Part shown: positions 1-64,000 of the stretch, in pieces
How positions within the stretch are numbered: the stretch's first letter is position 1
Layout of the letters: the number at the start of each line of letters is the position of its first letter
From: a virus
IMG/VR virus record: IMGVR_UViG_3300007539_000013
Coordinates: 15,742-79,741 of that record
Reading direction: 5' to 3' (one strand)
Length of the DNA stretch: 64,000 nt
The notes under the pieces: model-generated
The model's input: the letters and a program-made list of their open reading frames with translations, nothing else
Database searches by the model: none
What the model was told of the DNA's origin: nothing
Translations under genes and position numbers: made by a program

Positions 1-3000
1 TATAATTCTTTGGCTTTTCCCTTTGAAGTCTTTCTATTTGCTGTATAGCGGAAAACGACTCCTTAAGTCTTTTCCCTCTGCCTCCCGAAACCTTAGGGAC
101 ACTTAGTTTTGGAACGAATTTATCTTCAGTTCTATTATAGGCAGCTACTGCTTGAACCTCAGGATCGGAGGTAAACTCACCTATATTATTGTACATCAAA
201 TCAATCCGATCCGAGTGAGGGGTGAATAATTTGATTTGCCCAATCATGGTGTAGTCTTCCATGTCCGCGACCACACTATTTCTGTTTGCAGGAATTGAAT
301 TATCTTTGTTCCTTTTTACAGAATCAAAGACCCGATTCCCCTTATCATCAAGCTGGGTAATTCTAATGTTTCCTTCTTCCAGTCCGTTCCTTGTTTTGTC
401 AGCCCGTAAAATAACAAGCACCTTCCCCTCGTCCCCTTTGGTCATCGATGGGGAAATTTTATTGTCTACTGAAAGAATAGTAACCTCTTCTGACTCAAGT
501 GACTTTTCAAGCAATGGAAGGTATGCGTTCTTTTCTTCCGGTATTGGTTTAGTAAACTCTACATCTCCGATGGTAAAAACCTTGCCATATTCCTCAGACC
601 TAAACTCATAATACCCGCCTGTTGCCTGCCTTCTGTTTTTAAATATACGCTTTACCCCTTTTGGCCTCTTATTAAATAAAGCATCTTCAAATTCTTCTGG
701 GGTAGAAGCATCTATCTTTTGATACTGACCACTCCTTTGCTCGTACTCATACTCAGCGTCAGGATCAAAATCAAATGTTTCTGTGGTACCAAGATTATTG
801 GATTGAACCTGGGAAAATGTAGTAACTGCCTTTCCTGTGAAAAGGGGGCGTTTATGATCAAATGCCCATCTAATTGCATTGAACTGGTCACCATCAAAGT
901 ACTTATCATCAATAGCTCCACCTTGAGACTTCTTGGTTTGCTCGGGAACATCCTCCATTAATTTCTCGCGAGGGATATTACTGCCCACGAACCTAGATGA
1001 CTGCTCATATTGATGGTTACCGACAATCGTTCCAATCAATGGGCGTATAGGATCATCCCCCGTGATCTCACTTATTGGTCGAAATACTTCCTCAATCTCA
1101 TTAGCGGTGTAACCAAGATTGGACATCTCCTGACGGATCGCATTGTCCTCGGTTTCATATATACCATCTTGGTTCTTTGTTACGATAATTGACCTTCTTG
1201 TGGGGCCGACATTCTCAAAGACAACTCCGTCATTATCTGTAGCTAAATTTCTTTGAGCAATCTGGTTATCCTCTTCTGTTACCTGACCGCCCTTCATGTC
1301 GATCACTAATGGGTTTTGCAGAAGTACTGTCTTTTGCCCTTCTGTGGTAAATATACCACCAAGACCCCCAATGTATCCTCCCTCGGGCGCCTCCTCACTG
1401 AATAGTATATTAGAGTCCTCGCCTGCTTGGAACCCACTGTAGATTTGCTTTACCCCGCCAATCTTACCTCTTTTTGTAAACTTGGTTACATTACCTATTC
1501 GCTTACCAGTTTGAAAGTCGTACGCACCTGTTGCATCAATCTCAATCGGGCGAGTGGTTATATTTCCACCTTTTACATTTACCTGCTCGGCTTTCATTAC
1601 TCCTGTGTCTGCATCGTAGGATGTAATGGTGTATGGCTCTGAGCTATTGTTTAGTTTTACTTTTTGCCCGACAGGATCGGGAACTTTTACTTTTCTGCCG
1701 TCTTCGCTTACTTGACCAAATAATCTTTCTACCTTTTTCTTATTTCGTCTTACTTGCTCCTTCGCGTTATCTTCTTCAATCTTTGCATCCCTTGCGGTAG
1801 GCACACTGTAATTACCATTTGCATCGAGAACATTAAGCTCCTTAAGCTGAGTAAGTAGCTTTTGCCCCTGCTTGCTTTGACTATTGACCCCTGTGATTTC
1901 CGTAAAATCTTTTTTGGGGCTAGCTGACTTACTTGAAATCCCGTTGTTTTTGGAGGCTGATGATTCGTACGCTTTAATCGCCTTCTCAAGAGTTTTCCTT
2001 TCTTGAGGCTCTACTTTTGTGGTTTTTTCATTGTATGTGAAATCTTCGGTTACTACCGCAGGTTCATCATCTTCAATGCTTACATCTTCCTCTTCTTCAA
2101 CCTCTGGTAAGTCTTCTTCCTCGGGAACAAATGCGTCATTAAAAAGACCTTCAGTATCAAGATCTACCTCAACCCTACTTGTTACTTCTTTATCACCTAC
2201 CTTAGATTTAGTTTCAATAATAGCAGTATTATCATCAATGGTGGATACAGTTCCGCTAATCTTTCTACCTTCCCGAAATACGGCAACGGGATCACCTGGC
2301 TTGAACTTAACATCTTCCTCCTCCTTTGCTTCAATTTCCTCAAGGGCAGAATCAATCTCATCTGCCATAGCAAAGTCCTGAGGTAAGGTTTGTTCTTGTT
2401 CTAATTCGGTTTCATTATCGGACTTCAAGTCATCTCCTGACTTGTCCTTACTGTCCCCGAATCGAATTGCACCTGCTGCACTAAACTGAACACCACCTAG
2501 TGCACCAAGTACACCAGCATCAAACATCTGCTCAAGCTCCTCGCCAGCAAAAGTGAGTTCACGACCTCTTGCATACTTATCAGCCGCAATGTTTATGAAC
2601 TCTTGAGCGGCCTCAGTAGCACCCTCAACAAATACACCTTCGGGTAAGTTATACAACAATCGCTTAAGGTACTGAGCGGAAGCCTCTTCTCCGATTCCGA
2701 TAATTTTATTTAACTGCAGACCCGCCGAAAACAGGTCTAAAGAACCAGCTAATGTACCAAATCCTATGGATAAACTCTTGGCTTTATCTGGAGATACATA
2801 GTCCTTATTAGATGGGTCGAGCTGAGTATATGGATATAGCTCGGTGTATATTTCACCCGTACCTAATCCTATCGAGCTAGTACCTAAGCCTAACTGCATA
2901 CCGGCCGTACTAAATGTACGCTTGATTGCTTGATCTGCTGTCTCGCTTGCACTCTTTCGTTTTACTACATTCTTAAGAGTTTCTCGTAGCCTACTCTTAA

Positions 3001-3568
3001 CTACAGCCCGACCAGCTAAACCTCCTGCCCCTGCTCCCAATGCGAATGATCCGGCAGCCTCTACCGTAGATGGTAATGCCTCACCGAATCCACCCGCTAA
3101 AAATCTAGCAACCTCAGCCGGGTTATCCCACCTTACATCGGATGCCCTACTAATAGATGGGTTGTACTCTGATGCACGCTGTTGTGCCTCTGCCGCACTT
3201 TGCATGAGGCTTGCTTCGGCATCCTCAAACCCTAATGTGCCTGCAGCTAATCCAAGACCGCCCAATGCGGTACTTTTCATGCCTTCGTACCCCCGACCTA
3301 TACCTTCAGGTATTTCCTTTAATCCACCAAGGAACCCTTCTCGACCAGGCTCTGGTGCATTGACAATATCTAGGTATTGATTGGTAAACCCTTCACCGAA
3401 CTTATCGGTTATTGAGTCTAACCCGCCCCCTTGATTTCTAGTTTGCTCTGCTAATTGTAGTAGCAGATCCTTATTGGATAAGGTACTTAGATCAACGCCG
3501 ATAGCCTGCAAGCGAGCCCGTACTCGGGCAACTTGCGGGTTAAAAATGTCATCATCAATAGTTGCCAC
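1..3568 (-). CDS. Large internal virion (ejection) protein, 3' end outside window
   Basis: Absent from the ORF track because it runs off the edge. GTG at 3568 gives VATIDDDIFNPQVARVRARL...; the frame was checked open at several points down to position 2. Gly/Ala-rich N-terminal region then D/E-rich region; last gene of the virion block. Confidence 0.7.
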   Translation of the reverse strand, partial: MATIDDDIFNPQVARVRARLQAIGVDLSTLSNKDLLLQLAEQTRNQGGGLDSITDKFGEGFTNQYLDIVNAPEPGREGFLGGLKEIPEGIGRGYEGMKSTALGGLGLAAGTLGFEDAEASLMQSAAEAQQRASEYNPSISRASDVRWDNPAEVARFLAGGFGEALPSTVEAAGSFALGAGAGGLAGRAVVKSRLRETLKNVVKRKSASETADQAIKRTFSTAGMQLGLGTSSIGLGTGEIYTELYPYTQLDPSNKDYVSPDKAKSLSIGFGTLAGSLDLFSAGLQLNKIIGIGEEASAQYLKRLLYNLPEGVFVEGATEAAQEFINIAADKYARGRELTFAGEELEQMFDAGVLGALGGVQFSAAGAIRFGDSKDKSGDDLKSDNETELEQEQTLPQDFAMADEIDSALEEIEAKEEEDVKFKPGDPVAVFREGRKISGTVSTIDDNTAIIETKSKVGDKEVTSRVEVDLDTEGLFNDAFVPEEEDLPEVEEEEDVSIEDDEPAVVTEDFTYNEKTTKVEPQERKTLEKAIKAYESSASKNNGISSKSASPKKDFTEITGVNSQSKQGQKLLTQLKELNVLDANGNYSVPTARDAKIEEDNAKEQVRRNKKKVERLFGQVSEDGRKVKVPDPVGQKVKLNNSSEPYTITSYDADTGVMKAEQVNVKGGNITTRPIEIDATGAYDFQTGKRIGNVTKFTKRGKIGGVKQIYSGFQAGEDSNILFSEEAPEGGYIGGLGGIFTTEGQKTVLLQNPLVIDMKGGQVTEEDNQIAQRNLATDNDGVVFENVGPTRRSIIVTKNQDGIYETEDNAIRQEMSNLGYTANEIEEVFRPISEITGDDPIRPLIGTIVGNHQYEQSSRFVGSNIPREKLMEDVPEQTKKSQGGAIDDKYFDGDQFNAIRWAFDHKRPLFTGKAVTTFSQVQSNNLGTTETFDFDPDAEYEYEQRSGQYQKIDASTPEEFEDALFNKRPKGVKRIFKNRRQATGGYYEFRSEEYGKVFTIGDVEFTKPIPEEKNAYLPLLEKSLESEEVTILSVDNKISPSMTKGDEGKVLVILRADKTRNGLEEGNIRITQLDDKGNRVFDSVKRNKDNSIPANRNSVVADMEDYTMIGQIKLFTPHSDRIDLMYNNIGEFTSDPEVQAVAAYNRTEDKFVPKLSVPKVSGGRGKRLKESFSAIQQIERLQREKPKNY

Positions 3569-3570
3569 AT

Positions 3571-4188
3571 CTACCTAGCATTAAGGGCGTTCGGTTTGTA
3601 TCCTACACCGGGGCCTTGCAGTGCTTTGATAAGCACATCGGGCGTGCCTTCAAGCTGTGGATTTTGTTGTACGATTTGACTCATTCTATCTGGGGATTGT
3701 GGCATTTGTTCGGTTGGCATTCTTGGGGAATTTGACATCATTTCTGCGGTCTGAAAAGCTAGCTCTGGAGCAACGAATCCAACTGCGGTTCCTGCTGGCC
3801 CCATCGTTGTCCCCGCTGCCGCACCTAAAAGTCTTGGGGCTATGTATCTACCTAAAAATGGAGCAAGCTTTGTCATGCCTTGCTTCATCGCTTGTTGCTC
3901 TAATTTAGGGGTAAGCGCGTTGGCGGTAGCTCCTCCGACTGCATAACCAAGTGTTCCATCAACCGCACTTGTTGTTTCATCTATTCCAAATTGAGCCTTC
4001 TCAACATTATTTCGTTGCTCTTGGAATTCAGCTACACCACTACCTGCCCCTTCAATAAACCCAGTCATTGCCTGCATAGCATTGTTGCGTTGCAGTACCT
4101 CTTCTACTTTAGCTCTTTGCTCTGGGGTAAGTTTGCTAAAGTCAACACTCATACCGCCATGAGTATGTGGTTTGTCGGTTACGCTCAT
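3571..4188 (-). CDS. Putative internal virion protein
   Basis: 205 aa, Gly/Ala-rich hydrophobic segment (LLGAAAGTTMGPAGTAVGFVAP), abuts its neighbours. Confidence 0.6.
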   Translation of the reverse strand: MSVTDKPHTHGGMSVDFSKLTPEQRAKVEEVLQRNNAMQAMTGFIEGAGSGVAEFQEQRNNVEKAQFGIDETTSAVDGTLGYAVGGATANALTPKLEQQAMKQGMTKLAPFLGRYIAPRLLGAAAGTTMGPAGTAVGFVAPELAFQTAEMMSNSPRMPTEQMPQSPDRMSQIVQQNPQLEGTPDVLIKALQGPGVGYKPNALNAR

Positions 4189-5477
4189 TGCATCTTTATC
4201 GCACCAGCATTCAGGAGCTCTTCATATAACTGCATAGCCTCTTCTATATCCGCAGGACTATATAATCTTTGTCCCGTACCTGCCTCGACTGCATTATTTT
4301 CTAAGATATTCTTTAGTAAATCATACTGTTCTTGATTGTCTCGATTCCTCTGATTTGTAGTTAAGGCATTATAACTCGCTGCCATTATTGCAGGTGTGGC
4401 AAGTGCTGCAGTTGCTTTTAAACCTGTACCTTTTGGTAGTCTGGTTTTTTTGCCTTCATCAGGATCGGAAGTCGGACGAGATGCGTTCTTTAGGTTCTTT
4501 GGCTGATTTGCACGAATTCTATCGACCTCCTCGCTTCCAATTTTCTTGAACCTATTTTTAATGTAAGATGTTGAGGGTAATTGTTTTTGCTGTGAAGCAA
4601 CTATTGCGTCGCCATCAATATTTACCCTTGGGCCGGTCACCTTACCTTGGGTCTGTTGTGTATATAACGGGGATTCTATATTATAGAATCGCTGTAAGTT
4701 TAGTGCCTTATTGGCATTTGGGTCAGTCGCCTGAAGTGCGTTATTTAAGGGTTTTGCACCAGCGGATTGACCTTCAAGTCCAATTTGAGCTGGGGTAACA
4801 GGCGTGTCAGGCATAGCCTGTAGCACCTTGCTATAATTAGAACTGGTTAGATTAGGTAGTCCACCTGGATTGGTTTGGAAGTAATTCTGAGGAAGAAACT
4901 TACTGTCTCCCCTTGGTATGAATGTTCCCGTTCCACCTTCAGGTATTCTGAATGACCTACTTTTTCCTACATTAGGTGCATCGGGATCTATTTGCGCGTC
5001 GAAAGTTGGTTTAACTCCATCAAGCGTTCTGCCCGCAATCTGATCAGCAAGTAAAAGTCCAGTACCTGTTGCCGCAACTGCAGTAAGTGGGTTTTCTGCA
5101 ACTAAATTGGCCGCTCCTCCAGGAATATCAAAAAGTATATTACTTTCCCTTTGGAATTCTGCAAGCGGAGGGGCAGAGCCAGTGACAAACTCTCCAGCAT
5201 TTTTTGCATTTATACTGATTTGGTCGTCTTGGTATGAGTTGCCTTTTGCTACATAGATCTTTCCATTCACCATGTCGGCAGCCCTTGGGTCGCTACCTAA
5301 GCTTGCTTTAACTTCTCCCTGTAGCTCCTGAAGTCTTTGATTAAATTTAAGATTCGCACCCTGCCTTACTTCATCAGACAGGCGATCATTCATCATGATC
5401 ACATAGTAACTATCGAGTGCCTGATCGACTACCTCGACCTCTCCTCCATTTGATAACGCTATTACTGCTTTCTTCAT
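4185..5477 (-). CDS. Putative internal virion protein
   Basis: 430 aa ORF with ATGA overlaps on both sides, in the ejection-protein position. Confidence 0.6.
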   Translation of the reverse strand: MKKAVIALSNGGEVEVVDQALDSYYVIMMNDRLSDEVRQGANLKFNQRLQELQGEVKASLGSDPRAADMVNGKIYVAKGNSYQDDQISINAKNAGEFVTGSAPPLAEFQRESNILFDIPGGAANLVAENPLTAVAATGTGLLLADQIAGRTLDGVKPTFDAQIDPDAPNVGKSRSFRIPEGGTGTFIPRGDSKFLPQNYFQTNPGGLPNLTSSNYSKVLQAMPDTPVTPAQIGLEGQSAGAKPLNNALQATDPNANKALNLQRFYNIESPLYTQQTQGKVTGPRVNIDGDAIVASQQKQLPSTSYIKNRFKKIGSEEVDRIRANQPKNLKNASRPTSDPDEGKKTRLPKGTGLKATAALATPAIMAASYNALTTNQRNRDNQEQYDLLKNILENNAVEAGTGQRLYSPADIEEAMQLYEELLNAGAIKMQ

Positions 5478-6847
5478 CGCATTCCCTTAAAGCCTGGTGG
5501 TAACTGCGGTGTAAACCCTTCTGAGCCACCTTGTGGTGCAGTTATTGCATTGCCGGGAGGTGTGGTCGAAGGGGCATACTTGCCTTTGTATTGAAACGCC
5601 ATCCTCTCAAGTTCATTCATTTGCGTATTAGTTGCCTGTATGCCAGAGGTCACAAATTGATTCATTGAATCCCGTAAACTTGCATTTTCAGGATTACTAT
5701 AAAATGCCTCCTTTGCCTTATTTATGGCTACAGGATTTGGATTTCCATTTGGCTTGTAAAGGGTGGTTATATCTATGCCTTTTATCCTTGAGGCATTTGA
5801 CATAATAAACGCAGCTGTAAGCTCATCTTCCCTTTCAGTCTGACCCCCGCTCTTCCATGCAATAACCTTGGCGAGCATGTCATCAACTACTGGTTGGATA
5901 TTTGCTGCGCGATTTGCTTCGTCTTGACGCTCAAGTGATTTCAGCTCGAAACTTTTATCAACATTATACTTCGTTCCCTCAAGTTGTATTTTGGCAACCT
6001 CAAGCATACGCTTATTAGCATCATCTGCTTTGAGCATTTCCGCATCTAGCTCAGCGTACTGAAGATCTATATTGTCATCAAATTGTCTTTTCTTTTCAGC
6101 TAATTGATCGTAACCAAGACCAATCTCGGCTTCCATGATGCCAACCTTTGCCTCATCAATTTTATTAGCCATGTCCGCAATCCTGTTGCGGGTCTTATCC
6201 TCCATTCCGGCAATCTTAAATTGATTGTCAATCTGAGCAAATGCTACGCGCTCCTGAGACTCAAGTTTCTTTTCCGTTTGCTCACCCTGAAAAGTTCGAT
6301 TCTTTTCGTTTTCTACTGCGTTCCAGACTCTTTGTGCTTCAGCCTCACTAAGGTCTAATCCTTTAGATTCTTTTATCCATTCTTGCTGTGAATTAAATTG
6401 CCTTGCGTTTTCAATCCTTGATTTTTCCTTTTCACTAAGTTGAGCAAAGCTGATTTTTTCAGTAGAGGCGATTGACTCTTTCTGCATATCTTCAGCTGAC
6501 TTCATGCGTGCATATCCCAACTCTTTAGTGAGTGCGTTTTGCGCATCTGCCATTGCCATGCGACCCTCGAGATCCATCTTCTGTCTTTGCATGGCTTGAT
6601 CCGCATCATATGTGGACTGAGTCATTGCTTCGGTAAATCTTTCGCGCGCCCGTAAATCAGAGGCAGGATCAATATTGATCATATTTGCATTCTGCCCATT
6701 GATCTGTTGACCAATATTTAGTGCATTACCCCGTAGGTAATCAGCTACTTGACCACCAGACATCCCGGGGCCTTGAGTAACTTGGAATTGACTAGGTTGG
6801 GCGACCTGCCTACCTGACGCAAACTGGGCTGTTAATGCTTGTGCCAT
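5474..6847 (-). CDS. Putative internal virion (ejection) protein, coiled-coil
   Basis: 457 aa, Q/E/A/M-rich helical sequence with recurring RQF motifs. Confidence 0.65.
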   Translation of the reverse strand: MAQALTAQFASGRQVAQPSQFQVTQGPGMSGGQVADYLRGNALNIGQQINGQNANMINIDPASDLRARERFTEAMTQSTYDADQAMQRQKMDLEGRMAMADAQNALTKELGYARMKSAEDMQKESIASTEKISFAQLSEKEKSRIENARQFNSQQEWIKESKGLDLSEAEAQRVWNAVENEKNRTFQGEQTEKKLESQERVAFAQIDNQFKIAGMEDKTRNRIADMANKIDEAKVGIMEAEIGLGYDQLAEKKRQFDDNIDLQYAELDAEMLKADDANKRMLEVAKIQLEGTKYNVDKSFELKSLERQDEANRAANIQPVVDDMLAKVIAWKSGGQTEREDELTAAFIMSNASRIKGIDITTLYKPNGNPNPVAINKAKEAFYSNPENASLRDSMNQFVTSGIQATNTQMNELERMAFQYKGKYAPSTTPPGNAITAPQGGSEGFTPQLPPGFKGMR

Positions 6848-8463
6848 TATGCGTTACCTCCAAATAACCCGCCCAATGCACCCATAACCTTCTTACCTTT
6901 ATCTATGTAACCAGGTATCTTTCCGATGGTATCAAAAATATTACCGTCGTCAGAAGGTGGTATGTAAGGTTGGGCGGTGTAATTTGTATTACCAGCGGGC
7001 AATGTACCAGTAGAAGTGTAAGGAGATACCTTGCTTGCAAGTGGGCCTTGTGGCGCAAGTGCAGCTTCACCAAATAGTGATGGAAGCATAGCTTTCTGTA
7101 GTCCCATTGACGGAATCATGCCAACATTGGATAATTGCTGACCCATAATTGAGTTATATAAGCTCTTGTCTGCATCAATCATGCCTTGATCCAAACCAAG
7201 ATTTTCTGCTTGTGCCTGACTTAATACATCTCCGAATCCAAGTCTTGTGTTTGCATTACCAAGTAATGCTTCATTGCGGTATACATCTGCCATACCTGGA
7301 TTGATGTCACCAAGCTTTTCATATCTACCGCCCTCAATATCACCAAGCTTATCGTATCTTGCACCCTCTATATTTCCAAGGGCACCATACCTTGCACTCT
7401 CATTATCTATAATATTTTGAGCTAGGGCTCCAGCTTGTTGCTGACCAAGGCTAGATGCTATCATCGCATTTGCCATGTTTTGACCAGTTCCACCTTGCAT
7501 TCCACCTAAGCCTCTTGCAGCAGCCCGAGCCATGTCTCCAGCAGCTGACCGTTGCGCGGCAGCTAATGCTCTTGCACCTGTCCCTCGGACATCAAATTGT
7601 TGATCAGCAAATCTACGTCTTGCATCAAACTCTTGGTCGGCAAATCCACGCCTTGCATCGAACTCCTGTCTGGCTAAGTCAGCTTGTGTATTAACTGAAT
7701 TCGCAAGCGAATCTGCGTATGCTTCACCAGCATTTATGACCTTATCCTCTAAGTCCCTAATATAGTCAGCAGAGTTTAGATTTATACCCTTGAGGTCTTG
7801 TGTGATTTGATCTGATTGATCGTTGAATCCTTGGAGCTTATTCTCCATTCGACCGTCATAAATAGATTGCAACCTATCTACCGCAGAGTCCTGGGCACCC
7901 TGTAACTTATCATAGGTTGGCTGGAATCCTGCCATTAACTCATCGGGAGTACCTGTATAATTCTCAAGATTTTCTGCAGTGCCCTCTAGTCCTTCTAATA
8001 AAAAGTCTCCTGATTTTCTTAAATAGTCAGGGAATGGATCCATGTATTCCCCTTCTTTATCCATAAGGAAGTTCTCAACCGACTCCGGGCGAGTTATATC
8101 AAAAAATGCCCCTTTGCCCCGCGATATTAAGTCTGATGCAAGGGCCATTCTGTTGCCTTCTGCAGTTTGTTTATCTACTGCTGTTTGTTGATCCCTTAGT
8201 GCTTGAAGTTCTGCATCGCGAGCGGCTTTACCCGTTACTAATGCACCTAGAGCGCCTACACCTTCCTTGACTGGTTGCGTAACCTTATCTTCTACGAAGT
8301 CACCAACTTGTCCAAATATGTTATTTTTACCACCGGGTGTTACTTTTGCCAACCCCTTCCCCACGAATGTCTTATTTGAAATACCAAAGGTCTTGTTCTC
8401 GTCGATGCCCAACGCATCGTCCAAGATTTCTTTTTTAAAACTTCTGCCTATTTTATGTGCCAT
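6847..8463 (-). CDS. Putative internal virion (ejection) protein
   Basis: 538 aa, A/G/Q-rich, 11-aa repeats (DQEFDARRxFA; EGARYxKLGDI), Gly-rich amphipathic C-terminus. Confidence 0.65.
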   Translation of the reverse strand: MAHKIGRSFKKEILDDALGIDENKTFGISNKTFVGKGLAKVTPGGKNNIFGQVGDFVEDKVTQPVKEGVGALGALVTGKAARDAELQALRDQQTAVDKQTAEGNRMALASDLISRGKGAFFDITRPESVENFLMDKEGEYMDPFPDYLRKSGDFLLEGLEGTAENLENYTGTPDELMAGFQPTYDKLQGAQDSAVDRLQSIYDGRMENKLQGFNDQSDQITQDLKGINLNSADYIRDLEDKVINAGEAYADSLANSVNTQADLARQEFDARRGFADQEFDARRRFADQQFDVRGTGARALAAAQRSAAGDMARAAARGLGGMQGGTGQNMANAMIASSLGQQQAGALAQNIIDNESARYGALGNIEGARYDKLGDIEGGRYEKLGDINPGMADVYRNEALLGNANTRLGFGDVLSQAQAENLGLDQGMIDADKSLYNSIMGQQLSNVGMIPSMGLQKAMLPSLFGEAALAPQGPLASKVSPYTSTGTLPAGNTNYTAQPYIPPSDDGNIFDTIGKIPGYIDKGKKVMGALGGLFGGNA

Positions 8464-8942
8464 TATACAACCTTTACGTAACTTATTTCAAAAGGCACAA
8501 AACCTTTTCTATTGTAGAACTTTGATACTTTTTCGTTCCAGTGGTAATGGGTCATGTGGATCCTTTTAGCTCCTTGATCCTCAAACCATTTCATTAATTT
8601 GTTGAAAAGTTTTATACCAATGGAGGTACCACGCTCCTCTTTCTTTACATACCAAAAGTCCTCAGATCCCCACATAAGGTTAGCCCACGGATGCTTGGAT
8701 ACACTTCCTGCGGCAGCTCCAATTATTTCATCTCCTCGCTCTGCGATAAATACGGCAGTAGGAATTTCCTGTAATATCCTTGATTTAAAATCAGACACGA
8801 ACCCATCTAATGATGTATCCCCATTAGACTCCAACTCTGGAATATGTGAGTGAGTTTCTGCTACAAATTCATTTAATACAAGCTCCCCAATCTTAGGAAG
8901 CTCAGATATTTTTGCAGGCCTAATTTTTGTTTTTAAATGCAC
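8463..8942 (-). CDS. GNAT-family acetyltransferase
   Basis: WYVKKEERGTSIGIKL acetyl-CoA motif and KFYNRKGF; lies between tail and ejection genes as in many podoviruses. Confidence 0.9.
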   Translation of the reverse strand: MHLKTKIRPAKISELPKIGELVLNEFVAETHSHIPELESNGDTSLDGFVSDFKSRILQEIPTAVFIAERGDEIIGAAAGSVSKHPWANLMWGSEDFWYVKKEERGTSIGIKLFNKLMKWFEDQGAKRIHMTHYHWNEKVSKFYNRKGFVPFEISYVKVV

Positions 8943-8943
8943 T

Positions 8944-9348
8944 TCACTGCGGCGGGGTAGGAAATGTTATATCCCTAAAGGTGGCATACCCATGCTCATC
9001 AACTTCTGGCCTTTCATTACCAATGGTTATGTCCCGTAGTGCTTGCCTGTAATCTTTCCACTCCTGCGGGATTTCTTCACCCCTCTCAGTGGAGCGAGAA
9101 ACAACCCAGTCAGAGTCAGTTAGTAATCTATTCCTCCTCTTTTTTAGGTCAATTAAGGCAAATCTGTACTTCACATCATTATTCCATGCGTCAAGTATCT
9201 GCTCTCGGGTGGGAGGATTTTGTGGCTCCTCCTTGTATTTAATCATGTCATACCAATCTTCGCCAGCACCTAGTAGCATCATTGGTATACCCGTTGCTTC
9301 CTTGCAAATAAGATGCAAGGCATCTAAGAATCTTTGATCTTTATTCAT
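8944..9348 (-). CDS. Tail fibre assembly chaperone
   Basis: RNRLLTDSDW...WKDYRQALRDIT...FPTPP signature; ATG at 9348 overlaps the upstream stop (ATGA). Confidence 0.85.
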   Translation of the reverse strand: MNKDQRFLDALHLICKEATGIPMMLLGAGEDWYDMIKYKEEPQNPPTREQILDAWNNDVKYRFALIDLKKRRNRLLTDSDWVVSRSTERGEEIPQEWKDYRQALRDITIGNERPEVDEHGYATFRDITFPTPPQ

Positions 9349-10559
9349 AATAAATACCCCGTAAACCACAGGTTCCACCCACTGCACTCATATTGGTGAA
9401 CCGCATTACCTGAAGAGTCCCTAGCGAACTGCACCTGGCATTGAACCGACCTTCTACTTCCATTATGATTTATAGGGACAATAACAGTAGCTAAATTTGT
9501 CACACCCCCGGAACCAAATAAGTTGGTTGATGCAAATTGATAACCTGAACTAAAACTATAAGTACCTCCTGTACTTGCCCATGTACCAACCGTGAAATTA
9601 GTGTTTAGTGATTGGCCTGTTGTTGTTATAGTCGTTCCTGCTTGGTTTTCTCGTCTAACTATAGTATTACGATTATTAAAACTAGTTCCTTGAGGAGGTG
9701 CGGGAACAAGGGACACACTTACATCTGCCGCAGGGTAGGATTGCGAATTTCCATTTGCATCCAGCCCTGTGCTTGTCATCTGAAAAGTAAGTAATGCCCA
9801 ATTTGCACTTGCTGGAACTTTATTTCCAAAAACATCAAAAAATACAGTAGGATCAAATTCCACTTGAGCATCTCCGTAGTGAAACCATCCCCCAGCTACT
9901 TGAGTAGAAACACTAGTACCACCCGCATTTCTGTATGAAGTCAAAGCCCCACCCGTTATACCATCAGGAGCAGAAGTAATAGATGTTGGGGTGGAGTTAT
10001 CTAGTGAGAATGTAGTGCCTGATAATTTTAATCCAGTACCCGCACTATATGTGGTATTGGTATCAGTGTTTGTATCCACCCATGGAACATTTACAAACAT
10101 CTTACCTGAGCTTAACTCCACAGGGTAATTTCTCCCGTTTTCAGAGTACCCAATTTTTACCAGTCCAGCAGTGCTAGCTGTAGCGGTTGAATATGTTGTG
10201 TTTGTATCCACCCATGGAACATTTACAAACATCTTACCGCTACTTAATTCTACAGGGTAATTCTTACCGCTCTCGGTGTATCCAATTTTTACCAACCCAG
10301 CAGTGTCAGCTGTGGCGGTTGAGTATGTTGTATCAGTAAATACTGCGTTTGCAGGAACATTTGTAAGTACATCTTTATCTACAACGCCGTCAATGTCCCC
10401 AATGATTCCATTAACTGCCTGCCTTAATAATTCAAAGTTATCATCAACATCTTGGTGACTTAGTGGTGATCCACTATTCGTCGTCCGATACTTCATCGCA
10501 GTGGAAGTAGCCGTGTGTGAGTGACCTGATGCTTGTGTTACTGTAGATGTTGCCGCCAT
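9345..10559 (-). CDS. Tail fibre protein
   Basis: N-terminal PLSHQDVDDNF motif, AGLVKIG repeats, YSAGTGLKLSG; followed by a fibre chaperone gene. Confidence 0.8.
   Translation of the reverse strand: MAATSTVTQASGHSHTATSTAMKYRTTNSGSPLSHQDVDDNFELLRQAVNGIIGDIDGVVDKDVLTNVPANAVFTDTTYSTATADTAGLVKIGYTESGKNYPVELSSGKMFVNVPWVDTNTTYSTATASTAGLVKIGYSENGRNYPVELSSGKMFVNVPWVDTNTDTNTTYSAGTGLKLSGTTFSLDNSTPTSITSAPDGITGGALTSYRNAGGTSVSTQVAGGWFHYGDAQVEFDPTVFFDVFGNKVPASANWALLTFQMTSTGLDANGNSQSYPAADVSVSLVPAPPQGTSFNNRNTIVRRENQAGTTITTTGQSLNTNFTVGTWASTGGTYSFSSGYQFASTNLFGSGGVTNLATVIVPINHNGSRRSVQCQVQFARDSSGNAVHQYECSGWNLWFTGYLL
10066..10329. repeat. Tandem 132-bp (44-aa) duplication inside tail fibre
   Basis: GTGTTTGTATCCACCCATGGAACATTTACAAACATCTT at 10066 and 10198. 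Confidence 0.9.
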
Positions 10560-10569
10560 TGTGTACCTT

Positions 10570-10593
10570 TGTTACAATTTAATTCGTGTTACA
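10570..10593 (-). promoter_or_regulatory. 24-bp bipartite motif copy
   Basis: TGTAACACGAATTAAATTGTAACA (minus), 10 nt before ATG 10559. Confidence 0.75.
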
Positions 10594-10600
10594 GATTTCG

Positions 10601-10822
10601 TCAAGATGCCAAACCTGCTTCAAAGTCAGATAAATCACCAACTTGTACATCTCCGTATGTTTTGTCGGTGATCGCCAAGTCCCCAATGGTTACATTTTCA
10701 TTGAATGTATTTGATAGTCCAGTCCACGTGTTTGTCCCTGCAAGGAGTTCTGTCTTCCCGAGTTCTACTTTGTCGGCTACCGCCTCACCCATTTGATATA
10801 GTACTATGCTTGGATCGCTCAT
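10601..10822 (-). CDS. Small tail-associated protein
   Basis: 73 aa; VLYQMGEAV motif and NTWTGLSNTF fibre-like repeat. Confidence 0.6.
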   Translation of the reverse strand: MSDPSIVLYQMGEAVADKVELGKTELLAGTNTWTGLSNTFNENVTIGDLAITDKTYGDVQVGDLSDFEAGLAS

Positions 10823-10841
10823 AATAATTATTTAGTAAATT

Positions 10842-11699
10842 TCATGCTTGTGGGGCTGAAGATTTATAAGTGTGACCAGACGGCAGGTTGCCATCCAGCC
10901 CCCACTTGTGAGCAAGGTATCCCTCGATCTTTTGGGTTTCAGTTAAGTCGCTGAAGAAAACCATCTCGGCAATAAAACCTTCTACTCCTTGTTGCTCTAA
11001 ATAGTTTCCGCTAATATTAATGGATGAAAAAGCGACTGAGCCTATAGTTCCAAAAGCATCCGTTGTTCCATCAATGCGAATGGATGAACTTCCCGCATTG
11101 AATCTTGCGACCATCATTTGGGTTACGGGCTCTGTTCCTAGTGCTGAAGTTGTTGTGATACTTCCACCTGAATTAAGAATTTGCCAACGGCTGTCTGTTA
11201 GTCTTCTAATAGCAATACGAGTAGATGAGTCTGTCCCACTTAACAAAAAGTCCTGTTCACTTAATCCATCGTCATCTAGTCGGTAAATAGCAGCAAAACC
11301 AAGAGCATTGTTTGCTTGATCCCATGCGAAGGAATTGTTCTCAAGGACATTGTAATTTCCACCCGTAAACTCAAAAACATCTAGTCCATTCAGAGTTCTG
11401 GTTCCATAGCTTGGCCCTGTTGAGTTATTAGTAAGTGGTTCTAGTGTGTACCCGTTGCCACTCTTATCGGTTACCGCTGTAACCTCTGATCCGCTAGTGG
11501 TTACTGTGGATGAATCACTCGCATCCCACCAGCCCTCTATTGCTGTACTATTTGCAGGAGTCCACTCAGGACCAGGTGCTGGATTAGCCCACTTATCCTC
11601 CTTGTGGTACAAACTCATGCTCCTTAAATCATACATCCCTCTATTTTGTCCCTTAGTGGGTTCTTGGTGTGCACCAATTCTGGAACCGTTCCACCTCAT
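10842..11699 (-). CDS. LamG/concanavalin-A-like tail or receptor-binding protein
   Basis: GWWDASD...VTDKSGNG...IEGYLAHKWG pattern. Confidence 0.75.
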   Translation of the reverse strand: MRWNGSRIGAHQEPTKGQNRGMYDLRSMSLYHKEDKWANPAPGPEWTPANSTAIEGWWDASDSSTVTTSGSEVTAVTDKSGNGYTLEPLTNNSTGPSYGTRTLNGLDVFEFTGGNYNVLENNSFAWDQANNALGFAAIYRLDDDGLSEQDFLLSGTDSSTRIAIRRLTDSRWQILNSGGSITTTSALGTEPVTQMMVARFNAGSSSIRIDGTTDAFGTIGSVAFSSINISGNYLEQQGVEGFIAEMVFFSDLTETQKIEGYLAHKWGLDGNLPSGHTYKSSAPQA

Positions 11700-12073
11700 T
11701 AGGCTATTTCTTCGTATGTAATAACAGACTCTAGGTCGCCATCTGCTGATGCGGTAATACCTATACTTGAATCCTCTCGGAGATAAATCGGGGCATCCTT
11801 ATTTAAAACCAGTAGTGTAGTACCCGCAGGGACGGGCATATCTTTAGCCAAGTGAACCGCAGTCCCTCCCAAGCTTCCTTGGTTGTATAACTTGATTGTT
11901 ACATTTGCGGTATTTGTGCCATCTATATTGGATACATAAACCCCCGCAACACGCATAAGCTTTCCACTTGATGCTGCATTATTGATCAATGCCGTTTCTG
12001 TTGTGCCTACAGCAACACCCGTGTGGTATCCTGTTATGTTTTTTGTTGCGTCGTTTATGTTTGGTGTAGCCAT
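11699..12073 (-). CDS. Conserved phage virion beta-sandwich protein
   Basis: NIDGTNTANVTI...VPAGTTL...IYLRED...YEEI pattern. Confidence 0.65.
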   Translation of the reverse strand: MATPNINDATKNITGYHTGVAVGTTETALINNAASSGKLMRVAGVYVSNIDGTNTANVTIKLYNQGSLGGTAVHLAKDMPVPAGTTLLVLNKDAPIYLREDSSIGITASADGDLESVITYEEIA

Positions 12074-12075
12074 GA

Positions 12076-12618
12076 CTAATTAAGAATTAAATTTACTGCT
12101 AAAGATTGCATAGTAGACCCAACACCACCCGATGATAAATTGGAGGAGTAAACCATAATTATTGGGCGATATGTACCAATTAAATTGGTGTCCGAAACTT
12201 CTGTTCCGCCTGTATCATAAAAGTTTACCCTGAATCCATTGACGGTTTTATTTGTTACATCCATGCCACCAAAGTCAGTTAGCTCGTAATCCGTCATTAC
12301 GGCGTAATCTGTGTTGGGTTGAGCTGAGTCAAATGTGAAGTCTATATAACTACTTGTGCCAGACACATAGGTCATTGCACTAGCAGTCATGCCCGTGTAC
12401 TGCTTAGATGGTGTGGTTTGAGTTAATGCTGCAAATGCAAATGGCGAAGCCCCTCCTACGCTTGACTGATTTATATCAGCAAGTACAAGAATATCATTAC
12501 CTGACCTCCCATATATTTTTCGGTCAGCGTAGTTGATGGCGATCTCACCATCCGCAAGGTTGCTAGTACTAGGGACAACGCCCCCAGTACTAGACCTTTT
12601 TGGAAGTATCTTAGCCAA
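12076..12618 (-). CDS. Tail fibre subunit with hyaluronidase/Mtd-N-like N-terminus
   Basis: ILPKRSSTGGVVP...LADGEIAINYADRKIY. Confidence 0.7.
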   Translation of the reverse strand: MAKILPKRSSTGGVVPSTSNLADGEIAINYADRKIYGRSGNDILVLADINQSSVGGASPFAFAALTQTTPSKQYTGMTASAMTYVSGTSSYIDFTFDSAQPNTDYAVMTDYELTDFGGMDVTNKTVNGFRVNFYDTGGTEVSDTNLIGTYRPIIMVYSSNLSSGGVGSTMQSLAVNLILN

Positions 12619-12620
12619 TT

Positions 12621-13184
12621 TTAGGAATAAGTTCCACCGTCGACCACTTGATTAGCTTGATCAAGAGTGGCGGTTGATGAAAATCCAATAACGAAACCAG
12701 CGTCAGTTGATCCGGTAACTGAAATATCAGCACCTGAATCTGCGGCACTAACTCCACTATTGGTGTTATCAATGGTGTCCCAGGATGTGCCATTGTAGAC
12801 AACTGCATCACCAACATTTACAAAAAATGAATCAGTGGCATCAGTACCACCATCGGGCATTACAAAACCTGCTGTGGAGATTCTGTAATAATCCCCTGTA
12901 CTTGGGCTTGCAGGTAGTTCTGTGGAACTAGAAGCAGCGTCAGTGGATGCTTGCCCGTTACCTGCCTGAGCGCCTTTGTACTCAAATGCGGATGACAAGC
13001 CACCAATAGCCGTGGAAATCGCAGTGTTTACTTGCGTTTCGTCAATGAACTTGAATGTGCCATTTCCTGCGGTGTTACCCAAGAATAGGTTTCCGTCTGC
13101 GGTGTTACATGAGATTTGACCAGTTGCTTGCGGAGGAGTTCCATCACCCGTGCTGGTCTTGCGAGTTAGTTTAATAATAGCCAT
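12621..13184 (-). CDS. Tail fibre subunit
   Basis: IKLTRK...GQISCNTADGNLFLG; GDYYRIS...GDAVVYNGTSWD; ends DGGTYS. Confidence 0.7.
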   Translation of the reverse strand: MAIIKLTRKTSTGDGTPPQATGQISCNTADGNLFLGNTAGNGTFKFIDETQVNTAISTAIGGLSSAFEYKGAQAGNGQASTDAASSSTELPASPSTGDYYRISTAGFVMPDGGTDATDSFFVNVGDAVVYNGTSWDTIDNTNSGVSAADSGADISVTGSTDAGFVIGFSSTATLDQANQVVDGGTYS

Positions 13185-13211
13185 GATTTATGATTAGTTG
13201 ATTGTTTTGAT

Positions 13212-13412
13212 TTAGGAGTATGTCCCTCCGTCTATTTCGGTTTCAAGAGCCTCTACCCGAACCTCTACATTTTCAAGGGACACAGTCGTTGCTCTTAAAT
13301 TTATTAAATCCAGAAGCTCTTGATTGGTTTCTGTCGAGCTATCCAGAATGGTTGAAATTTCTGATTTTATAAAGCTTCCAACTTTAAATAGATCTGTATC
13401 TTCTGTTGCCAT
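13212..13412 (-). CDS. Small tail-associated protein
   Basis: Probable ATG at 13412 (TAATG overlap); LFKVGSFIK motif, coiled coil, ends DGGTYS. Confidence 0.6.
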   Translation of the reverse strand: MATEDTDLFKVGSFIKSEISTILDSSTETNQELLDLINLRATTVSLENVEVRVEALETEIDGGTYS

Positions 13413-16400
13413 TATGGAGCTTCCGTTGGAGTTCCAGTGGTCGCAAATTCCCACTGTGTCCCTCTGTTAGACAAGTTAAACCACGACCAGACCCCACTTG
13501 ATATATTAGTCGAGTGGGTTGTGTAAGGATAATCCCTTGGATTATCAGGGTCTTCTGCCCTAATTAGCGTTTGATCCTGACTTATTCCCGTCGTGCGGAA
13601 TACTGTTCCTGCAGGATGTTCAATTGCTGTTCCCGTTCTCGTATTAGTATAGGGCACTAAAAAATAAATGTGATGCGCTCCGACCTCATCAACAAAATTA
13701 TTTAAATCAAAGTATGGGTCGGGTACATACGGAACTTCAGGTTGTACATCCGTACCATCCGTACCATCCGTACCATCCGTACCACCTCCATCCGGAATTG
13801 TATTACCATATCCATTTAGGAAATCTTGGTAACTTCCAGTTACACTATTAAGCCCAACAGAAAGATTTTCTGCTGTCTTAATAGCACGGCCGATTTTAAA
13901 AAGAATTGAATTCGTATCAGTTCCTGCGGGTGGTGCCGTATATGTGGTTAAAACTACTTTTGCAGGCTCAGTCCCGCCAGGTATGTCAACAACATCTCCA
14001 TCCTGATAACCAGTACCATCATCTGTAATAGTTGGGTCTTTTACCCCTCCGTCATCATTCACATCGTAGCTAACTTTAAGGCCTGTTCCTGAGCCGCCTG
14101 TTGTTGGAACATCTGTACCCGGAGAAGTATAGCCAGAGCCCGTGTCTATGACTGTTGGTGTGGTAAATGTACAAAAATTCAGTAAACTCGTTGGCGGAGT
14201 GAAGTTGCCTGTGTAGACCGCTTTTTTACTGATGCGGATGTCTTGTATGGCTCCACTGGAATAATTAGGAGTCACCCGATAACCGATTGTGTGGTCCTGA
14301 ATTTTGTTGAAATTCCATGTGTTGAGCGCGTCACTGGTTGCTACTTGCTGACCGTCGTACCAGATGCTACAACCAGTTGATGTTCTGGTGAATGCCACAT
14401 GATGGAACTGCCCATCAAATTTAAATACTCCTAAACCGGTCTCCACCCGATTAGCAGTGTTATTACCATGCATGCTGAAGCCGATCACTCCAAGTGTATT
14501 AGCACCGAAGAACCAATCATCTAGCTGAGCAACATTACCATGAGGCAGATTTTGCAGTATGGTGAAATAATCTGATCCATCGCTTTTAATCCAAGCTTCT
14601 ATGGTGAAGTCACTGGTACCAAACGCCAGTGTGTCGCTACTTGATACTGTCAAATAATCTCCGTTACCATCAAAATTGATTGTTCCACCACCAAACAGTG
14701 TGGCAGTGTTGTCCACAACTGTATCACCAACTACAGTGATCTCATGATTGTTACCGCTTTTATCAGTGATCGTATCTCCAGAAGAAGGTTGAATATGTAA
14801 AACTACTTCTTCGCAAGTTGGCTCACTTGGAGGTGTCACAGCAACACTTAATGTGGTGGGTGGGGTAAAGTCTCCGGGGTAAACAGCCGTTTTGCTGATG
14901 CGAACATCTTGAATGTATCCATCATACTGAAGGGTGCCATTGGGCCATGAATGTCTTCCTACACGGAGTGCGTGGTATGAATTTGCAGTAGAATGAGAGC
15001 CCCCAACAGATTCTCCCACTAATACACCATTAACAAATAATTTGTACGTATTGAAATTGCGGCATACTGCAATATGATACCATGTGTTGAAATTTACTGT
15101 TCCTCCAGTAATGTTGACAACTGGACTCCCTTGGGCCCCGCTTGTTATCCTAAAAGTGAAGCCATCAGTACCTGCCCATAAACCAATTCCCAACGAAGTC
15201 GTGCTTCCACCTGTCGCTATAATGCTCGACCTTAAATCACTCCCCCCCCAATTACTTGAGTCCCCCCAGTCTGATAGATTTGCCCAGCACTCTACTGTGT
15301 AATCAGTGGTGCCATCATGCAGGAATTTGAATGTACTTTCATCTCCTATCTGTAAATAATCACCTGTGCCATCAAAAGCCATACTCGTAGAACCCAAGTA
15401 AGCTTCGGTAGTACTATGCTGTGTGTCCCCGAGAACTGATACTGAACGACTATTGTAACTTAAGTCAGTAAATGTAGTATTACCGTCAGTGGTGTTACTT
15501 TGAATAAGCAGTTCTATATCTTCACGACTTGGTTGTACGGGCTCACAACTCAATGAGTAAACATAAACTGAACCTGAGTCGGTGCCAGCGTCATCACCAA
15601 ATAATGAACCAACTGCTAGGTGGTCACCATCAAGACTCACACCGACACCGAAATAGTCATTAGTCACAGTGTCTGTGGCGCGAAACTTGTGTGTTTGTGT
15701 CCAGGTGCCATTCAGTAGTTCGAATATGTACACCGAACCACTATTAGCATCAGTGTCATCGTCAGCATGTGCACCAACTGCTAGTCGTGTACCAAGCAGA
15801 CTCACATCAATACCGAAATAGTCACCGGCCGCAGTGTCATTGCCCTGAAACTTATGGATTTGTACCCACGAGTTATTCTGCAACTCAAAGATGTACGCCG
15901 ACCCACTTTCGGAACTAGTTTCATGGTCAGGATGCGCACCAACTGCTAGTCGGTCACCATTCAGACTCACAGACCTACCAAAACGGTCACCAGCCACAGT
16001 GTCATTGCCCTGAAACTTGTGTGTCTGCGTCCACGTACCATTCAGCAGTTCGAATATGTAAACTGATCCACTATTAGTACCAGCGTCGTCGTCATCATGT
16101 GCACCAACCGCTAGTCGTGCACCTTCCAAGCTAACGCCGATACCAAAATAGTCATTAGCCGCAGTGTCTGTGGCACGAAACTTATGGGTTTGTACCCACA
16201 AATTATTCTGTAACTCAAAGATGTAAACTGACCCACTGTCGGTGCCAGCGTCGTCGTCAGCATGCGCACCAACTGCTAGTTGGTTGCCATCCAAACTAAC
16301 ACTGCGACCAAAACGATCATTAGCTACAGTGTCGTTACCCTGAAACTTATGGGTCTGTGTCCATGCACCATTTTGTAACTCGTAGATATATACACTGCCA

Positions 16401-18082
16401 CTGTCGGTGCCAGCGTCATCATCATAATGCGCACCAACTGCTAGTCGTGTGCCATCAATGCTGGCACTGATACCAAAACGATCACCATTAGAGCCATCTG
16501 ATGCTACAATTTTTTGTAATAACTGTGGGCAGATTTCGGTGGGTTGCTGTACAGTAACTTCAGATATTGTGGCGGTTACCGTACTAGATGCAGATCCATC
16601 ACCAATAACCGGGTAATATGTACCACTAGCTACTCCTGTTATTTGATAAGAAGTCCCACCATTAACTGAGTAATCAAGCGTGCCATTATCTGCGTCAAAT
16701 GTAAAAGTAACGGTATCTCCACTGCGTACTTGAGTAAGGGAGTTTTGGCTGGAAGAAGATTGGACATACTCTGTAACATAACTTAAGCCGCCTTGTGCAT
16801 ATATCCCGTAGGAATTACTAGATGCGCCAATGAATGTATTAGTGGCGGCTGGGTTCTGCTCACTTGTAATACCTAAAAATATACCCGAACCAATCGTATC
16901 TACTGTAAAATCAAATGAATATGTTCCACTTGAAATAGTTTTTGTACTAACTGCTCTGCGGAAAGTCGACGTACCAGTCTGAGCGGTTAAGTTATTATTA
17001 CTTAGCGTGACACCATTGTTGTATGACGTGGAGAATGCAATCTCGCCTGAGTTGTCAGTCGAAATACTAATATCCTCACCTTCAGATATTGTGGCAATTA
17101 CTGTTTTATCAGCGGCTCCACTACCAATGACTGGGTAATATGTACCAGCAGGAACTGCTTCACCCTGCATTTCAAATGCAGCGCCGCCATTTAATGAGTA
17201 ATGAATTTTTCCATTATCCGCATCAAAGGTAAAAGCAATAGTATCTCCTTCAACTACATTTACGTTGAAGTTTGCAGGTATATCCCCTAATGATCCAGTC
17301 CCTGGATTATACTCCTGAACATAACCATAGTTTGGTCGGGCATATATTCCGTGTGAGTTACTAGATGAACCAATAAATACATTGGAGCTATCTGGATTCT
17401 CCTCACTTGTGATGCCTAGAAATATACCAGCAGCAATTTTATCTATCGTGAACTCAAGGGAGAGTTTTCCACTTGAAGCAGATATTGAACTAACTGCTCT
17501 GCGGAAAGTCGTAGTACTTGTCTCAGCAGTTGTATTATTATTACTTAGTGTAACACCAGAGTTGTATGTTGTGGAGAATTGAGGGCCTACTGCAATAACA
17601 TCTACAGTACGAGTAACCTCAGTAGCCACATTTCCAGCGGCATCTGTGTAATTGTAAGCAATAGTATATGTACCAACCGTAGAAGTATCTACTGATCCTG
17701 TTACTACTGCGTCACCCGAACCATCTACATTGTCTGTCCATGTAGCACCTTGCTCGGTGTAAGTATCTCCTTGCGTTAGAGTTATACTAGCATCACCTGT
17801 TAGAGTGATTACTGGTTTTTCTGTATCTGATACATAAAGCTCATAATATGTGCCTAGGTCTGCTGGGTCTAAATACCTAGTTTGACCATTATAGGTAACC
17901 TCGTAATTGTATGAAGTGTAAAAGTAATTAATTCGTACAAGCTCTGCGGTTTCTCCCTCAGGAAAAAATATTGGGTAACTGTAGCTCCAACCACCACCAC
18001 CACTAGTCGCTACTGCACCATAAATCTTTGCGTAGTCGTATAGGGAAACAAATGTGTCACCAGGATTAAAAGATGTACTCAT
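13412..18082 (-). CDS. Giant multidomain adhesin/tail protein (DUF5011 Ig-like, 2x SPRY-like, FG-GAP repeats, 2x LamG)
   Basis: KPVITLTGD...GATWTDNVDG; two TLSNNN...FTFDADNG...YYPVIG units; six FGxSVSLDGxRLAVGA...SGSVYIFE repeats; two FDGxGDYL...TVECW...WYHIAV...IQDVRISK units. Confidence 0.85.
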   Translation of the reverse strand: MSTSFNPGDTFVSLYDYAKIYGAVATSGGGGWSYSYPIFFPEGETAELVRINYFYTSYNYEVTYNGQTRYLDPADLGTYYELYVSDTEKPVITLTGDASITLTQGDTYTEQGATWTDNVDGSGDAVVTGSVDTSTVGTYTIAYNYTDAAGNVATEVTRTVDVIAVGPQFSTTYNSGVTLSNNNTTAETSTTTFRRAVSSISASSGKLSLEFTIDKIAAGIFLGITSEENPDSSNVFIGSSSNSHGIYARPNYGYVQEYNPGTGSLGDIPANFNVNVVEGDTIAFTFDADNGKIHYSLNGGAAFEMQGEAVPAGTYYPVIGSGAADKTVIATISEGEDISISTDNSGEIAFSTSYNNGVTLSNNNLTAQTGTSTFRRAVSTKTISSGTYSFDFTVDTIGSGIFLGITSEQNPAATNTFIGASSNSYGIYAQGGLSYVTEYVQSSSSQNSLTQVRSGDTVTFTFDADNGTLDYSVNGGTSYQITGVASGTYYPVIGDGSASSTVTATISEVTVQQPTEICPQLLQKIVASDGSNGDRFGISASIDGTRLAVGAHYDDDAGTDSGSVYIYELQNGAWTQTHKFQGNDTVANDRFGRSVSLDGNQLAVGAHADDDAGTDSGSVYIFELQNNLWVQTHKFRATDTAANDYFGIGVSLEGARLAVGAHDDDDAGTNSGSVYIFELLNGTWTQTHKFQGNDTVAGDRFGRSVSLNGDRLAVGAHPDHETSSESGSAYIFELQNNSWVQIHKFQGNDTAAGDYFGIDVSLLGTRLAVGAHADDDTDANSGSVYIFELLNGTWTQTHKFRATDTVTNDYFGVGVSLDGDHLAVGSLFGDDAGTDSGSVYVYSLSCEPVQPSREDIELLIQSNTTDGNTTFTDLSYNSRSVSVLGDTQHSTTEAYLGSTSMAFDGTGDYLQIGDESTFKFLHDGTTDYTVECWANLSDWGDSSNWGGSDLRSSIIATGGSTTSLGIGLWAGTDGFTFRITSGAQGSPVVNITGGTVNFNTWYHIAVCRNFNTYKLFVNGVLVGESVGGSHSTANSYHALRVGRHSWPNGTLQYDGYIQDVRISKTAVYPGDFTPPTTLSVAVTPPSEPTCEEVVLHIQPSSGDTITDKSGNNHEITVVGDTVVDNTATLFGGGTINFDGNGDYLTVSSSDTLAFGTSDFTIEAWIKSDGSDYFTILQNLPHGNVAQLDDWFFGANTLGVIGFSMHGNNTANRVETGLGVFKFDGQFHHVAFTRTSTGCSIWYDGQQVATSDALNTWNFNKIQDHTIGYRVTPNYSSGAIQDIRISKKAVYTGNFTPPTSLLNFCTFTTPTVIDTGSGYTSPGTDVPTTGGSGTGLKVSYDVNDDGGVKDPTITDDGTGYQDGDVVDIPGGTEPAKVVLTTYTAPPAGTDTNSILFKIGRAIKTAENLSVGLNSVTGSYQDFLNGYGNTIPDGGGTDGTDGTDGTDVQPEVPYVPDPYFDLNNFVDEVGAHHIYFLVPYTNTRTGTAIEHPAGTVFRTTGISQDQTLIRAEDPDNPRDYPYTTHSTNISSGVWSWFNLSNRGTQWEFATTGTPTEAP
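13747..13782. repeat. Perfect 9-bp tandem repeat x4 (CATCCGTAC), encodes (GTD)4
   Basis: Directly visible and in frame. Confidence 0.95.
15555..16520. repeat. Six ~165-bp FG-GAP coding repeats
   Basis: 55-aa period; recurring GCACCAACTGCTAGT and GAAACTT blocks. Confidence 0.9.
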
Positions 18083-18651
18083 GATGCGAAATTCGCAGTT
18101 AGGTTTCTAGCTTCCGACATCGTAATCGTTGTGGTTGCTGTGTTTGATTCACCTGCAAGTAATCCAGTCCACCCGGAGAATGTATATGGGCTGGATGCAA
18201 CAGCAGATATTTCAACCTGCTCGCCATCTGGATATGAATTGTAATTTCTGTCCGATCCTGTGATTGAGGCTGACCCACCTGTATTTGCTGTTACAGTAAG
18301 CTCAAATAGCTGATTAAATACGTCCCCATTTATCCCTGCTTGAAAGTATGCGAGGGCATTATCCTCAAGCAAATCATGATGATACATAAGGTAATCTATT
18401 GCATCACCTGCTGTTTCTATAAAACTAGGGAATAGGTTAGATCCATCATTTGACCATTCGGTACCACCCAATCCCTCGAGATAAGAAAGTTCAGACCACT
18501 TACTTGTGCCGTCTCCTAGTTTTAATTTGTTAAGATTTGTATTATAAGCGGGCTCCCCGGCCATCAAAACAGGATCATACTGCTCCCACTCCTGTGTACT
18601 CCCCTTTCGAAATGTTATTCGAGCGGTTACAAATCTATTCGGCTGAGGCAT
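18079..18651 (-). CDS. Tail protein: Mtd-N/hyaluronidase-like N-terminus plus InlB B-repeat-like C-terminus
   Basis: VLMAGEPAYNTNLNKLKLGDGTSKWSEL; YTFSGWTG...RNLTANF. Confidence 0.75.
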   Translation of the reverse strand: MPQPNRFVTARITFRKGSTQEWEQYDPVLMAGEPAYNTNLNKLKLGDGTSKWSELSYLEGLGGTEWSNDGSNLFPSFIETAGDAIDYLMYHHDLLEDNALAYFQAGINGDVFNQLFELTVTANTGGSASITGSDRNYNSYPDGEQVEISAVASSPYTFSGWTGLLAGESNTATTTITMSEARNLTANFAS

Positions 18652-18674
18652 GTTACAATATTATTCGTGTTACA
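18651..18674 (-). promoter_or_regulatory. 24-bp bipartite motif copy overlapping the start codon
   Basis: TGTAACACGAATAATATTGTAACA (minus); its last A is the A of ATG. Confidence 0.75.
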
Positions 18675-19014
18675 CTGAATATAAATTATCTCGCACAGAC
18701 TGCAAGATTTGATTCGTTACTTCTAGTGTCTGATTTGTCTCCAATATTGTATTAGTGACACTAGAGTCCAGGTTTGAAATGGCTAAATTTGTTGAGTCAC
18801 CCTGAGTTCTTAATCCATCAGCAAGGTCTTTCTGAAAGAATATTGTTAATTGATCCTGAACTCGATCGAGATTTATTCTTAAGTCTTCATACCAATCATT
18901 AAATCTTTTATCGAATTTCTTCTCATCTTCACCTTTTTTGGGTAAGGCATCATTATCAGGAAACGAAGGCTCCGTGTTGCGCTGAAATGTATTAACTGGC
19001 AGTATATCCGTCAT
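18670..19014 (-). CDS. Hypothetical virion protein
   Basis: 114 aa, coupled to the nozzle gene. Confidence 0.6.
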   Translation of the reverse strand: MTDILPVNTFQRNTEPSFPDNDALPKKGEDEKKFDKRFNDWYEDLRINLDRVQDQLTIFFQKDLADGLRTQGDSTNLAISNLDSSVTNTILETNQTLEVTNQILQSVRDNLYSV

Positions 19015-21701
19015 CCTTGATTAATTGTTTGTGTAGTTGATCTCGTATCAATCCCACTAACCTCAAATGTTCTTCCAACTAACTTAACTGGGTTATCTAT
19101 TACCAATGGAAGGTTATCGTCCCAATAATAAATATTCGACCTGTCACTACCTATCTTTGACTTAACATATCCATACTCAGTATATCCAAAATGCTCATAG
19201 GTAGGCTCTACTATAACTTGATCCCTTAGATATGGAGCCTGAATAAGAAGGGGGATCATGTTTTCATCTACTATATCATTTAAAATAACATAGTCTAATC
19301 CACCACCTAGGGTCTGTATTTCCTCTGTGCCCTGTGGTGCAGTATTTGTGCTTATCCTAACTTTTACTGGAGTTGTTCCGTACTTAGAAGATAACTCTAA
19401 CACATAAGATCTTATTTCTTTATCAGAAAAAGAATCACCAAAATCTATCAATCCGCTCTTGATCGCAGACCGATAACCATAACCAATTCTGTTATATATT
19501 CTGTACGGTTTGGTCTCACCCCTCTTTGGAGGGCCATAACCATACCTCACGATACAACCCCCATACCTTGCGTCTTCTCGGTAATCAGACCCAATATACA
19601 AACTTGTATTATCCCAAGCCTGATGAACTGCCATTAGAAACCATAACTCATCCGGGCCGACTCTGTTGTATTTTGGTCTCCTGATGGTAAAGCAAGAGGT
19701 AAATGAGGCATCTATCTGTGATAATGTTTCATTTACATAATCATACGCAATAACTCCCCAATTTATTACAGGATTGTTAGTTTGCTCACCAAACTCATCG
19801 ACATAGTTTCCTGCAGAATCCTCCTTATAGCCAATAGGGCAATTTATAAATATCTCCCTAGTTACTGGATTATCCACAGCATATACAAATTCCGATAACT
19901 CCGGAGGAACCATTTGCCAGAAAGGCGGGCCAAGCTCAAACTTATCAACAACCTTTGGCTCTACGGAAGATCTATTAATTACATAAACTCCGCTATTTCC
20001 CATAAACAAGTGCTGGTTCCCGCCAAGATTTATTATTGTGTGGCGAAAATCAGGAACCCTGCCCCCTTGGTATCGTGGATCGACAGCAAAAGGAGTGTAA
20101 GGCGAATTTGTAGTGGTTACAAAATAGAAGCCCGTATCCCTATAAACAACGAGCTTGTCTGCTAGTTCTTTTATTTTTGTCACCCTGGATCCATCTTGGA
20201 CAAGCTCATAAAATGCCGCTGGCTTCTTTATTTGCTCTACATAAGGTCGGATAACCACTCGATACTTTCCGTCAATCAACGGCTGCCCTGTAGTGGGATC
20301 AAGTAATACTACATTAGATTGATTCTTATCAATTAAAGTTCCAGAAGAACTAATAAATATACCTGAAGATAATGACCCTATGGATGTAATCATCTGGGTA
20401 ATGATTTCAGCCTCAGTAAATCCTTTATTTACCGTATCCAACTCATCTCGCACTCCATACTTGGCAACTAAAGAATTAATCGCAGAGCTTCTTTCTGTAG
20501 ATGCAAAGTTCTCATTATCATACTTAATTGCACTAATTGACTCATAGGATGAGTCACTTGAGGGCGTGAAGTAAATAGACATGTGGTCTACATCCCCATA
20601 GTTGCCATTGAAAAATGTACGATATAATGAACCTGGCTCATCAATAGGAAAATTATAATCCTGCACGAATGTGTAGGTTCCATTTGATATAAATAAGTCA
20701 CCTGGTAAACCCCCGCCTTCGGGAATCATGGTGTTGGTTGTTGGGTCTATTACGCCTGTATTAAATAGCTTTGGGTCGGCTTCAGAAGAATAGATTATTC
20801 GATATTGAAATCTTTGTGTCTGCACGGATGCGGCCGGCATATCGGTGTTATAGCCTAAATCAGCCCAATCCTCGCCTTCATCGACATCGGGAATTATTTT
20901 TCCGTATGGGTTAGTGGCATACTTGAACCAATTATCATACCCTGAGGATATTAGTGTTAAATCTCCACATACTAATCTGTCCTGAAATTTACCTATTGTT
21001 CCAACGGAAACTACCCCATTTTCTCGTAATCCATACAGGGGAACTACATAACTCCATTCGCTTTTGTAGATTACAGGTAAATCGATTCCATTATTAATTA
21101 TTAAATGGTTTTGAATCTCAATAAATTCCCATCTGTATGCACCACCCTCAAATGGGTCTTTGTATGTGCCATCCGACTCCTTTGAGTCCATGTGATAATT
21201 TATCACATTTCTTGTTGGGTGCATTATTGGTTGCCAAGTAAAGTCATCAGCATCGTTACTAAAATAGTCTACATCCCTTAATGTCTCGGGTGCATCAAGC
21301 CCATCTTCTGTTGCGTATTCCTGCACTGGAGATGTGTTTAGAATATCACTTGAATCAATAGCGTACCTTCTGTCTCCAGATAATAGCTTATAGATAGTAC
21401 CTCCCGCAATCGCTATAAGGACAGGAGTTCCATCAGTTCCCGTAAATTGATACATGCCCCGTATAGGATAATCAGAATTCAAGGCATCATCATTTCCGGT
21501 GGGATTAAATAAGTCCCATCCTTCCCTTCTTAGCTCACCATCAGTTTCCCTTCTAAAATTTAGCTTCTGCGTGTAATTAGCAGATGAAGTAAGGTAATTT
21601 GTGGCTTGAGATAAAGGAACATCATCAGACGCAGAACCAACTAACTGGCCACCCTGTGATGGGTGAATAGTTATATTTTTATATCTTTTTTTTGCCATCA
21701 A
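19011..21701 (-). CDS. Probable tail nozzle / packaged-DNA stabilisation protein
   Basis: 896 aa beta-rich; NFRRETDGELRREGW N-terminus, FQDRLVCG, IKSGLIDFGD...KEIR; position after the adaptor. Confidence 0.6.
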   Translation of the reverse strand: MMAKKRYKNITIHPSQGGQLVGSASDDVPLSQATNYLTSSANYTQKLNFRRETDGELRREGWDLFNPTGNDDALNSDYPIRGMYQFTGTDGTPVLIAIAGGTIYKLLSGDRRYAIDSSDILNTSPVQEYATEDGLDAPETLRDVDYFSNDADDFTWQPIMHPTRNVINYHMDSKESDGTYKDPFEGGAYRWEFIEIQNHLIINNGIDLPVIYKSEWSYVVPLYGLRENGVVSVGTIGKFQDRLVCGDLTLISSGYDNWFKYATNPYGKIIPDVDEGEDWADLGYNTDMPAASVQTQRFQYRIIYSSEADPKLFNTGVIDPTTNTMIPEGGGLPGDLFISNGTYTFVQDYNFPIDEPGSLYRTFFNGNYGDVDHMSIYFTPSSDSSYESISAIKYDNENFASTERSSAINSLVAKYGVRDELDTVNKGFTEAEIITQMITSIGSLSSGIFISSSGTLIDKNQSNVVLLDPTTGQPLIDGKYRVVIRPYVEQIKKPAAFYELVQDGSRVTKIKELADKLVVYRDTGFYFVTTTNSPYTPFAVDPRYQGGRVPDFRHTIINLGGNQHLFMGNSGVYVINRSSVEPKVVDKFELGPPFWQMVPPELSEFVYAVDNPVTREIFINCPIGYKEDSAGNYVDEFGEQTNNPVINWGVIAYDYVNETLSQIDASFTSCFTIRRPKYNRVGPDELWFLMAVHQAWDNTSLYIGSDYREDARYGGCIVRYGYGPPKRGETKPYRIYNRIGYGYRSAIKSGLIDFGDSFSDKEIRSYVLELSSKYGTTPVKVRISTNTAPQGTEEIQTLGGGLDYVILNDIVDENMIPLLIQAPYLRDQVIVEPTYEHFGYTEYGYVKSKIGSDRSNIYYWDDNLPLVIDNPVKLVGRTFEVSGIDTRSTTQTINQG

Positions 21702-24070
21702 TTAGAATAGAGGTCTTCAGTAAACGCTATTGTTTTTATCGTACCAGCCACATCTACCTTCCAATTATCTGAGGCTTCATCAAAGTAAATTTTTGTATTT
21801 GCTGTGTCTCCACGCTCAACCTCTATACCTGATTTTAATGTGGCTGCAGGAGTACCTGTCTGATTTTTATTAAGAACAACTATATTATCCTCAATTACAA
21901 GGTTGGTGGTATCAATAGTTGTGGTTGTTCCATTGATCGTAAGGTTACCGCTAGCAGTTATATCACCATTTACAGTAAGGTCCTGAGTCGCATTAGTTGC
22001 TCCAATAGTTACACCAGCTCCCGTAAATGTACCCCCCGATGTAGATGTAATCCCGGCCGTTGAGGTGGAACCCGTGGTGGTAGTATCGCCATTTACGGTA
22101 AGGTTCTGAGTCGAATTAGCCGTACCTATAGTTACCCCTGCCCCCGTAAACGTGCCCCCACTTGTAGATGTTACGCCAGCAGTTGATGTGGAACCCTTAA
22201 CCGTAAGGTTTTGATTAGCTGAGTCTGTCCCTATAGTTACCCCTGCCCCAGTAAATGTGCCTCCTGAGGTAGAACTAATCCCAACCGTAGAGGTGGAACC
22301 AGTAGTAGTTACATTCCCATTAGTTGTAAGATTTTGGTTCGCACTAGCCGTACCTATGGTTACTCCTGATCCAGTAAAAGTACCTCCACTGGTAGAACTA
22401 ATTCCAACGGTGGATGTAGTCCCGGTAGTAGTAACGTTTCCGTTGGTGGTAAGATTTTGATTACTGGAAGCTGTTCCTATAGTTACTCCTGCACCAGTGA
22501 AAGTACCTCCACTTGTAGATGTCAGTCCAACCGTAGTGGTGGAGCCAGCTATATTGGTAGTTCCCGCAATAGATAGATTGTTTGTATTTATATTCGTAAC
22601 AGAGGTAGCTCCATCTACTTCAAATAAATTAGTAGTGGTTGACCCACCTGTTACAAAAAGATTGGTGGTATTGACCGTGGTACTTGTATTAGTACTTGTT
22701 GAGTCTACAGTAAAATATGTATTTCCACTTGCGTCTTTTACTTCAAGTTTTGGAGTCTCAATCTCGGTAGTACTACCAGGTGTTCCGTCATTGAATACCT
22801 TACTGGCAACTACTTGCCTCCAGTCTGTTCCTCCGAATTTAAAATATACTCCTGTGTTATCGAAAGCTATGTCACCGATTGCACCACCTGAATCAGTTGG
22901 ATCGGTTGGCTTATACTCATACCTATGGGCGTCATAGTTTTCCTCAATCTTTGTCTGTGTTTCTGCTTTTGTGTAGAAATTTTGAGTTACCTGACTGATT
23001 ATTCCATGCGGGTCGGTAGCAGCTATATGAGAATCTAGCAGACTATTTACATCTATATTAGGAACATTACCTAAACCTACTTGTGACTTGGTCACCGCAT
23101 GAGGGTTGCTTGCGTCTGCAATATGCGTGCTTAAGGCTCCATCCAAATCCCCCGATGGAATGGTTGGGGCATCAGGGTGGGTAAAGATTTCAGCTACTGT
23201 TAAGTTTTCTACATTACCTAGTCCAACCTGTGCTTTTGTTACACTATGTGGATTATCAGTTTTGCCTGAGTGATCTTGTATCTGTAGGTTGGTTTGTGCC
23301 TGCGTGTACTTATCTAAGTCTGTAATATCTGCCTCAAGATGAGTATGCTCTTTAGGTTCTACATTGGCTAATAAACCATCGACCGACGCTTTATTATAAT
23401 ACTGATTTAAGTCTAAATCAGATATGTCGGCTACCGTATGGCCATGCACTGAATCAGCTTTCGATGCCAGATCACTCGTGGTGGCATAATTAGAAGCATC
23501 TGTTTCCAGTGTGGACACTCTACCAACGAGAGCCCCGTAGTCATCTAGGTGCGAAGAATCAACTCCATCTATTGCATCTATAGCACTACTTAAAACAGAT
23601 ATTTGATTATCTACATAAGTCTTATCTGTTTTTAAGTTTAAAGCATCCTGTAACCCATCTACATTAGTAATCGAATGGGAATGGTTTGTGAGGGCAAATC
23701 CTGATATAGAAGACTCTAGGCTAGATATTTCTGACTCCAGGGATGTTATCTGGGAAACAAATGCTTTATTACCTAGCTCTGCATTGAGTGTTGCAATCTG
23801 AGAATCAATATCAGTTTTAGTATAGTAGTCAGATAAGTATTCAGTCGATGCACCCTCAAGCTCAGTAACTCTTGCGTCTATTGAACTTATGGAATCATTT
23901 AGAATTTTGCCTGCATTTGCGGTGAGCGCATCTGTTGTGGATGTACTTAAAAAGTTATCCACCAAATCCTCTTCAAGCACCAGTACGCTGTCAATTAAGT
24001 CAGCGAACTGCGCCTCTGTTGGAGTCGACCCGGTTAAAAAATATGTCTTTAAGGTTGTCCTACTGCTCAT
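21698..24070 (-). CDS. Long tail fibre protein
   Basis: HxHxxxDIxDL repeats, NPHxVTKxQVGLGNV repeats, ~40-aa TSGGTFTGAGVTIG repeats, GIEVERGD C-terminus. Confidence 0.85.
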   Translation of the reverse strand: MSSRTTLKTYFLTGSTPTEAQFADLIDSVLVLEEDLVDNFLSTSTTDALTANAGKILNDSISSIDARVTELEGASTEYLSDYYTKTDIDSQIATLNAELGNKAFVSQITSLESEISSLESSISGFALTNHSHSITNVDGLQDALNLKTDKTYVDNQISVLSSAIDAIDGVDSSHLDDYGALVGRVSTLETDASNYATTSDLASKADSVHGHTVADISDLDLNQYYNKASVDGLLANVEPKEHTHLEADITDLDKYTQAQTNLQIQDHSGKTDNPHSVTKAQVGLGNVENLTVAEIFTHPDAPTIPSGDLDGALSTHIADASNPHAVTKSQVGLGNVPNIDVNSLLDSHIAATDPHGIISQVTQNFYTKAETQTKIEENYDAHRYEYKPTDPTDSGGAIGDIAFDNTGVYFKFGGTDWRQVVASKVFNDGTPGSTTEIETPKLEVKDASGNTYFTVDSTSTNTSTTVNTTNLFVTGGSTTTNLFEVDGATSVTNINTNNLSIAGTTNIAGSTTTVGLTSTSGGTFTGAGVTIGTASSNQNLTTNGNVTTTGTTSTVGISSTSGGTFTGSGVTIGTASANQNLTTNGNVTTTGSTSTVGISSTSGGTFTGAGVTIGTDSANQNLTVKGSTSTAGVTSTSGGTFTGAGVTIGTANSTQNLTVNGDTTTTGSTSTAGITSTSGGTFTGAGVTIGATNATQDLTVNGDITASGNLTINGTTTTIDTTNLVIEDNIVVLNKNQTGTPAATLKSGIEVERGDTANTKIYFDEASDNWKVDVAGTIKTIAFTEDLYSN
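21955..22545. repeat. Five ~40-aa Thr/Gly-rich coding repeats
   Basis: STSGGTFTG(A/S)GVTIG...QNLT occurs five times. Confidence 0.85.
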
Positions 24071-24834
24071 CCTACTACAAATCCTCCTCCTCCGACACCA
24101 CTGCTGATTATTTGCTCAACAGAGGAGCTTTGGTATTCTTTTTCATTTAAATATATTTGAGCCCGTGCCTTTTGATACATTTGCATGTATGATGCGTACT
24201 GGGTCAAATCATTGTCCACCTCCCTAGCTAAATGTGACTTAACATAATCTGAGACTGCTTTAGCAACCATGTCGTCAAAAACAACAGGCACATTCTTTTC
24301 TGTTTCAGTTGCTCTAAAAACAGGAATGTAATGGTTTTCCCCTTCGAAATATATATACATTGCCTCGTCATCACGAAGCTTTGGAGCTAACCAAAACCTA
24401 TCGGGGCCGAAGGTTATTCTTCCTGGTATTGTTGTTGTTCTTTCTGCAACACCTCCATCTATTAGATTAAACCTTTGCTCCCAAGGGATTGTTCTAGGGT
24501 AAAAGTACCTTGAGACCGATTGTTCGTTTTCCTCGGTTGGTATCCTTCTTATTACAACCTGCTTTATTCTTGTTTTAGCGGTTATGAATTCGCCTTGATG
24601 AACATCAACATCTTCCGAGTTGACTGAAGACAAGTCCGATGGATCAGGCTCAACAAGCGTAGATGGAGAGTAGTACTTAAATTGATTAGCGCGAATACCA
24701 GGTACATATCGTTGCATGTCAATAGATCCCGCAACAATCATTCTATCTATATACTCCTGAACACCCTTGCCCTTTCTTTGGCTATCCACCAAAAGGTAAG
24801 TTCTTACAATTTCGTTAAATTCTGCCCAAGTCAT
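24067..24834 (-). CDS. Probable head-tail adaptor protein
   Basis: MTWAEFNEIVRTYL N-terminal helix and C-terminal helical pair typical of adaptors; gene position. Confidence 0.55.
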   Translation of the reverse strand: MTWAEFNEIVRTYLLVDSQRKGKGVQEYIDRMIVAGSIDMQRYVPGIRANQFKYYSPSTLVEPDPSDLSSVNSEDVDVHQGEFITAKTRIKQVVIRRIPTEENEQSVSRYFYPRTIPWEQRFNLIDGGVAERTTTIPGRITFGPDRFWLAPKLRDDEAMYIYFEGENHYIPVFRATETEKNVPVVFDDMVAKAVSDYVKSHLAREVDNDLTQYASYMQMYQKARAQIYLNEKEYQSSSVEQIISSGVGGGGFVVG

Positions 24835-25295
24835 TTCCTGCCTCCGGGAGTGAAATAAAATCCTAAAATCATCGGGCTCAACAAAACCACAAAGTACAAA
24901 CTTAAATGTCCTGTTGTAACCACAACGGGCGACTGTTTAGCAGGGAACGAGAATAATCCAAATAAAAACTCGGTTGCTCCTTCTCCTGTTGGGTTTGTGA
25001 GGGTGATGATTTCTGCACTGGGGAAGAGGGTGCAGAGGATGACAACGCAGGACAAGGTGCCGCATAATATGAGGCTGAGCAGCCTCCTAGTAGCACGAGT
25101 GAACATACCGCCTTCACCGCTGTTAAGTTGCTCTTGAAATTTAAGTGCGAATTCATTGCCCCTTGCCTCCCTTGCTAGTTCTAGTTCAAATTTCTGCTGA
25201 CGGGAGTCATTGATCGCACCAAATACCCCTTTTAGTACAGACCCCAGAGCTGCGCTCCCGCCAGCAGTGAAAAACATTGTTACCAGTTCGAACAT
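24831..25295 (-). CDS. Membrane protein, putative holin
   Basis: N-terminal amphipathic helix, TRRLLSL, two hydrophobic helices, GFYF near the C-terminus. Confidence 0.55.
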   Translation of the reverse strand: MFELVTMFFTAGGSAALGSVLKGVFGAINDSRQQKFELELAREARGNEFALKFQEQLNSGEGGMFTRATRRLLSLILCGTLSCVVILCTLFPSAEIITLTNPTGEGATEFLFGLFSFPAKQSPVVVTTGHLSLYFVVLLSPMILGFYFTPGGRK

Positions 25296-25298
25296 CCC

Positions 25299-25322
25299 TG
25301 TTACATTATAATTCGTGTGACA
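25299..25322 (-). promoter_or_regulatory. 24-bp bipartite motif copy
   Basis: TGTCACACGAATTATAATGTAACA (minus), 3 nt before ATG 25295. Confidence 0.75.
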
Positions 25323-25523
25323 CTAACTGTCCAACTCATTCACCTTCGCGACAAGCTCATTTATCTTACCTCGCAAAAGCTCGAAGTTATTATCAACTTG
25401 CTCAAATGTCAGGGGCTGGTCTTCTCCAGCTGCGTTTTCATTATCTTTGCGAAGAAAAACACGCTTGTCTGCAATAGAGTCAGCGTAATCATCTCCATTC
25501 GATCCTAATGTCTCAATAGCCAT
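25323..25523 (-). CDS. Small virion protein with fibre-type N-terminal motif
   Basis: PLTFEQVDNNFELLR, matching PLSHQDVDDNFELLR of the 9345-10559 fibre. Confidence 0.65.
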   Translation of the reverse strand: MAIETLGSNGDDYADSIADKRVFLRKDNENAAGEDQPLTFEQVDNNFELLRGKINELVAKVNELDS

Positions 25524-26307
25524 ATTCTGTCCTTGTAGTTGAAAATAATTGTTCAGCGCCTAGTTGTGTTAGTTCCGATAGATGAATAGTCATCTCACTA
25601 AAGTCTCCCTTGTAGAATCTGCTTTCATGCTTACCCACATAAAAGTTTGTAAATGATGTAGTTAGTGTGGGCATGGATTTATAACCAACCTGGTCGGATG
25701 CCCTTACGGATATTTTATAAGTCAACTCTTCGGTATCATAACCCGACTTACACTGAGTTACTCCGGTTCCTTGTTCACTTATTGCCCCTATATTGCTATC
25801 GAAAGTAAACCTTGATGTAAGGGAACTAGGCTCAATAGTTACTGGATGTGATCCCTCTATGCCAATCAGCGGTCTTGGCACATCAGTGCCCTCACCCACT
25901 ACTGTTATTGTGAAATCTTGATCTATGGAATTTAGTAAATTCGTATCAAGCTCCATGTATTCGTTTAAATTGAATATTGCTTTGTAAACCACCTCCCCTG
26001 AGGAGTTCGCAGAAAGACCTAATTTTGGCGCTAAATTTTGGTTCGATTGTACAAGATCCTGTACAGGTACTCCGTCCTTCGCCTTCTGGTCGTATACCCT
26101 AATTACATAAACATCCTCAGAAAGATTGGGGGTATTGGATGGATAATCAAACTCCCCTCCACTTGCCTGCTTATAACGAAAGTATTCTCCGTTATATAAC
26201 TTCCTGAGTTTTCTATTTAAAGAATACGCGCATAGAGCTGGGTACGCATCAGCAGGAAGCCGTGCGGTGGACACATCCCCTTGTACGCCACCATGATGTA
26301 CGATCAT
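25513..26307 (-). CDS. Concanavalin-A/LamG-like virion protein
   Basis: AYSLNRKL...VIRVYDQ...YKGDFSEMTI. Confidence 0.6.
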   Translation of the reverse strand: MIVHHGGVQGDVSTARLPADAYPALCAYSLNRKLRKLYNGEYFRYKQASGGEFDYPSNTPNLSEDVYVIRVYDQKAKDGVPVQDLVQSNQNLAPKLGLSANSSGEVVYKAIFNLNEYMELDTNLLNSIDQDFTITVVGEGTDVPRPLIGIEGSHPVTIEPSSLTSRFTFDSNIGAISEQGTGVTQCKSGYDTEELTYKISVRASDQVGYKSMPTLTTSFTNFYVGKHESRFYKGDFSEMTIHLSELTQLGAEQLFSTTRTEYGY

Positions 26308-27080
26308 ACCAAGTCACCGATTCCATACCATGCTGAGCCATCCCAATATATAGTACATGAAGAATACTGTTCTCCTAGTACTGTTCCTCTGGCGTTTGTT
26401 AGGTTTGGGAATTCTACGGTCTTTCCTGCTAGTAGATTGTTTACTGTAAAGGCAACTCCTGTATGCGTGGAGTCTAATCCCGTGGGTAAGGTGATGTCTA
26501 TTTTTGCTCCCGCGGGAGAGCATTGGTATATGTAACCCGTCTCGGCTACATCGAAAGTAAAGTTTGCGGTCTTTTGCGATACGGGGATCTTTGTGTTCGC
26601 GAATCCTTGTACTGTATCCGCAGTAACTGTACCTACAACTCTTAGGTCAGCCCCTACATCCAAATCATTTGGGATGGACATATCCTGTCCACCCATAGAT
26701 GTACTGCCAACGGTTAATCCACCCTCAATAGTAACATCTTCATAGAATGTCGCACTATCTGCATAAACATCGTAATTATGGACAGCAGATGGAATTCTTA
26801 GAGTATTATACTCAGATATACTTAAATCTACATAAGGTCTTACGCGATTACCGTTTAATAAGCCCTCCCAGTACTCCGACGAAGGGTAAACTAATATATC
26901 AGTAACCCATGGACTAAATCCATCAGTTGGATCACCACCATCTATATTATTTAAATTATGATCCGCACCTAGAACATGTAAGGGATAGGAGGATGGATCA
27001 GGGGCTTGATTGTCAGCCCCCTCTACAAAACTAATCCATTGCGGGTGGGTTACATTGGCTGGACTTATATCGGAAATCAT
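26304..27080 (-). CDS. Virion/tail protein
   Basis: ITLP...YSSCTIYWDGSAWYGIGDL C-terminal fibre-type domain. Confidence 0.6.
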   Translation of the reverse strand: MISDISPANVTHPQWISFVEGADNQAPDPSSYPLHVLGADHNLNNIDGGDPTDGFSPWVTDILVYPSSEYWEGLLNGNRVRPYVDLSISEYNTLRIPSAVHNYDVYADSATFYEDVTIEGGLTVGSTSMGGQDMSIPNDLDVGADLRVVGTVTADTVQGFANTKIPVSQKTANFTFDVAETGYIYQCSPAGAKIDITLPTGLDSTHTGVAFTVNNLLAGKTVEFPNLTNARGTVLGEQYSSCTIYWDGSAWYGIGDLV

Positions 27081-27943
27081 ACTGCATAAAACCCACTAAG
27101 TGAAATATTGTCGGCAGTATCAGAATAGTTCATTGCGTCACTACCAAGGTTTATTACCTCGTACTCTGATATATTGTCATAACAAGGAAATGTAACTGAA
27201 GATGTACTAAACAAAAGCTCATGCGAGTAATTTACCTTCTGCTGGTAAATAATTGGGTCTACAGTTATCGCAGTACTAGACTCAATAGATACAACCGAGT
27301 CCTGCATATTATTTGTCCCAAACTCCCCATTTAATGCAGAAGATATAGTCTCCCTACCGCTTGGCCCCTCAAGAAATGTATCTGAGTTTCCATCAGTTTT
27401 ATGCAACCGAAAGATTACTCGGTACTCTGTATTTTTTTGCGTATTAGACTCATTCGCACTTAAAGAGGCAGCGGGAGATCCCGTTTCAATTCTGCTCTCG
27501 TCATCCCATACATTTATTTTTATCGAATACTCAGAATTCCCTGGTGTTACAAATGTGACCTCAACTTCAGAACCATCATTCATCTGCTCAGCTGTCAAAG
27601 CAGTGTACTTTAGTCCATTTATCTCAGCACCTCTTGATCCTTCTAGGTTTTGTCCAGATTCAATAGTGCCTGACCCACTCCAGTTGGAAAAAGAAGTATC
27701 CTCAAACCTATCTATTACTATCTTTTTGTGCCTTCTGCGGATCCCTACAATTTTGCCAGTGTAATTATTTATACGAAAGGTGCGTGCTTTGGCGTAAGGA
27801 ATAGTGGTGTAATTCTCAGCAGTAGTTACGGCAAATGTGCCAAAGTCCTGCGGGCGTGAAGTGACTACAAGTCGGTTATTATCAACTCCGGCATAACTGC
27901 CATCTGTATTTGCCCCTACATCGTTATAGTTTATTGTATTCAC
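27077..27943 (-). CDS. Hypothetical beta-rich virion protein
   Basis: 288 aa, coupled to neighbours. Confidence 0.55.
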   Translation of the reverse strand: MNTINYNDVGANTDGSYAGVDNNRLVVTSRPQDFGTFAVTTAENYTTIPYAKARTFRINNYTGKIVGIRRRHKKIVIDRFEDTSFSNWSGSGTIESGQNLEGSRGAEINGLKYTALTAEQMNDGSEVEVTFVTPGNSEYSIKINVWDDESRIETGSPAASLSANESNTQKNTEYRVIFRLHKTDGNSDTFLEGPSGRETISSALNGEFGTNNMQDSVVSIESSTAITVDPIIYQQKVNYSHELLFSTSSVTFPCYDNISEYEVINLGSDAMNYSDTADNISLSGFYAV

Positions 27944-28101
27944 TCTTCCTTATCCCCTTTCCCCTTTACCTTATGGTAAATACTAACACCCATATGAACA
28001 GCCGTCAACAATGCGCAGATTGTAGCAGCAACTAAGTGTATAGTGTCTAAAGTAAAACTAAAAATAGTTCCCAGAACTCCCACAAATGATGTCCTGTCCA
28101 T
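27940..28101 (-). CDS. 53-aa membrane protein, holin-like (below ORF-track cutoff)
   Basis: MDRTSFVGVLGTIFSFTLDTIHLVAATICALLTAVHMGVSIYHKVKGKGDKEE; fills the gap exactly with overlaps at both ends. Confidence 0.6.
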   Translation of the reverse strand: MDRTSFVGVLGTIFSFTLDTIHLVAATICALLTAVHMGVSIYHKVKGKGDKEE

Positions 28102-28466
28102 TAGTCTATGTCGGAAAGCGGATTATCAACTACCACTTCCCCTACGGTTACAAGATCGGATGCACTAACGGAGGGCGATGTTTGAGCGACCTCCTCTTTT
28201 TTTGCATACACTGCATTCGGATCCTTTAGTGGGTCTTGATACACTGTACGAAGTTGAGTTGTACTGGTTACCACCGATACTTTTTTTTTAAAATCTTCGT
28301 AGGTCTCCTCACTGATTTCTTGAACCAGGTCTCCGTGTGCCTTCTTTAAAATTTTTGCATCTTTAGCAGAACAAGCAAGTATGCCCTTTTTTAAAACACC
28401 GATCTCAACTTCTATAAAAGGCAATCCATACTTTTGGTTAGCAGTAGCTAATAAAAAATACTTCAT
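28101..28466 (-). CDS. Hypothetical protein
   Basis: 121 aa, downstream of the capsid gene. Confidence 0.6.
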   Translation of the reverse strand: MKYFLLATANQKYGLPFIEVEIGVLKKGILACSAKDAKILKKAHGDLVQEISEETYEDFKKKVSVVTSTTQLRTVYQDPLKDPNAVYAKKEEVAQTSPSVSASDLVTVGEVVVDNPLSDID

Positions 28467-28467
28467 A

Positions 28468-28516
28468 TAAAAGAAAACCCTACCCCCCTAGCCCGCTAAG
28501 CAGTTTCGGGGGGTAG
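28468..28516 (-). terminator. Intrinsic terminator after major capsid gene
   Basis: CTACCCCCC/GGGGGGTAG stem followed on the minus strand by TTTTCTTTT. Confidence 0.75.
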
Positions 28517-28532
28517 AGCTTCAGATTAAGAG

Positions 28533-30455
28533 TTAAGTGGTGATGTACTTAGACCAGTTAGTCCTACCAAGATTTGCGTCGAAATTTTCAACGATCAAGT
28601 GGCGGGCAGGTACATCCATCATGGTTGTCCACTTGGTGGAACGGAGCGAGTACTCAGTTTCCTTGTGGGCCATACGACATTTGTATGATTCCATGACTTC
28701 GGGTTTTGGCCATTTGCGGGTAACGCTATTGGTTCCAGCGATACCAATTTTTACATCAGACCAATCAATGAACCACATCGCACGATTAACTTTCGTGTAT
28801 GTATCCATAGATGATCCTTCATAACCACCGCCGGCTCCATCGTTATCGAGTAGGACATTTGTTCCGGAACGCTTTCCATCAACGCCTACGATTTCGCCGC
28901 CTTTTGAAGCGTTGGAATCAGATCCATCGCCAAGGAAGAAGTTTGATTGGTGGTTAAGGATGTCATCAAAGTATGGGTCATGAAATACCGCAAACTGACA
29001 ACCAACCTCAGGAAGATCAAACATCGAGTAGTTAAATAACAAGATGCCATTATGGGTAATCTGCTGATTGATTTGAGCGTGACGATCTAACCCCCATCCA
29101 TAGCGTTGCTTGTAGTATTGATTAAATACCTCAAACAATTTGTTGTAGGTAAACCGGTCGGTCATACAATCAACAACGCTAACAGTAGAACCATCTTGCT
29201 CGCGGTTGCGTTTAAGATAGTAAATGTCGGCTTGAAGATCCTCAACGGTGTAAACTCCACCACCCTTACTTACTACACGATTAGACTCAGCCAAGAGTGC
29301 TTTAATACCAAGAGCATTAGATTTATACTCAAGCGTGCATGTAGGGTCTTCTGGGTCGGTAACCGCAGGAAGCTGCATGTAGGTTTCTGGAGTTTGCTTG
29401 TTACTAATTGGTTGATTGAACCAAGTGGAACGTAACCATTGATCCTGACTTGCTTGTGCAGCAATTTTGTTTTGCTCGGCAAGTGGTTGATAAACCATGG
29501 ACTTAAGATATGGATTCACATCTCCGTTCATGATTTTGGACAATGTTTCTTTGTAAGCCTGGTCAACAGCCCGGGACTCACGAGTGGTTTGCAACCAATT
29601 AACTACAAGCTTTACGCTCAAGTCGGTTGGTTGGTTGTTACACCAGTCCTCAAAGTCATTAACATTATTTGCAATGGTCTGAACGGTTCCGTACTCAGGC
29701 TTATACTGTGCAGATAAAGCAGCTTGCTCAATCTCAGCAGCGGTTCCACTAGGATTGCCATCCCACGCAGTTTGACTTGCATAGCTAGGTGCAATGTTTT
29801 TACCAATAGGACGAAGGACAACCTCTGCTTCAGCAAATGAAGAATTTGCAACATTAGCAGCAGAAATAATTTGGAACTGAACTTCGATTGGCTCCTTGGT
29901 GGCAGTATCCCACCAATTAACAATTACAAATCCACCAGTAAGGAAGTAACGCTCGATATGATCGATTGGGGATGCCCAGTCAGATGCACCAAGGTTTACT
30001 TTTACCTTCCAGTCACCGAATCCACCTGCGGATGGAGCAGCCTCTCCGGTTGAAATAGCGAAGTATCCACTATTAATAACAGAGCGCTGACGGCGTTGAA
30101 TGTAAGGGAGAATAATTGATTGCTCAGCAACATTAACTTTATTGATCAAAGGCTTAATGTTCGTGATCGAACTATTAAGTAGATCAACGAGTCCTCGTTG
30201 ACGAACACCAAGCATGCTTGCTTCTGCTGAATTCGCGATTACGCGAGCGAGGTCAATTTCCTTATTGGAAAGTGCCTCAAATTCACCAGGGGTCAAGCCC
30301 TTGATGGATGCGTTAGTAAGAGTACAACCAGTGGAATCATCTACCTTGATGATCCGACCAAACCCTGCATCCTTAACAAGGTTTGAGCTACTAATTGCAG
30401 TCCCTGGCTCAGTTGTTACGCCGGGTACAGGAGTGTTTGGATCGTTTATAGCCAT
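28533..30455 (-). CDS. Probable major capsid protein
   Basis: Follows portal and scaffold, has its own motif copy upstream and a terminator downstream. Called from synteny, not from a recognised motif. Confidence 0.65.
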   Translation of the reverse strand: MAINDPNTPVPGVTTEPGTAISSSNLVKDAGFGRIIKVDDSTGCTLTNASIKGLTPGEFEALSNKEIDLARVIANSAEASMLGVRQRGLVDLLNSSITNIKPLINKVNVAEQSIILPYIQRRQRSVINSGYFAISTGEAAPSAGGFGDWKVKVNLGASDWASPIDHIERYFLTGGFVIVNWWDTATKEPIEVQFQIISAANVANSSFAEAEVVLRPIGKNIAPSYASQTAWDGNPSGTAAEIEQAALSAQYKPEYGTVQTIANNVNDFEDWCNNQPTDLSVKLVVNWLQTTRESRAVDQAYKETLSKIMNGDVNPYLKSMVYQPLAEQNKIAAQASQDQWLRSTWFNQPISNKQTPETYMQLPAVTDPEDPTCTLEYKSNALGIKALLAESNRVVSKGGGVYTVEDLQADIYYLKRNREQDGSTVSVVDCMTDRFTYNKLFEVFNQYYKQRYGWGLDRHAQINQQITHNGILLFNYSMFDLPEVGCQFAVFHDPYFDDILNHQSNFFLGDGSDSNASKGGEIVGVDGKRSGTNVLLDNDGAGGGYEGSSMDTYTKVNRAMWFIDWSDVKIGIAGTNSVTRKWPKPEVMESYKCRMAHKETEYSLRSTKWTTMMDVPARHLIVENFDANLGRTNWSKYITT

Positions 30456-30471
30456 GTTATTATAATGTTAT

Positions 30472-30495
30472 TGTTACACACATCATCGTGTAACA
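30472..30495 (-). promoter_or_regulatory. 24-bp bipartite motif copy
   Basis: TGTTACACGATGATGTGTGTAACA (minus), 16 nt before ATG 30455. Confidence 0.7.
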
Positions 30496-30619
30496 CCCAT
30501 AATAACAGGTAATTGGCTAAAAAAGCGGAACTTGGGTAAATTTAGCTAATTTTTCTTTATTTTTAAATATTAGCTATTCGTGCATACAAATACCAAAATC
30601 AGATTTTGGCTTATTGTAC

Positions 30620-31996
30620 CTACATGCCTAATGCTTGTAATAGTGGATTGCTAGGTTGATTTACCTTTTGCTCAGTAGGTGCAGGCCGAGGAGAGGATGC
30701 AATACTTGGGGCCCTTGGCTTTACTGTTGGTTGTTGGACAGGCTGAGGGGCTGGTTGCGCCTGATTCATGTATATTGGAAGTATTTGCCTCTGTTTTTCA
30801 AGTGCCGAACTTATTGCCTCCTTACTTCTACTAGCAATAATAGCTACAAGATCATCATCCGTCCAAGTGTAGTATTCTGATCTTTTATCCTCAGGCAGTT
30901 GATAATATCTTTCCCTGCGCATAAAAATCTTTCCATCCCTTTGGGTCTGACCGCTATTAATGAAGTTTTCTTGCTCTTGGTTCACCCAATCCAAAAGAGC
31001 TTGGTGACTCTGGTTACTTGGATCGTACTGTACTGCACCGGATGTAATATCAATAAGGAGGGAGGATGAATTCAATGCCTGTGTTGCAACTGCATCTATT
31101 GCTGAAAACTCCATAGGTTTTGTTTTCTGCAACTCTTCTGCTCCATTTTCTTTTTCGAGTATATCCCTAAATTCTTGAGGAATAGCATCTTTTACTTTTT
31201 GGACGGCATCTGACTTCCTTTTCTCAACTACCGGGGCAAGATTAATTAACTCTTGCTGTCTGCGTACGCGCTCTATTTCTGGCTTTAATTTTTCCCTAGC
31301 CCGTGCCTCCGCTTTCTCGACTAAAATCTCCTGCTCTATTTTTCTGGCGTCTGCTGATGTAAATCTTGGCTTTTCCCTGGATATGAAAGCTTTATATTCC
31401 TCATCGTTAGAAAGATCGGCGTGTGGGTCGTCCTTTAGTCTTTGATTGATATAGTTTCTAGTTTTATTGATATACGACTTCCATTGAGTGTCTGCCCCTT
31501 TGTACTCAGGCATTTTCTCGGAAGCATATTTCGCTAACTCATACACTTCTTTTTCTTCAGGAAGTAATGAGTCTACAAATTCTTGATCTTCGTTTTTTTC
31601 AACAGGAGTTTCACTTAAAGCATTGCTTCGTAAATCTTCAGGAATATCGGGATCGATAACTTGTTTAATTTTTTTCTTTTTAGGCTCTGTTTTTTCCGGC
31701 TCAGGCTCACTAGATTTAGGCTCCTCCTCCTCCTTGGGTTCTTCCTTGGTTTCTTCTTTGGGCTCTTCAGGTTTCTCCTCTAAAGCCTCAGAAAGTGACC
31801 TAGGTGGACGACGAACCTCCTCCTCTTGCTTTTGCTCCTCCTCTTCTGCATGCTCCTCTTGCATTGCAATATCAAAGAGGGACTCATATATGGAGTTCTT
31901 CGGTTTTTGCTCTTGCTGTTCTGGCTCTGGAGTTGGCTCTGGGGTGGATTCCTCGGCTATTTCTGTTTGCTCTAGGGTTTCAGTTTCTTCGCTCAT
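30620..31996 (-). CDS. Probable capsid scaffolding protein
   Basis: E/K/P-rich disordered N-terminus, coiled coils, Pro-rich C-terminus; lies between portal and capsid. Confidence 0.65.
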   Translation of the reverse strand: MSEETETLEQTEIAEESTPEPTPEPEQQEQKPKNSIYESLFDIAMQEEHAEEEEQKQEEEVRRPPRSLSEALEEKPEEPKEETKEEPKEEEEPKSSEPEPEKTEPKKKKIKQVIDPDIPEDLRSNALSETPVEKNEDQEFVDSLLPEEKEVYELAKYASEKMPEYKGADTQWKSYINKTRNYINQRLKDDPHADLSNDEEYKAFISREKPRFTSADARKIEQEILVEKAEARAREKLKPEIERVRRQQELINLAPVVEKRKSDAVQKVKDAIPQEFRDILEKENGAEELQKTKPMEFSAIDAVATQALNSSSLLIDITSGAVQYDPSNQSHQALLDWVNQEQENFINSGQTQRDGKIFMRRERYYQLPEDKRSEYYTWTDDDLVAIIASRSKEAISSALEKQRQILPIYMNQAQPAPQPVQQPTVKPRAPSIASSPRPAPTEQKVNQPSNPLLQALGM

Positions 31997-34272
31997 ACCT
32001 GTACTTGTTGATCGGGACTAACTTGTGGTTGTTGTTCGGGTTCCATGGGTGGCGCACCTGGGGTAGGTTCTGCCATAGGCTCAGCTTGAGGAGCCGCTGA
32101 CTGTGCCACCTGCATTAGTTGTTGTATCGTTTGAACAACCTGAGGCCATTGGGTCTTAAGCTGTTCGATAAATTGATGATTCTCGATACCCATATCCTCG
32201 TCTTTCTCATCAGACTCATCGAGTTCTAATTTAAGATCGTGGGCACCACTCATCCTAAATATTTCATTAGCCATAGTGAAGAGGCGCTCTTTACCTAAGG
32301 CTGCCGCTACCGGTTCTACTTGCAAGATGCCTTGTAGTAACTGACTTAATACTTGTGCGGATTGAGTATCCCTAGAGCGCTCAGCTCCATCGCGAGTGGT
32401 AAATAAATACTCATGTATTAGTGTGTCTGGTGTACCTATAATATTTCTACGTATCGCCTTTAATGGTTCGCTATCATCCTCAAGCTCAAAGCCAGCTTCC
32501 TGTATAGATTTTACGCTGTATCTATTTTTCGCAGGAATTACAAACTTCTCGGTAGAGCAGGACACTAAATGCTCGTAAATTACCTTTTTTGCCGCAGCGC
32601 GCATGTCATCAATTCCCTCAGATATAAAAGAGTATATGGCATTGGTTGAATTCGTAATCTCAGCTACCTCCGTAGCGCTAATCTCACGCGGAGCGGGCTG
32701 ACCCAGCTCTTGTGGAGACAGGATCAGCAAGCGCTCTACGAGATTAAGCAACTGGAGGATTGCTTGGATTGACTGGTTTATGCCAGCTGACAATTCTTTC
32801 TGTGCGTCAACAACAGTAATAAAGTTCTTATTATCTATACCAAGGTCGGCTGCTTTTTGACCCGAGTAAAACAATGCTTTTGGCTTCGAATAGAAGGTAT
32901 CTTCAGAAAGCCCGTCCTTAATGTAATCTTTTACATCATCATCCAGGGCATCTTGGTCGATACAGAAGATTTTCATCATGCTTATCTTCATGTCGTGTAG
33001 CATTTTTGACATGATGTTATTAAGCTGATCCTGAAAGGGCATGATCTCATGAGCTACAGATATATTTGCTATGCGATCATCATTCTCGTTAATACCTCCA
33101 TATATAGCAGGTAATGAAGGTAAGAACTCTGCGTATATTACGGTGTCATCACTTGCTACGGTTAGTTTCAACCATACATCGTGCGGATAATCACCAATCC
33201 CCTCATTCATTGGGTTTATCCTCATGTACATTTGGGAAACAAACATTCCCTTATCGTCGTCCTCGGATGAATAGATTCCCGTTTGGGCAGTTCTTTCGTT
33301 CCTAAATGGATATGGATCCTGAACCCTTGGAAAGCTTATTTCCCCGGAACTAAAATAATAACTAAAGAAATCAGAGTTAGCATTATACAGACCGCTCAAT
33401 GTATTGGTGTAGCTTACCTCATCAATATTCCATGTATCTGTATTATTACTAATATCTCCATACCTAATAATATCCCAAAACCCTATCCACTCAGGGCCAT
33501 CATTGGTGTTTAGATCGTGAAGAGGTCGAGAGTGGTCGCGCATTACCCTCGTTGGGTGAGGTGTTCTAAATTTAACGCCAGACTTAATGCTTTTAGATTT
33601 CATTACAGACTCGCCTGAAATATCGTCTGTTTCCTCAATCCATTGGACATCTTCTGTCCATGCAGTATCTACAAATGCAACGGAATGCCCGTACATAAAC
33701 ATTTGCCTTATAATCTGCTCCCATAGATGCCTGTAGCCAAATTGGTCGGTCATTACCTCAACCCTTTGGGATAATACATCAGCTCTTACTTTATCGGACA
33801 CCGATGTACTTCTTGGCTCATACTTAAAATAAGGAAATAAATTTGAGAACCTACTTACCTGAGCCGCAACTCTTCTGGTTACATAAGACCTTATGAGATT
33901 AACCTGAACCTCGTAGAGTCTTAACATGTTAATTGATTTTAGCTCACCTTCATCTCCGTACTCACAGAACTTCTCCGCAACATCAAGGTCATTAAGCTTA
34001 GACTCACACTCCTCTATGTTAATTTTACCTTGGGCATATTGTAACAAAGGTATAGTGCTCTTATTTATAGGGAGTGAGTCCCACGCTATATCTACAGATT
34101 GAAATAACTTTGCATTCTTAGCATTATGAGTAATGCCTTCGTGTATGCGGCTTTGCACCAAGTCCTCAAATCTTTCGCGAATTTCCTTATCTTCTCCATC
34201 GGTCGCAGTAAAAATTTCACGCAGTCTAGCTTGCGTACATCCGTATTTCTCGAGAATGCCTAAATTTATCAT
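31993..34272 (-). CDS. Probable portal protein
   Basis: 759 aa; MFMYGHSVAFV, IMPFQDQLNNIMS, EISATEVAE and a Q/P-rich tail, as in P22/T7-type portals. Confidence 0.8.
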   Translation of the reverse strand: MINLGILEKYGCTQARLREIFTATDGEDKEIRERFEDLVQSRIHEGITHNAKNAKLFQSVDIAWDSLPINKSTIPLLQYAQGKINIEECESKLNDLDVAEKFCEYGDEGELKSINMLRLYEVQVNLIRSYVTRRVAAQVSRFSNLFPYFKYEPRSTSVSDKVRADVLSQRVEVMTDQFGYRHLWEQIIRQMFMYGHSVAFVDTAWTEDVQWIEETDDISGESVMKSKSIKSGVKFRTPHPTRVMRDHSRPLHDLNTNDGPEWIGFWDIIRYGDISNNTDTWNIDEVSYTNTLSGLYNANSDFFSYYFSSGEISFPRVQDPYPFRNERTAQTGIYSSEDDDKGMFVSQMYMRINPMNEGIGDYPHDVWLKLTVASDDTVIYAEFLPSLPAIYGGINENDDRIANISVAHEIMPFQDQLNNIMSKMLHDMKISMMKIFCIDQDALDDDVKDYIKDGLSEDTFYSKPKALFYSGQKAADLGIDNKNFITVVDAQKELSAGINQSIQAILQLLNLVERLLILSPQELGQPAPREISATEVAEITNSTNAIYSFISEGIDDMRAAAKKVIYEHLVSCSTEKFVIPAKNRYSVKSIQEAGFELEDDSEPLKAIRRNIIGTPDTLIHEYLFTTRDGAERSRDTQSAQVLSQLLQGILQVEPVAAALGKERLFTMANEIFRMSGAHDLKLELDESDEKDEDMGIENHQFIEQLKTQWPQVVQTIQQLMQVAQSAAPQAEPMAEPTPGAPPMEPEQQPQVSPDQQVQV

Positions 34273-34586
34273 GACATAAAATCAAATATGTTATCTATGG
34301 TATCTGGAGCGAACTTACGCATATATGTAGATTCAAGTAGTGTTAGTATTATGCAAATAGGCAAAGGCACTTTCTTTCCTTCATCAACTCTACACAACTT
34401 ACCTCCAACTAACGCCTCCAGCTCTGCTCTTGTTACATAAAGATACCGACATAGTCGCTCTACCCGCCTCTTGTCCCATCTTTCCTGTATTTCTAAGCGT
34501 GCGTATCTTGTTTTAATAAGAAGCTCAGCAGTTGTACTACTCTTCGGCTTCTTCTTCGCTTTCGTCTTCGTCTTCGTCTTCGTCAT
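34269..34586 (-). CDS. Hypothetical protein, possible HTH
   Basis: 105 aa, basic N-terminus, ATGA overlap with portal. Confidence 0.55.
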   Translation of the reverse strand: MTKTKTKTKAKKKPKSSTTAELLIKTRYARLEIQERWDKRRVERLCRYLYVTRAELEALVGGKLCRVDEGKKVPLPICIILTLLESTYMRKFAPDTIDNIFDFMS

Positions 34587-34764
34587 CAGTTTGTGCAGTC
34601 ACTGATATTAAACTTACCAATGGTGCGGATAATCTGCTTTCTGAAAGTTGGGACACCCTGAACTCAGCAGTTATTTTAACGACATCCCCAGCTTCAACGC
34701 CTTCAAAATCCTCAAGTAACTCTTCGTTGTTTTTTAAATCTATACTTAAAATGCTTTCTGCCAT
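34537..34764 (-). CDS. Small acidic hypothetical protein
   Basis: 75 aa with D/E tail; motif copy directly upstream. Confidence 0.6.
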   Translation of the reverse strand: MAESILSIDLKNNEELLEDFEGVEAGDVVKITAEFRVSQLSESRLSAPLVSLISVTAQTDDEDEDEDESEEEAEE

Positions 34765-34767
34765 AAC

Positions 34768-34825
34768 TGTAACCTAATTTATATTGTAACACCCTACAAG
34801 CTGTAACTTAGGATTTATTGTAACT
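34768..34825 (-). promoter_or_regulatory. Two tandem degenerate copies of the 24-bp bipartite motif
   Basis: Plus strand TGTAACCTAATTTATATTGTAACA (34768) and TGTAACTTAGGATTTATTGTAACT (34802). Confidence 0.65.
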
Positions 34826-34829
34826 AAAA

Positions 34830-36371
34830 TCAAGTTCCGATTTCTACTATCTGGCTTGATGTTGAATCCGTGGTTATCACATGCTTGCTGTGATAAAATA
34901 TAATTGGGTATGTAAGTGCATCAAAGCCATGAATATAGACTGAACGCTTTGGCTTGAATGCGATATTTGGATCATAATGCTTGCCTGGTTTTTCGGATAC
35001 CAGATTTCTAAACATCTTTAAGATATTAGTGCATTGAGACGACACGAGAATTTCTTCCCCCTGGAGGCATGCAATCATTAACCTGACCCTTGCCTCGACT
35101 GATCCACTAAATTTTGGTGCCGCACGCATTCGTATTGGACTTAACTTAAAGGTATCGGCTTTTGATTTTGATATTTCCTCTATATCCCGGACATCATAAG
35201 AGCCCGTCTTTGCCCTAAATTGATTAAATGCGGAGTTATCTGATATATGGATAAATGTAAAATCATGGCTACATATTCGATTCCAATAAGCCATCTTCCT
35301 CATAACTAATGGAATCATTGTGGTGTATGGTAGTTTTTTGTTTATGACCACCATTTCATCAAACACCACCCATAGATTCTTATCTGCACCAGGTAAGTTT
35401 TGCATGAAGATTATAGCATTATTGACAGAACCTGGATCCCATCCGCATATTATCGGATATTTTGTGTTTGGTATTATCCCTGTCTTTGCATCTCCTCTTA
35501 CATGTAATGTTTTATTAAAGTAAGGGCCGAAAATTGCATCTCCCGCAGGGCGATCAATCCACTCCCCTCTCACCATCCTAGCTTCCTCTACAGGGTCGCT
35601 TTTAACGGCTTCTAGGATTCGGTCATAATAGCCAAGTGGCAAATTATCTACATTTTCTTTAATTGGAACATGGTAGGTCGAGTAGTCGTTGTTCCAGTTG
35701 CCGTCAGCATCATAGGGTTCTTCAAAAAACCTTTTATAAACCCAATGAGATGGCCCATCGGGATTGCAAGCTGCTAAATATTGTTGTGGCCCATGAATTC
35801 CTTGGCGCCTACCTAACTGCTGAACTACAGCATTAAAATAATCAGATGTATCCAAATTGGTAAGCTCATCCACAAACACAAGGCTAGGCTCAAAACCTTT
35901 TATCCTGTCCTTAATAAAAGCACCATAAGGAACAGATATAAGTACTACCCGAGAATGACCTCCGTATCTATTTTCTATATCTATGTATAAGTTCTTCTGC
36001 GTATCTTGTCGCTCATCCGTATGTACCAATCCTATTCCCTCTACCCACTCGGGTAGTATTTCTACCTGTAGTTTATGCCAGACACCACCAAGGGTAGCTT
36101 GTGATCTAACGCCAACTATAATTAATGCGAGTGCATTAAAATTTTCATAGCAGTGACGAACGAGCTTATGGCCACCGAGTGAAAAAGTCTTTCCGGAACC
36201 CCGTTCACCATAAGCAAGTATATACTTTGCAGGATCATCAAATATACGTTGCTGAGTAGGACTGAGCGAAGGAGACCAGTTAGAAACCTCTGCTTCTTCG
36301 CCATTTTCATCATCTATTGCTTGGGCTAATCGCTCAGCTAGTACCTTGTCCTTCAGCTTCTTCGTCGACAT
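34830..36371 (-). CDS. terL: Terminase large subunit
   Basis: Walker A GERGSGKT, Walker B VFVDE, CNPDGPSHWV, nuclease CGWDPG and HGFDALTY. Confidence 0.95.
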   Translation of the reverse strand: MSTKKLKDKVLAERLAQAIDDENGEEAEVSNWSPSLSPTQQRIFDDPAKYILAYGERGSGKTFSLGGHKLVRHCYENFNALALIIVGVRSQATLGGVWHKLQVEILPEWVEGIGLVHTDERQDTQKNLYIDIENRYGGHSRVVLISVPYGAFIKDRIKGFEPSLVFVDELTNLDTSDYFNAVVQQLGRRQGIHGPQQYLAACNPDGPSHWVYKRFFEEPYDADGNWNNDYSTYHVPIKENVDNLPLGYYDRILEAVKSDPVEEARMVRGEWIDRPAGDAIFGPYFNKTLHVRGDAKTGIIPNTKYPIICGWDPGSVNNAIIFMQNLPGADKNLWVVFDEMVVINKKLPYTTMIPLVMRKMAYWNRICSHDFTFIHISDNSAFNQFRAKTGSYDVRDIEEISKSKADTFKLSPIRMRAAPKFSGSVEARVRLMIACLQGEEILVSSQCTNILKMFRNLVSEKPGKHYDPNIAFKPKRSVYIHGFDALTYPIIFYHSKHVITTDSTSSQIVEIGT

Positions 36372-37014
36372 CTTTCAACTCCCTTAATGGCCTAAAGCCA
36401 GGTTTTTTCTTTGTTTCCGTCTTAGACTTTTGATCATACAACTTAAGCTGGAATTCTAGTCCTTTCAGTAATCTGTCATGAAACTTCCCCTGCTGCTCGC
36501 ACGCCTGTATAAGAAGCCTGGTCTTTAATGCTTTTTCCTCAGGATCCATAAGTGGATCCTCTAGTTCCTCCCTTAATTTTTCACCCACCTCAAATAAGGC
36601 AATGTTTTGCCTCATATTTAATTTTTGAGTAACATTAAGAGCATGGGACATAAACATCCCAATGGAATCATCAAAGTTTTTAAATACCTCTAGCTTTTCA
36701 GCATTTTCGGGATTAACCAGCATTGACTTGATGTCATTCTCAAAGACATCCCTGCCATTTTTCTCAAGGTTTTCTACCATTCGCTGGTTTTTTTCATCAT
36801 TACTTTCTCGAGCAATAACATCAATCTCATCAGGAATATCCTCACTTCTTCCATTCTCGACCCAAACGGCCCGCAGTTTCGGGTCTTTTAGCACCCTATC
36901 CCTAACATAGTTCTTTCTTACGTTTAAATGCTGAGCTGTTTTAGTGTAGTCACCATCATACTGCTTAAGAACAGCACCCAGTAACTCTGTATCAATCTTT
37001 ACTGCTTTGGGCAT
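36334..37014 (-). CDS. Probable terminase small subunit
   Basis: N-terminal HTH-like GDYTKTAQHLNVRKNYVRDRV; immediately upstream of terL. Confidence 0.6.
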   Translation of the reverse strand: MPKAVKIDTELLGAVLKQYDGDYTKTAQHLNVRKNYVRDRVLKDPKLRAVWVENGRSEDIPDEIDVIARESNDEKNQRMVENLEKNGRDVFENDIKSMLVNPENAEKLEVFKNFDDSIGMFMSHALNVTQKLNMRQNIALFEVGEKLREELEDPLMDPEEKALKTRLLIQACEQQGKFHDRLLKGLEFQLKLYDQKSKTETKKKPGFRPLRELKDVDEEAEGQGTS

Positions 37015-37387
37015 TTCCTAAGATTCTAATTAAAGGAAGAAACGAGGTTTTCCAGTGGGGTGACGATTTAAGGTAACTAAACTTAGCACCCTTCCTTGAG
37101 TATGCGCGCATGCGGTTGCGATCTTGCCAGTCGAAAGGGTCAAAGTTGCAACCAAAGCAAAACCTCATGATCTCGCCCACGGGAATAGTATCCCACGAGG
37201 AAGTTCTACTAATCTCAAGAACCCTAGCTAAGGGAAACTCACCTTTGATGGCTACCTCTTGATCTGATAACGCTCGGACATGCTTGCTTCCGATTTTTTC
37301 ACGGGCAAGCAATCTAACTAATGGTGGTGGGTATTCGCTAAGAATTCCCCACGGGGTTCTTTTTTTTCCATTCTTTAACTGCATCAT
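36992..37387 (-). CDS. Hypothetical protein
   Basis: Start placed at an internal ATG to limit overlap; YPPPLVRLLAR core. Confidence 0.55.
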   Translation of the reverse strand: MMQLKNGKKRTPWGILSEYPPPLVRLLAREKIGSKHVRALSDQEVAIKGEFPLARVLEISRTSSWDTIPVGEIMRFCFGCNFDPFDWQDRNRMRAYSRKGAKFSYLKSSPHWKTSFLPLIRILGNAQSSKD

Positions 37388-37562
37388 AAGCTCCTTGTAA
37401 TTTATTCCAGCCATGATGCTTCGATCCCATAAGAACTCTACTGCCGCATCCTGGTCGGATTCCGACAATAAACCATTCATCCAAGAACTCCTCAACCTTT
37501 GGTCTTATGGCTTCATAACACTCAAAGGTTTCGTTTTGTATTTGTTTTTCTTTATCCTCCAT
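37338..37562 (-). CDS. Hypothetical protein, first gene of the leftward late block
   Basis: ATG at 37562; protein-like composition. Confidence 0.5.
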   Translation of the reverse strand: MEDKEKQIQNETFECYEAIRPKVEEFLDEWFIVGIRPGCGSRVLMGSKHHGWNKLQGAYDAVKEWKKKNPVGNS

Positions 37563-37601
37563 CCCAAAAGCAAAAACCAAAAAACCAATAAGGTCAAGCT
37601 A

Positions 37602-37625
37602 GCTTACACGAAATTTTATGTAACA
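37602..37625 (+). promoter_or_regulatory. 24-bp bipartite motif copy between integrase and late block
   Basis: GCTTACACGAAATTTTATGTAACA; a minus-strand TTGACC lies at 37593-37598. Confidence 0.6.
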
Positions 37626-37665
37626 TTTCTCGTGCCAAGTGTATGTATCCATTAAGGTATAGGAT

Positions 37666-38670
37666 CTATTGGATACTAAAGTATTGATCGGCCATTTCCT
37701 TATCTACCCTGTTGTTTTTATAGTTCTTAAGAAAAGTCTCGGAAGACATATGGCCCATGGTATCTAATGCCCACTCAAATGATTTCCAGTAGCCATAACT
37801 ACCAAATGAGTGCCTGGCACCATTAGCTGGGTAATTAAACCCTACCCTACGGGACGCCCACCTTCGCGCCAAGTTAAGTGCGTTGTAGGACGGCATAACT
37901 AAACCTTTAGACTTTGGTACCCAAGACCACAAATTCTCGGGTGGCTTGATCCATCGCTCCCTCCCCGTCTTAGTATGCTCAGCCTTTAGTCCTATAGATT
38001 TGCCCCATCGGATGTCTGAATATTTCAAGGTTGCCATTTCCACCTCGGGTCTAATTCCCGTGAATAACATAATCGCTAGTCCAGGTTTATACTTTTCGTC
38101 TATTTCATCTAAAAGTGCCTTAGCTTCATCAACCTGTAAAATACCGGGCAACTTAAAAAAAACTTTTTTTGTGTTCATTTTTAGGTCTGGATTAGTTTGC
38201 ATATACCAATCTGATGCATTTTGCCCGTAACCCTTTTTCGCACACCATGCCATGAAGATACGAACAGCCCGTCCATATTCTTTTTTAGTTTTCTCCGACC
38301 AGTCCCCTGAGTTCACATACTTCTTGTACGACTCCACGGTTACATCTGATACTAACCTACCTCCACCAAACCATGTTAGGAATTTATTAACCCGCTCCTC
38401 TGTTGTGCGATAGCCTTTTTGTTTTGGTTTGGCTGGATTATAATTATTCTCAAAGTACTCCGTCAAATACTCGCTGCTTGCTACATTGAGTAATGTCTGA
38501 TCTCCAACAGGTTCTTTTTTAGCGACCTCACCTAGCCAACTAACCACATCAAACGCTTTGGCTTCCATGGCTGAATTAAAATACTTTCTTCTTCGCTTCC
38601 CGTCCCTATGAACTGAAAGTATCCACTTTTGTTTTCCTCTAACCTCTCCTTTATAAATATTGATGTTCAT
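37666..38670 (-). CDS. int: Tyrosine recombinase / integrase
   Basis: TGIRP (R), KTGRER (K), ARHSF (R), MGH, NY (Y); N-terminal arm-binding-like GKRRRKYF; next to a tRNA fragment. Confidence 0.93.
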   Translation of the reverse strand: MNINIYKGEVRGKQKWILSVHRDGKRRRKYFNSAMEAKAFDVVSWLGEVAKKEPVGDQTLLNVASSEYLTEYFENNYNPAKPKQKGYRTTEERVNKFLTWFGGGRLVSDVTVESYKKYVNSGDWSEKTKKEYGRAVRIFMAWCAKKGYGQNASDWYMQTNPDLKMNTKKVFFKLPGILQVDEAKALLDEIDEKYKPGLAIMLFTGIRPEVEMATLKYSDIRWGKSIGLKAEHTKTGRERWIKPPENLWSWVPKSKGLVMPSYNALNLARRWASRRVGFNYPANGARHSFGSYGYWKSFEWALDTMGHMSSETFLKNYKNNRVDKEMADQYFSIQ

Positions 38671-38671
38671 G

Positions 38672-38691
38672 TGTCGCCACTTTTGTCGCCA
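38672..38691. other. Putative integrase arm-type sites (left pair)
   Basis: TGTCGCCA at 38672 and 38684. Confidence 0.65.
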
Positions 38692-38798
38692 GTAAATGTG
38701 TAAATTCGTGGTTATTTATGAAACTTAGTGAAGTAAACAAAAAAACACCCCCCATTACTGAGAGGTGCTTATATAGTGAGATTGTGGCTTATTTAAAG

Positions 38799-38848
38799 TG
38801 GCACACCCGGCAGGAGTCGAACCTGCAACCTCCTGATCCGTAGTCAGG
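38799..38848 (-). other. attP core: 3' half of tRNA-Arg(ACG), not a complete tRNA
   Basis: CCTGA-CTACGGA-TCAGG anticodon arm, GCAGG-TTCGACT-CCTGC T arm, CGGGTGT-G-CCA end. No D arm or 5' acceptor strand upstream. Confidence 0.88.
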
Positions 38849-38859
38849 GCATGATCCTC

Positions 38860-39177
38860 TTATTTACTGGGACTTGGGCTGGTGTTGCCAATTTGTTGCC
38901 AGATTAACTGTATGGATTCCATTATTTCTTCGTCATGGAAATAAACCCATGTAGCCATGCCGACATTACAGATCAGGGAGATCACCAAAATTACGCCAAG
39001 GCATAAGACCAATGTCTTAATACTTTGAGCAATCCCTTCCACCTTTAATGCAAGGTCGTGAACATCATTTAACCGAGTGCCATCCACTCTTATTTCGCCA
39101 ATCTCACCATCCAGATCAGTAGACCACTCTTGGGTGTCGTGAAGAATTGTTATGTTCTGGGTGGAGGGGTTGTCCAT
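38860..39177 (-). CDS. Single-pass membrane protein (possible lysogen-expressed gene)
   Basis: LVLCLGVILVISLICNVGMATWVYF hydrophobic helix; between repressor-like gene and attP. Confidence 0.55.
   Translation of the reverse strand: MDNPSTQNITILHDTQEWSTDLDGEIGEIRVDGTRLNDVHDLALKVEGIAQSIKTLVLCLGVILVISLICNVGMATWVYFHDEEIMESIQLIWQQIGNTSPSPSK
38883..38901. other. Putative integrase arm-type sites (right pair)
   Basis: TGTTGCCA at 38883 and 38894. Confidence 0.6.
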
Positions 39178-39179
39178 TA

Positions 39180-39401
39180 TTATTTCCTTTCTATATCTGC
39201 CGCAAACTTATCAATCTGCAGAGCTTTTGTTGGTTTGTAGTCATCGCTATAAATCTGCTCCAAGTATTCCACGATTGCATCCATTATGAATGCAGACGCT
39301 GATTTTTTTGTAATCGCCAGGTGATTATTCATCTTCTCCGCTAGATCTAGCGGTATCCTGGTATTTATAGCATATAGGGTGTTATTTTTATTTTTTGTCA
39401 A
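39180..39401 (-). CDS. Ribbon-helix-helix DNA-binding protein, candidate repressor
   Basis: INTRIPLDLAEKM...SASAFIMDAIVEYL; divergent from the replication operon across an AT-rich gap. Confidence 0.7.
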   Translation of the reverse strand: MTKNKNNTLYAINTRIPLDLAEKMNNHLAITKKSASAFIMDAIVEYLEQIYSDDYKPTKALQIDKFAADIERK

Positions 39402-39523
39402 AGTAATTACTTTTTATCTTTTTGTATCACTATGTGTCAACGAAATATAATAAAATAATTACTTTAATAATAATTTACTTTTTTTCTTTTCTTATCCTTT
39501 ATCATCATTCATAACCCTTCAAC

Positions 39524-39757
39524 ATGAATGGGAAAAGCAAAGAATCATACTTAATGAAAGGTTCTGAAGTAATCTCCTTCCTAGGCTTAAAAGCTACGGC
39601 GGGATACAGATACCTACAGCATTTAGAAAAACATCAGATCATTCGACCAATCAAACTTCCGGGTCTTAAAACACCTAGATGGAAGCGTGAGGAGATCATC
39701 GAACTAGCCGAGACTAGGGATGATGTCGAGTGCCCTGAATTCGTAGTAAACCAATAA
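39524..39757 (+). CDS. Excisionase/AlpA-like winged-HTH protein
   Basis: LMKGSEVISFLGL...PIKL...PRWKREEI. Confidence 0.7.
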   Translation: MNGKSKESYLMKGSEVISFLGLKATAGYRYLQHLEKHQIIRPIKLPGLKTPRWKREEIIELAETRDDVECPEFVVNQ

Positions 39758-39774
39758 ACCAACTGGAGGATTAT

Positions 39775-40608
39775 ATGGAAATACAGGTAACCAAAATCTC
39801 GCCCAAGCAAGCGAATAAACTGCTGACAAACAACCCAGTGAATAGGACGCTATCCAACGCTACTGTTAATCAGTATGTTGAGGACATCAGAACCAATAAA
39901 TGGATGATGAATGGGGACACCATTAGGGTGTACAATCACAAGGGTCATAAGGGGTTAGCTATTGAAGATCATCAGCTAATAGATGGTCAGCATAGACTTA
40001 CGGCATGCGTTAAGGCAAATAAGCCAATAGACTGCATAATTGTAACCGTAGACACACCTGAAGTTTTTAAAACCATAGACACAGGATTAAAGCGATCACC
40101 TGCCCATGTCCTTAGTATATTGGGGAAAAAGAACTGTAATGCTTTGGCGGCCACATTAGCACTTATTAAGAAGATGGATGAAGGTGGGTTAAAAGATTGC
40201 TCACTAGGTGGCTCCTCTGCGGCAAGAATACTAAATCACGAAGTCGAGGATCTACTTGGTGTGTATCCAGGGATTGAGGATTCGGTATCTTACGCAAATT
40301 CAAGAAAGAAAGACTTTAAGACACGACCAGCCGCCATGGGTGTAATTCATTATAAGTTATGCAAGATCGACCAAGGTTTAGCTGAAGAGTTTTTAGATAG
40401 TTTTCATAGTGGAGCAAGCCTTCCGCTTAAGTCACCTATTTACCAACTCAGGGAGGCAATTAGGAAAAAACAACAAAGCGATATTATGATCTCATCATTT
40501 TGGTTCATTAAAGCACTTATTATCACTTGGAACAACTGGGTTTCGGGAAAAGAAATCTCAAGATTCGTCATGAAATCTGGCCCTATCCCTAAAATTAAAT
40601 CAGTATGA
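39775..40608 (+). CDS. ParB/Srx-like domain protein
   Basis: NRTLS...WMMNGDTI...LIDGQHRLTA...IDTGLKR; GGAGG SD upstream. Confidence 0.75.
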   Translation: MEIQVTKISPKQANKLLTNNPVNRTLSNATVNQYVEDIRTNKWMMNGDTIRVYNHKGHKGLAIEDHQLIDGQHRLTACVKANKPIDCIIVTVDTPEVFKTIDTGLKRSPAHVLSILGKKNCNALAATLALIKKMDEGGLKDCSLGGSSAARILNHEVEDLLGVYPGIEDSVSYANSRKKDFKTRPAAMGVIHYKLCKIDQGLAEEFLDSFHSGASLPLKSPIYQLREAIRKKQQSDIMISSFWFIKALIITWNNWVSGKEISRFVMKSGPIPKIKSV

Positions 40609-41234
40609 AGCTACAAACACAAAAAATCAAAGGTAAGGACTATGTCCTTGTAAATGAACGAGTGAAGGCCTTTAGGTCACACGAAAACTTCAAGGACATG
40701 TCGATAGAAACTGAAATCGTCGACATATCTGAAAATCGTGTCGTTATGGTAGCCCGTGTTAAAGACTTGAATGGAAACATTCGTGCAAGCGGACATGCTG
40801 AAGAAATTCTTACAAAGAGTGGGGTCAATGCGACCTCATTTCTTGAGAACTGTGAGACTTCTGCTGTTGGTAGATGTCTTGGCTTTCTTGGTATTGGTGT
40901 CGATGATTCAATCGCTACTTTTGAGGAGGTTGACCAAGCTATTGAAAGACAGAATGAAATAGAGGAAGAGCCTGAAGCAAAGATCGTTAAGGAGGGGAAG
41001 ATCAAACAATCTCACGCACAAGCAGAAGAAAAGTTTGACTGGAAAAATGTAGTCTGCCCGTTCCCAAAGCATAAAGGCAAGAAACTTGGCGAAATTGCAG
41101 AAATTGATGAATCCTTCATGAGTTGGATGTCGGGATTGGATGATATTAAAAGTGCTGAACTTAGGAATGGTGTAGCACAGTGGTTGAGGGAGAAAAATAA
41201 TAATGGTAAGCAAGGATTTAACAGAATCGCCTAA
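40605..41234 (+). CDS. Probable ssDNA-annealing/recombination protein with C-terminal DUF3820-like domain
   Basis: KGKDYVLVNERV...GHAEE...ENCETSAVGRCL; CPFPKHKGKKLGEI. Confidence 0.6.
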   Translation: MKLQTQKIKGKDYVLVNERVKAFRSHENFKDMSIETEIVDISENRVVMVARVKDLNGNIRASGHAEEILTKSGVNATSFLENCETSAVGRCLGFLGIGVDDSIATFEEVDQAIERQNEIEEEPEAKIVKEGKIKQSHAQAEEKFDWKNVVCPFPKHKGKKLGEIAEIDESFMSWMSGLDDIKSAELRNGVAQWLREKNNNGKQGFNRIA

Positions 41235-41937
41235 GGATAGAGGAGATGCACCCAGCGCTTCCAAGATTTCAGCAATCGCAAAGTGCCGAGCATTTCACCA
41301 AGCAAACCAAATCTTTGAGTGGTATGGTGAAAGGGATGCGGCAAATGAAGGAACTATTAGACATGAGCATGAAGAAAACCAAACGCCTCTTGATGATATT
41401 ATTGATCCTGATCAGCGATTTTGTGCAGATCGTTGCCGTAAAGCTCTCGCATGGTGCCGAGATGACCTCGGACTACTTGAGAACCAAACAACGATTGAGC
41501 GGGAAGTAAGACTTTGGTGGGATGGTAAATGGTCGGGACAACTCGACTATTTAGAAACTTGGTCAAAGTTGGGAAAGATGGATGAGGGTTTAAAAGAATT
41601 CGCGTTTGTTGCGGATTATAAAACTTTAAGAGGTGAGCATGACCCTGCTCCCGATAATTTGCAGTTGCTTGCTCAAGCTGTATTGGTTCACAAAAACTAC
41701 CCTAAAGTTTCAGAAGTTTTTGTAGCACTAATTGAACCTTTCCAAGACCCGATTTACACTACTGCCAGCTACACAGCTGATTACCTTCGGGGTAGAGGTG
41801 ATTGGATTTGTGGGATAGTTGACGAAGCAACAAGTGAAAATCCGTCTAGGACTGCGGGGCCGTCGCAATGCAAATGGTGTTCGGCGGTTCCGTTTTGTCC
41901 TGAGGTAAGAAATAAAATTATGGAGATTGTAAAATGA
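41203..41937 (+). CDS. PD-(D/E)xK exonuclease, DUF2800/Cas4-like
   Basis: PSAS...C, EGT..H, GQLD, DYKT, NLQL, QCKWC...CP. Confidence 0.8.
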   Translation: MVSKDLTESPKDRGDAPSASKISAIAKCRAFHQANQIFEWYGERDAANEGTIRHEHEENQTPLDDIIDPDQRFCADRCRKALAWCRDDLGLLENQTTIEREVRLWWDGKWSGQLDYLETWSKLGKMDEGLKEFAFVADYKTLRGEHDPAPDNLQLLAQAVLVHKNYPKVSEVFVALIEPFQDPIYTTASYTADYLRGRGDWICGIVDEATSENPSRTAGPSQCKWCSAVPFCPEVRNKIMEIVK

Positions 41938-42314
41938 AGTGGTTGGAAGATGAAAAATTAAAAGAGGCAATGGAATTAGTTCCGTTGTGTGAAGCATTCG
42001 TGAAGGCAGTGAAATCTGCGGTTAAAGCAAAGCTTGAGGAAGATCCTGAGTCCGTGCCTGGTTTCAAGCTACGAGATGGTGGCAAGGTAACGAGTTATGA
42101 TGCTAAAGATGTAGCTGATATAATAATGGAGTCTAATATACTTGGATGGGACGCATTGCTTCAGCATATGAAGTTCTCCCTGACGCCATTTGTATCCACT
42201 TGGGCAGACCACACGGGGATGACTAAGGCTGAGGCAAAGAAGGACTTGAATTCGCGACTCTCAAAAGTTGCGAAGACAAAACCTAAGTCGTCCTCGATCG
42301 TGAAGGCTAAATGA
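41934..42314 (+). CDS. Hypothetical protein resembling the C-terminal part of DUF2800 nucleases
   Basis: VPGFKLRDG motif; ATGA overlap with the nuclease. Confidence 0.6.
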   Translation: MKWLEDEKLKEAMELVPLCEAFVKAVKSAVKAKLEEDPESVPGFKLRDGGKVTSYDAKDVADIIMESNILGWDALLQHMKFSLTPFVSTWADHTGMTKAEAKKDLNSRLSKVAKTKPKSSSIVKAK

Positions 42315-42639
42315 TTCCGGGAGAAAAAATCACATTATGTGTGAAGAAAAGAACCCCTTCCTTGAATACCCTACTGAGATACAACCAGTGGGATCGGTTA
42401 AAGGAAAAGCAGGAGATGAACAAGGCGGTCTCACTCGCCATCGAGTCCGCATTGTCAGTAGACGAGTCAGGCTCTGTGACGCAGACAACCTCGTTGGGGG
42501 CGTCAAGCACCTTGTCGATAGCCTCAGGATCGGTCAAATTATACCAGAAGACGATCCCGAAGCGATCACCCTTGAAGTCTCGCAAGAAAAGGTCTCATCG
42601 TACTCCAAGGAAGAAACGTGGGTGGAGGTAGCAAGATGA
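42311..42639 (+). CDS. rusA: RusA-like Holliday junction resolvase distributed over two overlapping frames
   Basis: Frame from 42311 has PSLN...WDRLKEK; frame from 42337 has catalytic DADN..K..D...EDD. Confidence 0.7.
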
Positions 42640-43157
42640 GTGAGAAAAGCTATCCTAGCTCATACAGGCTCAATGAAACGGCATTTCTGAGATTGGAGAC
42701 ATTCTGTGAGTTGACAGGGATGAAAAAATCAGAAGTTGTAAAAGCGGCAATCGCACAGTTTATTGCACCAACTTTGGGAACTTCAAATGTAGTGCAAGCG
42801 CACTACAATCCTCATGCGCGTACGCGACTATATAATATAGATTTATCTAAAGATAAATCGCGTTGTAGTACAACGCAGGATAAAAAGGAAGAAGTTCAGA
42901 CTTGGTTCAAGGCATTTTGGAGTGTTTGTGAAAACAGACAATTTGCTGAGCGTGTCGTCAAAACGATTTCTGATAAATGGGATATTCTCAAGGAGAAGGA
43001 TCCCGAGGAGTGTGGCGAGAAATACAACGAGTATTGCAATACAGAAGCAATGGAGGGTCGAACCTACAAGCATCCAAATTCTTGGATCAATGATGGTGGG
43101 TACGATAACGAAGCAAAGAAAATAGAAGATGGAGGATTGGCATACGATTATGACTGA
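42636..43157 (+). CDS. Probable replication initiator (RHH-like N-terminus)
   Basis: SSYRL...KKSEVVKAAI; FKAFW...YKHPNSWINDGGYDNE; directly upstream of DnaB. Confidence 0.65.
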   Translation: MSEKSYPSSYRLNETAFLRLETFCELTGMKKSEVVKAAIAQFIAPTLGTSNVVQAHYNPHARTRLYNIDLSKDKSRCSTTQDKKEEVQTWFKAFWSVCENRQFAERVVKTISDKWDILKEKDPEECGEKYNEYCNTEAMEGRTYKHPNSWINDGGYDNEAKKIEDGGLAYDYD

Positions 43158-44523
43158 GATTGAGACATATCAAGATTACGACGCAGAAAGAGGATTTCTT
43201 TCATGCGTAAAGGATGAGGATTCAGATACTGCATACGACAACTGGTCTTATGCAATGGAGCAAGGAATTACAGATGAGCATTTTATGAATACAGCTTGTG
43301 CTGAATTCTTCGTGGCTTTCAAGCTAGCTGAAAAAGAAGATGACTACGGAATGTTCGGTGCGATGAATCGCCTACCAAAAGACTGGAAAGAAAATAATAC
43401 AAATTTTGTGAGCCATGTATTGTTTTGCTGTGAAACCCCAGTTCGTGGCAAAGAGTGGGTGGATCGATTGGTTAAGGCTCACAAGTGGAGAAGACTCCAA
43501 AGACTTTCTTTGAAGATTTCCGATATGGTAGGTGAAGCAGGAAAACTAGATGACCCAACCAATAGTGCAGTAAAGATCGAGGAGGAGATAACCGATTTAA
43601 TCGAACCGAATAGTAAAACTTTGGTTTCAGCAAAAGAGTTAGCCAAGGCAACCAATTTCGCAATCAAGCAAGAGCGTGAGCAAGGTGGCGCCTCCATCCA
43701 AACAAATATTAGTTATCTGAATAAAATTCTTGATGGTGGATTCAGGGCGGGACAAATGGTTGTAATCGCAGCCCGTCCATCAATCGGAAAAACAACATTC
43801 TCAATGAACATTGCACACCACGCAGGCTACAAAGGTAAGAAAATATTATTCTTTTCCCTTGAGATGTCCAATGACCAACTGGGAAAAAAATTAGCAGCGA
43901 TTGACCAAGGCGTTAATTTGTCTAAATTTGCAGAAAGAAAAGAAACTGAAGAAGATCGAAGGCAGTTACAAACTGGACTTGAGAATATATCCGAGCTTCC
44001 AATTTGGGTAGATGATGACTCAGGGCAGACAATTTCTAAGATTCGTGCCCAAACAAAGACAATGAATAGGAAGCATAACTTGGATGCCATATTCATTGAT
44101 TACCTTGGACTACTTGAGGCAGAGGATAAAAGGGATGTGAGGGAACAGCAAGTTGCTCAAATCTCAAAAGCGTGCAAAAGGTTAGCTAAGGAGCTTAACT
44201 TAGTTGTATTTTTAATCTGCCAATTAAATCGAGACTCAGCAAAATCCGGTGGTGCCCCTGCCCTACACCACTTACGGGAGTCTGGTCAAATTGAACAGGA
44301 TGCAGATATTGTTTTGATGTTACATCGTGAAATGAAAGCGGGTGGCGATTCACAAACAACTGACATAATGATTCAGAAGAATCGCTTTGGCCCCATTGGT
44401 CACACGAAAGATCGTGTAACATTTGACAGATTCACTCAACGCTTCCGCGAGAAGGCACCCGAGCCTCGCTTGAATGATGATCCTGAGGTTCGATATTACG
44501 AAACAACAGGAGGTAGAATATGA
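43150..44523 (+). CDS. dnaB: DnaB-like replicative helicase
   Basis: AARPSIGKT, FSLEM, IFIDYLGL, CQLNR, LRESGQIEQDAD, KNRFG. Confidence 0.97.
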   Translation: MTEIETYQDYDAERGFLSCVKDEDSDTAYDNWSYAMEQGITDEHFMNTACAEFFVAFKLAEKEDDYGMFGAMNRLPKDWKENNTNFVSHVLFCCETPVRGKEWVDRLVKAHKWRRLQRLSLKISDMVGEAGKLDDPTNSAVKIEEEITDLIEPNSKTLVSAKELAKATNFAIKQEREQGGASIQTNISYLNKILDGGFRAGQMVVIAARPSIGKTTFSMNIAHHAGYKGKKILFFSLEMSNDQLGKKLAAIDQGVNLSKFAERKETEEDRRQLQTGLENISELPIWVDDDSGQTISKIRAQTKTMNRKHNLDAIFIDYLGLLEAEDKRDVREQQVAQISKACKRLAKELNLVVFLICQLNRDSAKSGGAPALHHLRESGQIEQDADIVLMLHREMKAGGDSQTTDIMIQKNRFGPIGHTKDRVTFDRFTQRFREKAPEPRLNDDPEVRYYETTGGRI

Positions 44524-45044
44524 GGTCTGCTGGCGAGTTCAGGAAAGAGCTACAGAAATCTTATTTTTCAGTAGCAAAAGTTGCTGAGTATTTTAGAAGA
44601 TTTCAAGGGATGCAGGTTCAGGTGCTTCCTAATCTTGAACTTCCAGATGGAGAAAAGAATCGTCATCTTTACAGGGATGACGGAGACCTACTTGTAACAT
44701 TCCCAGTAGAGGTAAAGAGGTCTGACATTCATACATGGACTGGGAGGCATGATTTCCCTTTCGCTAATGTACATGTAATGTCCGTTAAGCAATGGGATCA
44801 ACTTAGAACAAAGCCAATCTATGTAGTTTTTGTAGATCAATACAACAGATCGGCTGCGGTCATTGAGGGATCAACCAAGGAGCAATGGAAGGTTATAGCC
44901 CAGAAAGACAAAGATGGGGTTCGTGATGCATATGTGTGCCCAAAGCATCTTTGTGAATTCATAAACCTTTCAGAAATATTTGAGGAGGATACGAAGCAAC
45001 CTCCCGTATTAACCAAGGAGGCGCAAGCCTCCTTCGGTTTTTGA
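44520..45044 (+). CDS. Putative PD-(D/E)xK nuclease
   Basis: DDGDL...VEVKR. Confidence 0.55.
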   Translation: MRSAGEFRKELQKSYFSVAKVAEYFRRFQGMQVQVLPNLELPDGEKNRHLYRDDGDLLVTFPVEVKRSDIHTWTGRHDFPFANVHVMSVKQWDQLRTKPIYVVFVDQYNRSAAVIEGSTKEQWKVIAQKDKDGVRDAYVCPKHLCEFINLSEIFEEDTKQPPVLTKEAQASFGF

Positions 45045-45065
45045 ACCATAAACCAAAAACTAAAA

Positions 45066-45398
45066 ATGCTAGGAGAAATATACACAAACATCATAGGAAC
45101 GTCGGTTGCGGAAGCGGAACCAAAAGAAATCAATGGAAAGGATGGCACTAGAACGCTAGTGGTTCTCAGACTTGCGATTAACGAAAAAGTAGGAAGCGGA
45201 GAAAGAACTTCTTATATTACTGTTAATTCCTGGAGGGATAAGCTCAACGACAAGTTGATGCAGCTAGAACTCAAAGGTAAAAATCTGAAAATCAGAGGCC
45301 CTCTTCACATTGAAGAATGGGAGAAGGATGGTCATAAGTTTCAGAAACCGGTTGTGACCATGGACAACCTAACATTCTTAGACAAGAAAGATGCTTAG
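45066..45398 (+). CDS. ssb: Single-stranded DNA-binding protein
   Basis: LRLAIN...TSYITVNSW...KG..L.I.G.L..EEWEKDG; no long acidic tail. Confidence 0.85.
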   Translation: MLGEIYTNIIGTSVAEAEPKEINGKDGTRTLVVLRLAINEKVGSGERTSYITVNSWRDKLNDKLMQLELKGKNLKIRGPLHIEEWEKDGHKFQKPVVTMDNLTFLDKKDA

Positions 45399-45576
45399 GC
45401 GTGTCTTTCGATTTGTCTATTTTCTTCCCAGGCGGGTGCGTCCTTTGTGGCGCACTCTTCTGGTGTGGGGTCGCATTTCTCGGATATTCGTTCGTGGTGG
45501 GTTGGAGAAGGTGAATCGTAAAAACGAGCTAAAGCCAAACAAGTCTCCGTTTCCACGCTATCCATATCATCGTTGA
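45391..45576 (+). CDS. Small Arg-rich hypothetical protein
   Basis: Overlaps the ssb stop; fits the operon. Confidence 0.4.
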   Translation: MLRRVFRFVYFLPRRVRPLWRTLLVWGRISRIFVRGGLEKVNRKNELKPNKSPFPRYPYHR

Positions 45577-45588
45577 CTTTACACATAA

Positions 45589-45612
45589 AGTAACACATAA
45601 CTTCGTGTAACA
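45589..45612 (-). promoter_or_regulatory. 24-bp bipartite motif copy
   Basis: TGTTACACGAAGTTATGTGTTACT (minus); a plus-strand TTGACT lies at 45573. Confidence 0.65.
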
Positions 45613-45699
45613 GATGTGGGCAATTCTATTCTTTCTTATATTGGTATTATTTTGTGGGTTTTTATATGTGGGATCTGAAAACGATAATTCGGATGAACA

Positions 45700-45981
45700 A
45701 TGAAGCGTTCAGGGCCTTTAAAAAGAAAAACCCCACTAAGGCGTGTATCGAAGCGTCGATCGAAAGAAATGAAGGAATATGGGATCCTGAGAAAGGAATT
45801 TTTGGAAAGGTTACCTATCTGCGAAGTGTGTATGAAGGAGAAATCGACAGACATCCACCACAAGGCGGGCCGGGGGAAACACTACCTTGATGTAGAGTCT
45901 TGGTTATCCACCTGTAGGGGTTGTCATGACAAAATACATCGTGAGCCTAAGTGGGCTAGGGAAAAGGGATTTTTGATATAA
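45700..45981 (+). CDS. HNH-type endonuclease
   Basis: CEVC...DIHHKAGRG...CRGCHDKIH. Confidence 0.85.
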   Translation: MKRSGPLKRKTPLRRVSKRRSKEMKEYGILRKEFLERLPICEVCMKEKSTDIHHKAGRGKHYLDVESWLSTCRGCHDKIHREPKWAREKGFLI

Positions 45982-46151
45982 TGGGTATTAATATAGAAGA
46001 TCAAAACTCTGAGCATTACTACATAAACCCTCGTAATGTGGTTTATGTGAAGCAACGAGATAAGTTTTGGAAAATCTTACTGGTTGGAGGGGAAGTTGTA
46101 ATAACTAAAAACTCAGAAGGAGCTAAAGCTATAATCAAAGCAATTAAGTGA
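45981..46151 (+). CDS. 56-aa hypothetical protein (below ORF-track cutoff)
   Basis: MGINIEDQNSEHYYINPRNVVYVK...; TAATG and GTGA overlaps. Confidence 0.6.
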   Translation: MGINIEDQNSEHYYINPRNVVYVKQRDKFWKILLVGGEVVITKNSEGAKAIIKAIK

Positions 46152-46894
46152 ACTTACTTAGTTTAGTTAATCAAGAAAGCGCTACTTATGTGATGAAGAA
46201 TCACATGTTGCTCTACCCTTCTGACTGGATGCTTGAACCTGAATTAGTCAAAGCAATCAAGGCAGATAAGCCTATGGTAAAAACCTGTATTATGGAAGGT
46301 GTGCCTAATGACCTAACACCCGATAAGTTAAGGGTTCTGGATCATGTAAATCATGTAGGCCACGACATATATACTATGCCACTATTTAGTAAGGAATTCG
46401 TAATGATGATTACGGATGAAATTAAAAATATTCAGGCAGAGGGTCTATTTGAGGTGAACCCTGATGAGGCAGAGGAAGTACAAATAAAAGAGTTTGTATT
46501 AAAGTATAGATGTCCTGGTTGGTATCTATCTATGATGCAGTTATTCATGTCCCATATAAATGTGGTACTTGGATCACTATACGGAAGAATAATGTATGAC
46601 GGTGTTATACAGCTTGCCAACTATAACCCTAGGGGTGTTGTGCAGACATCATGGCATCATGACGGTGACTCTGACTTTACTATAGTAGTTCCCTTAAATA
46701 CAGGTGACTACAAAGGTGGTGGCACTGACTTTTTTAATAGGGTTACTGTACCTGCCCTACCTAATGGTAATGCTTTAATATTTCCAGCACAAGGAATGTT
46801 GCATCGCGGTATGCCTGTCGAATCAGGAGATAGATACCTATTGGTATTTTGGATGCGAAGAAGACCACTAAATCCAGGAGTGAATCCAGAATGA
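46148..46894 (+). CDS. 2OG-Fe(II) dioxygenase, lysyl/prolyl-hydroxylase-like
   Basis: HHD (HxD), YKGGGTDF, distal H in LHRG, R in GDRYLLVFW. Confidence 0.9.
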   Translation: MNLLSLVNQESATYVMKNHMLLYPSDWMLEPELVKAIKADKPMVKTCIMEGVPNDLTPDKLRVLDHVNHVGHDIYTMPLFSKEFVMMITDEIKNIQAEGLFEVNPDEAEEVQIKEFVLKYRCPGWYLSMMQLFMSHINVVLGSLYGRIMYDGVIQLANYNPRGVVQTSWHHDGDSDFTIVVPLNTGDYKGGGTDFFNRVTVPALPNGNALIFPAQGMLHRGMPVESGDRYLLVFWMRRRPLNPGVNPE

Positions 46895-46963
46895 TTGATA
46901 TTTTTTTATGGGCGATTTTTGCGATCGCCGGAATTATAATACTAGACGAAATACTACATTAAA

Positions 46964-47227
46964 ATGAGCGAAGAACAAAAAACAGAAACCAAACCAGAAC
47001 CAGCATTATTTGAGGTACTTCTCCAAGTAATTGGAGATATTGCAAATAAGCAAAACCTTACTCTTCCTGATGTGCTTGGGCACCTTGAGTTGTGCAAGAA
47101 GTCAGCGATTGACCAGGTAATTGCACACCAACAACAGAAGATGGCTGCAGCTTCCGAGTCATCCGAAGGTGACGACAAGCAGGAGCCAGAGGTCGTAACC
47201 CCCGAAGTAGTCGAGGATAAAGCCTAA
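46964..47227 (+). CDS. Hypothetical protein
   Basis: 87 aa, protein-like composition. Confidence 0.55.
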   Translation: MSEEQKTETKPEPALFEVLLQVIGDIANKQNLTLPDVLGHLELCKKSAIDQVIAHQQQKMAAASESSEGDDKQEPEVVTPEVVEDKA

Positions 47228-47354
47228 ATTTAAAGTGTTCGCAAGAACACTCTCCGTACCCATCAAACTCATCTAGGTCTACTAGGTGTACATTACTTGG
47301 ATTGGTCAAGCTCGTTAGGAGATACCTACGGGCTTCCATCCATTTAATATTCAA
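47058..47354 (-). CDS. SWIM-type zinc-finger protein
   Basis: VDL...ECSCEHF...CRHL; C-terminal part overlaps the convergent gene. Confidence 0.55.
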   Translation of the reverse strand: MNIKWMEARRYLLTSLTNPSNVHLVDLDEFDGYGECSCEHFKFRLYPRLLRGLRPLAPACRHLRMTRKLQPSSVVGVQLPGQSLTSCTTQGAQAHQEE

Positions 47355-47656
47355 ACTATTCCTCCTTGGATTTTTTCCACCCTTCTAAGAATGCCATTTG
47401 GACATAGTATTTCAACATTATTGGACTGAATTCGTTCTCGAAATCAGTTTGATCCTTGTAAATCTGGAATGCCTTGACGAATTTGCAATGTTCGCCATCG
47501 GACATATTGACCGTATGGTTTAACCCTTGCGGTTTTTGTATGCTACCTTGGCAAGCTCCAGGTCTGGGGATTTGTTCTTCCATACCTTTGGTTTCATTGC
47601 TTTTTCGACACGACCCTTAGTCTTGTCTTTTACTCTGCAAAAATCACAACAACTAC

Positions 47657-47917
47657 TCATTTCTTACCTCTCATTGATTTTTTGCCACGGCACTTCCACT
47701 TCTTACGGGAAAGATCATTTGGACATGGTGGTTTTTTACACTTTTTAATACCGGCTGAGCGCGCGCAGTAGGCATCTGCCTTACTGGTGCCAGGCCTAAT
47801 ACGATCTTTGCCGTCCTTGGCTTTTCCTGCCTGTCCGTAGCTTACTTTTCGCTTTCTTCCTGTTTTTGGGTTTCGCACTACTTTTGCGAACCGCTTTCCC
47901 TTTGCTGGCTTTGCCAT
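47657..47917 (-). CDS. Small basic Cys-containing phage protein
   Basis: KVSYGQAG...AYCARSAG...SRKKWKC; GGGAGG SD. Confidence 0.75.
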   Translation of the reverse strand: MAKPAKGKRFAKVVRNPKTGRKRKVSYGQAGKAKDGKDRIRPGTSKADAYCARSAGIKKCKKPPCPNDLSRKKWKCRGKKSMRGKK

Positions 47918-47934
47918 GATACCCTCCCATAATG

Positions 47935-48291
47935 TTATTTTGTTAAATGGTTTTCCATTTTGTCGCGCAATCTGTCTAATTCTTTTTCAAGATACTTAAG
48001 TCGCTCAAATTGTTGATGGTCTGAAGTAATTGGCATATCTTGCATTTCCACTAGGTGATCTAGGTCGCTCTTGGCTTGCTCTGCAAATTTCTCGATATGC
48101 ATCATGCGAGCAGATAGATCACCGAGCATAGTTCCCTCGTGCTGCACTCGATCCAATCCATTATCAAGCGTAGTGAGCTTGTTCCAAATAACCGAGTAGC
48201 CCCAGACCGCCGTACCAACAATAGCAATGACCTTCGCCATAAAAGCGAGGTTTGCTTTGACCTGAGTGCTCTCCCCTACTTCAGCCGCCAT
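47935..48291 (-). CDS. Membrane-anchored coiled-coil protein
   Basis: One hydrophobic helix then heptads. Confidence 0.6.
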   Translation of the reverse strand: MAAEVGESTQVKANLAFMAKVIAIVGTAVWGYSVIWNKLTTLDNGLDRVQHEGTMLGDLSARMMHIEKFAEQAKSDLDHLVEMQDMPITSDHQQFERLKYLEKELDRLRDKMENHLTK

Positions 48292-48422
48292 TACTTTTTT
48301 TTAAGACGCAAACATTTCCCTGCTTTTCTGCATTTGGGTTTGTTTGGGCAAGTTGAGCAGGGTTTAAATGCAGCCTTTCTTGCGGGTTTCTTTTTTGCCA
48401 TTGGTTTTTTTCCGTATGCCAT
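48291..48422 (-). CDS. 43-aa basic Cys4 peptide
   Basis: MAYGKKPMAKKKPARKAAFKPCSTCPNKPKCRKAGKCLRLKKK; fills the gap exactly. Confidence 0.65.
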   Translation of the reverse strand: MAYGKKPMAKKKPARKAAFKPCSTCPNKPKCRKAGKCLRLKKK

Positions 48423-48424
48423 AA

Positions 48425-48664
48425 TTATGCCTTTTTTGTTCTGCGCCCCATGCCTACTTTCCTTTTTTCAGCAACAAGAGCTTTTTTCTTTTTGCCAACC
48501 TGTTTCCATGTCTTTGGCGTTTTCTTTGAAATTCTTTTACTGGGGCGACACTTCTTGACGCCCTTAGTTTTTTTATTACCGCAAGGACGGCCGTTTTGAT
48601 CTGTCCACTTTTCTTTAAACCAGCGTTTAAGATTAGCCCCAGCCTTACCTTTGCGAACTGCCAT
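48425..48664 (-). CDS. Small basic protein, DUF5872-like
   Basis: LKRWFKEKW...CG...CRPSKRISKKTPKT; ATG at 48664. Confidence 0.7.
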   Translation of the reverse strand: MAVRKGKAGANLKRWFKEKWTDQNGRPCGNKKTKGVKKCRPSKRISKKTPKTWKQVGKKKKALVAEKRKVGMGRRTKKA

Positions 48665-48665
48665 A

Positions 48666-48812
48666 TCACTTCTTTTTCCCAGCCCGCCGCTTACGGCATT
48701 TTGCAATAGCTCCACTTGCGTAGGCAGATGGGAATACCTTGTAGGAAGCTTTCACCTTATGGTAACAAGCATCCTTCTTAGACTTAGGTTTACTACTTTT
48801 GCGTTTTTTCAT
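48666..48812 (-). CDS. 48-aa basic protein
   Basis: KDACYHKVKASYKVFPSAYASGAIAKCRK. Confidence 0.65.
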   Translation of the reverse strand: MKKRKSSKPKSKKDACYHKVKASYKVFPSAYASGAIAKCRKRRAGKKK

Positions 48813-49014
48813 AAAGGTTCTGTATATCTTTTCTCCTATCCTCCACGACCTTTAGTAGTGTTCTTATACGCTCAGTATTCCTGGCGTCTGAAATTTCTAG
48901 CTTACGGATCACGCTTTTTAACGAATCTATTTCAGCCTTATTTTTCTTTAGGAAAAAACCCAGTACAGATATAGCAAGGGTAACCCCGGCAAACATATAA
49001 TGAGTGATCTCCAT
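48793..49014 (-). CDS. Small membrane-anchored coiled-coil protein
   Basis: N-terminal hydrophobic helix; motif copy abuts the ATG. Confidence 0.65.
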   Translation of the reverse strand: MEITHYMFAGVTLAISVLGFFLKKNKAEIDSLKSVIRKLEISDARNTERIRTLLKVVEDRRKDIQNLYEKTQK

Positions 49015-49038
49015 TGTTACACTTTAGTTCGTGTTACT
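49015..49038 (-). promoter_or_regulatory. 24-bp bipartite motif copy
   Basis: AGTAACACGAACTAAAGTGTAACA immediately followed by ATG. Confidence 0.75.
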
Positions 49039-49041
49039 TAA

Positions 49042-49281
49042 TCATGCAATATACTTTAATGCTTTTTGTTTCTTCTTTAAGTATGGCTGACCGTGGTACC
49101 ATTGCTTCCAATTTTCACAGACTAAATCCGCTTCCTCTTTTGTATCAAACTGAATTCCTATATCGGGAAGCTCTGTCCCCTTGGCTAGTCGTAGGCCGAT
49201 AGCACCTTCCCCCAGTAAGCCCTGGGATCGTATGATCCAGCCCCTGTCGCTCTTACGAACGACAAAAGTTAGGTCACTCAT
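49042..49281 (-). CDS. Hypothetical protein
   Basis: ATG at 49281 overlapping the upstream gene end. Confidence 0.55.
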   Translation of the reverse strand: MSDLTFVVRKSDRGWIIRSQGLLGEGAIGLRLAKGTELPDIGIQFDTKEEADLVCENWKQWYHGQPYLKKKQKALKYIA

Positions 49282-49447
49282 CCTGCTCTTTAAGAGCAAG
49301 CAACTGTTCCCTTTGTGCGATCAATTTTAATATCAATTCAGCCCGATCATTATCAAGACGCTCTTTCTTCGCCTCGATCATTTGAAGATCCTGCTTGATA
49401 TTACGCAACCGCACCTGAAGGATTTGTTCCTGCGATTCTTTTCTCAT
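49274..49447 (-). CDS. Small coiled-coil protein
   Basis: MRKESQEQILQVRL... Confidence 0.5.
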   Translation of the reverse strand: MRKESQEQILQVRLRNIKQDLQMIEAKKERLDNDRAELILKLIAQREQLLALKEQDE

Positions 49448-49652
49448 GTTCCGATATTTGGTTAATACACCAATTATAAGCCTGCTCCAGCTTACCCTCT
49501 TCAAAGCCTTGTGATGTTTGGTGAGAGTCCTCCGCGGTCATGTAATTAAAATGCGCCATCCAAAACGGATTGGGCAAATCCATCATTTCCAAGGTAGCAC
49601 TACAACCAGGGCGTTTGATCTCACCCCGAAACCTATCCCACTTAATTACCAT
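49401..49652 (-). CDS. Hypothetical protein
   Basis: 83 aa in the leftward operon. Confidence 0.5.
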   Translation of the reverse strand: MVIKWDRFRGEIKRPGCSATLEMMDLPNPFWMAHFNYMTAEDSHQTSQGFEEGKLEQAYNWCINQISEHEKRIAGTNPSGAVA

Positions 49653-49951
49653 CCGAAATTATCCCCCATGTTTTGCCTGCCCCAGCAGTGGTCTTTAACA
49701 AGTGCCTTGTATGGGGCATAGCAACCACACCCCATTTCTGACTCGGGAAATGGTCGACATGTTTTTCTTGATTTATCAAAAATGGGACATCTATAACAGA
49801 TATACATCCTAGATCTCCACATCTCCTCAGAGTATGGACTCCTTGAAATTTGAAAGGCTGCCTTTAGGATTTCAAGGTAATCCCGCCAAGAAACTTTCGG
49901 GCCGAAAGCTACTCTTAGGAACTCCTTAAATCTCCTAAATGAAATCATCAT
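49646..49951 (-). CDS. Cys-rich putative metal-binding protein
   Basis: R...CYRCP...C...GCGC...K...C pattern. Confidence 0.65.
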   Translation of the reverse strand: MMISFRRFKEFLRVAFGPKVSWRDYLEILKAAFQISRSPYSEEMWRSRMYICYRCPIFDKSRKTCRPFPESEMGCGCYAPYKALVKDHCWGRQNMGDNFGW

Positions 49952-50823
49952 GTAAGCATACTGGAAGCATTGCCGTACATATTGGCCAATGACTTTGCCT
50001 GTGGACTCGTGGGATCAGCTTCTGCATTTGCATTTAGTAATTCAAGAGCGATCTTATTTTGATCGTCACTTATTTGATCACTGTATCTAGGGGCTTGATT
50101 CATTTGATTTGGCATATACCCGGCAGGCTGACCTGTGAGGGGAACACCAAAATTTAAATTACCACCCCCTCTGTTTGGTTGAACATTTACCTGGTACGGG
50201 GTTACCTGACCGCCCGACACGCCTGCTCTACCTCCCCCGCCTGACCCAAGTGTGTTTCCGAGTACACCGAATAAATTCATGAGTGCAGGCATCTTACCTT
50301 TACCCATTCCAAAAAATCCACCATCGTTACCTGGCATTAATCCAGAACCAAACCCTCCTTCGGGTGGTGCAAGAACAGTTCCGTAACCAACTGGCTGAGA
50401 AGCGGCCGGGCCAAATAACCCACCTAAGTATCCCTGACTCGGGGTGATTGTTCCACCAACACCTAAATTGGGCAATAATCCACCAGCAAGTTTATCTGCA
50501 CCCGCATATAATCCACCAAGACCACCAAGCGCATTTGCTCCAGTTCCAATAATTCCACTACCAAGTGAACTTAATGCACCCGGAATATTTCCAGCACCTA
50601 ATGCAGTAAGACCTCCACCCAGTCCACTACCTAAACTACCAACCATACCACCAAGTGATGAACCAACTACGGGAATTGATCCCAAAGCCCCACCTAAAGC
50701 CCCCGCTCCAGAGGCTAACGCTCCACCAATTCCGCTTGCAGCGGCTCCAAGTCCGCTACCTATAGCTCCTACTGCGGGTAATACTGCTGATCCTATCGCG
50801 GGTAATGCAAATGCAAATGCCAT
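49948..50823 (-). CDS. Gly-rich putative virion/ejection protein
   Basis: Long G/A/L/S low-complexity N-terminal half. Confidence 0.65.
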   Translation of the reverse strand: MAFAFALPAIGSAVLPAVGAIGSGLGAAASGIGGALASGAGALGGALGSIPVVGSSLGGMVGSLGSGLGGGLTALGAGNIPGALSSLGSGIIGTGANALGGLGGLYAGADKLAGGLLPNLGVGGTITPSQGYLGGLFGPAASQPVGYGTVLAPPEGGFGSGLMPGNDGGFFGMGKGKMPALMNLFGVLGNTLGSGGGGRAGVSGGQVTPYQVNVQPNRGGGNLNFGVPLTGQPAGYMPNQMNQAPRYSDQISDDQNKIALELLNANAEADPTSPQAKSLANMYGNASSMLT

Positions 50824-51299
50824 TATTTTATCTCCTTTTCCTGTTTGAATTCAATTTCAGTAAAATCTTTTGCTATAACTTCCTCCTCAACCTCCTCAGG
50901 AGTAGTCTTATCTGTCGCATGGACGGTGTACCAAACACATTCCTCCAATACATGGATCAATCTTTTAGTACCAGGCTCAGTAATACCCATATAAGGAGCT
51001 ACTATTTCTACAACCCCCTCCTCAGTCATCACCTTACACCTACCCTTCAAAACAAAAAATGGGTGCCTGACCTTGTGAATCTTAGTAGTAACCACCATAT
51101 CCTTAGGCATTCTTACCATCCTCACATATAAACCATTGATAAATTGGTGAGTTAAGTCCCCATCCAATGCCTCAACCCAGTCATCACCCTTTATATGGTC
51201 AGGGTTTTCCATCCAATAATTCTCCAATCCCTGTATAGCCCTCCTCACATTACCATTTACAGCAATGTCAGACTCCAGTTTTTGGATTAAATCAACCAT
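50823..51299 (-). CDS. Cupin-fold phage protein
   Basis: HQFINGLYVR...KIHKVRH...PGTKR...WYTVH. Confidence 0.8.
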   Translation of the reverse strand: MVDLIQKLESDIAVNGNVRRAIQGLENYWMENPDHIKGDDWVEALDGDLTHQFINGLYVRMVRMPKDMVVTTKIHKVRHPFFVLKGRCKVMTEEGVVEIVAPYMGITEPGTKRLIHVLEECVWYTVHATDKTTPEEVEEEVIAKDFTEIEFKQEKEIK

Positions 51300-51306
51300 A
51301 CAACAT

Positions 51307-51343
51307 TGTTACTATATTATTATTGTAACCCATTTTAAGTCAA
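51307..51343 (-). promoter_or_regulatory. Motif copy (51307-51330) overlapping a sigma70-like promoter
   Basis: Minus strand TTGACT-N18-TAATAT overlaps GGTTACAATAATAATATAGTAACA. Confidence 0.55.
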
Positions 51344-51500
51344 GAAGCATATAAAACCCTACCTTTGTTCCTAAAAAGCCTTTCTACCACACTCTACGGG
51401 CGTTAGATCACTGTTTAAAAAGTCTCCAGATGCTGGAAACTTGAGAAAACAGGTATATACATATACGCACGGGAACGGCAAACCCCCCAAGCACCCCCCC

Positions 51501-51526
51501 TGTTACACTATTGTAGTATTGTAACA
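51501..51526. promoter_or_regulatory. Inverted TGTTACA/TGTAACA pair with 12-bp spacer
   Basis: TGTTACACTATTGTAGTATTGTAACA in the divergent intergenic region. Confidence 0.55.
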
Positions 51527-51650
51527 CCACACACACAAACCTCTGATTTGTAGTGGTTTACATAGGTGGCAAGTTTGCGTTTGTCCCGATCCTTGCCACG
51601 CTATCACCTCGCTATCATTGACGGACACAACCCATAGAAAAATAAATATC

Positions 51651-52256
51651 ATGACACTAGAAACAACCACCGCTAAAGACTTGGCTAAATTGACCAAGAC
51701 GAAACTAATCGAACGAGTATTGGAAGTTGAAACTGCACCACCTGCCAACCTTGCAGAGCAGTTTGCAGAAGCGAAGCAGATGCTTATCGACTCAGTAGAC
51801 GGAAACGCCTCACTTGTAGACAAGGAAGCACTTGCCGACCTTACTGCTGACTTTTCACGCCAAGCATGGAAAGAGGTAAACAATGCCCTTGCTACACTTG
51901 GAAAGATTGCAGACTTCAATCCTCACAAGATTGCCATGATCGACACGAACGGAAGACCACTTGGAAAGATTGCAAACTTCTGCCGTGAACTATTCGAGAA
52001 TGGATTGGACGATCAAATGGAAATTGACAGAGGGAAACAATGCCAGTTTTCAGCCAAGGAGAAATCCTTAGCTAAAGACTTCTGCCAATTAGTGAGAGGA
52101 GTTCTGAACTATTGGCAAAATACCTTGCCAGAGGTCAGAACCCAATGGGAAGAAGCCACTCGCGCACGTGGTGCGAAAACCGAGAGTGTGAAAGCACTTA
52201 GCAAGATCACCTCGACCAATGTCCGCACCACTATCGAAGTTGCCAAGGAAGATTAA
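51651..52256 (+). CDS. Hypothetical helical protein, first gene of the rightward block
   Basis: ATG at 51651 after an A-rich leader; internal repeat CACTTGGAAAGATTGCA (LGKIA twice). Confidence 0.7.
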   Translation: MTLETTTAKDLAKLTKTKLIERVLEVETAPPANLAEQFAEAKQMLIDSVDGNASLVDKEALADLTADFSRQAWKEVNNALATLGKIADFNPHKIAMIDTNGRPLGKIANFCRELFENGLDDQMEIDRGKQCQFSAKEKSLAKDFCQLVRGVLNYWQNTLPEVRTQWEEATRARGAKTESVKALSKITSTNVRTTIEVAKED

Positions 52257-52291
52257 TCCCTTGGAACTGAACCAACAATCAAAACGCCTTC

Positions 52292-52360
52292 GCCCTAGCA
52301 ATAGGGCAAGGCAAACCAAGGCAAATTCGATTGAGTTTGCCTTGGTTTGCTTTGCTTTAC
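52292..52360 (+). terminator. GCAA-tetraloop hairpin plus 23-bp hairpin, terminator-like
   Basis: 52306-52328 pairs with 52333-52355; the only two non-canonical pairs are G-U on the plus strand. Confidence 0.7.
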
Positions 52361-52599
52361 GTTGCAAACGCAATTTCCATAGATTGGATAAATTCCAAGT
52401 TGCCAACTTGCAGGAGAATCCTGCCGAGATATATAAGTTGAACGCTTGGAATTTGCCACCTTGCCAAGTTACTTGGAACTCTTGCGAGAGTTGCCATTTG
52501 CTTGGAAGCACAAGGTAACAGATCGTTAAATCAGGAATTTAAAACCGAACTTGGGTAAGTACTTTACCCTAGTTTATTTGTAGTCTTTTTTTATTTGAT

Positions 52600-53938
52600 A
52601 CAAATTTACCTGGAGTGCGTGGCATAGTTAGAAATTTTTAAAAAATTTCGCTATCACTATCACGCGCAACCGCCTAGTTGCGGTGCAGGTCAGTTTTTAT
52701 TTCGACCATAATTTGCTTTGGGTTATGTAGCCTGAGGTCATGTATATATCGTGTAGCATTTTGATGCGCGGCATTATCGGTGCCGTTGCTCGCTAGTGTG
52801 ATCCAGCCTTGTTGATCACCTACACATCTTACATACACTCTGTACAGCGTAGCGGGTAGCAGAAGTACCTATTGATGTGCTGTTGTTCATCATTAAGTGT
52901 TGTGCCTGTACGAGTCAGCTCCTTGGTGGGTGTATGTTGTCACTGATGTGCAGTACCAATGTATTTAGGACATTGGAGAATTCTATGTGTGAGATATGTA
53001 CGTATATGACGGATGAATGGAGCCGATGCCTGTATTCAATTACACATTGTCAAATTATGAGTAGCGTTTGATCACATACTGAACGAAGTAGCCATAGAGG
53101 TGAAGGAGGGTGCAAGTCCCCGTCAGACGCTTTATAAAACATACAAGGGAGCCAGGATCATGGCTAAGATCATGACCACCTAACGGAACGCAAACTTGTA
53201 TGCCTCTTCTCCGAGCATTTATCAACGGAGGCAATGGGTGAGGTAACCGGCTACTGCTGTGTCCTGTTTTGACACATAAAGGTCACAAGTGGTTATGGTG
53301 AGATAACTCGTTGAGAAAGGAGCGGTGGTACGGAGCCACCAGTCATGTGTACATTTGTCATGTATGTGCAGGTGACTTAATGCAATTAGGTAGGGCAAGA
53401 CCTGTCTCATCACTGCAGGAATTGTCTAGGCTGAAACCTATGACTATCCATAAGGACAACGAACTAGGCTTACGGGCTGAATGAATGATGTTCGTCTCAG
53501 ATATATCTGACCCAGCTACACTTATGTGTACAGGTATATTGGTGTGTATGTACTCTTATGGATGATTGTCTGTAATAGTAGGTGATGTTGTTTCGTCCAC
53601 GGGGAGCGTTATGCCCCCGTCGCACCCCGCAAAGCGATGGATGAGTTCATCGTGGGTGCAGTCACCTGCACTACACTATGTAGTGTGGGTGACCCATTTC
53701 ACATCCAATAACCTCAACAAGGAGGAATCATGTAAACGCAAGTACAGTTAGGGGGTTGGGTGCCCCCGCCTTTGATATGCAAAACTGCATGAAGAAAGCA
53801 GTGCCTGATGACAACAGGCTAGTGCAGAGTCAGAATGGGCTTAGTCAGCCTTAACAAACCATATCAAACGGAAGGGTGTCTGCTCCGTAGCTCAATTAGA
53901 TGAGGGTTCGCCCTTCGACTCGAAAGAGCAACAGGCAC
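52600..53938 (+). ncRNA. Candidate large structured non-coding RNA (family not identified; 5' end uncertain)
   Basis: No credible ORF; more than 20 hairpins and several long-range helices with plus-strand G-U pairs; GNRA/UUCG loops; terminator at the 3' end. Confidence 0.7.
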
Positions 53939-53977
53939 AGGGGCATCGGTTTTCGTGACCGATGCCCTTTTCTTTTT
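53939..53977 (+). terminator. Intrinsic terminator
   Basis: GGGCATCGGT-loop-ACCGATGCCC followed by TTTTCTTTTT. Confidence 0.9.
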
Positions 53978-54023
53978 ACTAGCGAAAGCTATCACAACAA
54001 CAACAACCAACAAAAGGTATACA

Positions 54024-54191
54024 ATGAGCAACAAAACTAAGTCTCAAACTAAAGGTGCATTCGGCGGCGGTCGTCGAACAAACAGCATAAAGTTAATCCA
54101 AATTGGCTACAATCCGGCTACACCTGCTATGCGGGCTGCTAAATACAAGATTAAGTCAATGAAGGCGCAAGGCTTCCGGAAGAAAGGGTAA
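54024..54191 (+). CDS. Small basic hypothetical protein
   Basis: ATG at 54024 with AAGG upstream. Confidence 0.5.
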   Translation: MSNKTKSQTKGAFGGGRRTNSIKLIQIGYNPATPAMRAAKYKIKSMKAQGFRKKG

Positions 54192-54194
54192 GTC

Positions 54195-54410
54195 ATGCTT
54201 ATTAAAATCAATAACACTTGGGTTAATCCCAGGTATGTCACTGCAATTAAGGAGCTACCCAGAAGCAGTGACCTCACAAACGAAGCAGGCATAAAGTATA
54301 TGTCTGAAGTATGGGTAGTAGGTAATGCAGGCTACAATACATTCAATGTGTATAGTTGTATGCCCGCCAAGGAAATAGCTATTAAGCTAAACGAACTCAC
54401 TGATGAGTAG
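54195..54410 (+). CDS. Hypothetical protein
   Basis: MLIKINNTWVNPRYVTAI; resembles the 45981 peptide (INP..V). Confidence 0.6.
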   Translation: MLIKINNTWVNPRYVTAIKELPRSSDLTNEAGIKYMSEVWVVGNAGYNTFNVYSCMPAKEIAIKLNELTDE

Positions 54411-54606
54411 AACAAGGCGCGGTAAGCGTGCCAATAAAGCTTACAACAAAGCTCAGTCCTTAATCCATGGCGATACTGAGCATCGTAAACTGATACCCGT
54501 GCAGTGCGGTAAGTGCTGGGTGTATCAAACTGAAAAGTCCCACGAGCCACCTAAGTTCATTGACCTGAACTCTCCTCACAGGAAGGGGTACGCAAGTGGG
54601 TGCTAA
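54403..54606 (+). CDS. Hypothetical protein
   Basis: 67 aa, overlapping operon arrangement. Confidence 0.45.
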   Translation: MSRTRRGKRANKAYNKAQSLIHGDTEHRKLIPVQCGKCWVYQTEKSHEPPKFIDLNSPHRKGYASGC

Positions 54607-54859
54607 TCTAACGGAGAGGGAGAAATTCCTCTGCGCATTCGTAATAAACAACAGGGGCTGGAGACCCCAAGCTATGAGTAAATCAAAAGCTAAGAAACGC
54701 ATGGCACTCGCAGTTGAGCGTCGTGTAAATAAACAACGCAAACCACGCAAGGTTCAGCCTTGCATAGAGGTGGAGGTCAGAGGTAACAGACGCACTAAAG
54801 CGTTTGGTACTTCACTTGGTATGGCAATCGCAGAAGCTAGGAGGAATAAAAATGCCTGA
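54596..54859 (+). CDS. Basic hypothetical protein
   Basis: 87 aa, overlapping operon arrangement. Confidence 0.45.
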   Translation: MGANLTEREKFLCAFVINNRGWRPQAMSKSKAKKRMALAVERRVNKQRKPRKVQPCIEVEVRGNRRTKAFGTSLGMAIAEARRNKNA

Positions 54860-55493
54860 AGCAGTAGTAGCAGCAACATACACAGGTGCGCTCGCCGATG
54901 AGGTAAGCAGAAGGGAGTGGTTCCTTAAGCATGCCCGTGGCTTGTATCACTATGACTCAACTCTCGATCCATATACTAACATCTTTATGGATGAGGGTGC
55001 TAAACTAATAATGACCGGTATTGCTGAAGCTGTACTCAATGGTGCAGGTTGGGGATCAGATGATCCACCCAATGGTAAAGGTCGTGGCTTGCCATGGGAT
55101 CATACCGATAGTCTGTTTACTACATTCCAAATATGGCATGCTCACCGTGAGTGGTGCGAGGACACGGGTTCGTACAAGTCTATACCTAACAAGATCGTAT
55201 ACTACCTAACTCGTGATGATCGTTATGATTTTGCGTTCCAACGGTATGTACTTCGTCGTGAGGTGGAACTGAAGGAAGCTGTTGAGCGATGGGATTATGT
55301 CCGTCATAATGAGCCCACGCATAAATGGTATCCATACCCTGGTGTAAACAAGGAGATGACTAAGAAGTTTATGATGCTTTATGACTATCGTAAGTATACA
55401 TCTGAGTTGCCCGAGGATGAGCGGATGGGGTATGTATTCTCCATGAATGGTGGACTCTTACATGATGACAAAGGATGGAGGACATGCACATGA
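54852..55493 (+). CDS. Hypothetical protein
   Basis: ATG at 54852 with AGGAGG SD. Confidence 0.65.
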   Translation: MPEAVVAATYTGALADEVSRREWFLKHARGLYHYDSTLDPYTNIFMDEGAKLIMTGIAEAVLNGAGWGSDDPPNGKGRGLPWDHTDSLFTTFQIWHAHREWCEDTGSYKSIPNKIVYYLTRDDRYDFAFQRYVLRREVELKEAVERWDYVRHNEPTHKWYPYPGVNKEMTKKFMMLYDYRKYTSELPEDERMGYVFSMNGGLLHDDKGWRTCT

Positions 55494-55654
55494 GTAGATT
55501 CAATGTAAATATCAAGCTGAAGGCTGATGAGTACAAACAACTCAAGGACTCAGGCAAGATTGTGCAGATGCATACCGTTGTAGATACAAATACCCAGCAG
55601 GTATCAGTTGTATGGGTAAATATAACTGGCCCAAACAGAAAGCCTAAGTCATGA
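55490..55654 (+). CDS. 54-aa hypothetical protein
   Basis: ATGA overlaps at both ends. Confidence 0.55.
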   Translation: MSRFNVNIKLKADEYKQLKDSGKIVQMHTVVDTNTQQVSVVWVNITGPNRKPKS

Positions 55655-56511
55655 GTGAGCTATACTACGCATGGAATCGTAAGGGTCAGCCAATCGCAAA
55701 GGTAGGTGATGACTTTCTGCGTCCGATCGCAGAAAAACTATCACTCGTCAATGACTACATCTTTGGTGACAAGTCATACTTTGTGGATGCACCAAGTGTT
55801 CCTACTGACTTCTGCAATGTGGTTGAGTGTGTTGAGCCTAAGCCGATCTGGATGCCTCGTATGGAGTCCTGCCCCATCCTTCCAATTGATGAGATCATGA
55901 GCATGCTCAGGTATCCCGTTGGTTCAGTTAATTCACCGCTTAATCCACAAACATATGTGGAGGGCAAGCTCGATGAAATGAGGTGCTACATGGTTGTATG
56001 GAATGATCGGGTCAGGAGTACATTCACTGATAAACGAGGTGGGTATATCGGTTATGACCTCGGTCTATTCACATCAGACAAGTACCCCAACCTGAAAGGT
56101 AAAGCAGTTATTCATGACATCGTTGCCAAGTGGGCATATTGCCACCGCAAGGCATGGCTGGAGCAGGACAACTTTCTGCCTTGGCTACACCTTGAGTCTA
56201 AGAATGGAGGCTTGACGCCATATGATGAGGTGTTCGTCAACAAGAGGGTGAAACTACCCTCTAAGACCGGAGGAGCCGAATGGGATGATTACCATAATAA
56301 TGTATATAAGGCAGTTGCTCGAGCAACCGCATGGGATCATGACGAGGACTGGCATCGCTGTGCGTACCCACCGTGTGAATTCAAGTGGTACGAGGGTATT
56401 GTAATGAAGCATAAGTTTCACCACTACAGAGTTCACTACATTAAACCACATGAGGTAGGTAAAGCACAGACCATAAATGTGGGTGAGTGGGAGAAGCTGA
56501 GGTGGGATTAA
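55651..56511 (+). CDS. ATP-dependent ligase-like nucleotidyltransferase domain, divergent
   Basis: EGKLDEMR (motif I), VIHDI (IIIa), YEGIVMK (IV), WEKLR (V); ends without an OB domain. Confidence 0.65.
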   Translation: MSELYYAWNRKGQPIAKVGDDFLRPIAEKLSLVNDYIFGDKSYFVDAPSVPTDFCNVVECVEPKPIWMPRMESCPILPIDEIMSMLRYPVGSVNSPLNPQTYVEGKLDEMRCYMVVWNDRVRSTFTDKRGGYIGYDLGLFTSDKYPNLKGKAVIHDIVAKWAYCHRKAWLEQDNFLPWLHLESKNGGLTPYDEVFVNKRVKLPSKTGGAEWDDYHNNVYKAVARATAWDHDEDWHRCAYPPCEFKWYEGIVMKHKFHHYRVHYIKPHEVGKAQTINVGEWEKLRWD

Positions 56512-56523
56512 TTGTGTTACAAA

Positions 56524-56547
56524 TGTAACACGAAATAATAAGTAACG
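56524..56547 (+). promoter_or_regulatory. 24-bp bipartite motif copy
   Basis: TGTAACACGAAATAATAAGTAACG followed by AAAGGAGG and ATG 56560; an extra TGTTACA at 56515. Confidence 0.75.
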
Positions 56548-56559
56548 AAAGGAGGCACT

Positions 56560-56928
56560 ATGCCTGATAATATGGATCCCTATTCGGTGGGGGATATAAA
56601 TACACACATCGATCACATGGTTAAGGACGCTATGCGTCCCGTTGAACCACCAGTACTAAACCCTATTGATCGTTTAGATCTACCTGCATTCATCCGCAAG
56701 GATGAACGGGTAAACATAGCTCAGATCAATGGGGTACTGAACCTGGCACAAAGCCGTAATGAACTGCCCACATTTATTGAGGTGCAGAATATTAACGGGT
56801 CTCATGTCATCCGTGTCGAGTTTGGCACAGATGTACGAATCGTAACCAAAAGTCCAACGGGATACCACATAGAACACCCGGTAGACTTCGAACTAATAGG
56901 AAGGAAAATCAATGACAATAGAATATGA
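56560..56928 (+). CDS. Hypothetical protein
   Basis: Strong SD. Confidence 0.65.
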   Translation: MPDNMDPYSVGDINTHIDHMVKDAMRPVEPPVLNPIDRLDLPAFIRKDERVNIAQINGVLNLAQSRNELPTFIEVQNINGSHVIRVEFGTDVRIVTKSPTGYHIEHPVDFELIGRKINDNRI

Positions 56929-57493
56929 AGACCCAAACAAGGGTAACATCTACACGCTCAATGACCATGGGTCAGGCAATATGACCTGCACTGTAAATAT
57001 GAGCAATCGTAAGGTTGTGCCTTGGCCAACCGAGTATGCCAACCTTGGTAAGCAACTGGAAGAGTTCGTTCCGCATCTTCAATGTATGGCTCTAGCTGAA
57101 GAAATATTCAGGGGTGAGGAAGCCAAGGAGATTGCTCGTACTTATGAGAAGTTGGCTAGTTACTGGACGGAGATGCCTGATGCACCAACGGATGATCCAA
57201 ATGCTGATAAAGTATGGCTCAAGTTCTTTAATACAACTGGGGCAGGCTATTGGTATATGATGACAAAACCCAATAGGGCAACCGGAGATCATGCCTATGG
57301 GTATTGTGTGATCTTTGAAGACTGTGGTGAGTATGGCTCATTTGTCTTCAATGACCCACGCTACCCCAAGGATGACATCATGCAAGTATGCCCGATGCTT
57401 AATGTGGATACATGGTTTGAGCCTGTGTTGTACACAGATTTCAAGGCGCAGTTACTCATGGATAAGATCCCAGAGGACAATGAACTGGGCTAA
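56912..57493 (+). CDS. DUF2958-like protein
   Basis: LKFF..G..YWYM...AYG...GEYGSF...VDTWFEP. Confidence 0.6.
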   Translation: MTIEYEDPNKGNIYTLNDHGSGNMTCTVNMSNRKVVPWPTEYANLGKQLEEFVPHLQCMALAEEIFRGEEAKEIARTYEKLASYWTEMPDAPTDDPNADKVWLKFFNTTGAGYWYMMTKPNRATGDHAYGYCVIFEDCGEYGSFVFNDPRYPKDDIMQVCPMLNVDTWFEPVLYTDFKAQLLMDKIPEDNELG

Positions 57494-58187
57494 ATGGAGG
57501 CTTGAGTCACCAGATAAAATCATAGGAAGTAAGGCGCAAGCCACATATCGGGGAGTAGCACAACAGCTCTCCGAAATGAAAGACCTCGTAGGCACAGAGT
57601 CTACGGGGTCTTTTGCTTTCAGTGGTGATCCTGGTGTGGGTAAAACATCTATTGCCATGATGCTTGCCAATGGTTGGGTGGATGATCCGTTCAATCTAAG
57701 GCACGGCCCTGAGTTCTCGGGGCGCAGTATCAAGGAGGCAACCCTGTCTACCTTAATTGACGAGTGTAGGTATGCACCACTCATAGGTAAATGCCGTGCC
57801 CTTGTCATCAATGAGGTGGACAAGATGCAACGCCACTTACAGGAGATGCTACTCGATTGGATCGAGGACTATCTGCCTGATCACTTTGTGGTCTTCGTGA
57901 CTACGAACAAGAACCTAGAGGCAAAGGTGGTGGTGGACAAGCTAAGTAAGTCAGAGCGAGAGGAGTACCTTGAGCCTAGATTTGCTGAGCGGTTCATGCC
58001 CTACCACATAACCAACCCTACCAATGAGGAGATGGCTAGTTCCATTGAATCGTTGACGGGTGTACCGACCCAAATTGCGCAACATGCCGCGCGCAATGCA
58101 CAAGGTTCGGTGCGGTCTGCACTGAAGCAGGTCGCAAAATGGAAAGCGGCAGTAAACTCAAAGAAGGAGGCTAAGTTATGCCAATAA
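57480..58187 (+). CDS. AAA+ ATPase of the clamp-loader clade
   Basis: KWR..SPDKIIG, GDPGVGKTS, VINEVDKM, VTTN, RFAERF, GSVRSAL; likely ATG at 57480. Confidence 0.85.
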   Translation: MNWAKWRLESPDKIIGSKAQATYRGVAQQLSEMKDLVGTESTGSFAFSGDPGVGKTSIAMMLANGWVDDPFNLRHGPEFSGRSIKEATLSTLIDECRYAPLIGKCRALVINEVDKMQRHLQEMLLDWIEDYLPDHFVVFVTTNKNLEAKVVVDKLSKSEREEYLEPRFAERFMPYHITNPTNEEMASSIESLTGVPTQIAQHAARNAQGSVRSALKQVAKWKAAVNSKKEAKLCQ

Positions 58188-58864
58188 ATACTAAACAGGA
58201 GTTCATGGAATGGTACTCCAAAAATGTTAAACCAGATACATCAAAGAAGAATGCCTTCAAGGGTATGGTCACCACCGTATCCCCTGAATCAGCAGCAAAC
58301 TTTGCTACATTCTTCACTAATGATAAAATTGTGCCGGACATCAAAGGTGAGACGAAGGATGAAACGAGGTTCCGTCTCATCAATGAGTGGAAGGATAAGC
58401 TCGATCTCATGGATCACTCAGCACCTGTGGCTACCGAGGAAGTTCGTGGTGACATTACTGACATCGCTGACATGCCTGAGACGGAGGTAGTGGACGACAT
58501 ACCAGTCAAACCTAAGGTTGTGGATGTGGAGCTATCCGCTGAGCGTGAAGCCGAGGACATTGCATCTGCTGTGGAGAACAGGCAAGAGCAAGCGTCTGAT
58601 CCAGCAGACTACCTTGGGCCTCATGCTCAATCAGAGCCTCAACTATCACCACCGCCCGCCACCACATCTGATGTGCTTACTCAGCTGGGAACTGCATTGA
58701 GTGCCTTCATTGCTTCAACGGACTCCCCGCCAGAGGACACGGCAGATGGAGCTAGTAAGGATGCAATCCTTAAGCTTGGTAAGATCGTTGCAGAACAAGG
58801 CAAGACCATTGAGAAGCTCGAAAAGAAAGTGAAGAGCTTATTCAACGCATTGAGGGATGAGTAA
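58178..58864 (+). CDS. Hypothetical protein with acidic linker and C-terminal coiled coil
   Basis: AAGGAGG SD; TAATG-coupled to PRTRC protein E. Confidence 0.65.
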   Translation: MPINTKQEFMEWYSKNVKPDTSKKNAFKGMVTTVSPESAANFATFFTNDKIVPDIKGETKDETRFRLINEWKDKLDLMDHSAPVATEEVRGDITDIADMPETEVVDDIPVKPKVVDVELSAEREAEDIASAVENRQEQASDPADYLGPHAQSEPQLSPPPATTSDVLTQLGTALSAFIASTDSPPEDTADGASKDAILKLGKIVAEQGKTIEKLEKKVKSLFNALRDE

Positions 58865-59367
58865 TGAGCGTCACTAAACAGATTGGTGAACTCTGTGGTG
58901 CAGGGTTCACTGTAAATGTGGTGTACTCACCATCTCAGGAGGAGGGTAAGATCAATGCTACCTTTCTCCTGTCTGGTGACAAGCACCTGGAAAGCGAACA
59001 CGATGAGGTTGTAAAGCTTCTCAAGAAGCCTATACAGATTCCACCATCAACCCCAGAGGAGCTTGAGCAAGTTGTGCTTGCTGAGCTAGAGCCTGTGGTT
59101 GAGGAGCGTGTGCCTATCTCAAACTCAATCAAGGAGGAGTACGATAAGATACAGGCAACCAAAAAGAAGACACCTGCCAAAAGGACTCCTGCTAAGAAGA
59201 CTACTGCGGTCAAGAAGAAGACAAAGGCACAGGAGGCAAAGGAGCAAGCCCGTGCGAAAGCAGAGCAAGCAACTGCCGACCTGCCCTTGTTTCAGTCTGA
59301 TCGTAGTGCCAAGGCAAAGGAGAAAGACCCAACACCTACTGAGGAGGAGGAGGTAATCGAGCTATGA
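58864..59367 (+). CDS. PRTRC system protein E
   Basis: KPIQIPPSTPEELE (PLxLxGTPxELD-like), K/A-rich tail with LPLF; cassette context. Confidence 0.7.
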   Translation: MSVTKQIGELCGAGFTVNVVYSPSQEEGKINATFLLSGDKHLESEHDEVVKLLKKPIQIPPSTPEELEQVVLAELEPVVEERVPISNSIKEEYDKIQATKKKTPAKRTPAKKTTAVKKKTKAQEAKEQARAKAEQATADLPLFQSDRSAKAKEKDPTPTEEEEVIEL

Positions 59368-59564
59368 GTAAGGTACTTCCAAGAGTGTTCGTACTATCTG
59401 GTAAGGAGCCACTACCTGACCCAGCACCTTCATTATCCGTGGAGGAGGTCAGAGGCTTGCTTGCTAAAACCTATCCGGAACTAACCAATGCGAAATTCAC
59501 AGAAAAAATTGAAGATGAAAAAATCGTCATCAGGTTTGAAGCGAGTTACGGTACCAAAGGCTAA
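59364..59564 (+). CDS. PRTRC system protein C (prokaryotic ubiquitin-like)
   Basis: RVF...LPDPAPSLSVEEVR...YPELTNA...GTKG-stop. Confidence 0.92.
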   Translation: MSKVLPRVFVLSGKEPLPDPAPSLSVEEVRGLLAKTYPELTNAKFTEKIEDEKIVIRFEASYGTKG

Positions 59565-59573
59565 GGAGCTACT

Positions 59574-60467
59574 ATGGTTGAAATATTGCTCGGCCCTGAA
59601 ACACAGGCTCGAAAATGTCAAAGGAGGGAGGCTTCCTTCTCATTTGCTACCTCCTCGGCTCTAGCCCCACCAGCGACATGTCCAACAATTATATTGAATG
59701 GACTTTCGTACATGGCTGTAGCCAAGGAAACGGAGGCTGATGAAGAGCTATCCACTCTGTTCTCAGAATCTGGCTTCAATCTGATTGCTGGCATTATGGA
59801 CGGGGGTTGCTACATAGACTCTCACAGTAAGTTCACCTCTTATGCTATTGGTGCAAGGGTGGATCTACTGGAGCGTAGATGCGGTGCAGGTTGGTACTTG
59901 CTTCAACTACTAGATGACTGCCCCATACCTATATGGGATCCAAGATTCTTGTATGACCATGCCAAGCACATGTTTAACCTTGATTTCCATAAGTGTACAT
60001 CAGAGTGGCTATGGGAAAAACCAACCCAAGATTGGGACAGGAAGTTCCCCGCCTGCAAGAGTAGACTACCCAAAAAGCTACGCAAGCTATGTACTGATGT
60101 GGAGGAAGCTAGTGCAGACCCAAGGATGCACGAGCTATGGCTAGGTGCCAACTCGGAGTACCCGGACAATGAATGTGCCCAAATCCCTGCGATCGTGCTG
60201 TCGTGGTGGGATAATGTTCATTGGTATAATGGTCAGTGCAGAAAGAACCCATCGTTCACAATAGAGCATGGGACTAACCCTGTGTTCGCAATAATGGACT
60301 CATATGCAGAAAGCACACTGCAGACAGGAGCAACTCACATGGGATCACCAATCTACCATGACCTTGATGATGTAAGGACAATCGTAGAGCTGGCGAAACC
60401 ATACGCAAAATTAATTGATTACTTATCGCACGATGAAGAAGAATGTGGATTCAACTGTATCTTTTGA
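59574..60467 (+). CDS. Probable PRTRC system protein F
   Basis: Position between C and B; LERRCGAGWYLLQLL...IWDP segment. Confidence 0.5.
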   Translation: MVEILLGPETQARKCQRREASFSFATSSALAPPATCPTIILNGLSYMAVAKETEADEELSTLFSESGFNLIAGIMDGGCYIDSHSKFTSYAIGARVDLLERRCGAGWYLLQLLDDCPIPIWDPRFLYDHAKHMFNLDFHKCTSEWLWEKPTQDWDRKFPACKSRLPKKLRKLCTDVEEASADPRMHELWLGANSEYPDNECAQIPAIVLSWWDNVHWYNGQCRKNPSFTIEHGTNPVFAIMDSYAESTLQTGATHMGSPIYHDLDDVRTIVELAKPYAKLIDYLSHDEEECGFNCIF

Positions 60468-61017
60468 GGGCAGTGTAACAAGTGCTTTGATGTTCTTTAA
60501 GGTAGGCAGTCAAGATGTCGCCTTGATGATGAAGTGGTGTGATGAGCAAGGGTGGCACTCACCTAAGCCTATCGACCATGATGAGATGGTGGCTATTGCT
60601 AACTCAACATCAAAGAACACTGAGTTCCTTCCCGACCGCATGCTGACATACAACAGCGAGATAAATTTCTCCTGGTGGGTGCCCGCAAAGCGAAGGAAGA
60701 TCAATGTAAAGAAATCAACGCGTAAAGAATTCTACTATCCAGCCATGGTCTTTCATGTGCTGTGCGGAATGCTTTATGTTGGTTGTCTTAAAAACAATAG
60801 AAGACCAACCCCTGAAACCGAGACATACAGTATATTCGGCAAAATGGATGTTCACCAAACAAGAGCAGCCTTCTGTCAAACTCGTAAACCTGAAGGAGTG
60901 GGGGTAAGCACGATCCCTCAATGGGAGGATGCCTTCTATAAATCAACCTATAACAAGCTACCTAACCTAAAGGAGTGGAAGCCAAATGGAACTGTGGGGT
61001 CGATATGCACAAAGTAA
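60433..61017 (+). CDS. PRTRC system protein B (prokaryotic E2 family D)
   Basis: WWVPAKRR, YPAMVF, RPTPET, FC, WEDAFYKS. Confidence 0.85.
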   Translation: MKKNVDSTVSFEGSVTSALMFFKVGSQDVALMMKWCDEQGWHSPKPIDHDEMVAIANSTSKNTEFLPDRMLTYNSEINFSWWVPAKRRKINVKKSTRKEFYYPAMVFHVLCGMLYVGCLKNNRRPTPETETYSIFGKMDVHQTRAAFCQTRKPEGVGVSTIPQWEDAFYKSTYNKLPNLKEWKPNGTVGSICTK

Positions 61018-61694
61018 ATAGATTCCCTAGCTCTGTTCATATCTCAGTCATAGGCTGTGGAGGTACGGGTTCCCATGTGGTCAATCAGTTGGTCGATGTG
61101 CATACTGCTATCACAACACTTGGTCATCCTGGTCTAACAGTCCAGGCATACGATGGCGATGCTGTCGCTTTTAGTAATGTTGGTAGGCAAGCATTCTACC
61201 AACAGGATGTAGGTAGGCCAAAGGCTCAAGTGCTAATTGAAAGGATCAATATGTACTACGGGTTGAATTGGCGCGCCCACAACCACCTAGCTAACGGTGT
61301 TGGAGTTAGTGCTGATATTCTTATATCATGCGTTGACACCAAAGCGTCAAGACGCCTCATCAAAGGAGCCCCTAAGACCAAAAAGACATACATCATTGAG
61401 TGTGGTAATGCCCGAGCTTCGGGGCAGGTAATACTAGGTCAGGAAAAGGGTGACCTACCAAACCCATATCGTGAACACCCTGGTCTCACGAAGGGTAAGG
61501 AACCGAAGGGCGAGGGATGCCTCGACCCATATTATAAACAAGACTTGGCGGTCAACAGGGTGGTCGCTACATACGTACAACAAATCGTTTGGGACTTATT
61601 GCGTAAGCATGAGATCGGATACCGAGGGGTATTCTTCGATCTCACAAAGTTTACAAGCAATGGTATCCAAGTAAATAGAAAGGAGGGTGCATGA
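61005..61694 (+). CDS. PRTRC ThiF-family E1-like enzyme
   Basis: VIGCGGTGS, DGD.V..SNVGRQ.F...DVG..KA, SCVD...R, ECGN...GQVILG, EGC...QDLAVN; alternative GTG start at 60975. Confidence 0.93.
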   Translation: MHKVNRFPSSVHISVIGCGGTGSHVVNQLVDVHTAITTLGHPGLTVQAYDGDAVAFSNVGRQAFYQQDVGRPKAQVLIERINMYYGLNWRAHNHLANGVGVSADILISCVDTKASRRLIKGAPKTKKTYIIECGNARASGQVILGQEKGDLPNPYREHPGLTKGKEPKGEGCLDPYYKQDLAVNRVVATYVQQIVWDLLRKHEIGYRGVFFDLTKFTSNGIQVNRKEGA

Positions 61695-64000
61695 TCAATA
61701 TACATGACATGTACATAAAGAACGACGGATCCATCGGTATTGATACCGAGTTCGCACCATTTGATGACACAGGTCATCGAGGATGGAAGGAGCTGAAGGA
61801 TCTAATCAAGGAGCATGACCTTAGCGTTAAAGTGCCAAGAGGCTCAGTTATTGAGTGTCTTGAGTCTATTGCGGGTAAGACTCCACTAGAGCTAACCATA
61901 ACAATGGAGGACAGGGACAAGCTAGTTGCTTTGTACTCACATCCTAAAGTAACAAAGGATCAAGAATGTGCGGAGGTTATCCTCAAGGCGTTGCAAGACT
62001 CCGAGAAGATTGCTCCCCCTATCCTACCGCCAACCGACTACTCGCTCATTGCTTATGTGGATGAGTTTGGGTCACTAAAGTGTAAGGAGACCAAGAGGTA
62101 TGCCCTATCCAGCGGAGGCACTGTTCGTCCTTTTGTTATTGCAGAGGGTAAAGAGTACTCAGTTGAGTTACGTGCCAATGGTTACTCGGATGCGTTCACT
62201 AGACCAAAGGTTCATTATAGTTCACTAAAGAAAGAAATGACCAAGGTGATGCACGACATCACGCTTGAGGGTACAGATACTAACCTAGTACTCAATATAA
62301 CAACCGACTGGAAGCCTGACACTAAATTCATTGATGGTGAGTTAGTTCGTCACGACTACTCGTGGTACAGGTGCAAGTCAGAGCATCAGTCTGGAGAGCA
62401 GTTCGATGGTGATAAGTTTGAGCGTACTTGGAACAACTCAGTTGAGATTATCTTCCGGCAGTATGTTAATGTCGACAAACCAAGGGGCGCTCCTGAGGTT
62501 GATGAGAACTTACTATGGGAGATATTTGAGAAGCCCGCAGTAAATAACATTACGCAGAAGTATCCAGAAAAGTATCAAGGTAACCTTGAGACCTTGGAGT
62601 TCATGCAAGAGTTCACCGATGATGTTAGGTGGTACCCTGTTCAGCGTGAGTTCATTGCTTCTATGGCTTGTGCAGATACAGGACTTATTGCAGCGGAGAC
62701 GGGAGCAGGTAAGTCGGGTATGGCTATTGGTCTTATTAACTGTAAGGCACCTGGTCGTACATTGCTTATTGCTCCCAAGGGCACCGTTGACGATGGCGGG
62801 TCACTTGACCTCGCTCAATGGCAACGAGAGTTCAATAAGTTCTCGCCCGATACTCCTGTGTACACAATGTCATCAGAGGAGGACTTCCGTCAGCTGGCAG
62901 ATGCAAACGGAGGTGAACTGCCCTTTGGTGTATTCATCTCATGGGACTATGTGATGTTCAAGAAGGATGCCCTAGAGGTTGAACCCGATGCGTGGACAAA
63001 AAGCACAATGGAAGCTAAGATGCGTAAGCGTTGCGGACTGCCGAAGTGGGAAATCGGGGATCAGTATTACTCTCAGAACATTGGTCAAATATCTGACGGC
63101 AAAGTAATCACCGAGTTCAAACCTGAGATCACCCATGACGAGGATGGTAATGTAAAGGTAAAGAAACAAGGTAACCTTGTGCGCCCGAAGGGTGGCTTCA
63201 AGTGTATCGCTATGCCATGCCTCGCAACCAAGCTAGGTAACATATGGGATATGATCGTTATAGACGAGGCGCATCTCATCAAGAACCCTAACTCGCAGAT
63301 CACGCAGGCAGTAACCATGATGCAGGCACCTTATCGGTTCTGCCTTACTGCTACTCCGATCCATAATTATGCCTACGACATATTCACCCTAGCTGGTTGG
63401 TTATGTGTAGACGATTGGTGGAGAGGCAATAGATCAAACCCTCGCTGGCCATACACGAGACAACAAATGGGTAAGTTCAGGGATCGCTTCCTATCTAAGG
63501 AGGTTGACCATACACAGCGTGAGATCAACAGGACTAGCAAGAATCAAATCAGTACGACTAAGGAGTCGCCTATACTGTCTGAGCCCCAATCCTTACTCAA
63601 GCAGACTGGTACTTTCCTTGGTTTTGTAACCAAGAGGCAGTGCAATCCAGATATGGTTAAGTGTATCATTCATGATGTACGAGTGGAGATGTCGCTTGAG
63701 CAACATACGATGTACAAGCATTGGCTGAACTTCGACAATATTGATGCCGCAGGCACGCAAATGGTCATGAAGCAGATGCAGTACTTGCGAGGTGTATGCT
63801 CATCACCTGACGAGGGTAAGCACGCTACCGAGTACGAGGCAACCGGTATGCTCATGCCTAGTCCATTCAATCACAAAATTATCGCTGTTATTGAGACTAC
63901 AATATCGTGCCTGTCCAGAGGGGAGCAAGTTACAATCGTGTACTACTCGAAAGGTCAAGGTCGAGTCCTTAGCGAACTGCTATCATCAGCAAGCATTAAG
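61691..64000 (+). CDS. SNF2-family helicase, 3' end outside window
   Basis: Absent from the ORF track (runs off the edge). AAGGAGG SD and ATGA overlap with the E1 gene; motif I LIAAETGAGKS, motif II VIDEAHLIKN, motif III LTATPIHN. Confidence 0.9.
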   Translation, partial: MINIHDMYIKNDGSIGIDTEFAPFDDTGHRGWKELKDLIKEHDLSVKVPRGSVIECLESIAGKTPLELTITMEDRDKLVALYSHPKVTKDQECAEVILKALQDSEKIAPPILPPTDYSLIAYVDEFGSLKCKETKRYALSSGGTVRPFVIAEGKEYSVELRANGYSDAFTRPKVHYSSLKKEMTKVMHDITLEGTDTNLVLNITTDWKPDTKFIDGELVRHDYSWYRCKSEHQSGEQFDGDKFERTWNNSVEIIFRQYVNVDKPRGAPEVDENLLWEIFEKPAVNNITQKYPEKYQGNLETLEFMQEFTDDVRWYPVQREFIASMACADTGLIAAETGAGKSGMAIGLINCKAPGRTLLIAPKGTVDDGGSLDLAQWQREFNKFSPDTPVYTMSSEEDFRQLADANGGELPFGVFISWDYVMFKKDALEVEPDAWTKSTMEAKMRKRCGLPKWEIGDQYYSQNIGQISDGKVITEFKPEITHDEDGNVKVKKQGNLVRPKGGFKCIAMPCLATKLGNIWDMIVIDEAHLIKNPNSQITQAVTMMQAPYRFCLTATPIHNYAYDIFTLAGWLCVDDWWRGNRSNPRWPYTRQQMGKFRDRFLSKEVDHTQREINRTSKNQISTTKESPILSEPQSLLKQTGTFLGFVTKRQCNPDMVKCIIHDVRVEMSLEQHTMYKHWLNFDNIDAAGTQMVMKQMQYLRGVCSSPDEGKHATEYEATGMLMPSPFNHKIIAVIETTISCLSRGEQVTIVYYSKGQGRVLSELLSSASIK

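Follow-up and report, generated by a model that had tools for sequence, protein, structure and literature searches.

A candidate large non-coding RNA restricted to one sub-clade of uncultured coastal phages

What occupies a gap of more than a kilobase in a phage genome that is otherwise tightly packed with genes? Within the window, the 64,000-nucleotide stretch of viral DNA analysed here, a preliminary description made from the letters alone had singled out 52600-53977 and proposed a new or divergent large non-coding RNA (ncRNA) or, alternatively, an array of small RNAs. We read the locus as encoding a large phage ncRNA that is new, accessory and restricted to one clade, comparable in style to GOLLD and ROOL but unrelated to them. 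The first of the two proposals is supported by the lack of an Rfam match, by covariation, by the lack of conserved small open reading frames (ORFs) and by contigs in RNA libraries.

A gene-free locus with a conserved non-coding body

The segment is indeed gene-free, and the gap is even wider than described: 52257-54023 contains no credible and no conserved ORF. It is also, as had been claimed, the only long coding gap, being the sole ORF-free gap of at least 500 nt in the window in a scan that set aside artefact gaps from ORFs running off the window ends. All eight tested ORFs of 27-64 aa are broken by stops or frameshifts in at least one lineage and none is kept across relatives. Substitutions fall evenly on the three codon phases (73/74/76 and 73/66/83), with neither codon periodicity nor a third-position bias, and indels among lineages are not multiples of three. 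By the breaks in relatives and the even codon phases, there are no conserved small ORFs inside the stretch, and 52647-53857 is non-coding.

This body (Table 1) is 72-94% identical over four metagenome phage lineages, and conservation between lineages starts at about 52647 in the alignment. The 5′ domain is the less conserved half, with about 72% identity, and 53312-53780 reaches 85-89%. Compared with L005, the only neighbouring segment that is better conserved than this 3′ half is 54651-54854 (94%).

The gap is followed by a rightward block of small genes, the first of which (54024-54191, 55 aa) is conserved in L005, L008, L009 and L012. The flanking neighbour proteins had no matches in PHROGs, Pfam or NCBIfam; for a neighbour of 229 aa, homologues (P0002, P0003) are encoded on Logan and ENA contigs. 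A ligase/capping-enzyme-like nucleotidyltransferase (55651-56511, 286 aa) is present in every RNA-bearing lineage and absent from RNA-lacking relatives. The only tRNA called in the window is at 38799-38874, and there is none within 13 kb of the RNA. Just upstream of the RNA lies a palindrome-rich, motif-dense region (52256-52520) with strong folding on either strand (z about -8). Cumulative GC skew is lowest at 51600-52400, and gene orientation switches at 51300-51600.

The distribution of the RNA is narrow. Searches by blastn, nhmmer and covariance model did not detect it in four complete relatives (TerL 68-79% identical), which also lack a comparable gap. No further copies were detected in up to 43 related phage records (blastn, nhmmer, covariance model R1), and blastn in its distant mode gave no match to the stretch in 50,697 phage records. 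A pattern for the T-loop core described below had no matches in GTDB genome contigs and, in viral contigs, matched the record of L002 only; a pattern for the tail matched G028 only. At the equivalent locus, G001 carries ORFs and a Pistol ribozyme, G028 carries ORFs and a tRNA in its intergenic locus, and sister contigs carry ORFs of 124 and 135 aa that have no similarity to the RNA by nhmmer. The upstream part of the type-B leader showed no similarity above shuffled controls to the 5′ end or the middle of the RNA. A search for the host, using the 45-nt 3′ half of a tRNA-Arg, gave no exact match in genome contigs. We read the RNA as an accessory element at a hypervariable locus, restricted to one sub-clade of uncultured coastal phages. 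In relatives, ORFan genes, a tRNA or a Pistol ribozyme stand at this locus, and the RNA is therefore outside the phage core machinery.

Consensus fold and domains of the RNA

Homologues exist and they covary. The RNAalifold consensus comprises 295 pairs, with 98.6% of cells paired. Both sides have changed in 15 pairs (22 cells), compared with 0-2 pairs in slid-partner controls, and the covariation score was reached by 0 of 500 shuffles; these values apply to a consensus fold derived from the same alignment on which it is scored, and to a homologue set of only four closely related lineages. Compensatory changes that keep helices are thus above the controls. The preliminary description had noted imperfect pairs that are mostly G-U on the + strand and had taken them as a sign of RNA rather than DNA structure. 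In the consensus fold, G-U pairs make up 17.6% of cells, reading the - strand keeps only 81% of cells paired, and the alifold energy is -270.9 kcal/mol on + vs -211.3 on -, a lower energy on + that is owed in large part to base composition (G 344 vs C 276, T 371 vs A 340). The expectation that the segment folds better than shuffled sequence stood only in part, since the single-sequence z is better than shuffled but modest and alike on both strands (-3.4 on +, -3.6 on -); locally it is strong only at 53500-53800. The real support for structure comes from covariation, not from thermodynamics. The + strand is favoured and the fold is conserved.

Table 1 Features of the RNA locus, in coordinates of the window
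Feature	Position	Strand	Basis or detail
Upstream intrinsic terminator, hairpin with T-rich tail	52553-52569	+	terminator scan
Candidate promoter/start region	52628-52663	+	TTAGAA, 18-nt A/T-rich spacer, conserved box GCTATCACTATCAC
Conserved ncRNA body, about 1.21 kb	52647-53857	+	blastn and alignment to L002, L005, L010/L012, L011
5′ domain, about 350 nt	52705-53062	+	closed by long-range helix 52705-52715/53051-53062
Candidate pseudoknot	52831-52937	+	loop 52831-52840 pairs with 52928-52937
tRNA-cloverleaf-like four-way junction	53063-53131	+	consensus fold helices 13-16
Variable hairpin domain	53140-53202	+	closed by 8-bp helix
Lineage-specific insertion (expansion segment), about 80 nt	53231-53311	+	alignment
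Highly conserved 3′ half	53312-53780	+	blastn/alignment
Shine-Dalgarno AAGGAGG, 4-nt spacer, AUG-UAA	53719-53735	+	read from sequence
3′ module, 70 nt	53785-53852	+	stem 53785-53790/53822-53827 around hairpin 53803-53819, then hairpin 53836-53852
Lineage-mosaic tail with UUCG (53907) and GAAA (53922) loops	53858-53938	+	alignments
Terminator ending the unit, 13-bp stem then T-run	53939-53977	+	terminator scan
Next unit	53988-54191	+	GCTATCAC box, then first small gene of rightward block

Most compensatory changes are found in the 5′ domain. The long-range helix originally placed at 52707-52715/53051-53059 holds in all four lineages, and in its extended 11-bp form (helix 2) 4 of the 11 pairs show compensatory changes (CCATAATTTGC/..CAAATTATGG vs CCACAGATCGC/GCGATCTGTGG); helices 5, 10, 11 and 12 of this domain also covary. 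The candidate pseudoknot keeps 9-10 of its 10 pairs in all lineages, one of them compensatory, and competes with a local hairpin (52929-52954) that has about equal support.

The other helices named from the single sequence fared differently. Those at 52786-52795/52850-52859 and 53063-53071/53123-53131 are kept, with invariant pairs or G-U changes only, as is the hairpin 53661-53693, which has 15 bp instead of the 14 first counted; 53140-53147/53195-53202 is kept with one G-U change. The helix 53446-53454/53555-53563 survives in 7 of its 9 pairs. Two had to be given up: 53771-53779/53860-53868 retains just 3-7 of 9 pairs, and 52737-52750/52993-53010 lies outside the consensus fold, in which TGAC 53007-53010 pairs with 52914-52917 (one compensatory pair). 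The helix 53876-53882/53932-53938 is in the lineage-specific tail, and 6 of its 7 pairs, read by eye, are kept in G028.

The four-way junction that follows the 5′ domain is closed by a 10-bp stem and bears two short arms and a T-arm-like element, GGAGGG-UGCAAGU-CCCC. The T-loop pattern of tRNAs includes U54, C56, a purine at 57, A58 and U60, and the 7-nt loop UGCAAGU on its 5-bp arm matches these positions. Differences from a tRNA are the 10-bp closing stem, a 3-bp 'anticodon' arm with a 5-nt loop, the lack of a GG in the D-like loop and the lack of a CCA end, the junction being internal. Judged from its sequence, the junction resembles a tRNA but is not one; neither ARAGORN nor Rfam called a tRNA or tmRNA in 52600-53977. 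Variation within the junction is confined to position 53113 of the T-loop (C to U in L002), and there is no covariation; its helices are among the many, including most of those in the 3′ half, that are invariant in the four close lineages.

Downstream, the variable hairpin domain measures 63 nt in the window vs 84 nt in L002 and L005, its interior being rebuilt by indels. The insertion behind it is found only in the window, L010 and L012 and is precisely missing in L002, L005, L009 and L011. A search for palindromic loops, which would hint at kissing-loop oligomers, gave no more than ambiguous candidates: GAUC or GUAC (53155-53160) and, in L002 and L005, CCGCGG within the insert.

The 3′ half includes a UACG-tetraloop hairpin (53467-53478) and a covarying hairpin (53599-53620). 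The long-range helices predicted here are 53317-53323/53768-53773 and 53538-53546/53700-53709. Hairpin 36 has two compensatory pairs, and hairpin 39 swaps C-G/U-G for U-G/C-G, which works on + strand RNA only; the C-G/U-G swap is seen in the 15-bp hairpin 53661-53693. The Shine-Dalgarno motif with its start and stop codons is kept in all lineages, in L002 as AAGGAGG-CUAA-AUG-UAG; the Shine-Dalgarno sequence itself pairs in part with CCUC 53712-53715.

Of the 15 pairs of the 3′ module, 4 covary over six sequences (GCCUG/CAGGC vs GCUGA/UCAGC; A-U vs U-A). The module is present without the large RNA in the sister contigs G028 and L115, and covariance model R1 matches only G028, the record of L115 and the record of L002. 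In the sister phages it precedes the same downstream gene, a position that fits a cis role for this part of the RNA. The tail behind it is common to the window and G028; in L002, L005 and L010 different sequence stands in its place.

Unit boundaries and presence in RNA libraries

At the spot of the upstream terminator, the hairpin differs in sequence among all five aligned lineages, and a T-rich run follows it in each. At the other end, the terminator scan confirmed the strong terminator that had been recognised from the letters (53939-53969 plus T-run), and in the other lineages this place is taken by terminator-like hairpins of their own, again with T-runs. The RNA is a separate unit, because it lies between a covarying upstream terminator and a terminator of its own; the former would close the preceding unit and isolate the RNA gene. 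The start, predicted near 52660, is less clear. The box GCTATCAC also precedes the neighbouring units at 51600 and 53988, and from this arrangement we infer a putative promoter at 52628-52663, a weak candidate that was not called by a sigma-70 scan.

Transcription, for which metatranscriptome mapping had been proposed as a check, is indicated by contiguous 840-920-nt contigs of the stretch in RNA libraries. Part of the stretch was found in six RNA runs, as Logan contigs, which carry neither strand nor true ends nor a depth profile, in runs picked because they hold the stretch; salt-marsh and marine studies are the source of X5 and X16-X20. In four metatranscriptome runs, drawn from three or more studies, the longest of the contigs over 12 kb all fall within 52695-53646 (X5, 871 nt; X16, 509 and 386 nt; X18, 837 nt; X19, 923 nt). 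In X19 the depth of the RNA contig is 24.8, vs 2-5 for other contigs. In X5, DNA carry-over or general infection is possible because flanking genes have similar depth. No contig covers 53614-54014 in X5, X16 and X19, and X16 has little outside the RNA; uncovered parts prove nothing. RNA contig ends recur at 52710/52711 and 53581/53583 in two studies, which is a weak hint of true ends; they could also be assembly breaks at strain variants, for example at 53576/53577. Early expression, as assumed in the preliminary description, is no more than hinted at by where the RNA lies, at the front of the rightward small-gene block.

Interpretation and comparison with known RNAs

Could the RNA be a giant cis-acting leader, that is, the rightward early operon's 5′ untranslated region, in which folding, a ligand or a protein gates the terminator at 53939-53977 into 54024 and beyond? 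Like a riboswitch, T-box or attenuator it is co-oriented with, and directly upstream of, the small-gene block, there is a terminator-like hairpin between RNA and gene in every lineage, and in sister contigs without the large RNA the 3′ module stands before the homologue of the first gene. Nevertheless, we consider this unlikely. A length of 1.1-1.3 kb exceeds that of any bacterial leader known to us and is several-fold that of long cis-leaders, the terminator is strong (13 bp plus T-run), and no riboswitch, T-box or other known leader family matched. Moreover, the GCTATCAC box between terminator and gene, like that at the start of the RNA itself, suggests a separate promoter. That the RNA contigs stop before the genes also speaks against a leader, although this is a weak point. 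An intron or mobile element delimited by the GCTATCAC copies at both ends was rejected as well: what lies on either side is a terminator and a promoter-like box instead of exons, group I and group II intron models gave no match at E<=10, and the box is also present at 51600.

The unit might instead yield a precursor that is cut into smaller stable RNAs (the 5′ domain, the tRNA-like piece, RNAs of the 3′ half and the 70-nt module), each with its own role. Its evolution is modular, with whole hairpins and an 80-nt segment gained or lost and a mosaic tail; the 3′ module exists alone elsewhere, contig ends recur in two studies, the corresponding locus of a relative holds a self-cleaving Pistol ribozyme, and RNase P or Z could be drawn to the tRNA-like junction. 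A small-RNA array is weakened, however, because a covarying helix brings together sites separated by 350 nt and unbroken RNA contigs of 837-923 nt cross the tRNA-like junction and several domains. Furthermore, no self-cleaving ribozyme (Pistol, hammerhead, twister and others) was found in 52200-54100 even at E<=10, in a scan that does detect the Pistol ribozyme of G001. We regard such a precursor as improbable for the RNA as a whole; for the 3′ module, which is also found alone in sister phages, the small-RNA alternative may hold.

Transcripts are known to act at replication origins, as do RNA II of ColE1 and the oriF and oriG transcripts of T4, and the palindromic region and the skew minimum next to the RNA would be in line with an R-loop or primer at an adjacent origin. 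This is very unlikely: the change of gene orientation accounts for the skew minimum, a terminator stands between the palindromic region and the RNA, a primer does not need an elaborate conserved tertiary-style structure with G-U covariation, and the complete relatives replicate without the RNA. Finally, the modest z, equal on both strands, and the ORFs (124 and 135 aa) that sister contigs carry at this locus could mean that there is no RNA gene at all, only decayed protein genes or a DNA element whose structure arises by chance and from a G+T-rich composition. This explanation is largely refuted and hardly credible any longer, given the 15 compensatory pairs vs 0-2 in controls, the non-triplet indels, the missing codon periodicity, the long contigs in RNA libraries, the lack of nhmmer similarity to the sister ORFs and, in comparison with L005, a 3′ half that only one neighbouring segment surpasses in conservation.

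We therefore commit to reading the RNA as neither leader, intron, origin nor coding region. With moderate confidence, we favour a stand-alone + strand gene for a multi-domain ncRNA of about 1.2-1.3 kb that would act in trans as a scaffold or decoy. Transcription would probably start at the conserved GCTATCAC(TATCAC) box, which is also placed before two neighbouring units, and the unit would be bounded by the terminator of the upstream unit and by that of the RNA. The predicted architecture is a 5′ domain closed by the covarying long-range helix, a near-invariant tRNA-like junction with its T-loop, variable hairpins as expansion segments, the very conserved 3′ half and the 70-nt 3′ module. Produced in the course of infection, such an RNA may form a stable folded particle that acts in trans and, as was proposed for GOLLD and ROOL, could serve as scaffold or decoy in the conflict between phage and host. 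It is tempting to go further and to see in it the largest 'ornate' phage RNA (about 1.2 kb), a stable RNA-only or RNP particle whose tRNA-like junction and SD-AUG-stop would capture host tRNA-binding enzymes or ribosomes, processed to about 870 nt (52711-53581), with ends possibly modified or joined by the nucleotidyltransferase 55651-56511; taken together, this is speculative and we think it rather doubtful.

Large, intricately folded ncRNAs outside the ribosome are rare. If the favoured explanation is true, a further unrelated and larger class would mean that phages invent such RNAs repeatedly. The case combines covariation, environmental RNA evidence and a clear pattern of gain and loss at an accessory locus. 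It would offer a new target to structural biologists, and sister phages in which this locus is occupied by ORFan proteins, a tRNA or a Pistol ribozyme are a natural comparison for the role of the RNA. For now, its value is limited by the narrow homologue set.

The expected novelty was upheld by Rfam 15, which has GOLLD, ROOL and OLE among its profiles (PMC12286853): cmscan gave no match at gathering score in the window and none at E<=10 for 52200-54100 or the copy in L002, the covariance models of GOLLD (for its conserved 3′ region) and ROOL included. GOLLD exceeds 800 nucleotides ('exceeding 800 nucleotides') and often adjoins or contains tRNAs (PMC12286853). With it the window RNA shares a very large size, a phage or prophage origin, an elaborate covarying secondary structure, a function that is not known and tRNA-related features, here as an embedded tRNA-like junction; it differs in its greater length (about 1.2 kb), in the lack of an Rfam match and in its limitation to one coastal phage sub-clade; no tRNA island adjoins it in the window, and sister contig G028 has a tRNA at the equivalent locus. 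GOLLD and ROOL were recently found to build RNA-only nanocages of unknown purpose (PMC12286853). ROOL is a large RNA of phages and prophages with multiple pseudoknots and domains, no known protein partner and an unknown function (PMC12286853). The window RNA resembles it in being phage-borne, large, multidomain and transcribed as a stand-alone unit, and differs from it in having no sequence or structure match in Rfam and in its habitat. In size, it is presumably about twice as large as ROOL.

Conserved fold of a gene-free stretch

The preliminary description had singled out the only long ORF-free gap of the window, and a gap scan, with ORF artefacts at the window ends set aside, bears this out. 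The window (bases 15742-79741 of a 79.7-kb IMG/VR virus record) includes terminase, portal, tail-fibre and DnaB-type genes. Leftward structural genes extend up to 51299 and rightward genes start at 51618; the first of them (51618-52256) is followed by a 55-codon gene at 54024 as the next credible ORF. A blastn search of a phage database with the stretch gave no match; homologues on metagenomic and viral contigs were reached through the 229-aa protein of a neighbouring gene and through a core pattern of 23 nt. They represent four lineages, the window counted as one. Conservation sets in sharply at about 52647, at the box GCTATCACTATCAC, and ends at about 53857. Identity across lineages is about 72% in the 5' half and 85-89% in the 3' half (53312-53859), and in comparison with contig L005 the sole segment better conserved than the 3' half is 54651-54854 (94%). 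The window shares an 80-nt segment (53231-53311) with L010/L012 alone. Indels are common and their lengths are not multiples of three, and substitutions are spread evenly over the codon phases (73/74/76 for the window versus contig L002, 73/66/83 versus L005). Conserved small ORFs were not found: all eight examined (27-64 aa) are broken by a stop or frameshift in at least one lineage.

The whole unit folds with -451 kcal/mol, compared to -416 ± 10 kcal/mol for dinucleotide shuffles (z = -3.4). Folding is thus better than shuffled, but equally so on the reverse strand against its own shuffles (z = -3.6), and strong local z-scores are restricted to 53500-53800. Thermodynamics alone is weak evidence for structure; the comparative evidence is much stronger. 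RNAalifold predicted 295 pairs for the four lineages, with 98.6% of cells paired. Changes on both sides were seen in 15 pairs, compared to 0-2 in controls with partners slid by 1-3 columns, and the covariation score was matched by none of 500 shuffles; these values come from four closely related lineages and from a fold derived from the alignment used for scoring. The tRNA-like junction and most of the 3' half are nearly invariant and therefore give no covariation signal.

The clearest case is the proposed helix 52707-52715/53051-53059, in which CCATAATTTGC with CAAATTATGG is replaced by CCACAGATCGC with GCGATCTGTGG, giving four compensatory pairs between positions 350 nt apart. In the hairpin 53599-53620, one G-C pair is changed to A-U or U-G and another pair from C-G to U-A (GCG/CGC to GUG/CAC), and in the 15-bp hairpin 53661-53693 C-G/U-G is exchanged for U-G/C-G. 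Four other helices of the preliminary description are kept, invariant or altered via G-U only, and one retains seven of its nine pairs. The helix 53771-53779/53860-53868 is not kept, and the consensus has a covarying pairing in place of 52737-52750/52993-53010; 53876-53882/53932-53938 sits in a lineage-specific tail beyond the reach of this alignment. In a candidate pseudoknot (52831-52840/52928-52937), 9-10 of 10 pairs are preserved, one of them through a compensatory change, and a local alternative pairing is about as good. At 53719-53735, a perfect Shine-Dalgarno sequence (AAGGAGG), partly paired with CCUC at 53712-53715, is followed by a 4-nt spacer, an AUG and directly by a stop codon. 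All four lineages keep this element, in L002 as AAGGAGG-CUAA-AUG-UAG with a different spacer and stop codon; it could act as a 'start-stop' element on which ribosomes dock.

Strand, flanking signals and RNA libraries

The excess of G-U pairs on the plus strand, taken earlier as a sign of RNA, holds in the consensus fold: G-U makes up 17.6% of paired cells, 81% of cells stay paired on the minus strand, and the consensus energy is -270.9 kcal/mol on the plus versus -211.3 kcal/mol on the minus strand, a difference that is partly compositional, the plus strand being G+U-rich. Changes by way of G-U in conserved helices favour the same strand. The strong terminator was likewise recovered and ends the unit. 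The hairpin of the upstream terminator differs in sequence in each lineage and a T-rich run follows each, so this terminator is covarying.

The box GCTATCAC stands at the start of the RNA and before the genes at 51618 and 54024, is doubled at 51596-51617 and 52650-52663, and in relatives is conserved ahead of both the RNA and the 55-aa gene; in this phage group it may function as a -10 promoter element or a start box. At the RNA, it would be part of a promoter or start region made up of TTAGAA, 18 nt and TATCAC, a reading that we infer, since a sigma-70 scan made no call there. The palindrome-dense region 52256-52520 carries TTGCCA/TGGCAA and CTTGGAA/TTCCAAG motifs and hairpins with arms of 23 nt (52306-52355) and 20 nt (52390-52454). 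On either strand its folding is much stronger than that of shuffled sequence (z about -8), and the region may serve as an operator array or an origin.

Parts of the stretch occur in 20 public runs, among them six metatranscriptomes of aquatic, marine and salt-marsh samples from up to five studies. Four metatranscriptome runs were compared over 12 kb (48000-60000), and in all four, picked for holding this stretch, the longest contigs fall on the RNA. RNA libraries from independent studies thus contain contiguous pieces of 0.84-0.92 kb, as assembled contigs that are silent on strand and true ends. In X5, the flanking genes have a depth similar to that of the RNA. Contig ends that recur at 52710/52711 and 53581/53583 hint, weakly, at processing to a species of about 870 nt.

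Features of the RNA locus, its homologues and related phages
Feature	Position	Remarks
Contigs L010/L012, homologous lineage		about 90% identical to window
Contigs L002/L011, homologous lineage		about 76% identical to window
Contigs L005/L008/L009, homologous lineage		about 75% identical to window
Box GCTATCAC	51600-51607, 52650-52657, 53988-53995; also 61107	
Palindrome- and motif-dense non-coding region	52256-52520	between gene 51618-52256 and upstream terminator
Upstream terminator	52553-52569	hairpin and T-run, 5' of the RNA
Terminator at end of unit	53939-53977	13-bp; other lineages have own terminator-like hairpins there
Metatranscriptome X5, contig	52711-53581	871 nt, 100% identical
Metatranscriptome X16, contigs	52710-53227 and 53198-53583	509 nt and 386 nt
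Metatranscriptome X18, contig	52810-53646	837 nt
Metatranscriptome X19, contig	52695-53611	923 nt, depth 24.8; other X19 pieces 2-5
Pistol self-cleaving ribozyme (RF02679)	L095:19131-19205 (-) = G001 39131-39205	45.9 bits, gathering score 34.5
tRNA gene, full	L112:3824-3896 (+) (G028)	74 bits

Distribution and neighbouring genes

By its terminase, the virus belongs with a large family of uncultured relatives (80 loci, identity 65-92%). In four complete relatives (72-81 kb, TerL 68-79% identical), blastn, nhmmer and a covariance model gave no match to the RNA. Among them, ORF-free gaps of any size occur in G002 only (717 and 934 nt); nhmmer found no match for them, nor did Rfam at gathering scores. 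In G001, a complete relative without the large RNA, the place that is equivalent by synteny is occupied by ORFan genes and a Pistol ribozyme, which is co-oriented with the genes, overlaps the end of a 243-codon ORF and lies in the syntenic accessory locus. In the sister contigs G028 and L115, three ORFs (191, 124 and 135 aa) are found there together with a tRNA and a leader of about 380 nt; in G028 the tRNA is intergenic, with the tail-fibre module on one side and the rightward genes on the other, which is the locus of the large RNA in the clade of the window. Of the RNA, this leader has only the 3' module (window 53785-53852), whose inner hairpin is changed from GCCUG/CAGGC to GCUGA/UCAGC, with an A-U pair flipped to U-A; four of 15 pairs covary in six sequences. 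The large RNA is thus a clade-specific accessory element in a hypervariable locus, added to, or next to, a small structured module of older origin.

It should be mentioned that the window itself has a low-scoring tRNA-Arg(ACG) call (38799-38874, 30 bits), which has the look of a sound 3' half, CCA included, fused to a degenerate 5' half. The 45-nt 3' half has no exact match across 185,579 species genomes, and Pfam gave no integrase match at E ≤ 0.001 for the adjoining 334-aa ORF (37666-38670).

Several neighbouring ORFan genes have the same distribution as the RNA. One of them encodes a 286-aa protein (55651-56511), for which a set of 1.8 billion representatives has only five clusters. All lineages that carry the RNA have this protein and none of the four complete relatives without the RNA does; the protein is tied to the RNA by co-occurrence only. 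Its AlphaFold model (pLDDT 66, pTM 0.72) matches only nucleotidyltransferase domains of ATP-dependent DNA ligase and mRNA capping enzyme and the related cap-binding domain of snurportin (Z 6-7, about 145 residues aligned), a predicted likeness that is weak but consistent. K106, L107, D108 and R111 form an invariant K-L-D-x-x-R; the protein thus has KxDxxR instead of KxDGxR, and it is without an OB domain. The rightward block downstream of the RNA also encodes an AAA+ ATPase (57315-58184; Pfam AAA, 2e-7) and a ThiF/E1-like protein (60975-61691; Pfam ThiF, 4e-15).

Possible function and relation to known large RNAs

Altogether, the stretch very probably carries a new large structured RNA gene, and the observation behind the earlier proposal was largely right; its interpretation is supported as well. 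Rival readings are that the RNA may be a giant leader for the early operon, or a precursor of several small RNAs. It may also be an origin-associated transcript, in line with the location of the adjoining palindrome-rich region at the cumulative GC-skew minimum, and especially the 3' module may have a cis-acting role. We favour, by analogy with the phage- or prophage-borne GOLLD and ROOL, an RNA that would act in trans as a stable folded particle, which might have an accessory role in phage-host conflict. This preference is based on how large the RNA is, on its fold of many domains, in which a T-loop junction is almost invariant, on its having terminators of its own, on how abundant it seems to be in RNA libraries and on its pattern of gain and loss.

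With Rfam 15 (4227 models), which includes GOLLD, ROOL and OLE profiles (PMC12286853), only a tRNA elsewhere in the window was found at gathering scores. At E ≤ 10, there were only chance microRNA-type matches, accounted for by the upstream palindromic region, and sub-threshold chance matches to sRNA, snoRNA and ctRNA models. The RNA itself had no family match, in agreement with the novelty suspected before, nor did its L002 copy; ARAGORN found neither tRNA nor tmRNA within the unit, and no description of such an RNA was found in the full-text literature. The RNA belongs to no described family. No Rfam match links it to GOLLD or ROOL, and what it shares with them, by analogy, is being a large ornate phage RNA: it is a new class within this known general kind.

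Follow-up and report, generated by a model that had tools for sequence, protein, structure and literature searches.

The 64,000-nucleotide stretch analysed here (the window) encodes what we read, at odds of roughly two to one, as an accessory PRTRC-type Ubl conjugation module: five genes with a tail-less Ubl and neither JAB nor ParB, flanked by AAA+ and SNF2 genes that belong to the phage backbone. In type it would correspond to operon 6d (Iyer et al. 2006), with an E-like basic protein, Ubl, a helical protein in the F position, E2 and ThiF/E1. The five genes form a 2.8-kb block (58864-61694), which would lie within an early DNA-metabolism operon between the clamp-loader-type AAA+ gene and SNF2.

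Genome Context and Gene Chain

The carrier is an uncultured temperate phage, represented by a record of ~79.7 kb with 19-bp identical termini, whose end coincides with that of the window. The SNF2 reading frame resumes at record position 20 and runs into a Helicase_C domain; relatives L003 and L004 have a single ORF of 929 aa, without interruption, that is colinear with the frame joined across the record ends. The genome, ~79.7 kb in length, is circular or circularly permuted and complete. Given the in-frame continuation of SNF2 and the identical termini, the sequence beyond position 64000 is the start of the record. The earlier note had left room for JAB and ParB genes just past that point, but the record start holds small ORFs, DpdA and an integrase, and neither gene is found there. 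The features of the gene chain are as follows.

56524..56547, + strand: degenerate motif copy, TGTAACA-N10-AGTAACG, 12 nt ahead of the chain
56560..57493, + strand: two overlapping ORFs of 122 and 193 aa, the second with a weak DUF2958 match
57480..58187, + strand: AAA+ ATPase of the clamp-loader clade (Pfam, NCBIfam, PHROG and PDB matches)
58178..58864, + strand: 228-aa acidic protein, family scans without match
58864..59367, + strand: PRTRC_E-like protein, 167 aa (profile-profile comparison, position)
59364..59564, + strand: Ubl (Prok_Ub / PRTRC_C), 66 aa (PF14454 match)
59574..60467, + strand: F-position orphan, 297 aa (position; no family)
~60433..61017, + strand: E2-like protein (Prok-E2_D / PRTRC_B; PF14460 match)
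61005..61694, + strand: E1-like PRTRC ThiF, ~230 aa (TIGR03736 match)
61691..64000, + strand: SNF2 helicase, first 770 of 929 aa, the remainder at record positions 20-499

The genes from 56560 onward do form one chain on the + strand, as the earlier note had it, with every junction overlapping or separated by at most 9 nt. That the chain starts at a motif copy holds only weakly: this copy carries two mismatches and was missed by the search at up to one mismatch, which recovered eight genome-wide matches to TGTWACA-N10-TGTWACA (0.02 expected). It is a possible operator or promoter element. Two further details of the earlier description can be read directly in the sequence, namely that the E2 gene runs straight into ThiF (its end at 61017 overlaps the ThiF start at 61005) and that ThiF and SNF2 share an ATGA overlap at 61691-61694, from which we predict translational coupling of the two genes. 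With junctions this tight or overlapping, the module probably shares a transcript with SNF2 and AAA+. Two other proteins of the chain have counterparts in phages that lack the cassette: a homologue of the 193-aa protein occurs in L172, and a weak homologue of the 228-aa acidic protein, which has no family in Pfam, NCBIfam and PHROG scans, lies directly 3' of the AAA+ gene in L169.

The Five Proteins of the Module

The first protein is globular in its N-terminal part and ends in a basic tail rich in Lys and Ala. It has no direct Pfam or NCBIfam match (including TIGR03741 / PF19556), but comparison by hhalign of the clade alignment with E-position ORFs, among them L049 7465-7986, which Pfam assigns to PRTRC_E, gave a probability of 97.6% (E 4e-12, residues 1-106). 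Its gene always lies immediately 5' of the Ubl gene, and the product of 58864..59367 is a PRTRC_E-like protein. The Ubl matches PF14454 at 53.3 bits (cut-off 25) and TIGR03738 at 41.6 bits, slightly below the cut-off of 45.95; its C terminus reads ...YGTKG, with the stop codon right after the glycine, and it is a PRTRC protein C with the conserved C-terminal Gly. ThiF scores 193.7 bits against TIGR03736 (cut-off 144.75; 193.1 bits in a six-frame search) and has a nucleotide loop, GCGGTGS, that is invariant in the clade; it is a PRTRC-type ThiF/E1.

The E2-like protein is divergent; starting at 60415 (TTG) or 60433 (ATG), it matches PF14460 at 56.9 bits (cut-off 25) and TIGR03737 at 60.6 bits, far below the cut-off of 131.45. 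The clade alignments lack the downstream His of the family (F-[ST]-H) and show an invariant D-x-H ahead of the Cys, giving D-x-H...C (D139/H141/C148); judged from these alignments, an E2 with a relocated active-site His appears to be specific to this phage clade.

The 297-aa protein in the F position has no Pfam, NCBIfam or PHROG match and belongs to a family of only ~27 clusters, all of similar length. Its AF2 model (pLDDT 82, pTM 0.77) is mostly alpha-helical and yielded no fold match (Foldseek E>0.6, VIA Z<=2.5). It occupies the position of PRTRC_F, has a similar length and is modelled as helical, but no sequence or profile link to PRTRC_F was found. Comparison by hhalign with F-position ORFs of other groups was negative, and the F-position proteins of those groups do not match among themselves either. 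It thus seems, on sequence grounds, to represent an orphan helical family specific to this phage clade, and could be a specificity factor or an enzyme.

Might the cassette descend from a canonical PRTRC system and, having lost JAB and ParB, now be decaying or inactive? Such decay could account for an E2 and a Ubl that fall under the NCBIfam cut-offs, for the E2 without the family's downstream His and for the unrecognisable F-position protein. We consider it extremely improbable, as the five ORFs remain intact and colinear across eight phage lineages whose ThiF identities fall as low as 43%, as invariant residues of catalytic type and the tight coupling of the genes persist, and as most of the lineages sampled are JAB-less in layout. 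The same E-C-F-B-ThiF arrangement without protein A recurs often in Acidobacteriota, Deinococcus and the conjugative-element-like loci of Bacteroidota, including bacterial chromosomes, and the earlier description of a distinct phage variant was therefore overstated. What the phage carries is an accessory form of a known cassette, one without JAB that lies inserted between replication genes of the backbone.

Absence of JAB and ParB and the Ubl Tail

Six-frame HMM searches of the whole 79.7-kb record at E<=10 found no Prok-JAB, PRTRC_A (TIGR03735/PF14464) or JAB/MPN domain and no PRTRC_parB (TIGR03734) or ParB_N, bearing out for the complete genome the earlier claim that both are missing; the same search for protein A scores 214 bits in the positive control, L016. 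RadC is absent from the record at E<=0.01, a scan for HxH...S..D gave chance matches only, and no relative in the clade has ParB. The overlap of E2 and ThiF leaves no room for a protein A gene between them.

Across 46 ThiF lineages, presence of JAB and of a Ubl tail are associated (Fisher p = 6e-6, the lineages not being fully independent phylogenetically): 35 have neither, seven have both, four have JAB without a tail and none has a tail without JAB. The seven tailed Ubls extend 62-100 aa past GTKG, each in a lineage with a JAB gene, and the Ubl stops at Gly in all 35 JAB-less lineages. The suggestion that no maturation step is needed when the Ubl already ends in Gly fits this rule and has experimental precedent in the Bub systems: in type I, JAB cleaves a Ubl pre-protein, and in type II the Ubl is free and JAB usually missing (PMC11601596). 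JAB and ParB are apparently missing because the Ubl is already made in finished form.

A genome without a deconjugating peptidase would also suit a different chemistry, in which Ubl and ThiF form a sulfur-carrier pair (ThiS/ThiF, MoaD/MoeB or TtuB-like) and tag no protein, the Ubl thiocarboxylate feeding nucleic-acid or cofactor modification and perhaps being tied to the phage's DpdA DNA-modification gene. Ancestrally, sulfur transfer pairs a ThiF-family E1 with a beta-grasp protein that ends in Gly (PMC1779556), and DpdA lies in the same region. However, a dedicated E2-like protein with an invariant Cys is kept in every lineage, no rhodanese, cysteine desulfurase or sulfurtransferase was found among the ORFs scanned, and DpdA also occurs in cassette-less L171 and shifts position among relatives, making this explanation very improbable.

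The AAA+ and SNF2 Neighbours

The AAA+ protein matches Pfam AAA and DNA_pol3_delta2 (27.2 bits, cut-off 27), an NCBIfam delta'/gamma family and a PHROG annotated as clamp loader (7e-15), and its closest solved structure is pol III gamma (3.5e-7, PDB). These matches place it in the clamp-loader clade, with a likeness to DNA pol III gamma/delta'; among the ORFs scanned, neither a partner polymerase nor a clamp turned up. The SNF2 gene matches SNF2-rel_dom (PF00176, 70.2 bits) and ResIII, and its continuation matches Helicase_C at 20.1 bits, below the cut-off of 23.5; with an N lobe and a Helicase_C lobe, it is an SNF2-family helicase.

What is the relevance of this neighbourhood? The earlier note considered the cassette wired to both motors, which would receive an irreversible Ubl mark, read it or remodel it in a phage-specific system. 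Beyond the ThiF-SNF2 ATGA overlap, with coupling in both G000 and L003, SNF2 lies 0-2.7 kb 3' of ThiF on the same strand in all eight cassette-bearing lineages of the clade, and AAA+ lies 2-3 kb upstream of Ubl in most of them. The very distant phage L049 also has ThiF followed by a 920-aa SF2 helicase fusion, but this is a helicase-methyltransferase fusion and thus of different architecture; likewise, acidobacterial JAB-less cassettes have an AAA_5 ATPase upstream, but it is unrelated, sharing only Walker motifs with the phage AAA+. An apparent link between SNF2 and AAA_5 was traced to profile drift.

The wiring becomes unlikely in light of the relatives. Three related phages lack ThiF and Prok_Ub throughout their records but carry orthologues of AAA+, SNF2 and the integrase in unchanged order; one of the three is complete and has terminal repeats. 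In an SNF2 tree the cassette-less phages interleave with the carriers. Variable inserts of 0.2-2.7 kb separate ThiF from SNF2 in relatives, for example the ORFs in L009-L012. The gene-neighbourhood comparison called for by the earlier note gave no support either: this SNF2 is absent within 10 kb of the cassette in ~30 other JAB-less lineages, and of 16 further viral records with PRTRC only four have any SNF2, in most cases well away from the cassette. Because the orthologues keep their order where no cassette exists, SNF2 and AAA+ appear to be phage backbone genes, made neighbours by the insertion site and not dedicated components. A secondary functional link of SNF2 to the cassette is possible, given its constant place 3' of ThiF in the clade and the coupling in two genomes.

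Proposed Mechanism and Significance

According to PMC13366799, PRTRC function has not been studied. For the accessory conjugation module, we propose the following model. E1 would adenylate the C-terminal Gly of the Ubl, which would be handed to the invariant Cys of E2, helped by the invariant Asp-x-His seven residues upstream, and then attached to a target, with the F-position protein possibly serving as specificity factor. A plausible substrate would be the Lys-rich, probably DNA-binding E protein. One may go further and imagine a one-way "chromatin-mark" of the phage, a non-removable tag placed on a DNA-bound protein during early infection or establishment, with the 297-aa protein as a new kind of E3 or specificity factor; the tagged protein may be the Lys-rich E protein, the co-translated SNF2 or AAA+. 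We regard this extension as quite unlikely; if it were true, the relocated E2 His would have arrived independently at the HPN-Cys geometry that is classical in eukaryotes.

PRTRC cassettes occur widely, being carried by plasmids, conjugative elements and temperate phages. The rule that emerges is simple and testable, a JAB gene accompanying a tailed Ubl pre-protein and JAB-less cassettes a ready-made Ubl, and it suggests that processing of the pre-protein is among the roles of protein A. The minimal, five-gene, peptidase-free versions offer convenient material for reconstitution. A tempting over-reading of adjacency is also corrected, the flanking SNF2 and AAA+ being backbone genes of the phage group that lie outside the system.

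Comparison with Known Systems

The Bil (bacterial ISG15-like) antiphage system, like the module here, has separate Ubl, E2 and E1 genes, and conjugates its Ubl to a protein target in phage-host conflict. Bil is host-encoded and always accompanied by a JAB (BilC), whereas the present module is phage-encoded with a short ThiF of ~230 aa. Bub follows the same logic as PRTRC here, its JAB-bearing sister type cutting the Ubl pre-protein with JAB. Type II Bub (6E.2) has an E2-E1 fusion, Ser/Tyr oxyester chemistry and BubE, a serine protease with DUF6527; in the phage module E2 and E1 are separate ORFs, E2 has an invariant Cys, and no DUF6527 is present among the Pfam matches of the gene chain. We take the likeness to type II Bub as one of analogy, not membership.

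As described in PMC1779556, operon 6d combines JAB, E1 and E2 with a Ubl that has a C-terminal Gly and with a "rapidly diverging alpha-helical protein". Canonical PRTRC (NCBIfam TIGR03734-03742) shares with the phage module the order E, C (a Ubl ending GTKG), F position, B (E2) and ThiF, a ThiF above the family cut-off and carriage by mobile elements including temperate phages. It differs in having protein A (JAB with JAB-N) between B and ThiF and a ParB-like gene, and in making C as a pre-protein with a 62-100 aa tail, in place of the 66-aa Ubl ending at Gly; Ralstonia phage Dina, a canonical, RefSeq-annotated example (gp07-gp02), has the order E-C-F-B-A-ThiF and a C of 129 aa. The phage F-position protein also looks unrelated to its canonical counterpart, and in the phage E2 the downstream His is replaced by a D-x-H that precedes the Cys.

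Nearest in layout are the JAB-less PRTRC-like cassettes of Bacteroidota, Acidobacteriota, Deinococcus and viral contigs of ~50-100 kb. Their F-position families are different, in most of them E2 follows the canonical motif G-x-V-C-x-G ... F-[ST]-H, and their neighbours are DUF932, an AAA_5 ATPase and a conjugative-element-like primase/TraG, not SNF2 and a clamp-loader AAA+. With the phage module they share the E-C-F-B-ThiF order without protein A, an E2 gene abutting ThiF and a Ubl that stops at Gly.

The Gene Chain and the Ends of the Genome

From 56560 to the end of the window, gene calls place a tightly packed chain of genes on the + strand, in which a PRTRC-type ubiquitin-like (Ubl) cassette lies between an AAA+ ATPase gene and an SNF2 helicase gene:

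start of the chain, from 56560, +, two ORFs without known function
57480-58187, +, AAA+ ATPase of the clamp-loader clade, 235 aa (DNA_pol3_delta2; PHROG "clamp loader", 7e-15)
between the AAA+ gene and the 167-aa gene, +, acidic 228-aa protein
58864-59367, +, predicted PRTRC_E homologue, 167 aa, with a Lys/Ala-rich tail (profile comparison)
59364-59564, +, Prok_Ub/PRTRC_C (Ubl), 66 aa, the ORF ending ...YGTKG-stop
59574-60467, +, u297, 297 aa, of no family
about 60433-61017, +, Prok-E2_D/PRTRC_B (E2)
61005-61694, +, PRTRC-type ThiF (E1), 193.7 bits against a cut-off of 144.75
from 61691, +, SNF2 helicase, its ATG overlapping the ThiF stop (ATGA, 61691-61694)

The E2 gene directly abuts ThiF, and ThiF overlaps the SNF2 start, as the earlier note had read them. 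That note also had the chain from 56560 start at a copy of a repeated motif; the tight packing stands, but the copy (56513-56547 region) is degenerate, with a tight palindrome, TGTTACA-AA-TGTAACA, in front of it. The motif itself, TGTWACA-N10-TGTWACA with at most one mismatch, occurs eight times against 0.02 expected (window 10570, 18651, 25299, 30472, 34768, 34785, 45589 and 49015). Pol III gamma is the nearest solved structure to the AAA+ protein, and DnaB, a PD-(D/E)XK nuclease and DpdA are found in the neighbourhood of the AAA+/SNF2 region.

The record (79,741 bp) is rated complete by CheckV, and the window (positions 15742-79741) ends at the record end. The two record termini share 19 identical bases (window 63982-64000 = record 1-19), and the record boundary splits the SNF2 gene, whose reading frame resumes at record position 20 and continues into the Helicase_C domain; the joined protein of 929 aa is colinear with unbroken ORFs in two related contigs at 80% identity. 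The genome is therefore a closed circle or circularly permuted. IMG/VR labels the record "linear". The region beyond 64000 is thus the record start, and it holds small ORFs, DpdA (a 7-deazaguanine DNA-modification enzyme; record 3436-4284) and a tyrosine integrase (record 4523-5578). A single ORF of 4042 aa occupies record 7181-19309 on the minus strand (window up to 3574).

Search of the Genome for JAB and ParB

The claim that the cassette lacks both a JAB peptidase and ParB holds for the rest of the genome, including the stretch past 64000. Searched in six frames with HMMs, the complete record gave no match to Prok-JAB, PRTRC_A, PRTRC_parB, ParB_N or JAB/MPN even at E≤10, nor to RadC at E≤0.01, while control loci were matched strongly by the same searches (214 bits for PRTRC_A in locus L016). 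A scan for the HxH...S..D motif gave chance matches only, and neither JAB nor ParB is found at the record start. RadC-type JAB proteins (HNHPSG...PS..D) adjoin SNF2 in two relatives, just after it in contig L008 (13605-14072) and between ThiF and SNF2 in contig L012 (5461-5958), and another lies in contig L014 (399-866). We rejected them as parts of the cassette and regard them as sporadic neighbours, because neither the source genome nor most of the clade has them.

Cassette Layouts

How unusual is a cassette of this kind? A ThiF profile search yielded 80 loci each from viruses and from bacterial genomes, among which three layouts can be distinguished. The first belongs to a monophyletic clade of uncultured phages of 56-81 kb that includes the source phage (ThiF tree support 96/91; ThiF identity 43-69%). 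Its order is E-Ubl-u297-E2-ThiF, with the E2 abutting ThiF, the SNF2 gene 0-2.7 kb downstream and the clamp-loader AAA+ gene 2-3 kb upstream of the Ubl. In the second layout, found in many other viral contigs and in bacterial loci (Bacteroidota, Acidobacteriota, Deinococcus, Gemmatimonadota and Armatimonadota), the E2 likewise abuts ThiF and protein A is missing, with different neighbours (bacterial examples at L087 924-3012, L093 5207-7143, and L096 4590-5714 and 12185-16968). An AAA_5 ATPase and DUF932 lie upstream in Acidobacteriota; in Taibaiella the cassette is preceded by DUF932 and followed by a Toprim primase and the coupling protein TraG, in a locus resembling a conjugative element. 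The third, canonical layout, E-C-F-B-A-ThiF-ParB-like, is seen, among others, in ~40-kb proviruses and in the RefSeq-annotated Ralstonia phage Dina. Compared with it, the source cassette lacks protein A and ParB, two of the features that give PRTRC its name.

Since the JAB-less layout is present in viral contigs and in several bacterial phyla, it is neither rare nor phage-specific, and on the ThiF tree it requires at least three to four changes of state. The proposal of a distinct phage variant is thus overstated as far as the missing peptidase is concerned, this state being common to many bacterial cassettes; in the source phage clade the novelty lies in the family at the F position and in the changed motif of the E2. 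Only four GenBank phages carry a PRTRC ThiF, all of them canonical Ralstonia/Burkholderia records, and the clade's SNF2 is in none of the four.

SNF2 and AAA+ as Probable Backbone Genes

The earlier note had further proposed that the cassette is wired to the AAA+ and SNF2 motors. Its neighbourhood is conserved to the extent that SNF2 follows ThiF in all eight cassette carriers of the clade. A profile of the clade's SNF2, used to look for further contigs, however, recovered four more, representing three phages (one complete with terminal repeats), in whose records ThiF and Prok_Ub have no match anywhere. In these cassette-less phages the orthologue of SNF2 is full-length (817-845 bits; E about 1e-135 by phmmer) and keeps its place in the order with the orthologue of AAA+ (E from 1e-11 to 1e-15) and the integrase; in the SNF2 tree these phages interleave with the cassette carriers. 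In one of them, L172, the SNF2 orthologue is a 1453-aa ORF (7050-11411), exceeding the others by about 500 aa. Several clade members have 0.2-2.7 kb of variable ORFs between ThiF and SNF2, including the RadC-type JAB of L012. About 30 other JAB-less lineages are without the clade's SNF2. Of 16 other viral records with PRTRC, just 4 encode any SNF2, in most cases at a distance from the cassette.

The simplest reading makes AAA+ and SNF2 part of the backbone of the early DNA-metabolism region, with the 2.8 kb cassette as an accessory block placed between the two. Cassette and SNF2 are probably transcribed together and, in the source genome, translationally coupled. Dedicated wiring to the two motors is less likely, as both orthologues persist in the three phages without ThiF and Ubl. 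A secondary link is possible, given the constant position of SNF2 after ThiF in the carriers, the unrelated AAA_5 upstream of the acidobacterial cassettes, and a very divergent JAB-less cassette in the distant phage L049 (11172-15322), where a 920-aa fusion of an SF2 helicase with a methyltransferase comes next after ThiF, with DnaB behind it. An apparent likeness of the phage SNF2 to the acidobacterial AAA_5 was dismissed as profile drift: the non-iterated clade HMM gave no match, and BLASTP aligned Walker motifs only.

Components and a Model for Conjugation

The 167-aa protein was not matched by direct HMMs. Its clade profile aligns over the globular N-terminal 106 residues with same-position proteins of other cassettes, a comparison set that includes one protein named PRTRC_E by Pfam (probability 97.6%, E 4e-12), and on this profile evidence we assign it as a PRTRC_E homologue. 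An hhalign comparison with the group-III E-position set was negative and is uninformative, because the set was contaminated by wrong-frame ORFs from high-GC DNA.

The orphan protein u297 occupies the place of protein F, which in operon type 6d is alpha-helical and fast-diverging (Iyer et al. 2006; PMC1779556, Table 1 row 6d). Its family is small (about 27 clusters), with two histidines among the residues invariant across the wider family. The AF2 model is confident and mostly helical (pLDDT 82); neither Foldseek nor VIA-align against 48,161 chains found a fold match for it, and the ESM Atlas returned nothing. We considered u297 as a PRTRC_F, to which an NCBIfam scan of 25 family members, hhalign and a relaxed HMM search gave no link, and as a hidden JAB; it has no HxH...S..D motif and its model no fold match, leaving a peptidase role unsupported.

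The E2s of the clade (60433-61017 in the source) share an invariant Asp-x-His seven residues upstream of the invariant Cys. Missing from them is the downstream histidine of F-[ST]-H, which most other members of the family have and which Iyer et al. described (PMC1779556). Judging from this pattern, the active-site histidine may have been relocated; the observed Asp-x-His would then recall the position of the HPN histidine in classical E2s.

As PRTRC cassettes have yet to be studied by experiment (PMC13366799), we infer the mechanism as a whole. The E1 would adenylate the C-terminal Gly of the Ubl, which would move to the E2 Cys and then onto some target; the F-position protein may supply specificity, and a candidate substrate is the E protein, which is rich in Lys and probably binds DNA. 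The cassette is a variant of the known PRTRC-type kind, and the alternatives of a sulfur-carrier system or a decaying remnant are less likely.

Ubl Maturation and the Peptidase

In canonical loci the Ubl ORF runs 62-100 codons past GTKG, and phage Dina's protein C has an annotated length of 129 aa. Such tailed pre-proteins (L016 6327-6809; L236, phage Dina, 3010-3399; L052 7400-7864; L121 6543-7115) have two types of tail, neither with a Pfam domain. At locus L057 (3262-4353), the Ubl ORF has two Ubl repeats, the second also ending ...GAKG before a short extension, and resembles polyUbl operons.

JAB peptidase (protein A) and Ubl tail after the Gly across 46 lineages of ThiF (clusters at 70% identity)
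JAB absent, no Ubl tail: 35 lineages
JAB present, Ubl tailed: 7 lineages
JAB present, no Ubl tail: 4 lineages
JAB absent, Ubl tailed: 0 lineages

The association is strong (Fisher p = 6e-6, the lineages not being fully independent phylogenetically). By these counts, a tailed pre-protein always occurs with a JAB (7/7), and every JAB-less cassette codes for a Ubl that is already finished (35/35), which bears out the suggestion that the Gly-ended Ubl of the source phage needs no maturation. This rule, together with a minimal, peptidase-free cassette suited to reconstitution, is the most useful outcome of the analysis. It matches the experimentally studied Bub systems, where in Type I the JAB-E1 cleaves the pre-protein after its Gly, and in Type II the Ubl is free and the JAB usually missing (PMC11601596).

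Follow-up and report, generated by a model that had tools for sequence, protein, structure and literature searches.

Does a tailed phage encode its own ubiquitin-like protein (Ubl) conjugation pathway, and if so, which stage of its life cycle does the pathway serve? The question is raised by a locus in the window, by which we mean the whole 64,000-nucleotide stretch analyzed here (positions 15,742 to 79,741 of IMG/VR record IMGVR_UViG_3300007539_000013). An earlier note on these letters had proposed that five tightly coupled genes at 58864-61694 form a PRTRC cassette. PRTRC denotes the ParB-Related, ThiF-Related Cassette (NCBIfam TIGR03734-03742), exemplified by Cupriavidus metallidurans plasmid pMOL28. 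It corresponds to operon type 6d of Iyer, Burroughs & Aravind 2006 (PMC1779556) and was predicted there to be a true bacterial Ubl conjugation system. No conjugate, thioester or target is on record for any PRTRC system in the literature searched. All five ORFs were confirmed at their positions on the + strand, and they are listed below with their neighbors.

57315..58187, + strand: clamp-loader-like AAA+ ATPase (phrog_5846 clamp loader, E 1.5e-14; Pfam AAA and DNA_pol3_delta2)
58178..58864, + strand: 228-aa protein with no family match; its stop overlaps the start of E
58864..59367, + strand: PRTRC_E-like protein, 167 aa (position, profile-profile match, Atlas clusters)
59364..59564, + strand: Ubl (PRTRC protein C / Prok_Ub), 66 aa (PF14454, TIGR03738)
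59574..60467, + strand: divergent PRTRC_F-like protein, 297 aa (family-versus-family hhalign, position)
60415..61017, + strand: E2-like protein (PRTRC protein B / Prok-E2_D), 200-aa ORF (PF14460, TIGR03737)
60975..61694, + strand: ThiF-type E1 (PRTRC ThiF family), 239 aa (TIGR03736)
61691..64000, + strand: SNF2-family helicase (PF00176, E 2e-19), 929 aa once the contig ends are joined

The E and C genes meet in an ATGA overlap, F starts 9 nt past the C stop with an AAGGAG site in front, and the pairs F/B, B/ThiF and ThiF/SNF2 overlap. Because B and ThiF overlap, there is no space between them for a further gene. No strong + strand terminator was found from about 54000 to the contig end.

The genome is that of an aquatic tailed phage, complete and circularly closing at 79.7 kb, with terminase, portal, tail fibre and integrase genes. 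Judged by gene content the phage is temperate, with the integrase beside a tRNA-Arg gene. A chimeric join at the cassette, which the earlier note had named as a ground for doubt, was contradicted in two ways. The contig ends share a 19-bp overlap, and joining them after its removal yields a full SNF2 gene of 929 aa, compared with 928 aa in the related phage L005. In addition, positions 57834-62304 are bridged by an independent marine-metagenome contig of 4,477 nt. An independent variant, approximately 2.5% diverged, contained no frame-breaking indels within the cassette. The RNA evidence consists of a few identical 151-nt contigs from a single metatranscriptome, for which carried-over DNA is a possible source.

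The Ubl and its predicted enzymes

Searches with the PRTRC TIGRFAMs and Pfam models returned the Prok_Ub, Prok-E2_D and PRTRC_ThiF families as had been suggested, with TIGR03736 above its curated cut-off. The Ubl matched Prok_Ub (PF14454) at an E value of 2.4e-14 and 53.3 bits (cut-off, 25) and scored 41.6 bits against TIGR03738, slightly under the curated cut-off of 45.95. It ends in YGTKG-stop, so that the presumed reactive Gly is already terminal as encoded. Among 68 homologues, conservation of G63, K65 and G66 was at least 90%. The beta-grasp fold expected of the protein at 59364-59564 was recovered in its AF2 model (pLDDT 84.6), which has a bb-a-bb topology and a flexible tail. Nearly all matches in a structure search with this model were beta-grasp proteins (Z about 5), including MoaD and TtuB.

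The E1 scored 193.7 bits against TIGR03736 (curated cut-off, 144.75). The three signatures pointed out in the earlier note, GxGGxG, SNxxRQ and a late Cys (EGC), are present as GCGGTG (residues 27-32), SNVGRQ and EGC. The clade alignment shows no variation at residues G27-G32, D60, N68, R71, K83, D121 and C182, and the nucleotide loop together with D60, N68, R71, K83 and D121 aligns with Escherichia coli ThiF (1ZUD). This enzyme is the closest solved relative, and the E1 belongs to the minimal single-domain ThiF type. An alternative ATG start for the E1 lies at 61005.

In the predicted E1:Ubl complex, the Ubl tail was threaded into the adenylation pocket. The ipSAE was 0.62, whereas the best control gave 0.00, although the score may reflect likeness to the ThiF-ThiS and MoeB-MoaD complexes, which have been solved. 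Among 80 solved complexes, 58 attained the ipSAE mark applied; among 110 mismatched pairs, 2 did. Contact agreement over three runs was at least 94% and partner pLDDT at least 85, with predicted contacts between Ubl residues 60-66 and E1 residues 27, 29-32, 119-123 and 143-151.

The E2-like protein matched Prok-E2_D (PF14460) at an E value of 2.9e-15 and 56.9 bits (cut-off, 25). Against TIGR03737 it gave an E value of 1.4e-16 and 60.6 bits, under the curated cut-off of 131.45. Residues are numbered here by the 200-aa ORF; translation likely begins at position 60433 (ATG), for a product of 194 aa, which is the length of close homologues. The earlier note had identified the Cys signature AAFCQ, and this part of its E2 assignment held: 98% of 154 homologues share the catalytic candidate Cys154. 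Two further residues typical of the family were not retained. An Asn that is near-invariant (96% of the same 154) is replaced by Asp145, and a His conserved in 87% is replaced by Lys181. For row 6d, Iyer et al. 2006 (PMC1779556) describe the His C-terminal to the Cys as "absolutely conserved." Both replacements are common to the whole window clade, and the Asp-for-Asn change is hence old and retained. With Asn and His lost, the E2 may use a different transfer chemistry or do no more than carry the thioester.

Absent and divergent cassette components

Although the locus had been described as a PRTRC cassette, two components of the full set are missing throughout the 79.7-kb genome. For JAB (protein A; TIGR03735, PF14464) no match was obtained at E ≤ 10, and for ParB (TIGR03734 in PRTRC; searched with PF02195) none at E ≤ 1; controls for PF14464 and for ParB were each positive in 11 of 14 genomes. 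An HMM for ParB built from pMOL28 likewise found nothing at the cassette locus. The slot that ParB occupies in plasmid cassettes is held by the 228-aa protein (58178..58864), which had no match in Pfam, NCBIfam, PHROGs or PADLOC and for which homologues were found only in L005-L008.

The absence of JAB coincides with the finished end of the Ubl. In a census of Ubl ends at 163 loci, the Ubl stopped at the conserved terminal residue in every JAB-less locus (62/62), while 77 of the 87 JAB-containing loci encoded a C-terminal tail of 1 to 97 aa. In the ThiF tree, JAB-less loci are spread over at least three distinct clades. The near-perfect association between a missing JAB and a finished Ubl end supports the ideas that JAB would mature the Ubl and that the terminal Gly would be its reactive end throughout the family.

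The E-like and F-like identities were not recovered with TIGRFAM or Pfam, even at E ≤ 10. The E-like protein has a globular N-terminal domain of ~95 aa followed by a Lys/Ala/Pro-rich tail and an acidic C terminus. It gave no direct match to the TIGR03741 or PF19556 models, but hhalign aligned 82 of its N-terminal columns with canonical E (probability 85.6%, E 5.6e-6), and its nearest ESM-Atlas clusters were PRTRC_E (PF19556; score 0.85, 181-187 shared features). For the F-like family, only 15 representatives were found among 1.84 billion proteins, and none of the 15 matched TIGR03742. Compared family against family, it aligned with canonical PRTRC_F over 245 columns (probability 93.2%, E 3e-7). 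Gene order at the locus is identical to that in pMOL28 and phage Dina, in both of which E likewise directly precedes the Ubl gene. Profile-profile scores and position are what link both proteins, putatively, to PRTRC. The AF2 model of F is mostly alpha-helical (pLDDT 81.4, pTM 0.79) and had no structure match in PDB or BFVD (best Z, 2.7). A confidently modeled fold without a solved relative is of relevance beyond the window.

Genomic context and comparison with known systems

The cassette lies within a DNA-replication operon, flanked by the clamp-loader-like ATPase upstream and the SNF2 helicase downstream. Its placement in an "early region" had been an inference; the location found is a block of replication genes. 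When related phages were surveyed, as had been proposed, at least four lineages carried the cassette in the same place. L005/6, L009/10 and L011 retain the complete order AAA, E-C-F-B-ThiF, SNF2. Taken separately, synteny of the upstream ATPase is kept in L005, L009 and L011, and an SNF2 gene follows ThiF in L005, L009, L011 and L012. ThiF identity falls to 43% across the phages that keep this position. The dN/dS values of the five cassette genes (0.11-0.28) were similar to those of the flanking replication genes, and that of the E-like gene versus L005 was 0.11; these values are rough because dS for the window versus L005 approaches saturation. Comparative sequence data thus suggest that the cassette is held in place by purifying selection.

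PRTRC had been described as known mostly from plasmids and integrative elements, a statement that undersold the phage record. RefSeq annotates E-C-F-B-A-ThiF in Ralstonia phage Dina (NC_055026), a 2026 paper describes the cassette in Burkholderia gladioli prophage AB2 (PMC13366799), and 315 IMG/VR contigs encode a PRTRC E1. PRTRC in phages is consequently not rare, and the value of the present locus is that of a well-characterized example instead of a discovery. It is a stripped-down branch of a known cassette already on record in phages: a sound lead, not a first.

With canonical PRTRC, the locus shares the order E-C-F-B-...-ThiF, the Prok_Ub, Prok-E2_D and PRTRC_ThiF families, a Ubl end of the form G-x-K-G, the E2 Cys, the late E1 Cys and a rapidly diverging helical protein (F). 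It differs in having no JAB, ParB or C-terminal extension of the Ubl, in an E2 without the conserved Asn and His, in E and F proteins too divergent for the family HMMs, and in its carrier, which is a phage replication operon here and a plasmid or integrative conjugative element (ICE) there. Dina, Burkholderia phage BgVeeders33 (OK665841) and AB2 are likewise tailed temperate phages with E-C-F-B-ThiF and no ParB. However, these are 33- to 39-kb phages of Burkholderiales that retain JAB, their Ubl tail extends ~62 aa past KG, and their ThiF proteins, only 33-35% identical to that of the window, group in another clade of the tree. JAB-less Bacteroidota E-C-(F')-B-ThiF cassettes and related viral contigs also combine a missing JAB with a Ubl that ends at the terminal Gly, but they form a ThiF clade of their own (53 tips), their E2 retains Asn and His, and the protein in the F position is unlike the window's F family (hhalign probability, 0.4%).

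Among bacteria, experimental proof of such conjugation exists only for Bil (BilABCD), Bub and type II CBASS Cap2/Cap3 (PMC11601596). They share with the locus E1 and E2 chemistry acting on the C-terminal Gly of a beta-grasp protein or target. Unlike these systems, the cassette encodes a minimal single-domain ThiF-type E1 and no peptidase, in a phage replication module.

Proposed mechanism and alternatives

These findings lead us to favor, with somewhat better than even confidence, a working, protease-less branch of PRTRC (Iyer type 6d) that is fixed in the replication operon of an aquatic, temperate tailed-phage lineage. The proposal that a tailed phage carries a PRTRC-type Ubl, E2 and E1 set with catalytic signatures was borne out, but the set falls short of a complete PRTRC cassette. 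The further suggestion that the phage may tag host or phage proteins for counter-defense is plausible. In the mechanism that we envisage, the ThiF-type E1 would bind the 66-aa beta-grasp Ubl, as the modeled fold and docking suggest, and adenylate Gly66 by means of the conserved adenylation residues. The activated Ubl would next form a thioester with E1 Cys182, E2 Cys154 or both, before being attached to lysines of at least one target; the E-like and F-like proteins would serve either as accessory factors or as substrates. No trimming protease would be needed because the Ubl is translated in finished form, and, with JAB missing, the cassette would have no means of its own to take a conjugate off again. 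The cassette is translationally coupled to the clamp-loader-like ATPase and the SNF2 helicase, an arrangement kept across deep divergence. Its role would most likely lie in phage genome replication or establishment rather than in a benefit to the lysogen, by way of modifying phage or host DNA-handling or defense proteins.

A benefit to the lysogen would follow if the cassette were a prophage-carried defense or superinfection exclusion system of the Bil or CBASS-Cap2 kind that tags incoming phage proteins, which we regard as unlikely. The phage is temperate by gene content (integrase beside tRNA-Arg), and bacterial E1/E2/Ubl sets are proven antiphage systems (PMC11601596). Moreover, the N-terminal 75-80 residues of ThiF weakly matched PADLOC Cap2 "E1-E2" models (E 2e-6 to 1e-2), the Rossmann region at about 2e-6. 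However, the Ubl, E2, E and F proteins matched no PADLOC model, the cassette gave no match to known defense or anti-defense families, and no CapW/BrxR- or CapH/CapP-type regulator was named adjacent to it. The genes are translationally coupled in a replication block and not in a moron-like or lysogeny-module position, and their place is unchanged in phages with ThiF identity as low as 43%, whereas defense cargo typically turns over patchily.

Sulfur transfer or another non-conjugating use of adenylation, in which a Ubl thiocarboxylate donates sulfur (e.g., for nucleotide, tRNA or DNA modification) and is not attached to protein, is in our judgment quite improbable. It would suit the minimal E1 with E. 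coli ThiF as its closest solved relative, the presence of MoaD and TtuB among the structural neighbors of the Ubl, the lack of a deconjugating peptidase, and an E2 that has lost two residues a transferase would be expected to have, Asn and His. Yet these cassettes never lack an E2-fold protein, whose Cys is 98% conserved, and sulfur-carrier pathways have no such protein. Family searches of the neighboring genes named no rhodanese, cysteine desulfurase or ThiG-, MoaE- or TtuA-like partner, and the JAB-containing members of the family resemble processing and deconjugation systems.

A partition or segregation module aiding inheritance of an episomal prophage, as implied by the term "ParB/ThiF partitioning cassette" (PMC13366799), is very hard to credit. 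The PRTRC name and plasmid context tie the cassette to a ParB homologue, and the basic tail of the E protein could bind DNA; against this, the genome contains no ParB domain but does contain an integrase, ParB is also missing from the Dina-type phage cassettes, and the conserved enzymes point to Ubl chemistry instead of NTPase-driven segregation. Least credible of all is a decaying remnant whose function has gone: the cassette lacks two of the seven canonical components and its E2 has lost Asn and His, but none of the five ORFs is broken in any relative, dN/dS lies between 0.11 and 0.28, the catalytic Cys and all E1 residues are conserved, the Asp-for-Asn change is clade-wide, hence old and retained, and the finished Ubl end fits the absence of JAB.

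To return to the favored protease-less conjugation pathway, PRTRC is common on plasmids, ICEs and hundreds of viral contigs, and the bacterial E1/E2/Ubl systems investigated to date (Bil, CBASS Cap2 and Bub) are host-side. The retention of such a cassette within the replication operon of a phage lineage suggests that viruses, too, put this chemistry to use. We tentatively raise a more specific and rather speculative possibility: irreversible Ubl tagging with a remodeled E2 site might act as a weapon or regulator during the replication phase, directed at host defense or DNA-handling proteins or at the phage's own replisome partners (SNF2 helicase, clamp-loader-like ATPase). If true, this would be the first virus-side Ubl conjugation pathway in prokaryotes. 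Comprising five genes, no protease and a ready-made 66-aa Ubl, the cassette is a compact set for reconstitution.

Composition and family assignment of the cassette

All five ORFs reported in the earlier note were borne out, and they form a variant of the PRTRC (ParB-Related, ThiF-Related Cassette) type.

58864-59367, + strand: divergent, protein E-like (167 aa)
59364-59564, + strand: protein C, ubiquitin-like protein (Ubl; 66 aa)
59574-60467, + strand: divergent, protein F-like (297 aa)
60415-61017, + strand: protein B, E2-like (200 aa)
60975-61694, + strand: ThiF, E1-like (239 aa)

The HMM searches proposed there (PRTRC TIGRFAMs, Prok_Ub, Prok-E2_D, and ThiF) matched the Ubl, E2, and E1, and only the E1 scored above its TIGRFAM cut-off, with 193.7 bits against TIGR03736 (PRTRC ThiF; curated cut-off, 144.75). 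The 66-aa protein, which ends YGTKG-stop, matched Pfam Prok_Ub with an E value of 2.4e-14 and TIGR03738 over its full length. The 200-aa protein matched Prok-E2_D (E value of 2.9e-15) and TIGR03737. Since the TIGRFAM scores of B and C lay under their cut-offs, automatic annotation would name ThiF alone.

The E1 retains the Gly loop, D60, N68, R71, K83, D121, and the late Cys182, which align with E. coli ThiF and do not vary within the clade. Among 154 homologues of the E2, Cys154 is conserved in 98%. Eight to nine residues N-terminal to it, Asp145 replaces an Asn found in 96%, and Lys181 replaces a His found in 87%, the residue described as "absolutely conserved" by Iyer et al. 2006 (PMC1779556). 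Both changes are common to the whole window clade and are therefore old and retained. A word-index search with the E2 returned 5 close relatives only; its phmmer matches among PDB sequences were antibodies and were rejected as chance.

The 167-aa and 297-aa proteins matched no TIGRFAM, Pfam, or PHROG model (PHROGs gave no match for C or B either), and BLASTP detected no similarity to E or F from pMOL28 or Ralstonia phage Dina. We accepted them as divergent E and F, F being the better supported, because of gene order, profile-profile alignments, and the ESM-Atlas clusters of E. Except for the missing ParB and protein A (JAB), the gene order is identical to that of pMOL28 (ParB-E-C-F-B-A-ThiF) and Dina (E-C-F-B-A-ThiF). 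Profile-profile alignment of the window F family with 57 canonical F proteins gave a probability of 93.2% (E value of 3e-7, 245 columns); the 167-aa protein aligned through its N-terminal domain with canonical E at 85.6% probability. The nearest ESM-Atlas clusters of this protein were PRTRC_E; for F, the ESM Atlas offered no lead. Among 1.84 billion proteins, just 15 represent the F family, and an NCBIfam scan of all 15 assigned no family. The AlphaFold model of F is confident (pLDDT 81.4, pTM 0.79) and mainly helical, which agrees with the "novel alpha-helical protein" described for operon type 6d by Iyer et al. (PMC1779556). Searches with this model found nothing at an E value of ≤0.001 with Foldseek in PDB representatives and BFVD and a best Z of 2.7 with VIA-align wide, which does not imply a novel fold.

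Genome closure and locus context

The window spans bases 15742-79741 of its IMG/VR source record, which totals 79,741 bp and is rated complete by CheckV. Nineteen identical bases occur at both record ends (window 63982-64000; full record G000:C1:1-19), and joining the ends minus this overlap extends the SNF2 helicase ORF, which is cut by the window end, to its complete 929 aa, compared with 928 aa for the homologue in a related phage. The genome is thus closed and the region no assembly chimera. The IMG/VR entry describes the record as "linear". A marine-metagenome contig of independent origin (4477 nt, with about 2.5% divergence) covers 57834-62304 without a frame-breaking indel in the cassette; together with the closed ends, it rules out the chimeric contig that the earlier note had considered. 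Metagenomes of freshwater, aquatic, and marine origin, drawn from 12 studies, contained near-identical sequence. Megablast of 56000-64000 against GenBank phages gave no matches.

Among the genes in the window's minus-strand half are those for a large terminase, a portal, tail-fibre and virion proteins, and an integrase. Judged by this gene content, the genome is that of a temperate-type tailed phage, the temperate lifestyle being implied by the integrase. Two of these features are as follows.

37666-38874, - strand: tyrosine-integrase gene (phrog_1), with an adjoining tRNA-Arg(ACG) gene at 38799-38874
13412-18082, - strand: virion structural protein of 1556 aa, matching several PHROG "virion structural protein" families

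The tRNA-Arg/integrase site may be the attP region or a phage-carried tRNA.

On the plus strand, the block around the cassette encodes a DnaB-type helicase, a PD-(D/E)XK nuclease, and a clamp-loader-like ATPase. This gene content identifies a replication module; the "early region" of the earlier note is inferred. The E and C genes overlap in ATGA, AAGGAG precedes F, and the F/B, B/ThiF, and ThiF/SNF2 pairs overlap, making the genes translationally coupled. No strong terminator was found in the plus-strand block from about 54000 onward. Just 5' of the cassette gene block lie strong terminator-like hairpins at 52307-52354 and 53939-53969 (+ strand; 20 and 13 pairs), which together probably mark the start of the cassette transcription unit. 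A promoter scan was uninformative, yielding fewer promoter-like sites than shuffled sequence. One aquatic metatranscriptome run (X20) contained a small number of 151-nt contigs that are identical to parts of ThiF (within 61189-61505), of SNF2 (within 61899-62313), and of an upstream gene, and none covering E, C, F, or B. These were not counted as expression because contigs cannot show transcription and DNA carry-over is possible.

Absence of JAB and the Ubl C terminus

No JAB/MPN peptidase and no ParB domain could be detected genome-wide, and control searches with the respective Pfam models worked. The link between JAB and the Ubl was examined in a census of 80 viral loci (of 315 IMG/VR matches) and 80 genome loci (of 408 matches) retrieved by E1 alignment, the parts being scored with custom-built HMMs. 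In each of the 62 JAB-less loci, the conserved terminal residue was the last of the Ubl ORF; this residue was Gly in 61, and the exception ended GTKA. Conversely, 77 of 87 JAB-containing loci had a Ubl with 1 to 97 extra C-terminal residues, the typical number for Dina-type phages being about 60 to 70. Because the E1 tree places JAB-less loci in three or more separate clades, a single inherited accident does not account for the association. On the simplest reading, JAB is the enzyme that matures the Ubl, whose reactive end is the terminal Gly; a finished Ubl then explains the missing protease.

In Dina-type phage cassettes (L003:4010-4399, L004:3779-4168, and about 50 other JAB-containing viral loci), the Ubl ORF runs about 57 to 97 residues past ...GTKG, an extension that may be a second domain freed by JAB. 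A far shorter Ubl tail, of 1 to 5 residues, occurs in some of the other JAB-containing cassettes, namely that of pMOL28 and those of a few viral loci.

Proposed function and relation to known cassettes

Phage-borne PRTRC is already on record. RefSeq annotates it in phage Dina, BgVeeders33 also carries the cassette, and it has been described in a Phocaeicola prophage (preprint) and in a B. gladioli prophage, where a 2026 paper called it a partitioning cassette of unstudied function (PMC13366799). JAB-less E-C-F'-B-ThiF cassettes are common in Bacteroidota genomes. The window thus holds a variant of a known, functionally untested system; particular to it are a separate phage-only clade, a remodelled E2, a divergent F, and fixation in a replication operon.

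The window E1 shares a clade with those of the viral contigs L005/6 (67% identity), L009/10 and L011 (about 50%), and L012 (43%). The cassette lies between the clamp-loader-like ATPase and SNF2 helicase genes in all but L012, where the helicase still follows ThiF. No host could be inferred, as cellular ThiF relatives share at most 40% identity. The nearest cellular neighbor, Victivallaceae MAG contig JAVBRM010000236.1 (L088), is JAB-less, and its F-position protein matches both canonical and window-type F profiles. It may thereby link the two F families, and it hints weakly at the host.

On balance, we think it probable that the cassette functions in activating and transferring the Ubl and that it serves the phage in replication or establishment. 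The beta-grasp fold, whose absence would have counted against the proposal of the earlier note, was recovered in the Ubl model (pLDDT 84.6), which has bb-a-bb topology and a floppy tail. Its structural neighbors are nearly all beta-grasp (Raf RBD, ubiquitin variants, ISG15, FAT10, MoaD, SUMO, and TtuB) at a Z of only about 5, as expected at 66 residues. Foldseek in PDB gave no significant E value, though its match list was rich in Ubl domains. Of the E1:E2:Ubl assembly suggested for prediction, the E1:Ubl part gave a pose with the Ubl tail at the adenylation pocket residues: Ubl residues 60-66 contact the E1 Gly loop (27, 29-32), the D121 region (119-123), and 143-151. Contacts agreed by at least 94% over three runs, with a partner pLDDT of at least 85. 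The ipSAE was 0.62 versus 0.00 for the best control; of 80 solved complexes 58 attain this level, as do 2 of 110 mismatched pairs. Because ThiF-ThiS and MoeB-MoaD complexes have been solved, the score may reflect likeness to them rather than independent evidence. Adenylation of the Ubl by the E1 is the well-supported step. Thioester relay and lysine conjugation would follow, a proposal weakened by the altered E2.

A defence system benefiting the lysogen seems unlikely, since PADLOC found no membership beyond weak Rossmann-level matches to Cap2. We also doubt a sulfur-carrier-type pathway; MoaD and TtuB among the Ubl neighbors would favor it, and an E2 that keeps its Cys speaks against it. A partition module, the role named for the B. 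gladioli cassette, is very improbable in a genome without ParB and with an integrase. Hardly credible is a dead remnant: dN/dS between the window and L005 was 0.11 to 0.28 for the five genes, like their neighbors, at near-saturated dS.

Residues ~93-167 of the E-like protein (59140-59367) comprise a stretch rich in Lys, Ala, and Pro that resembles histone H1 (KKKTPAKRTPAKKTTAVKKKTK...) and, after it, an acidic end. This tail could bind DNA or supply many acceptor lysines.
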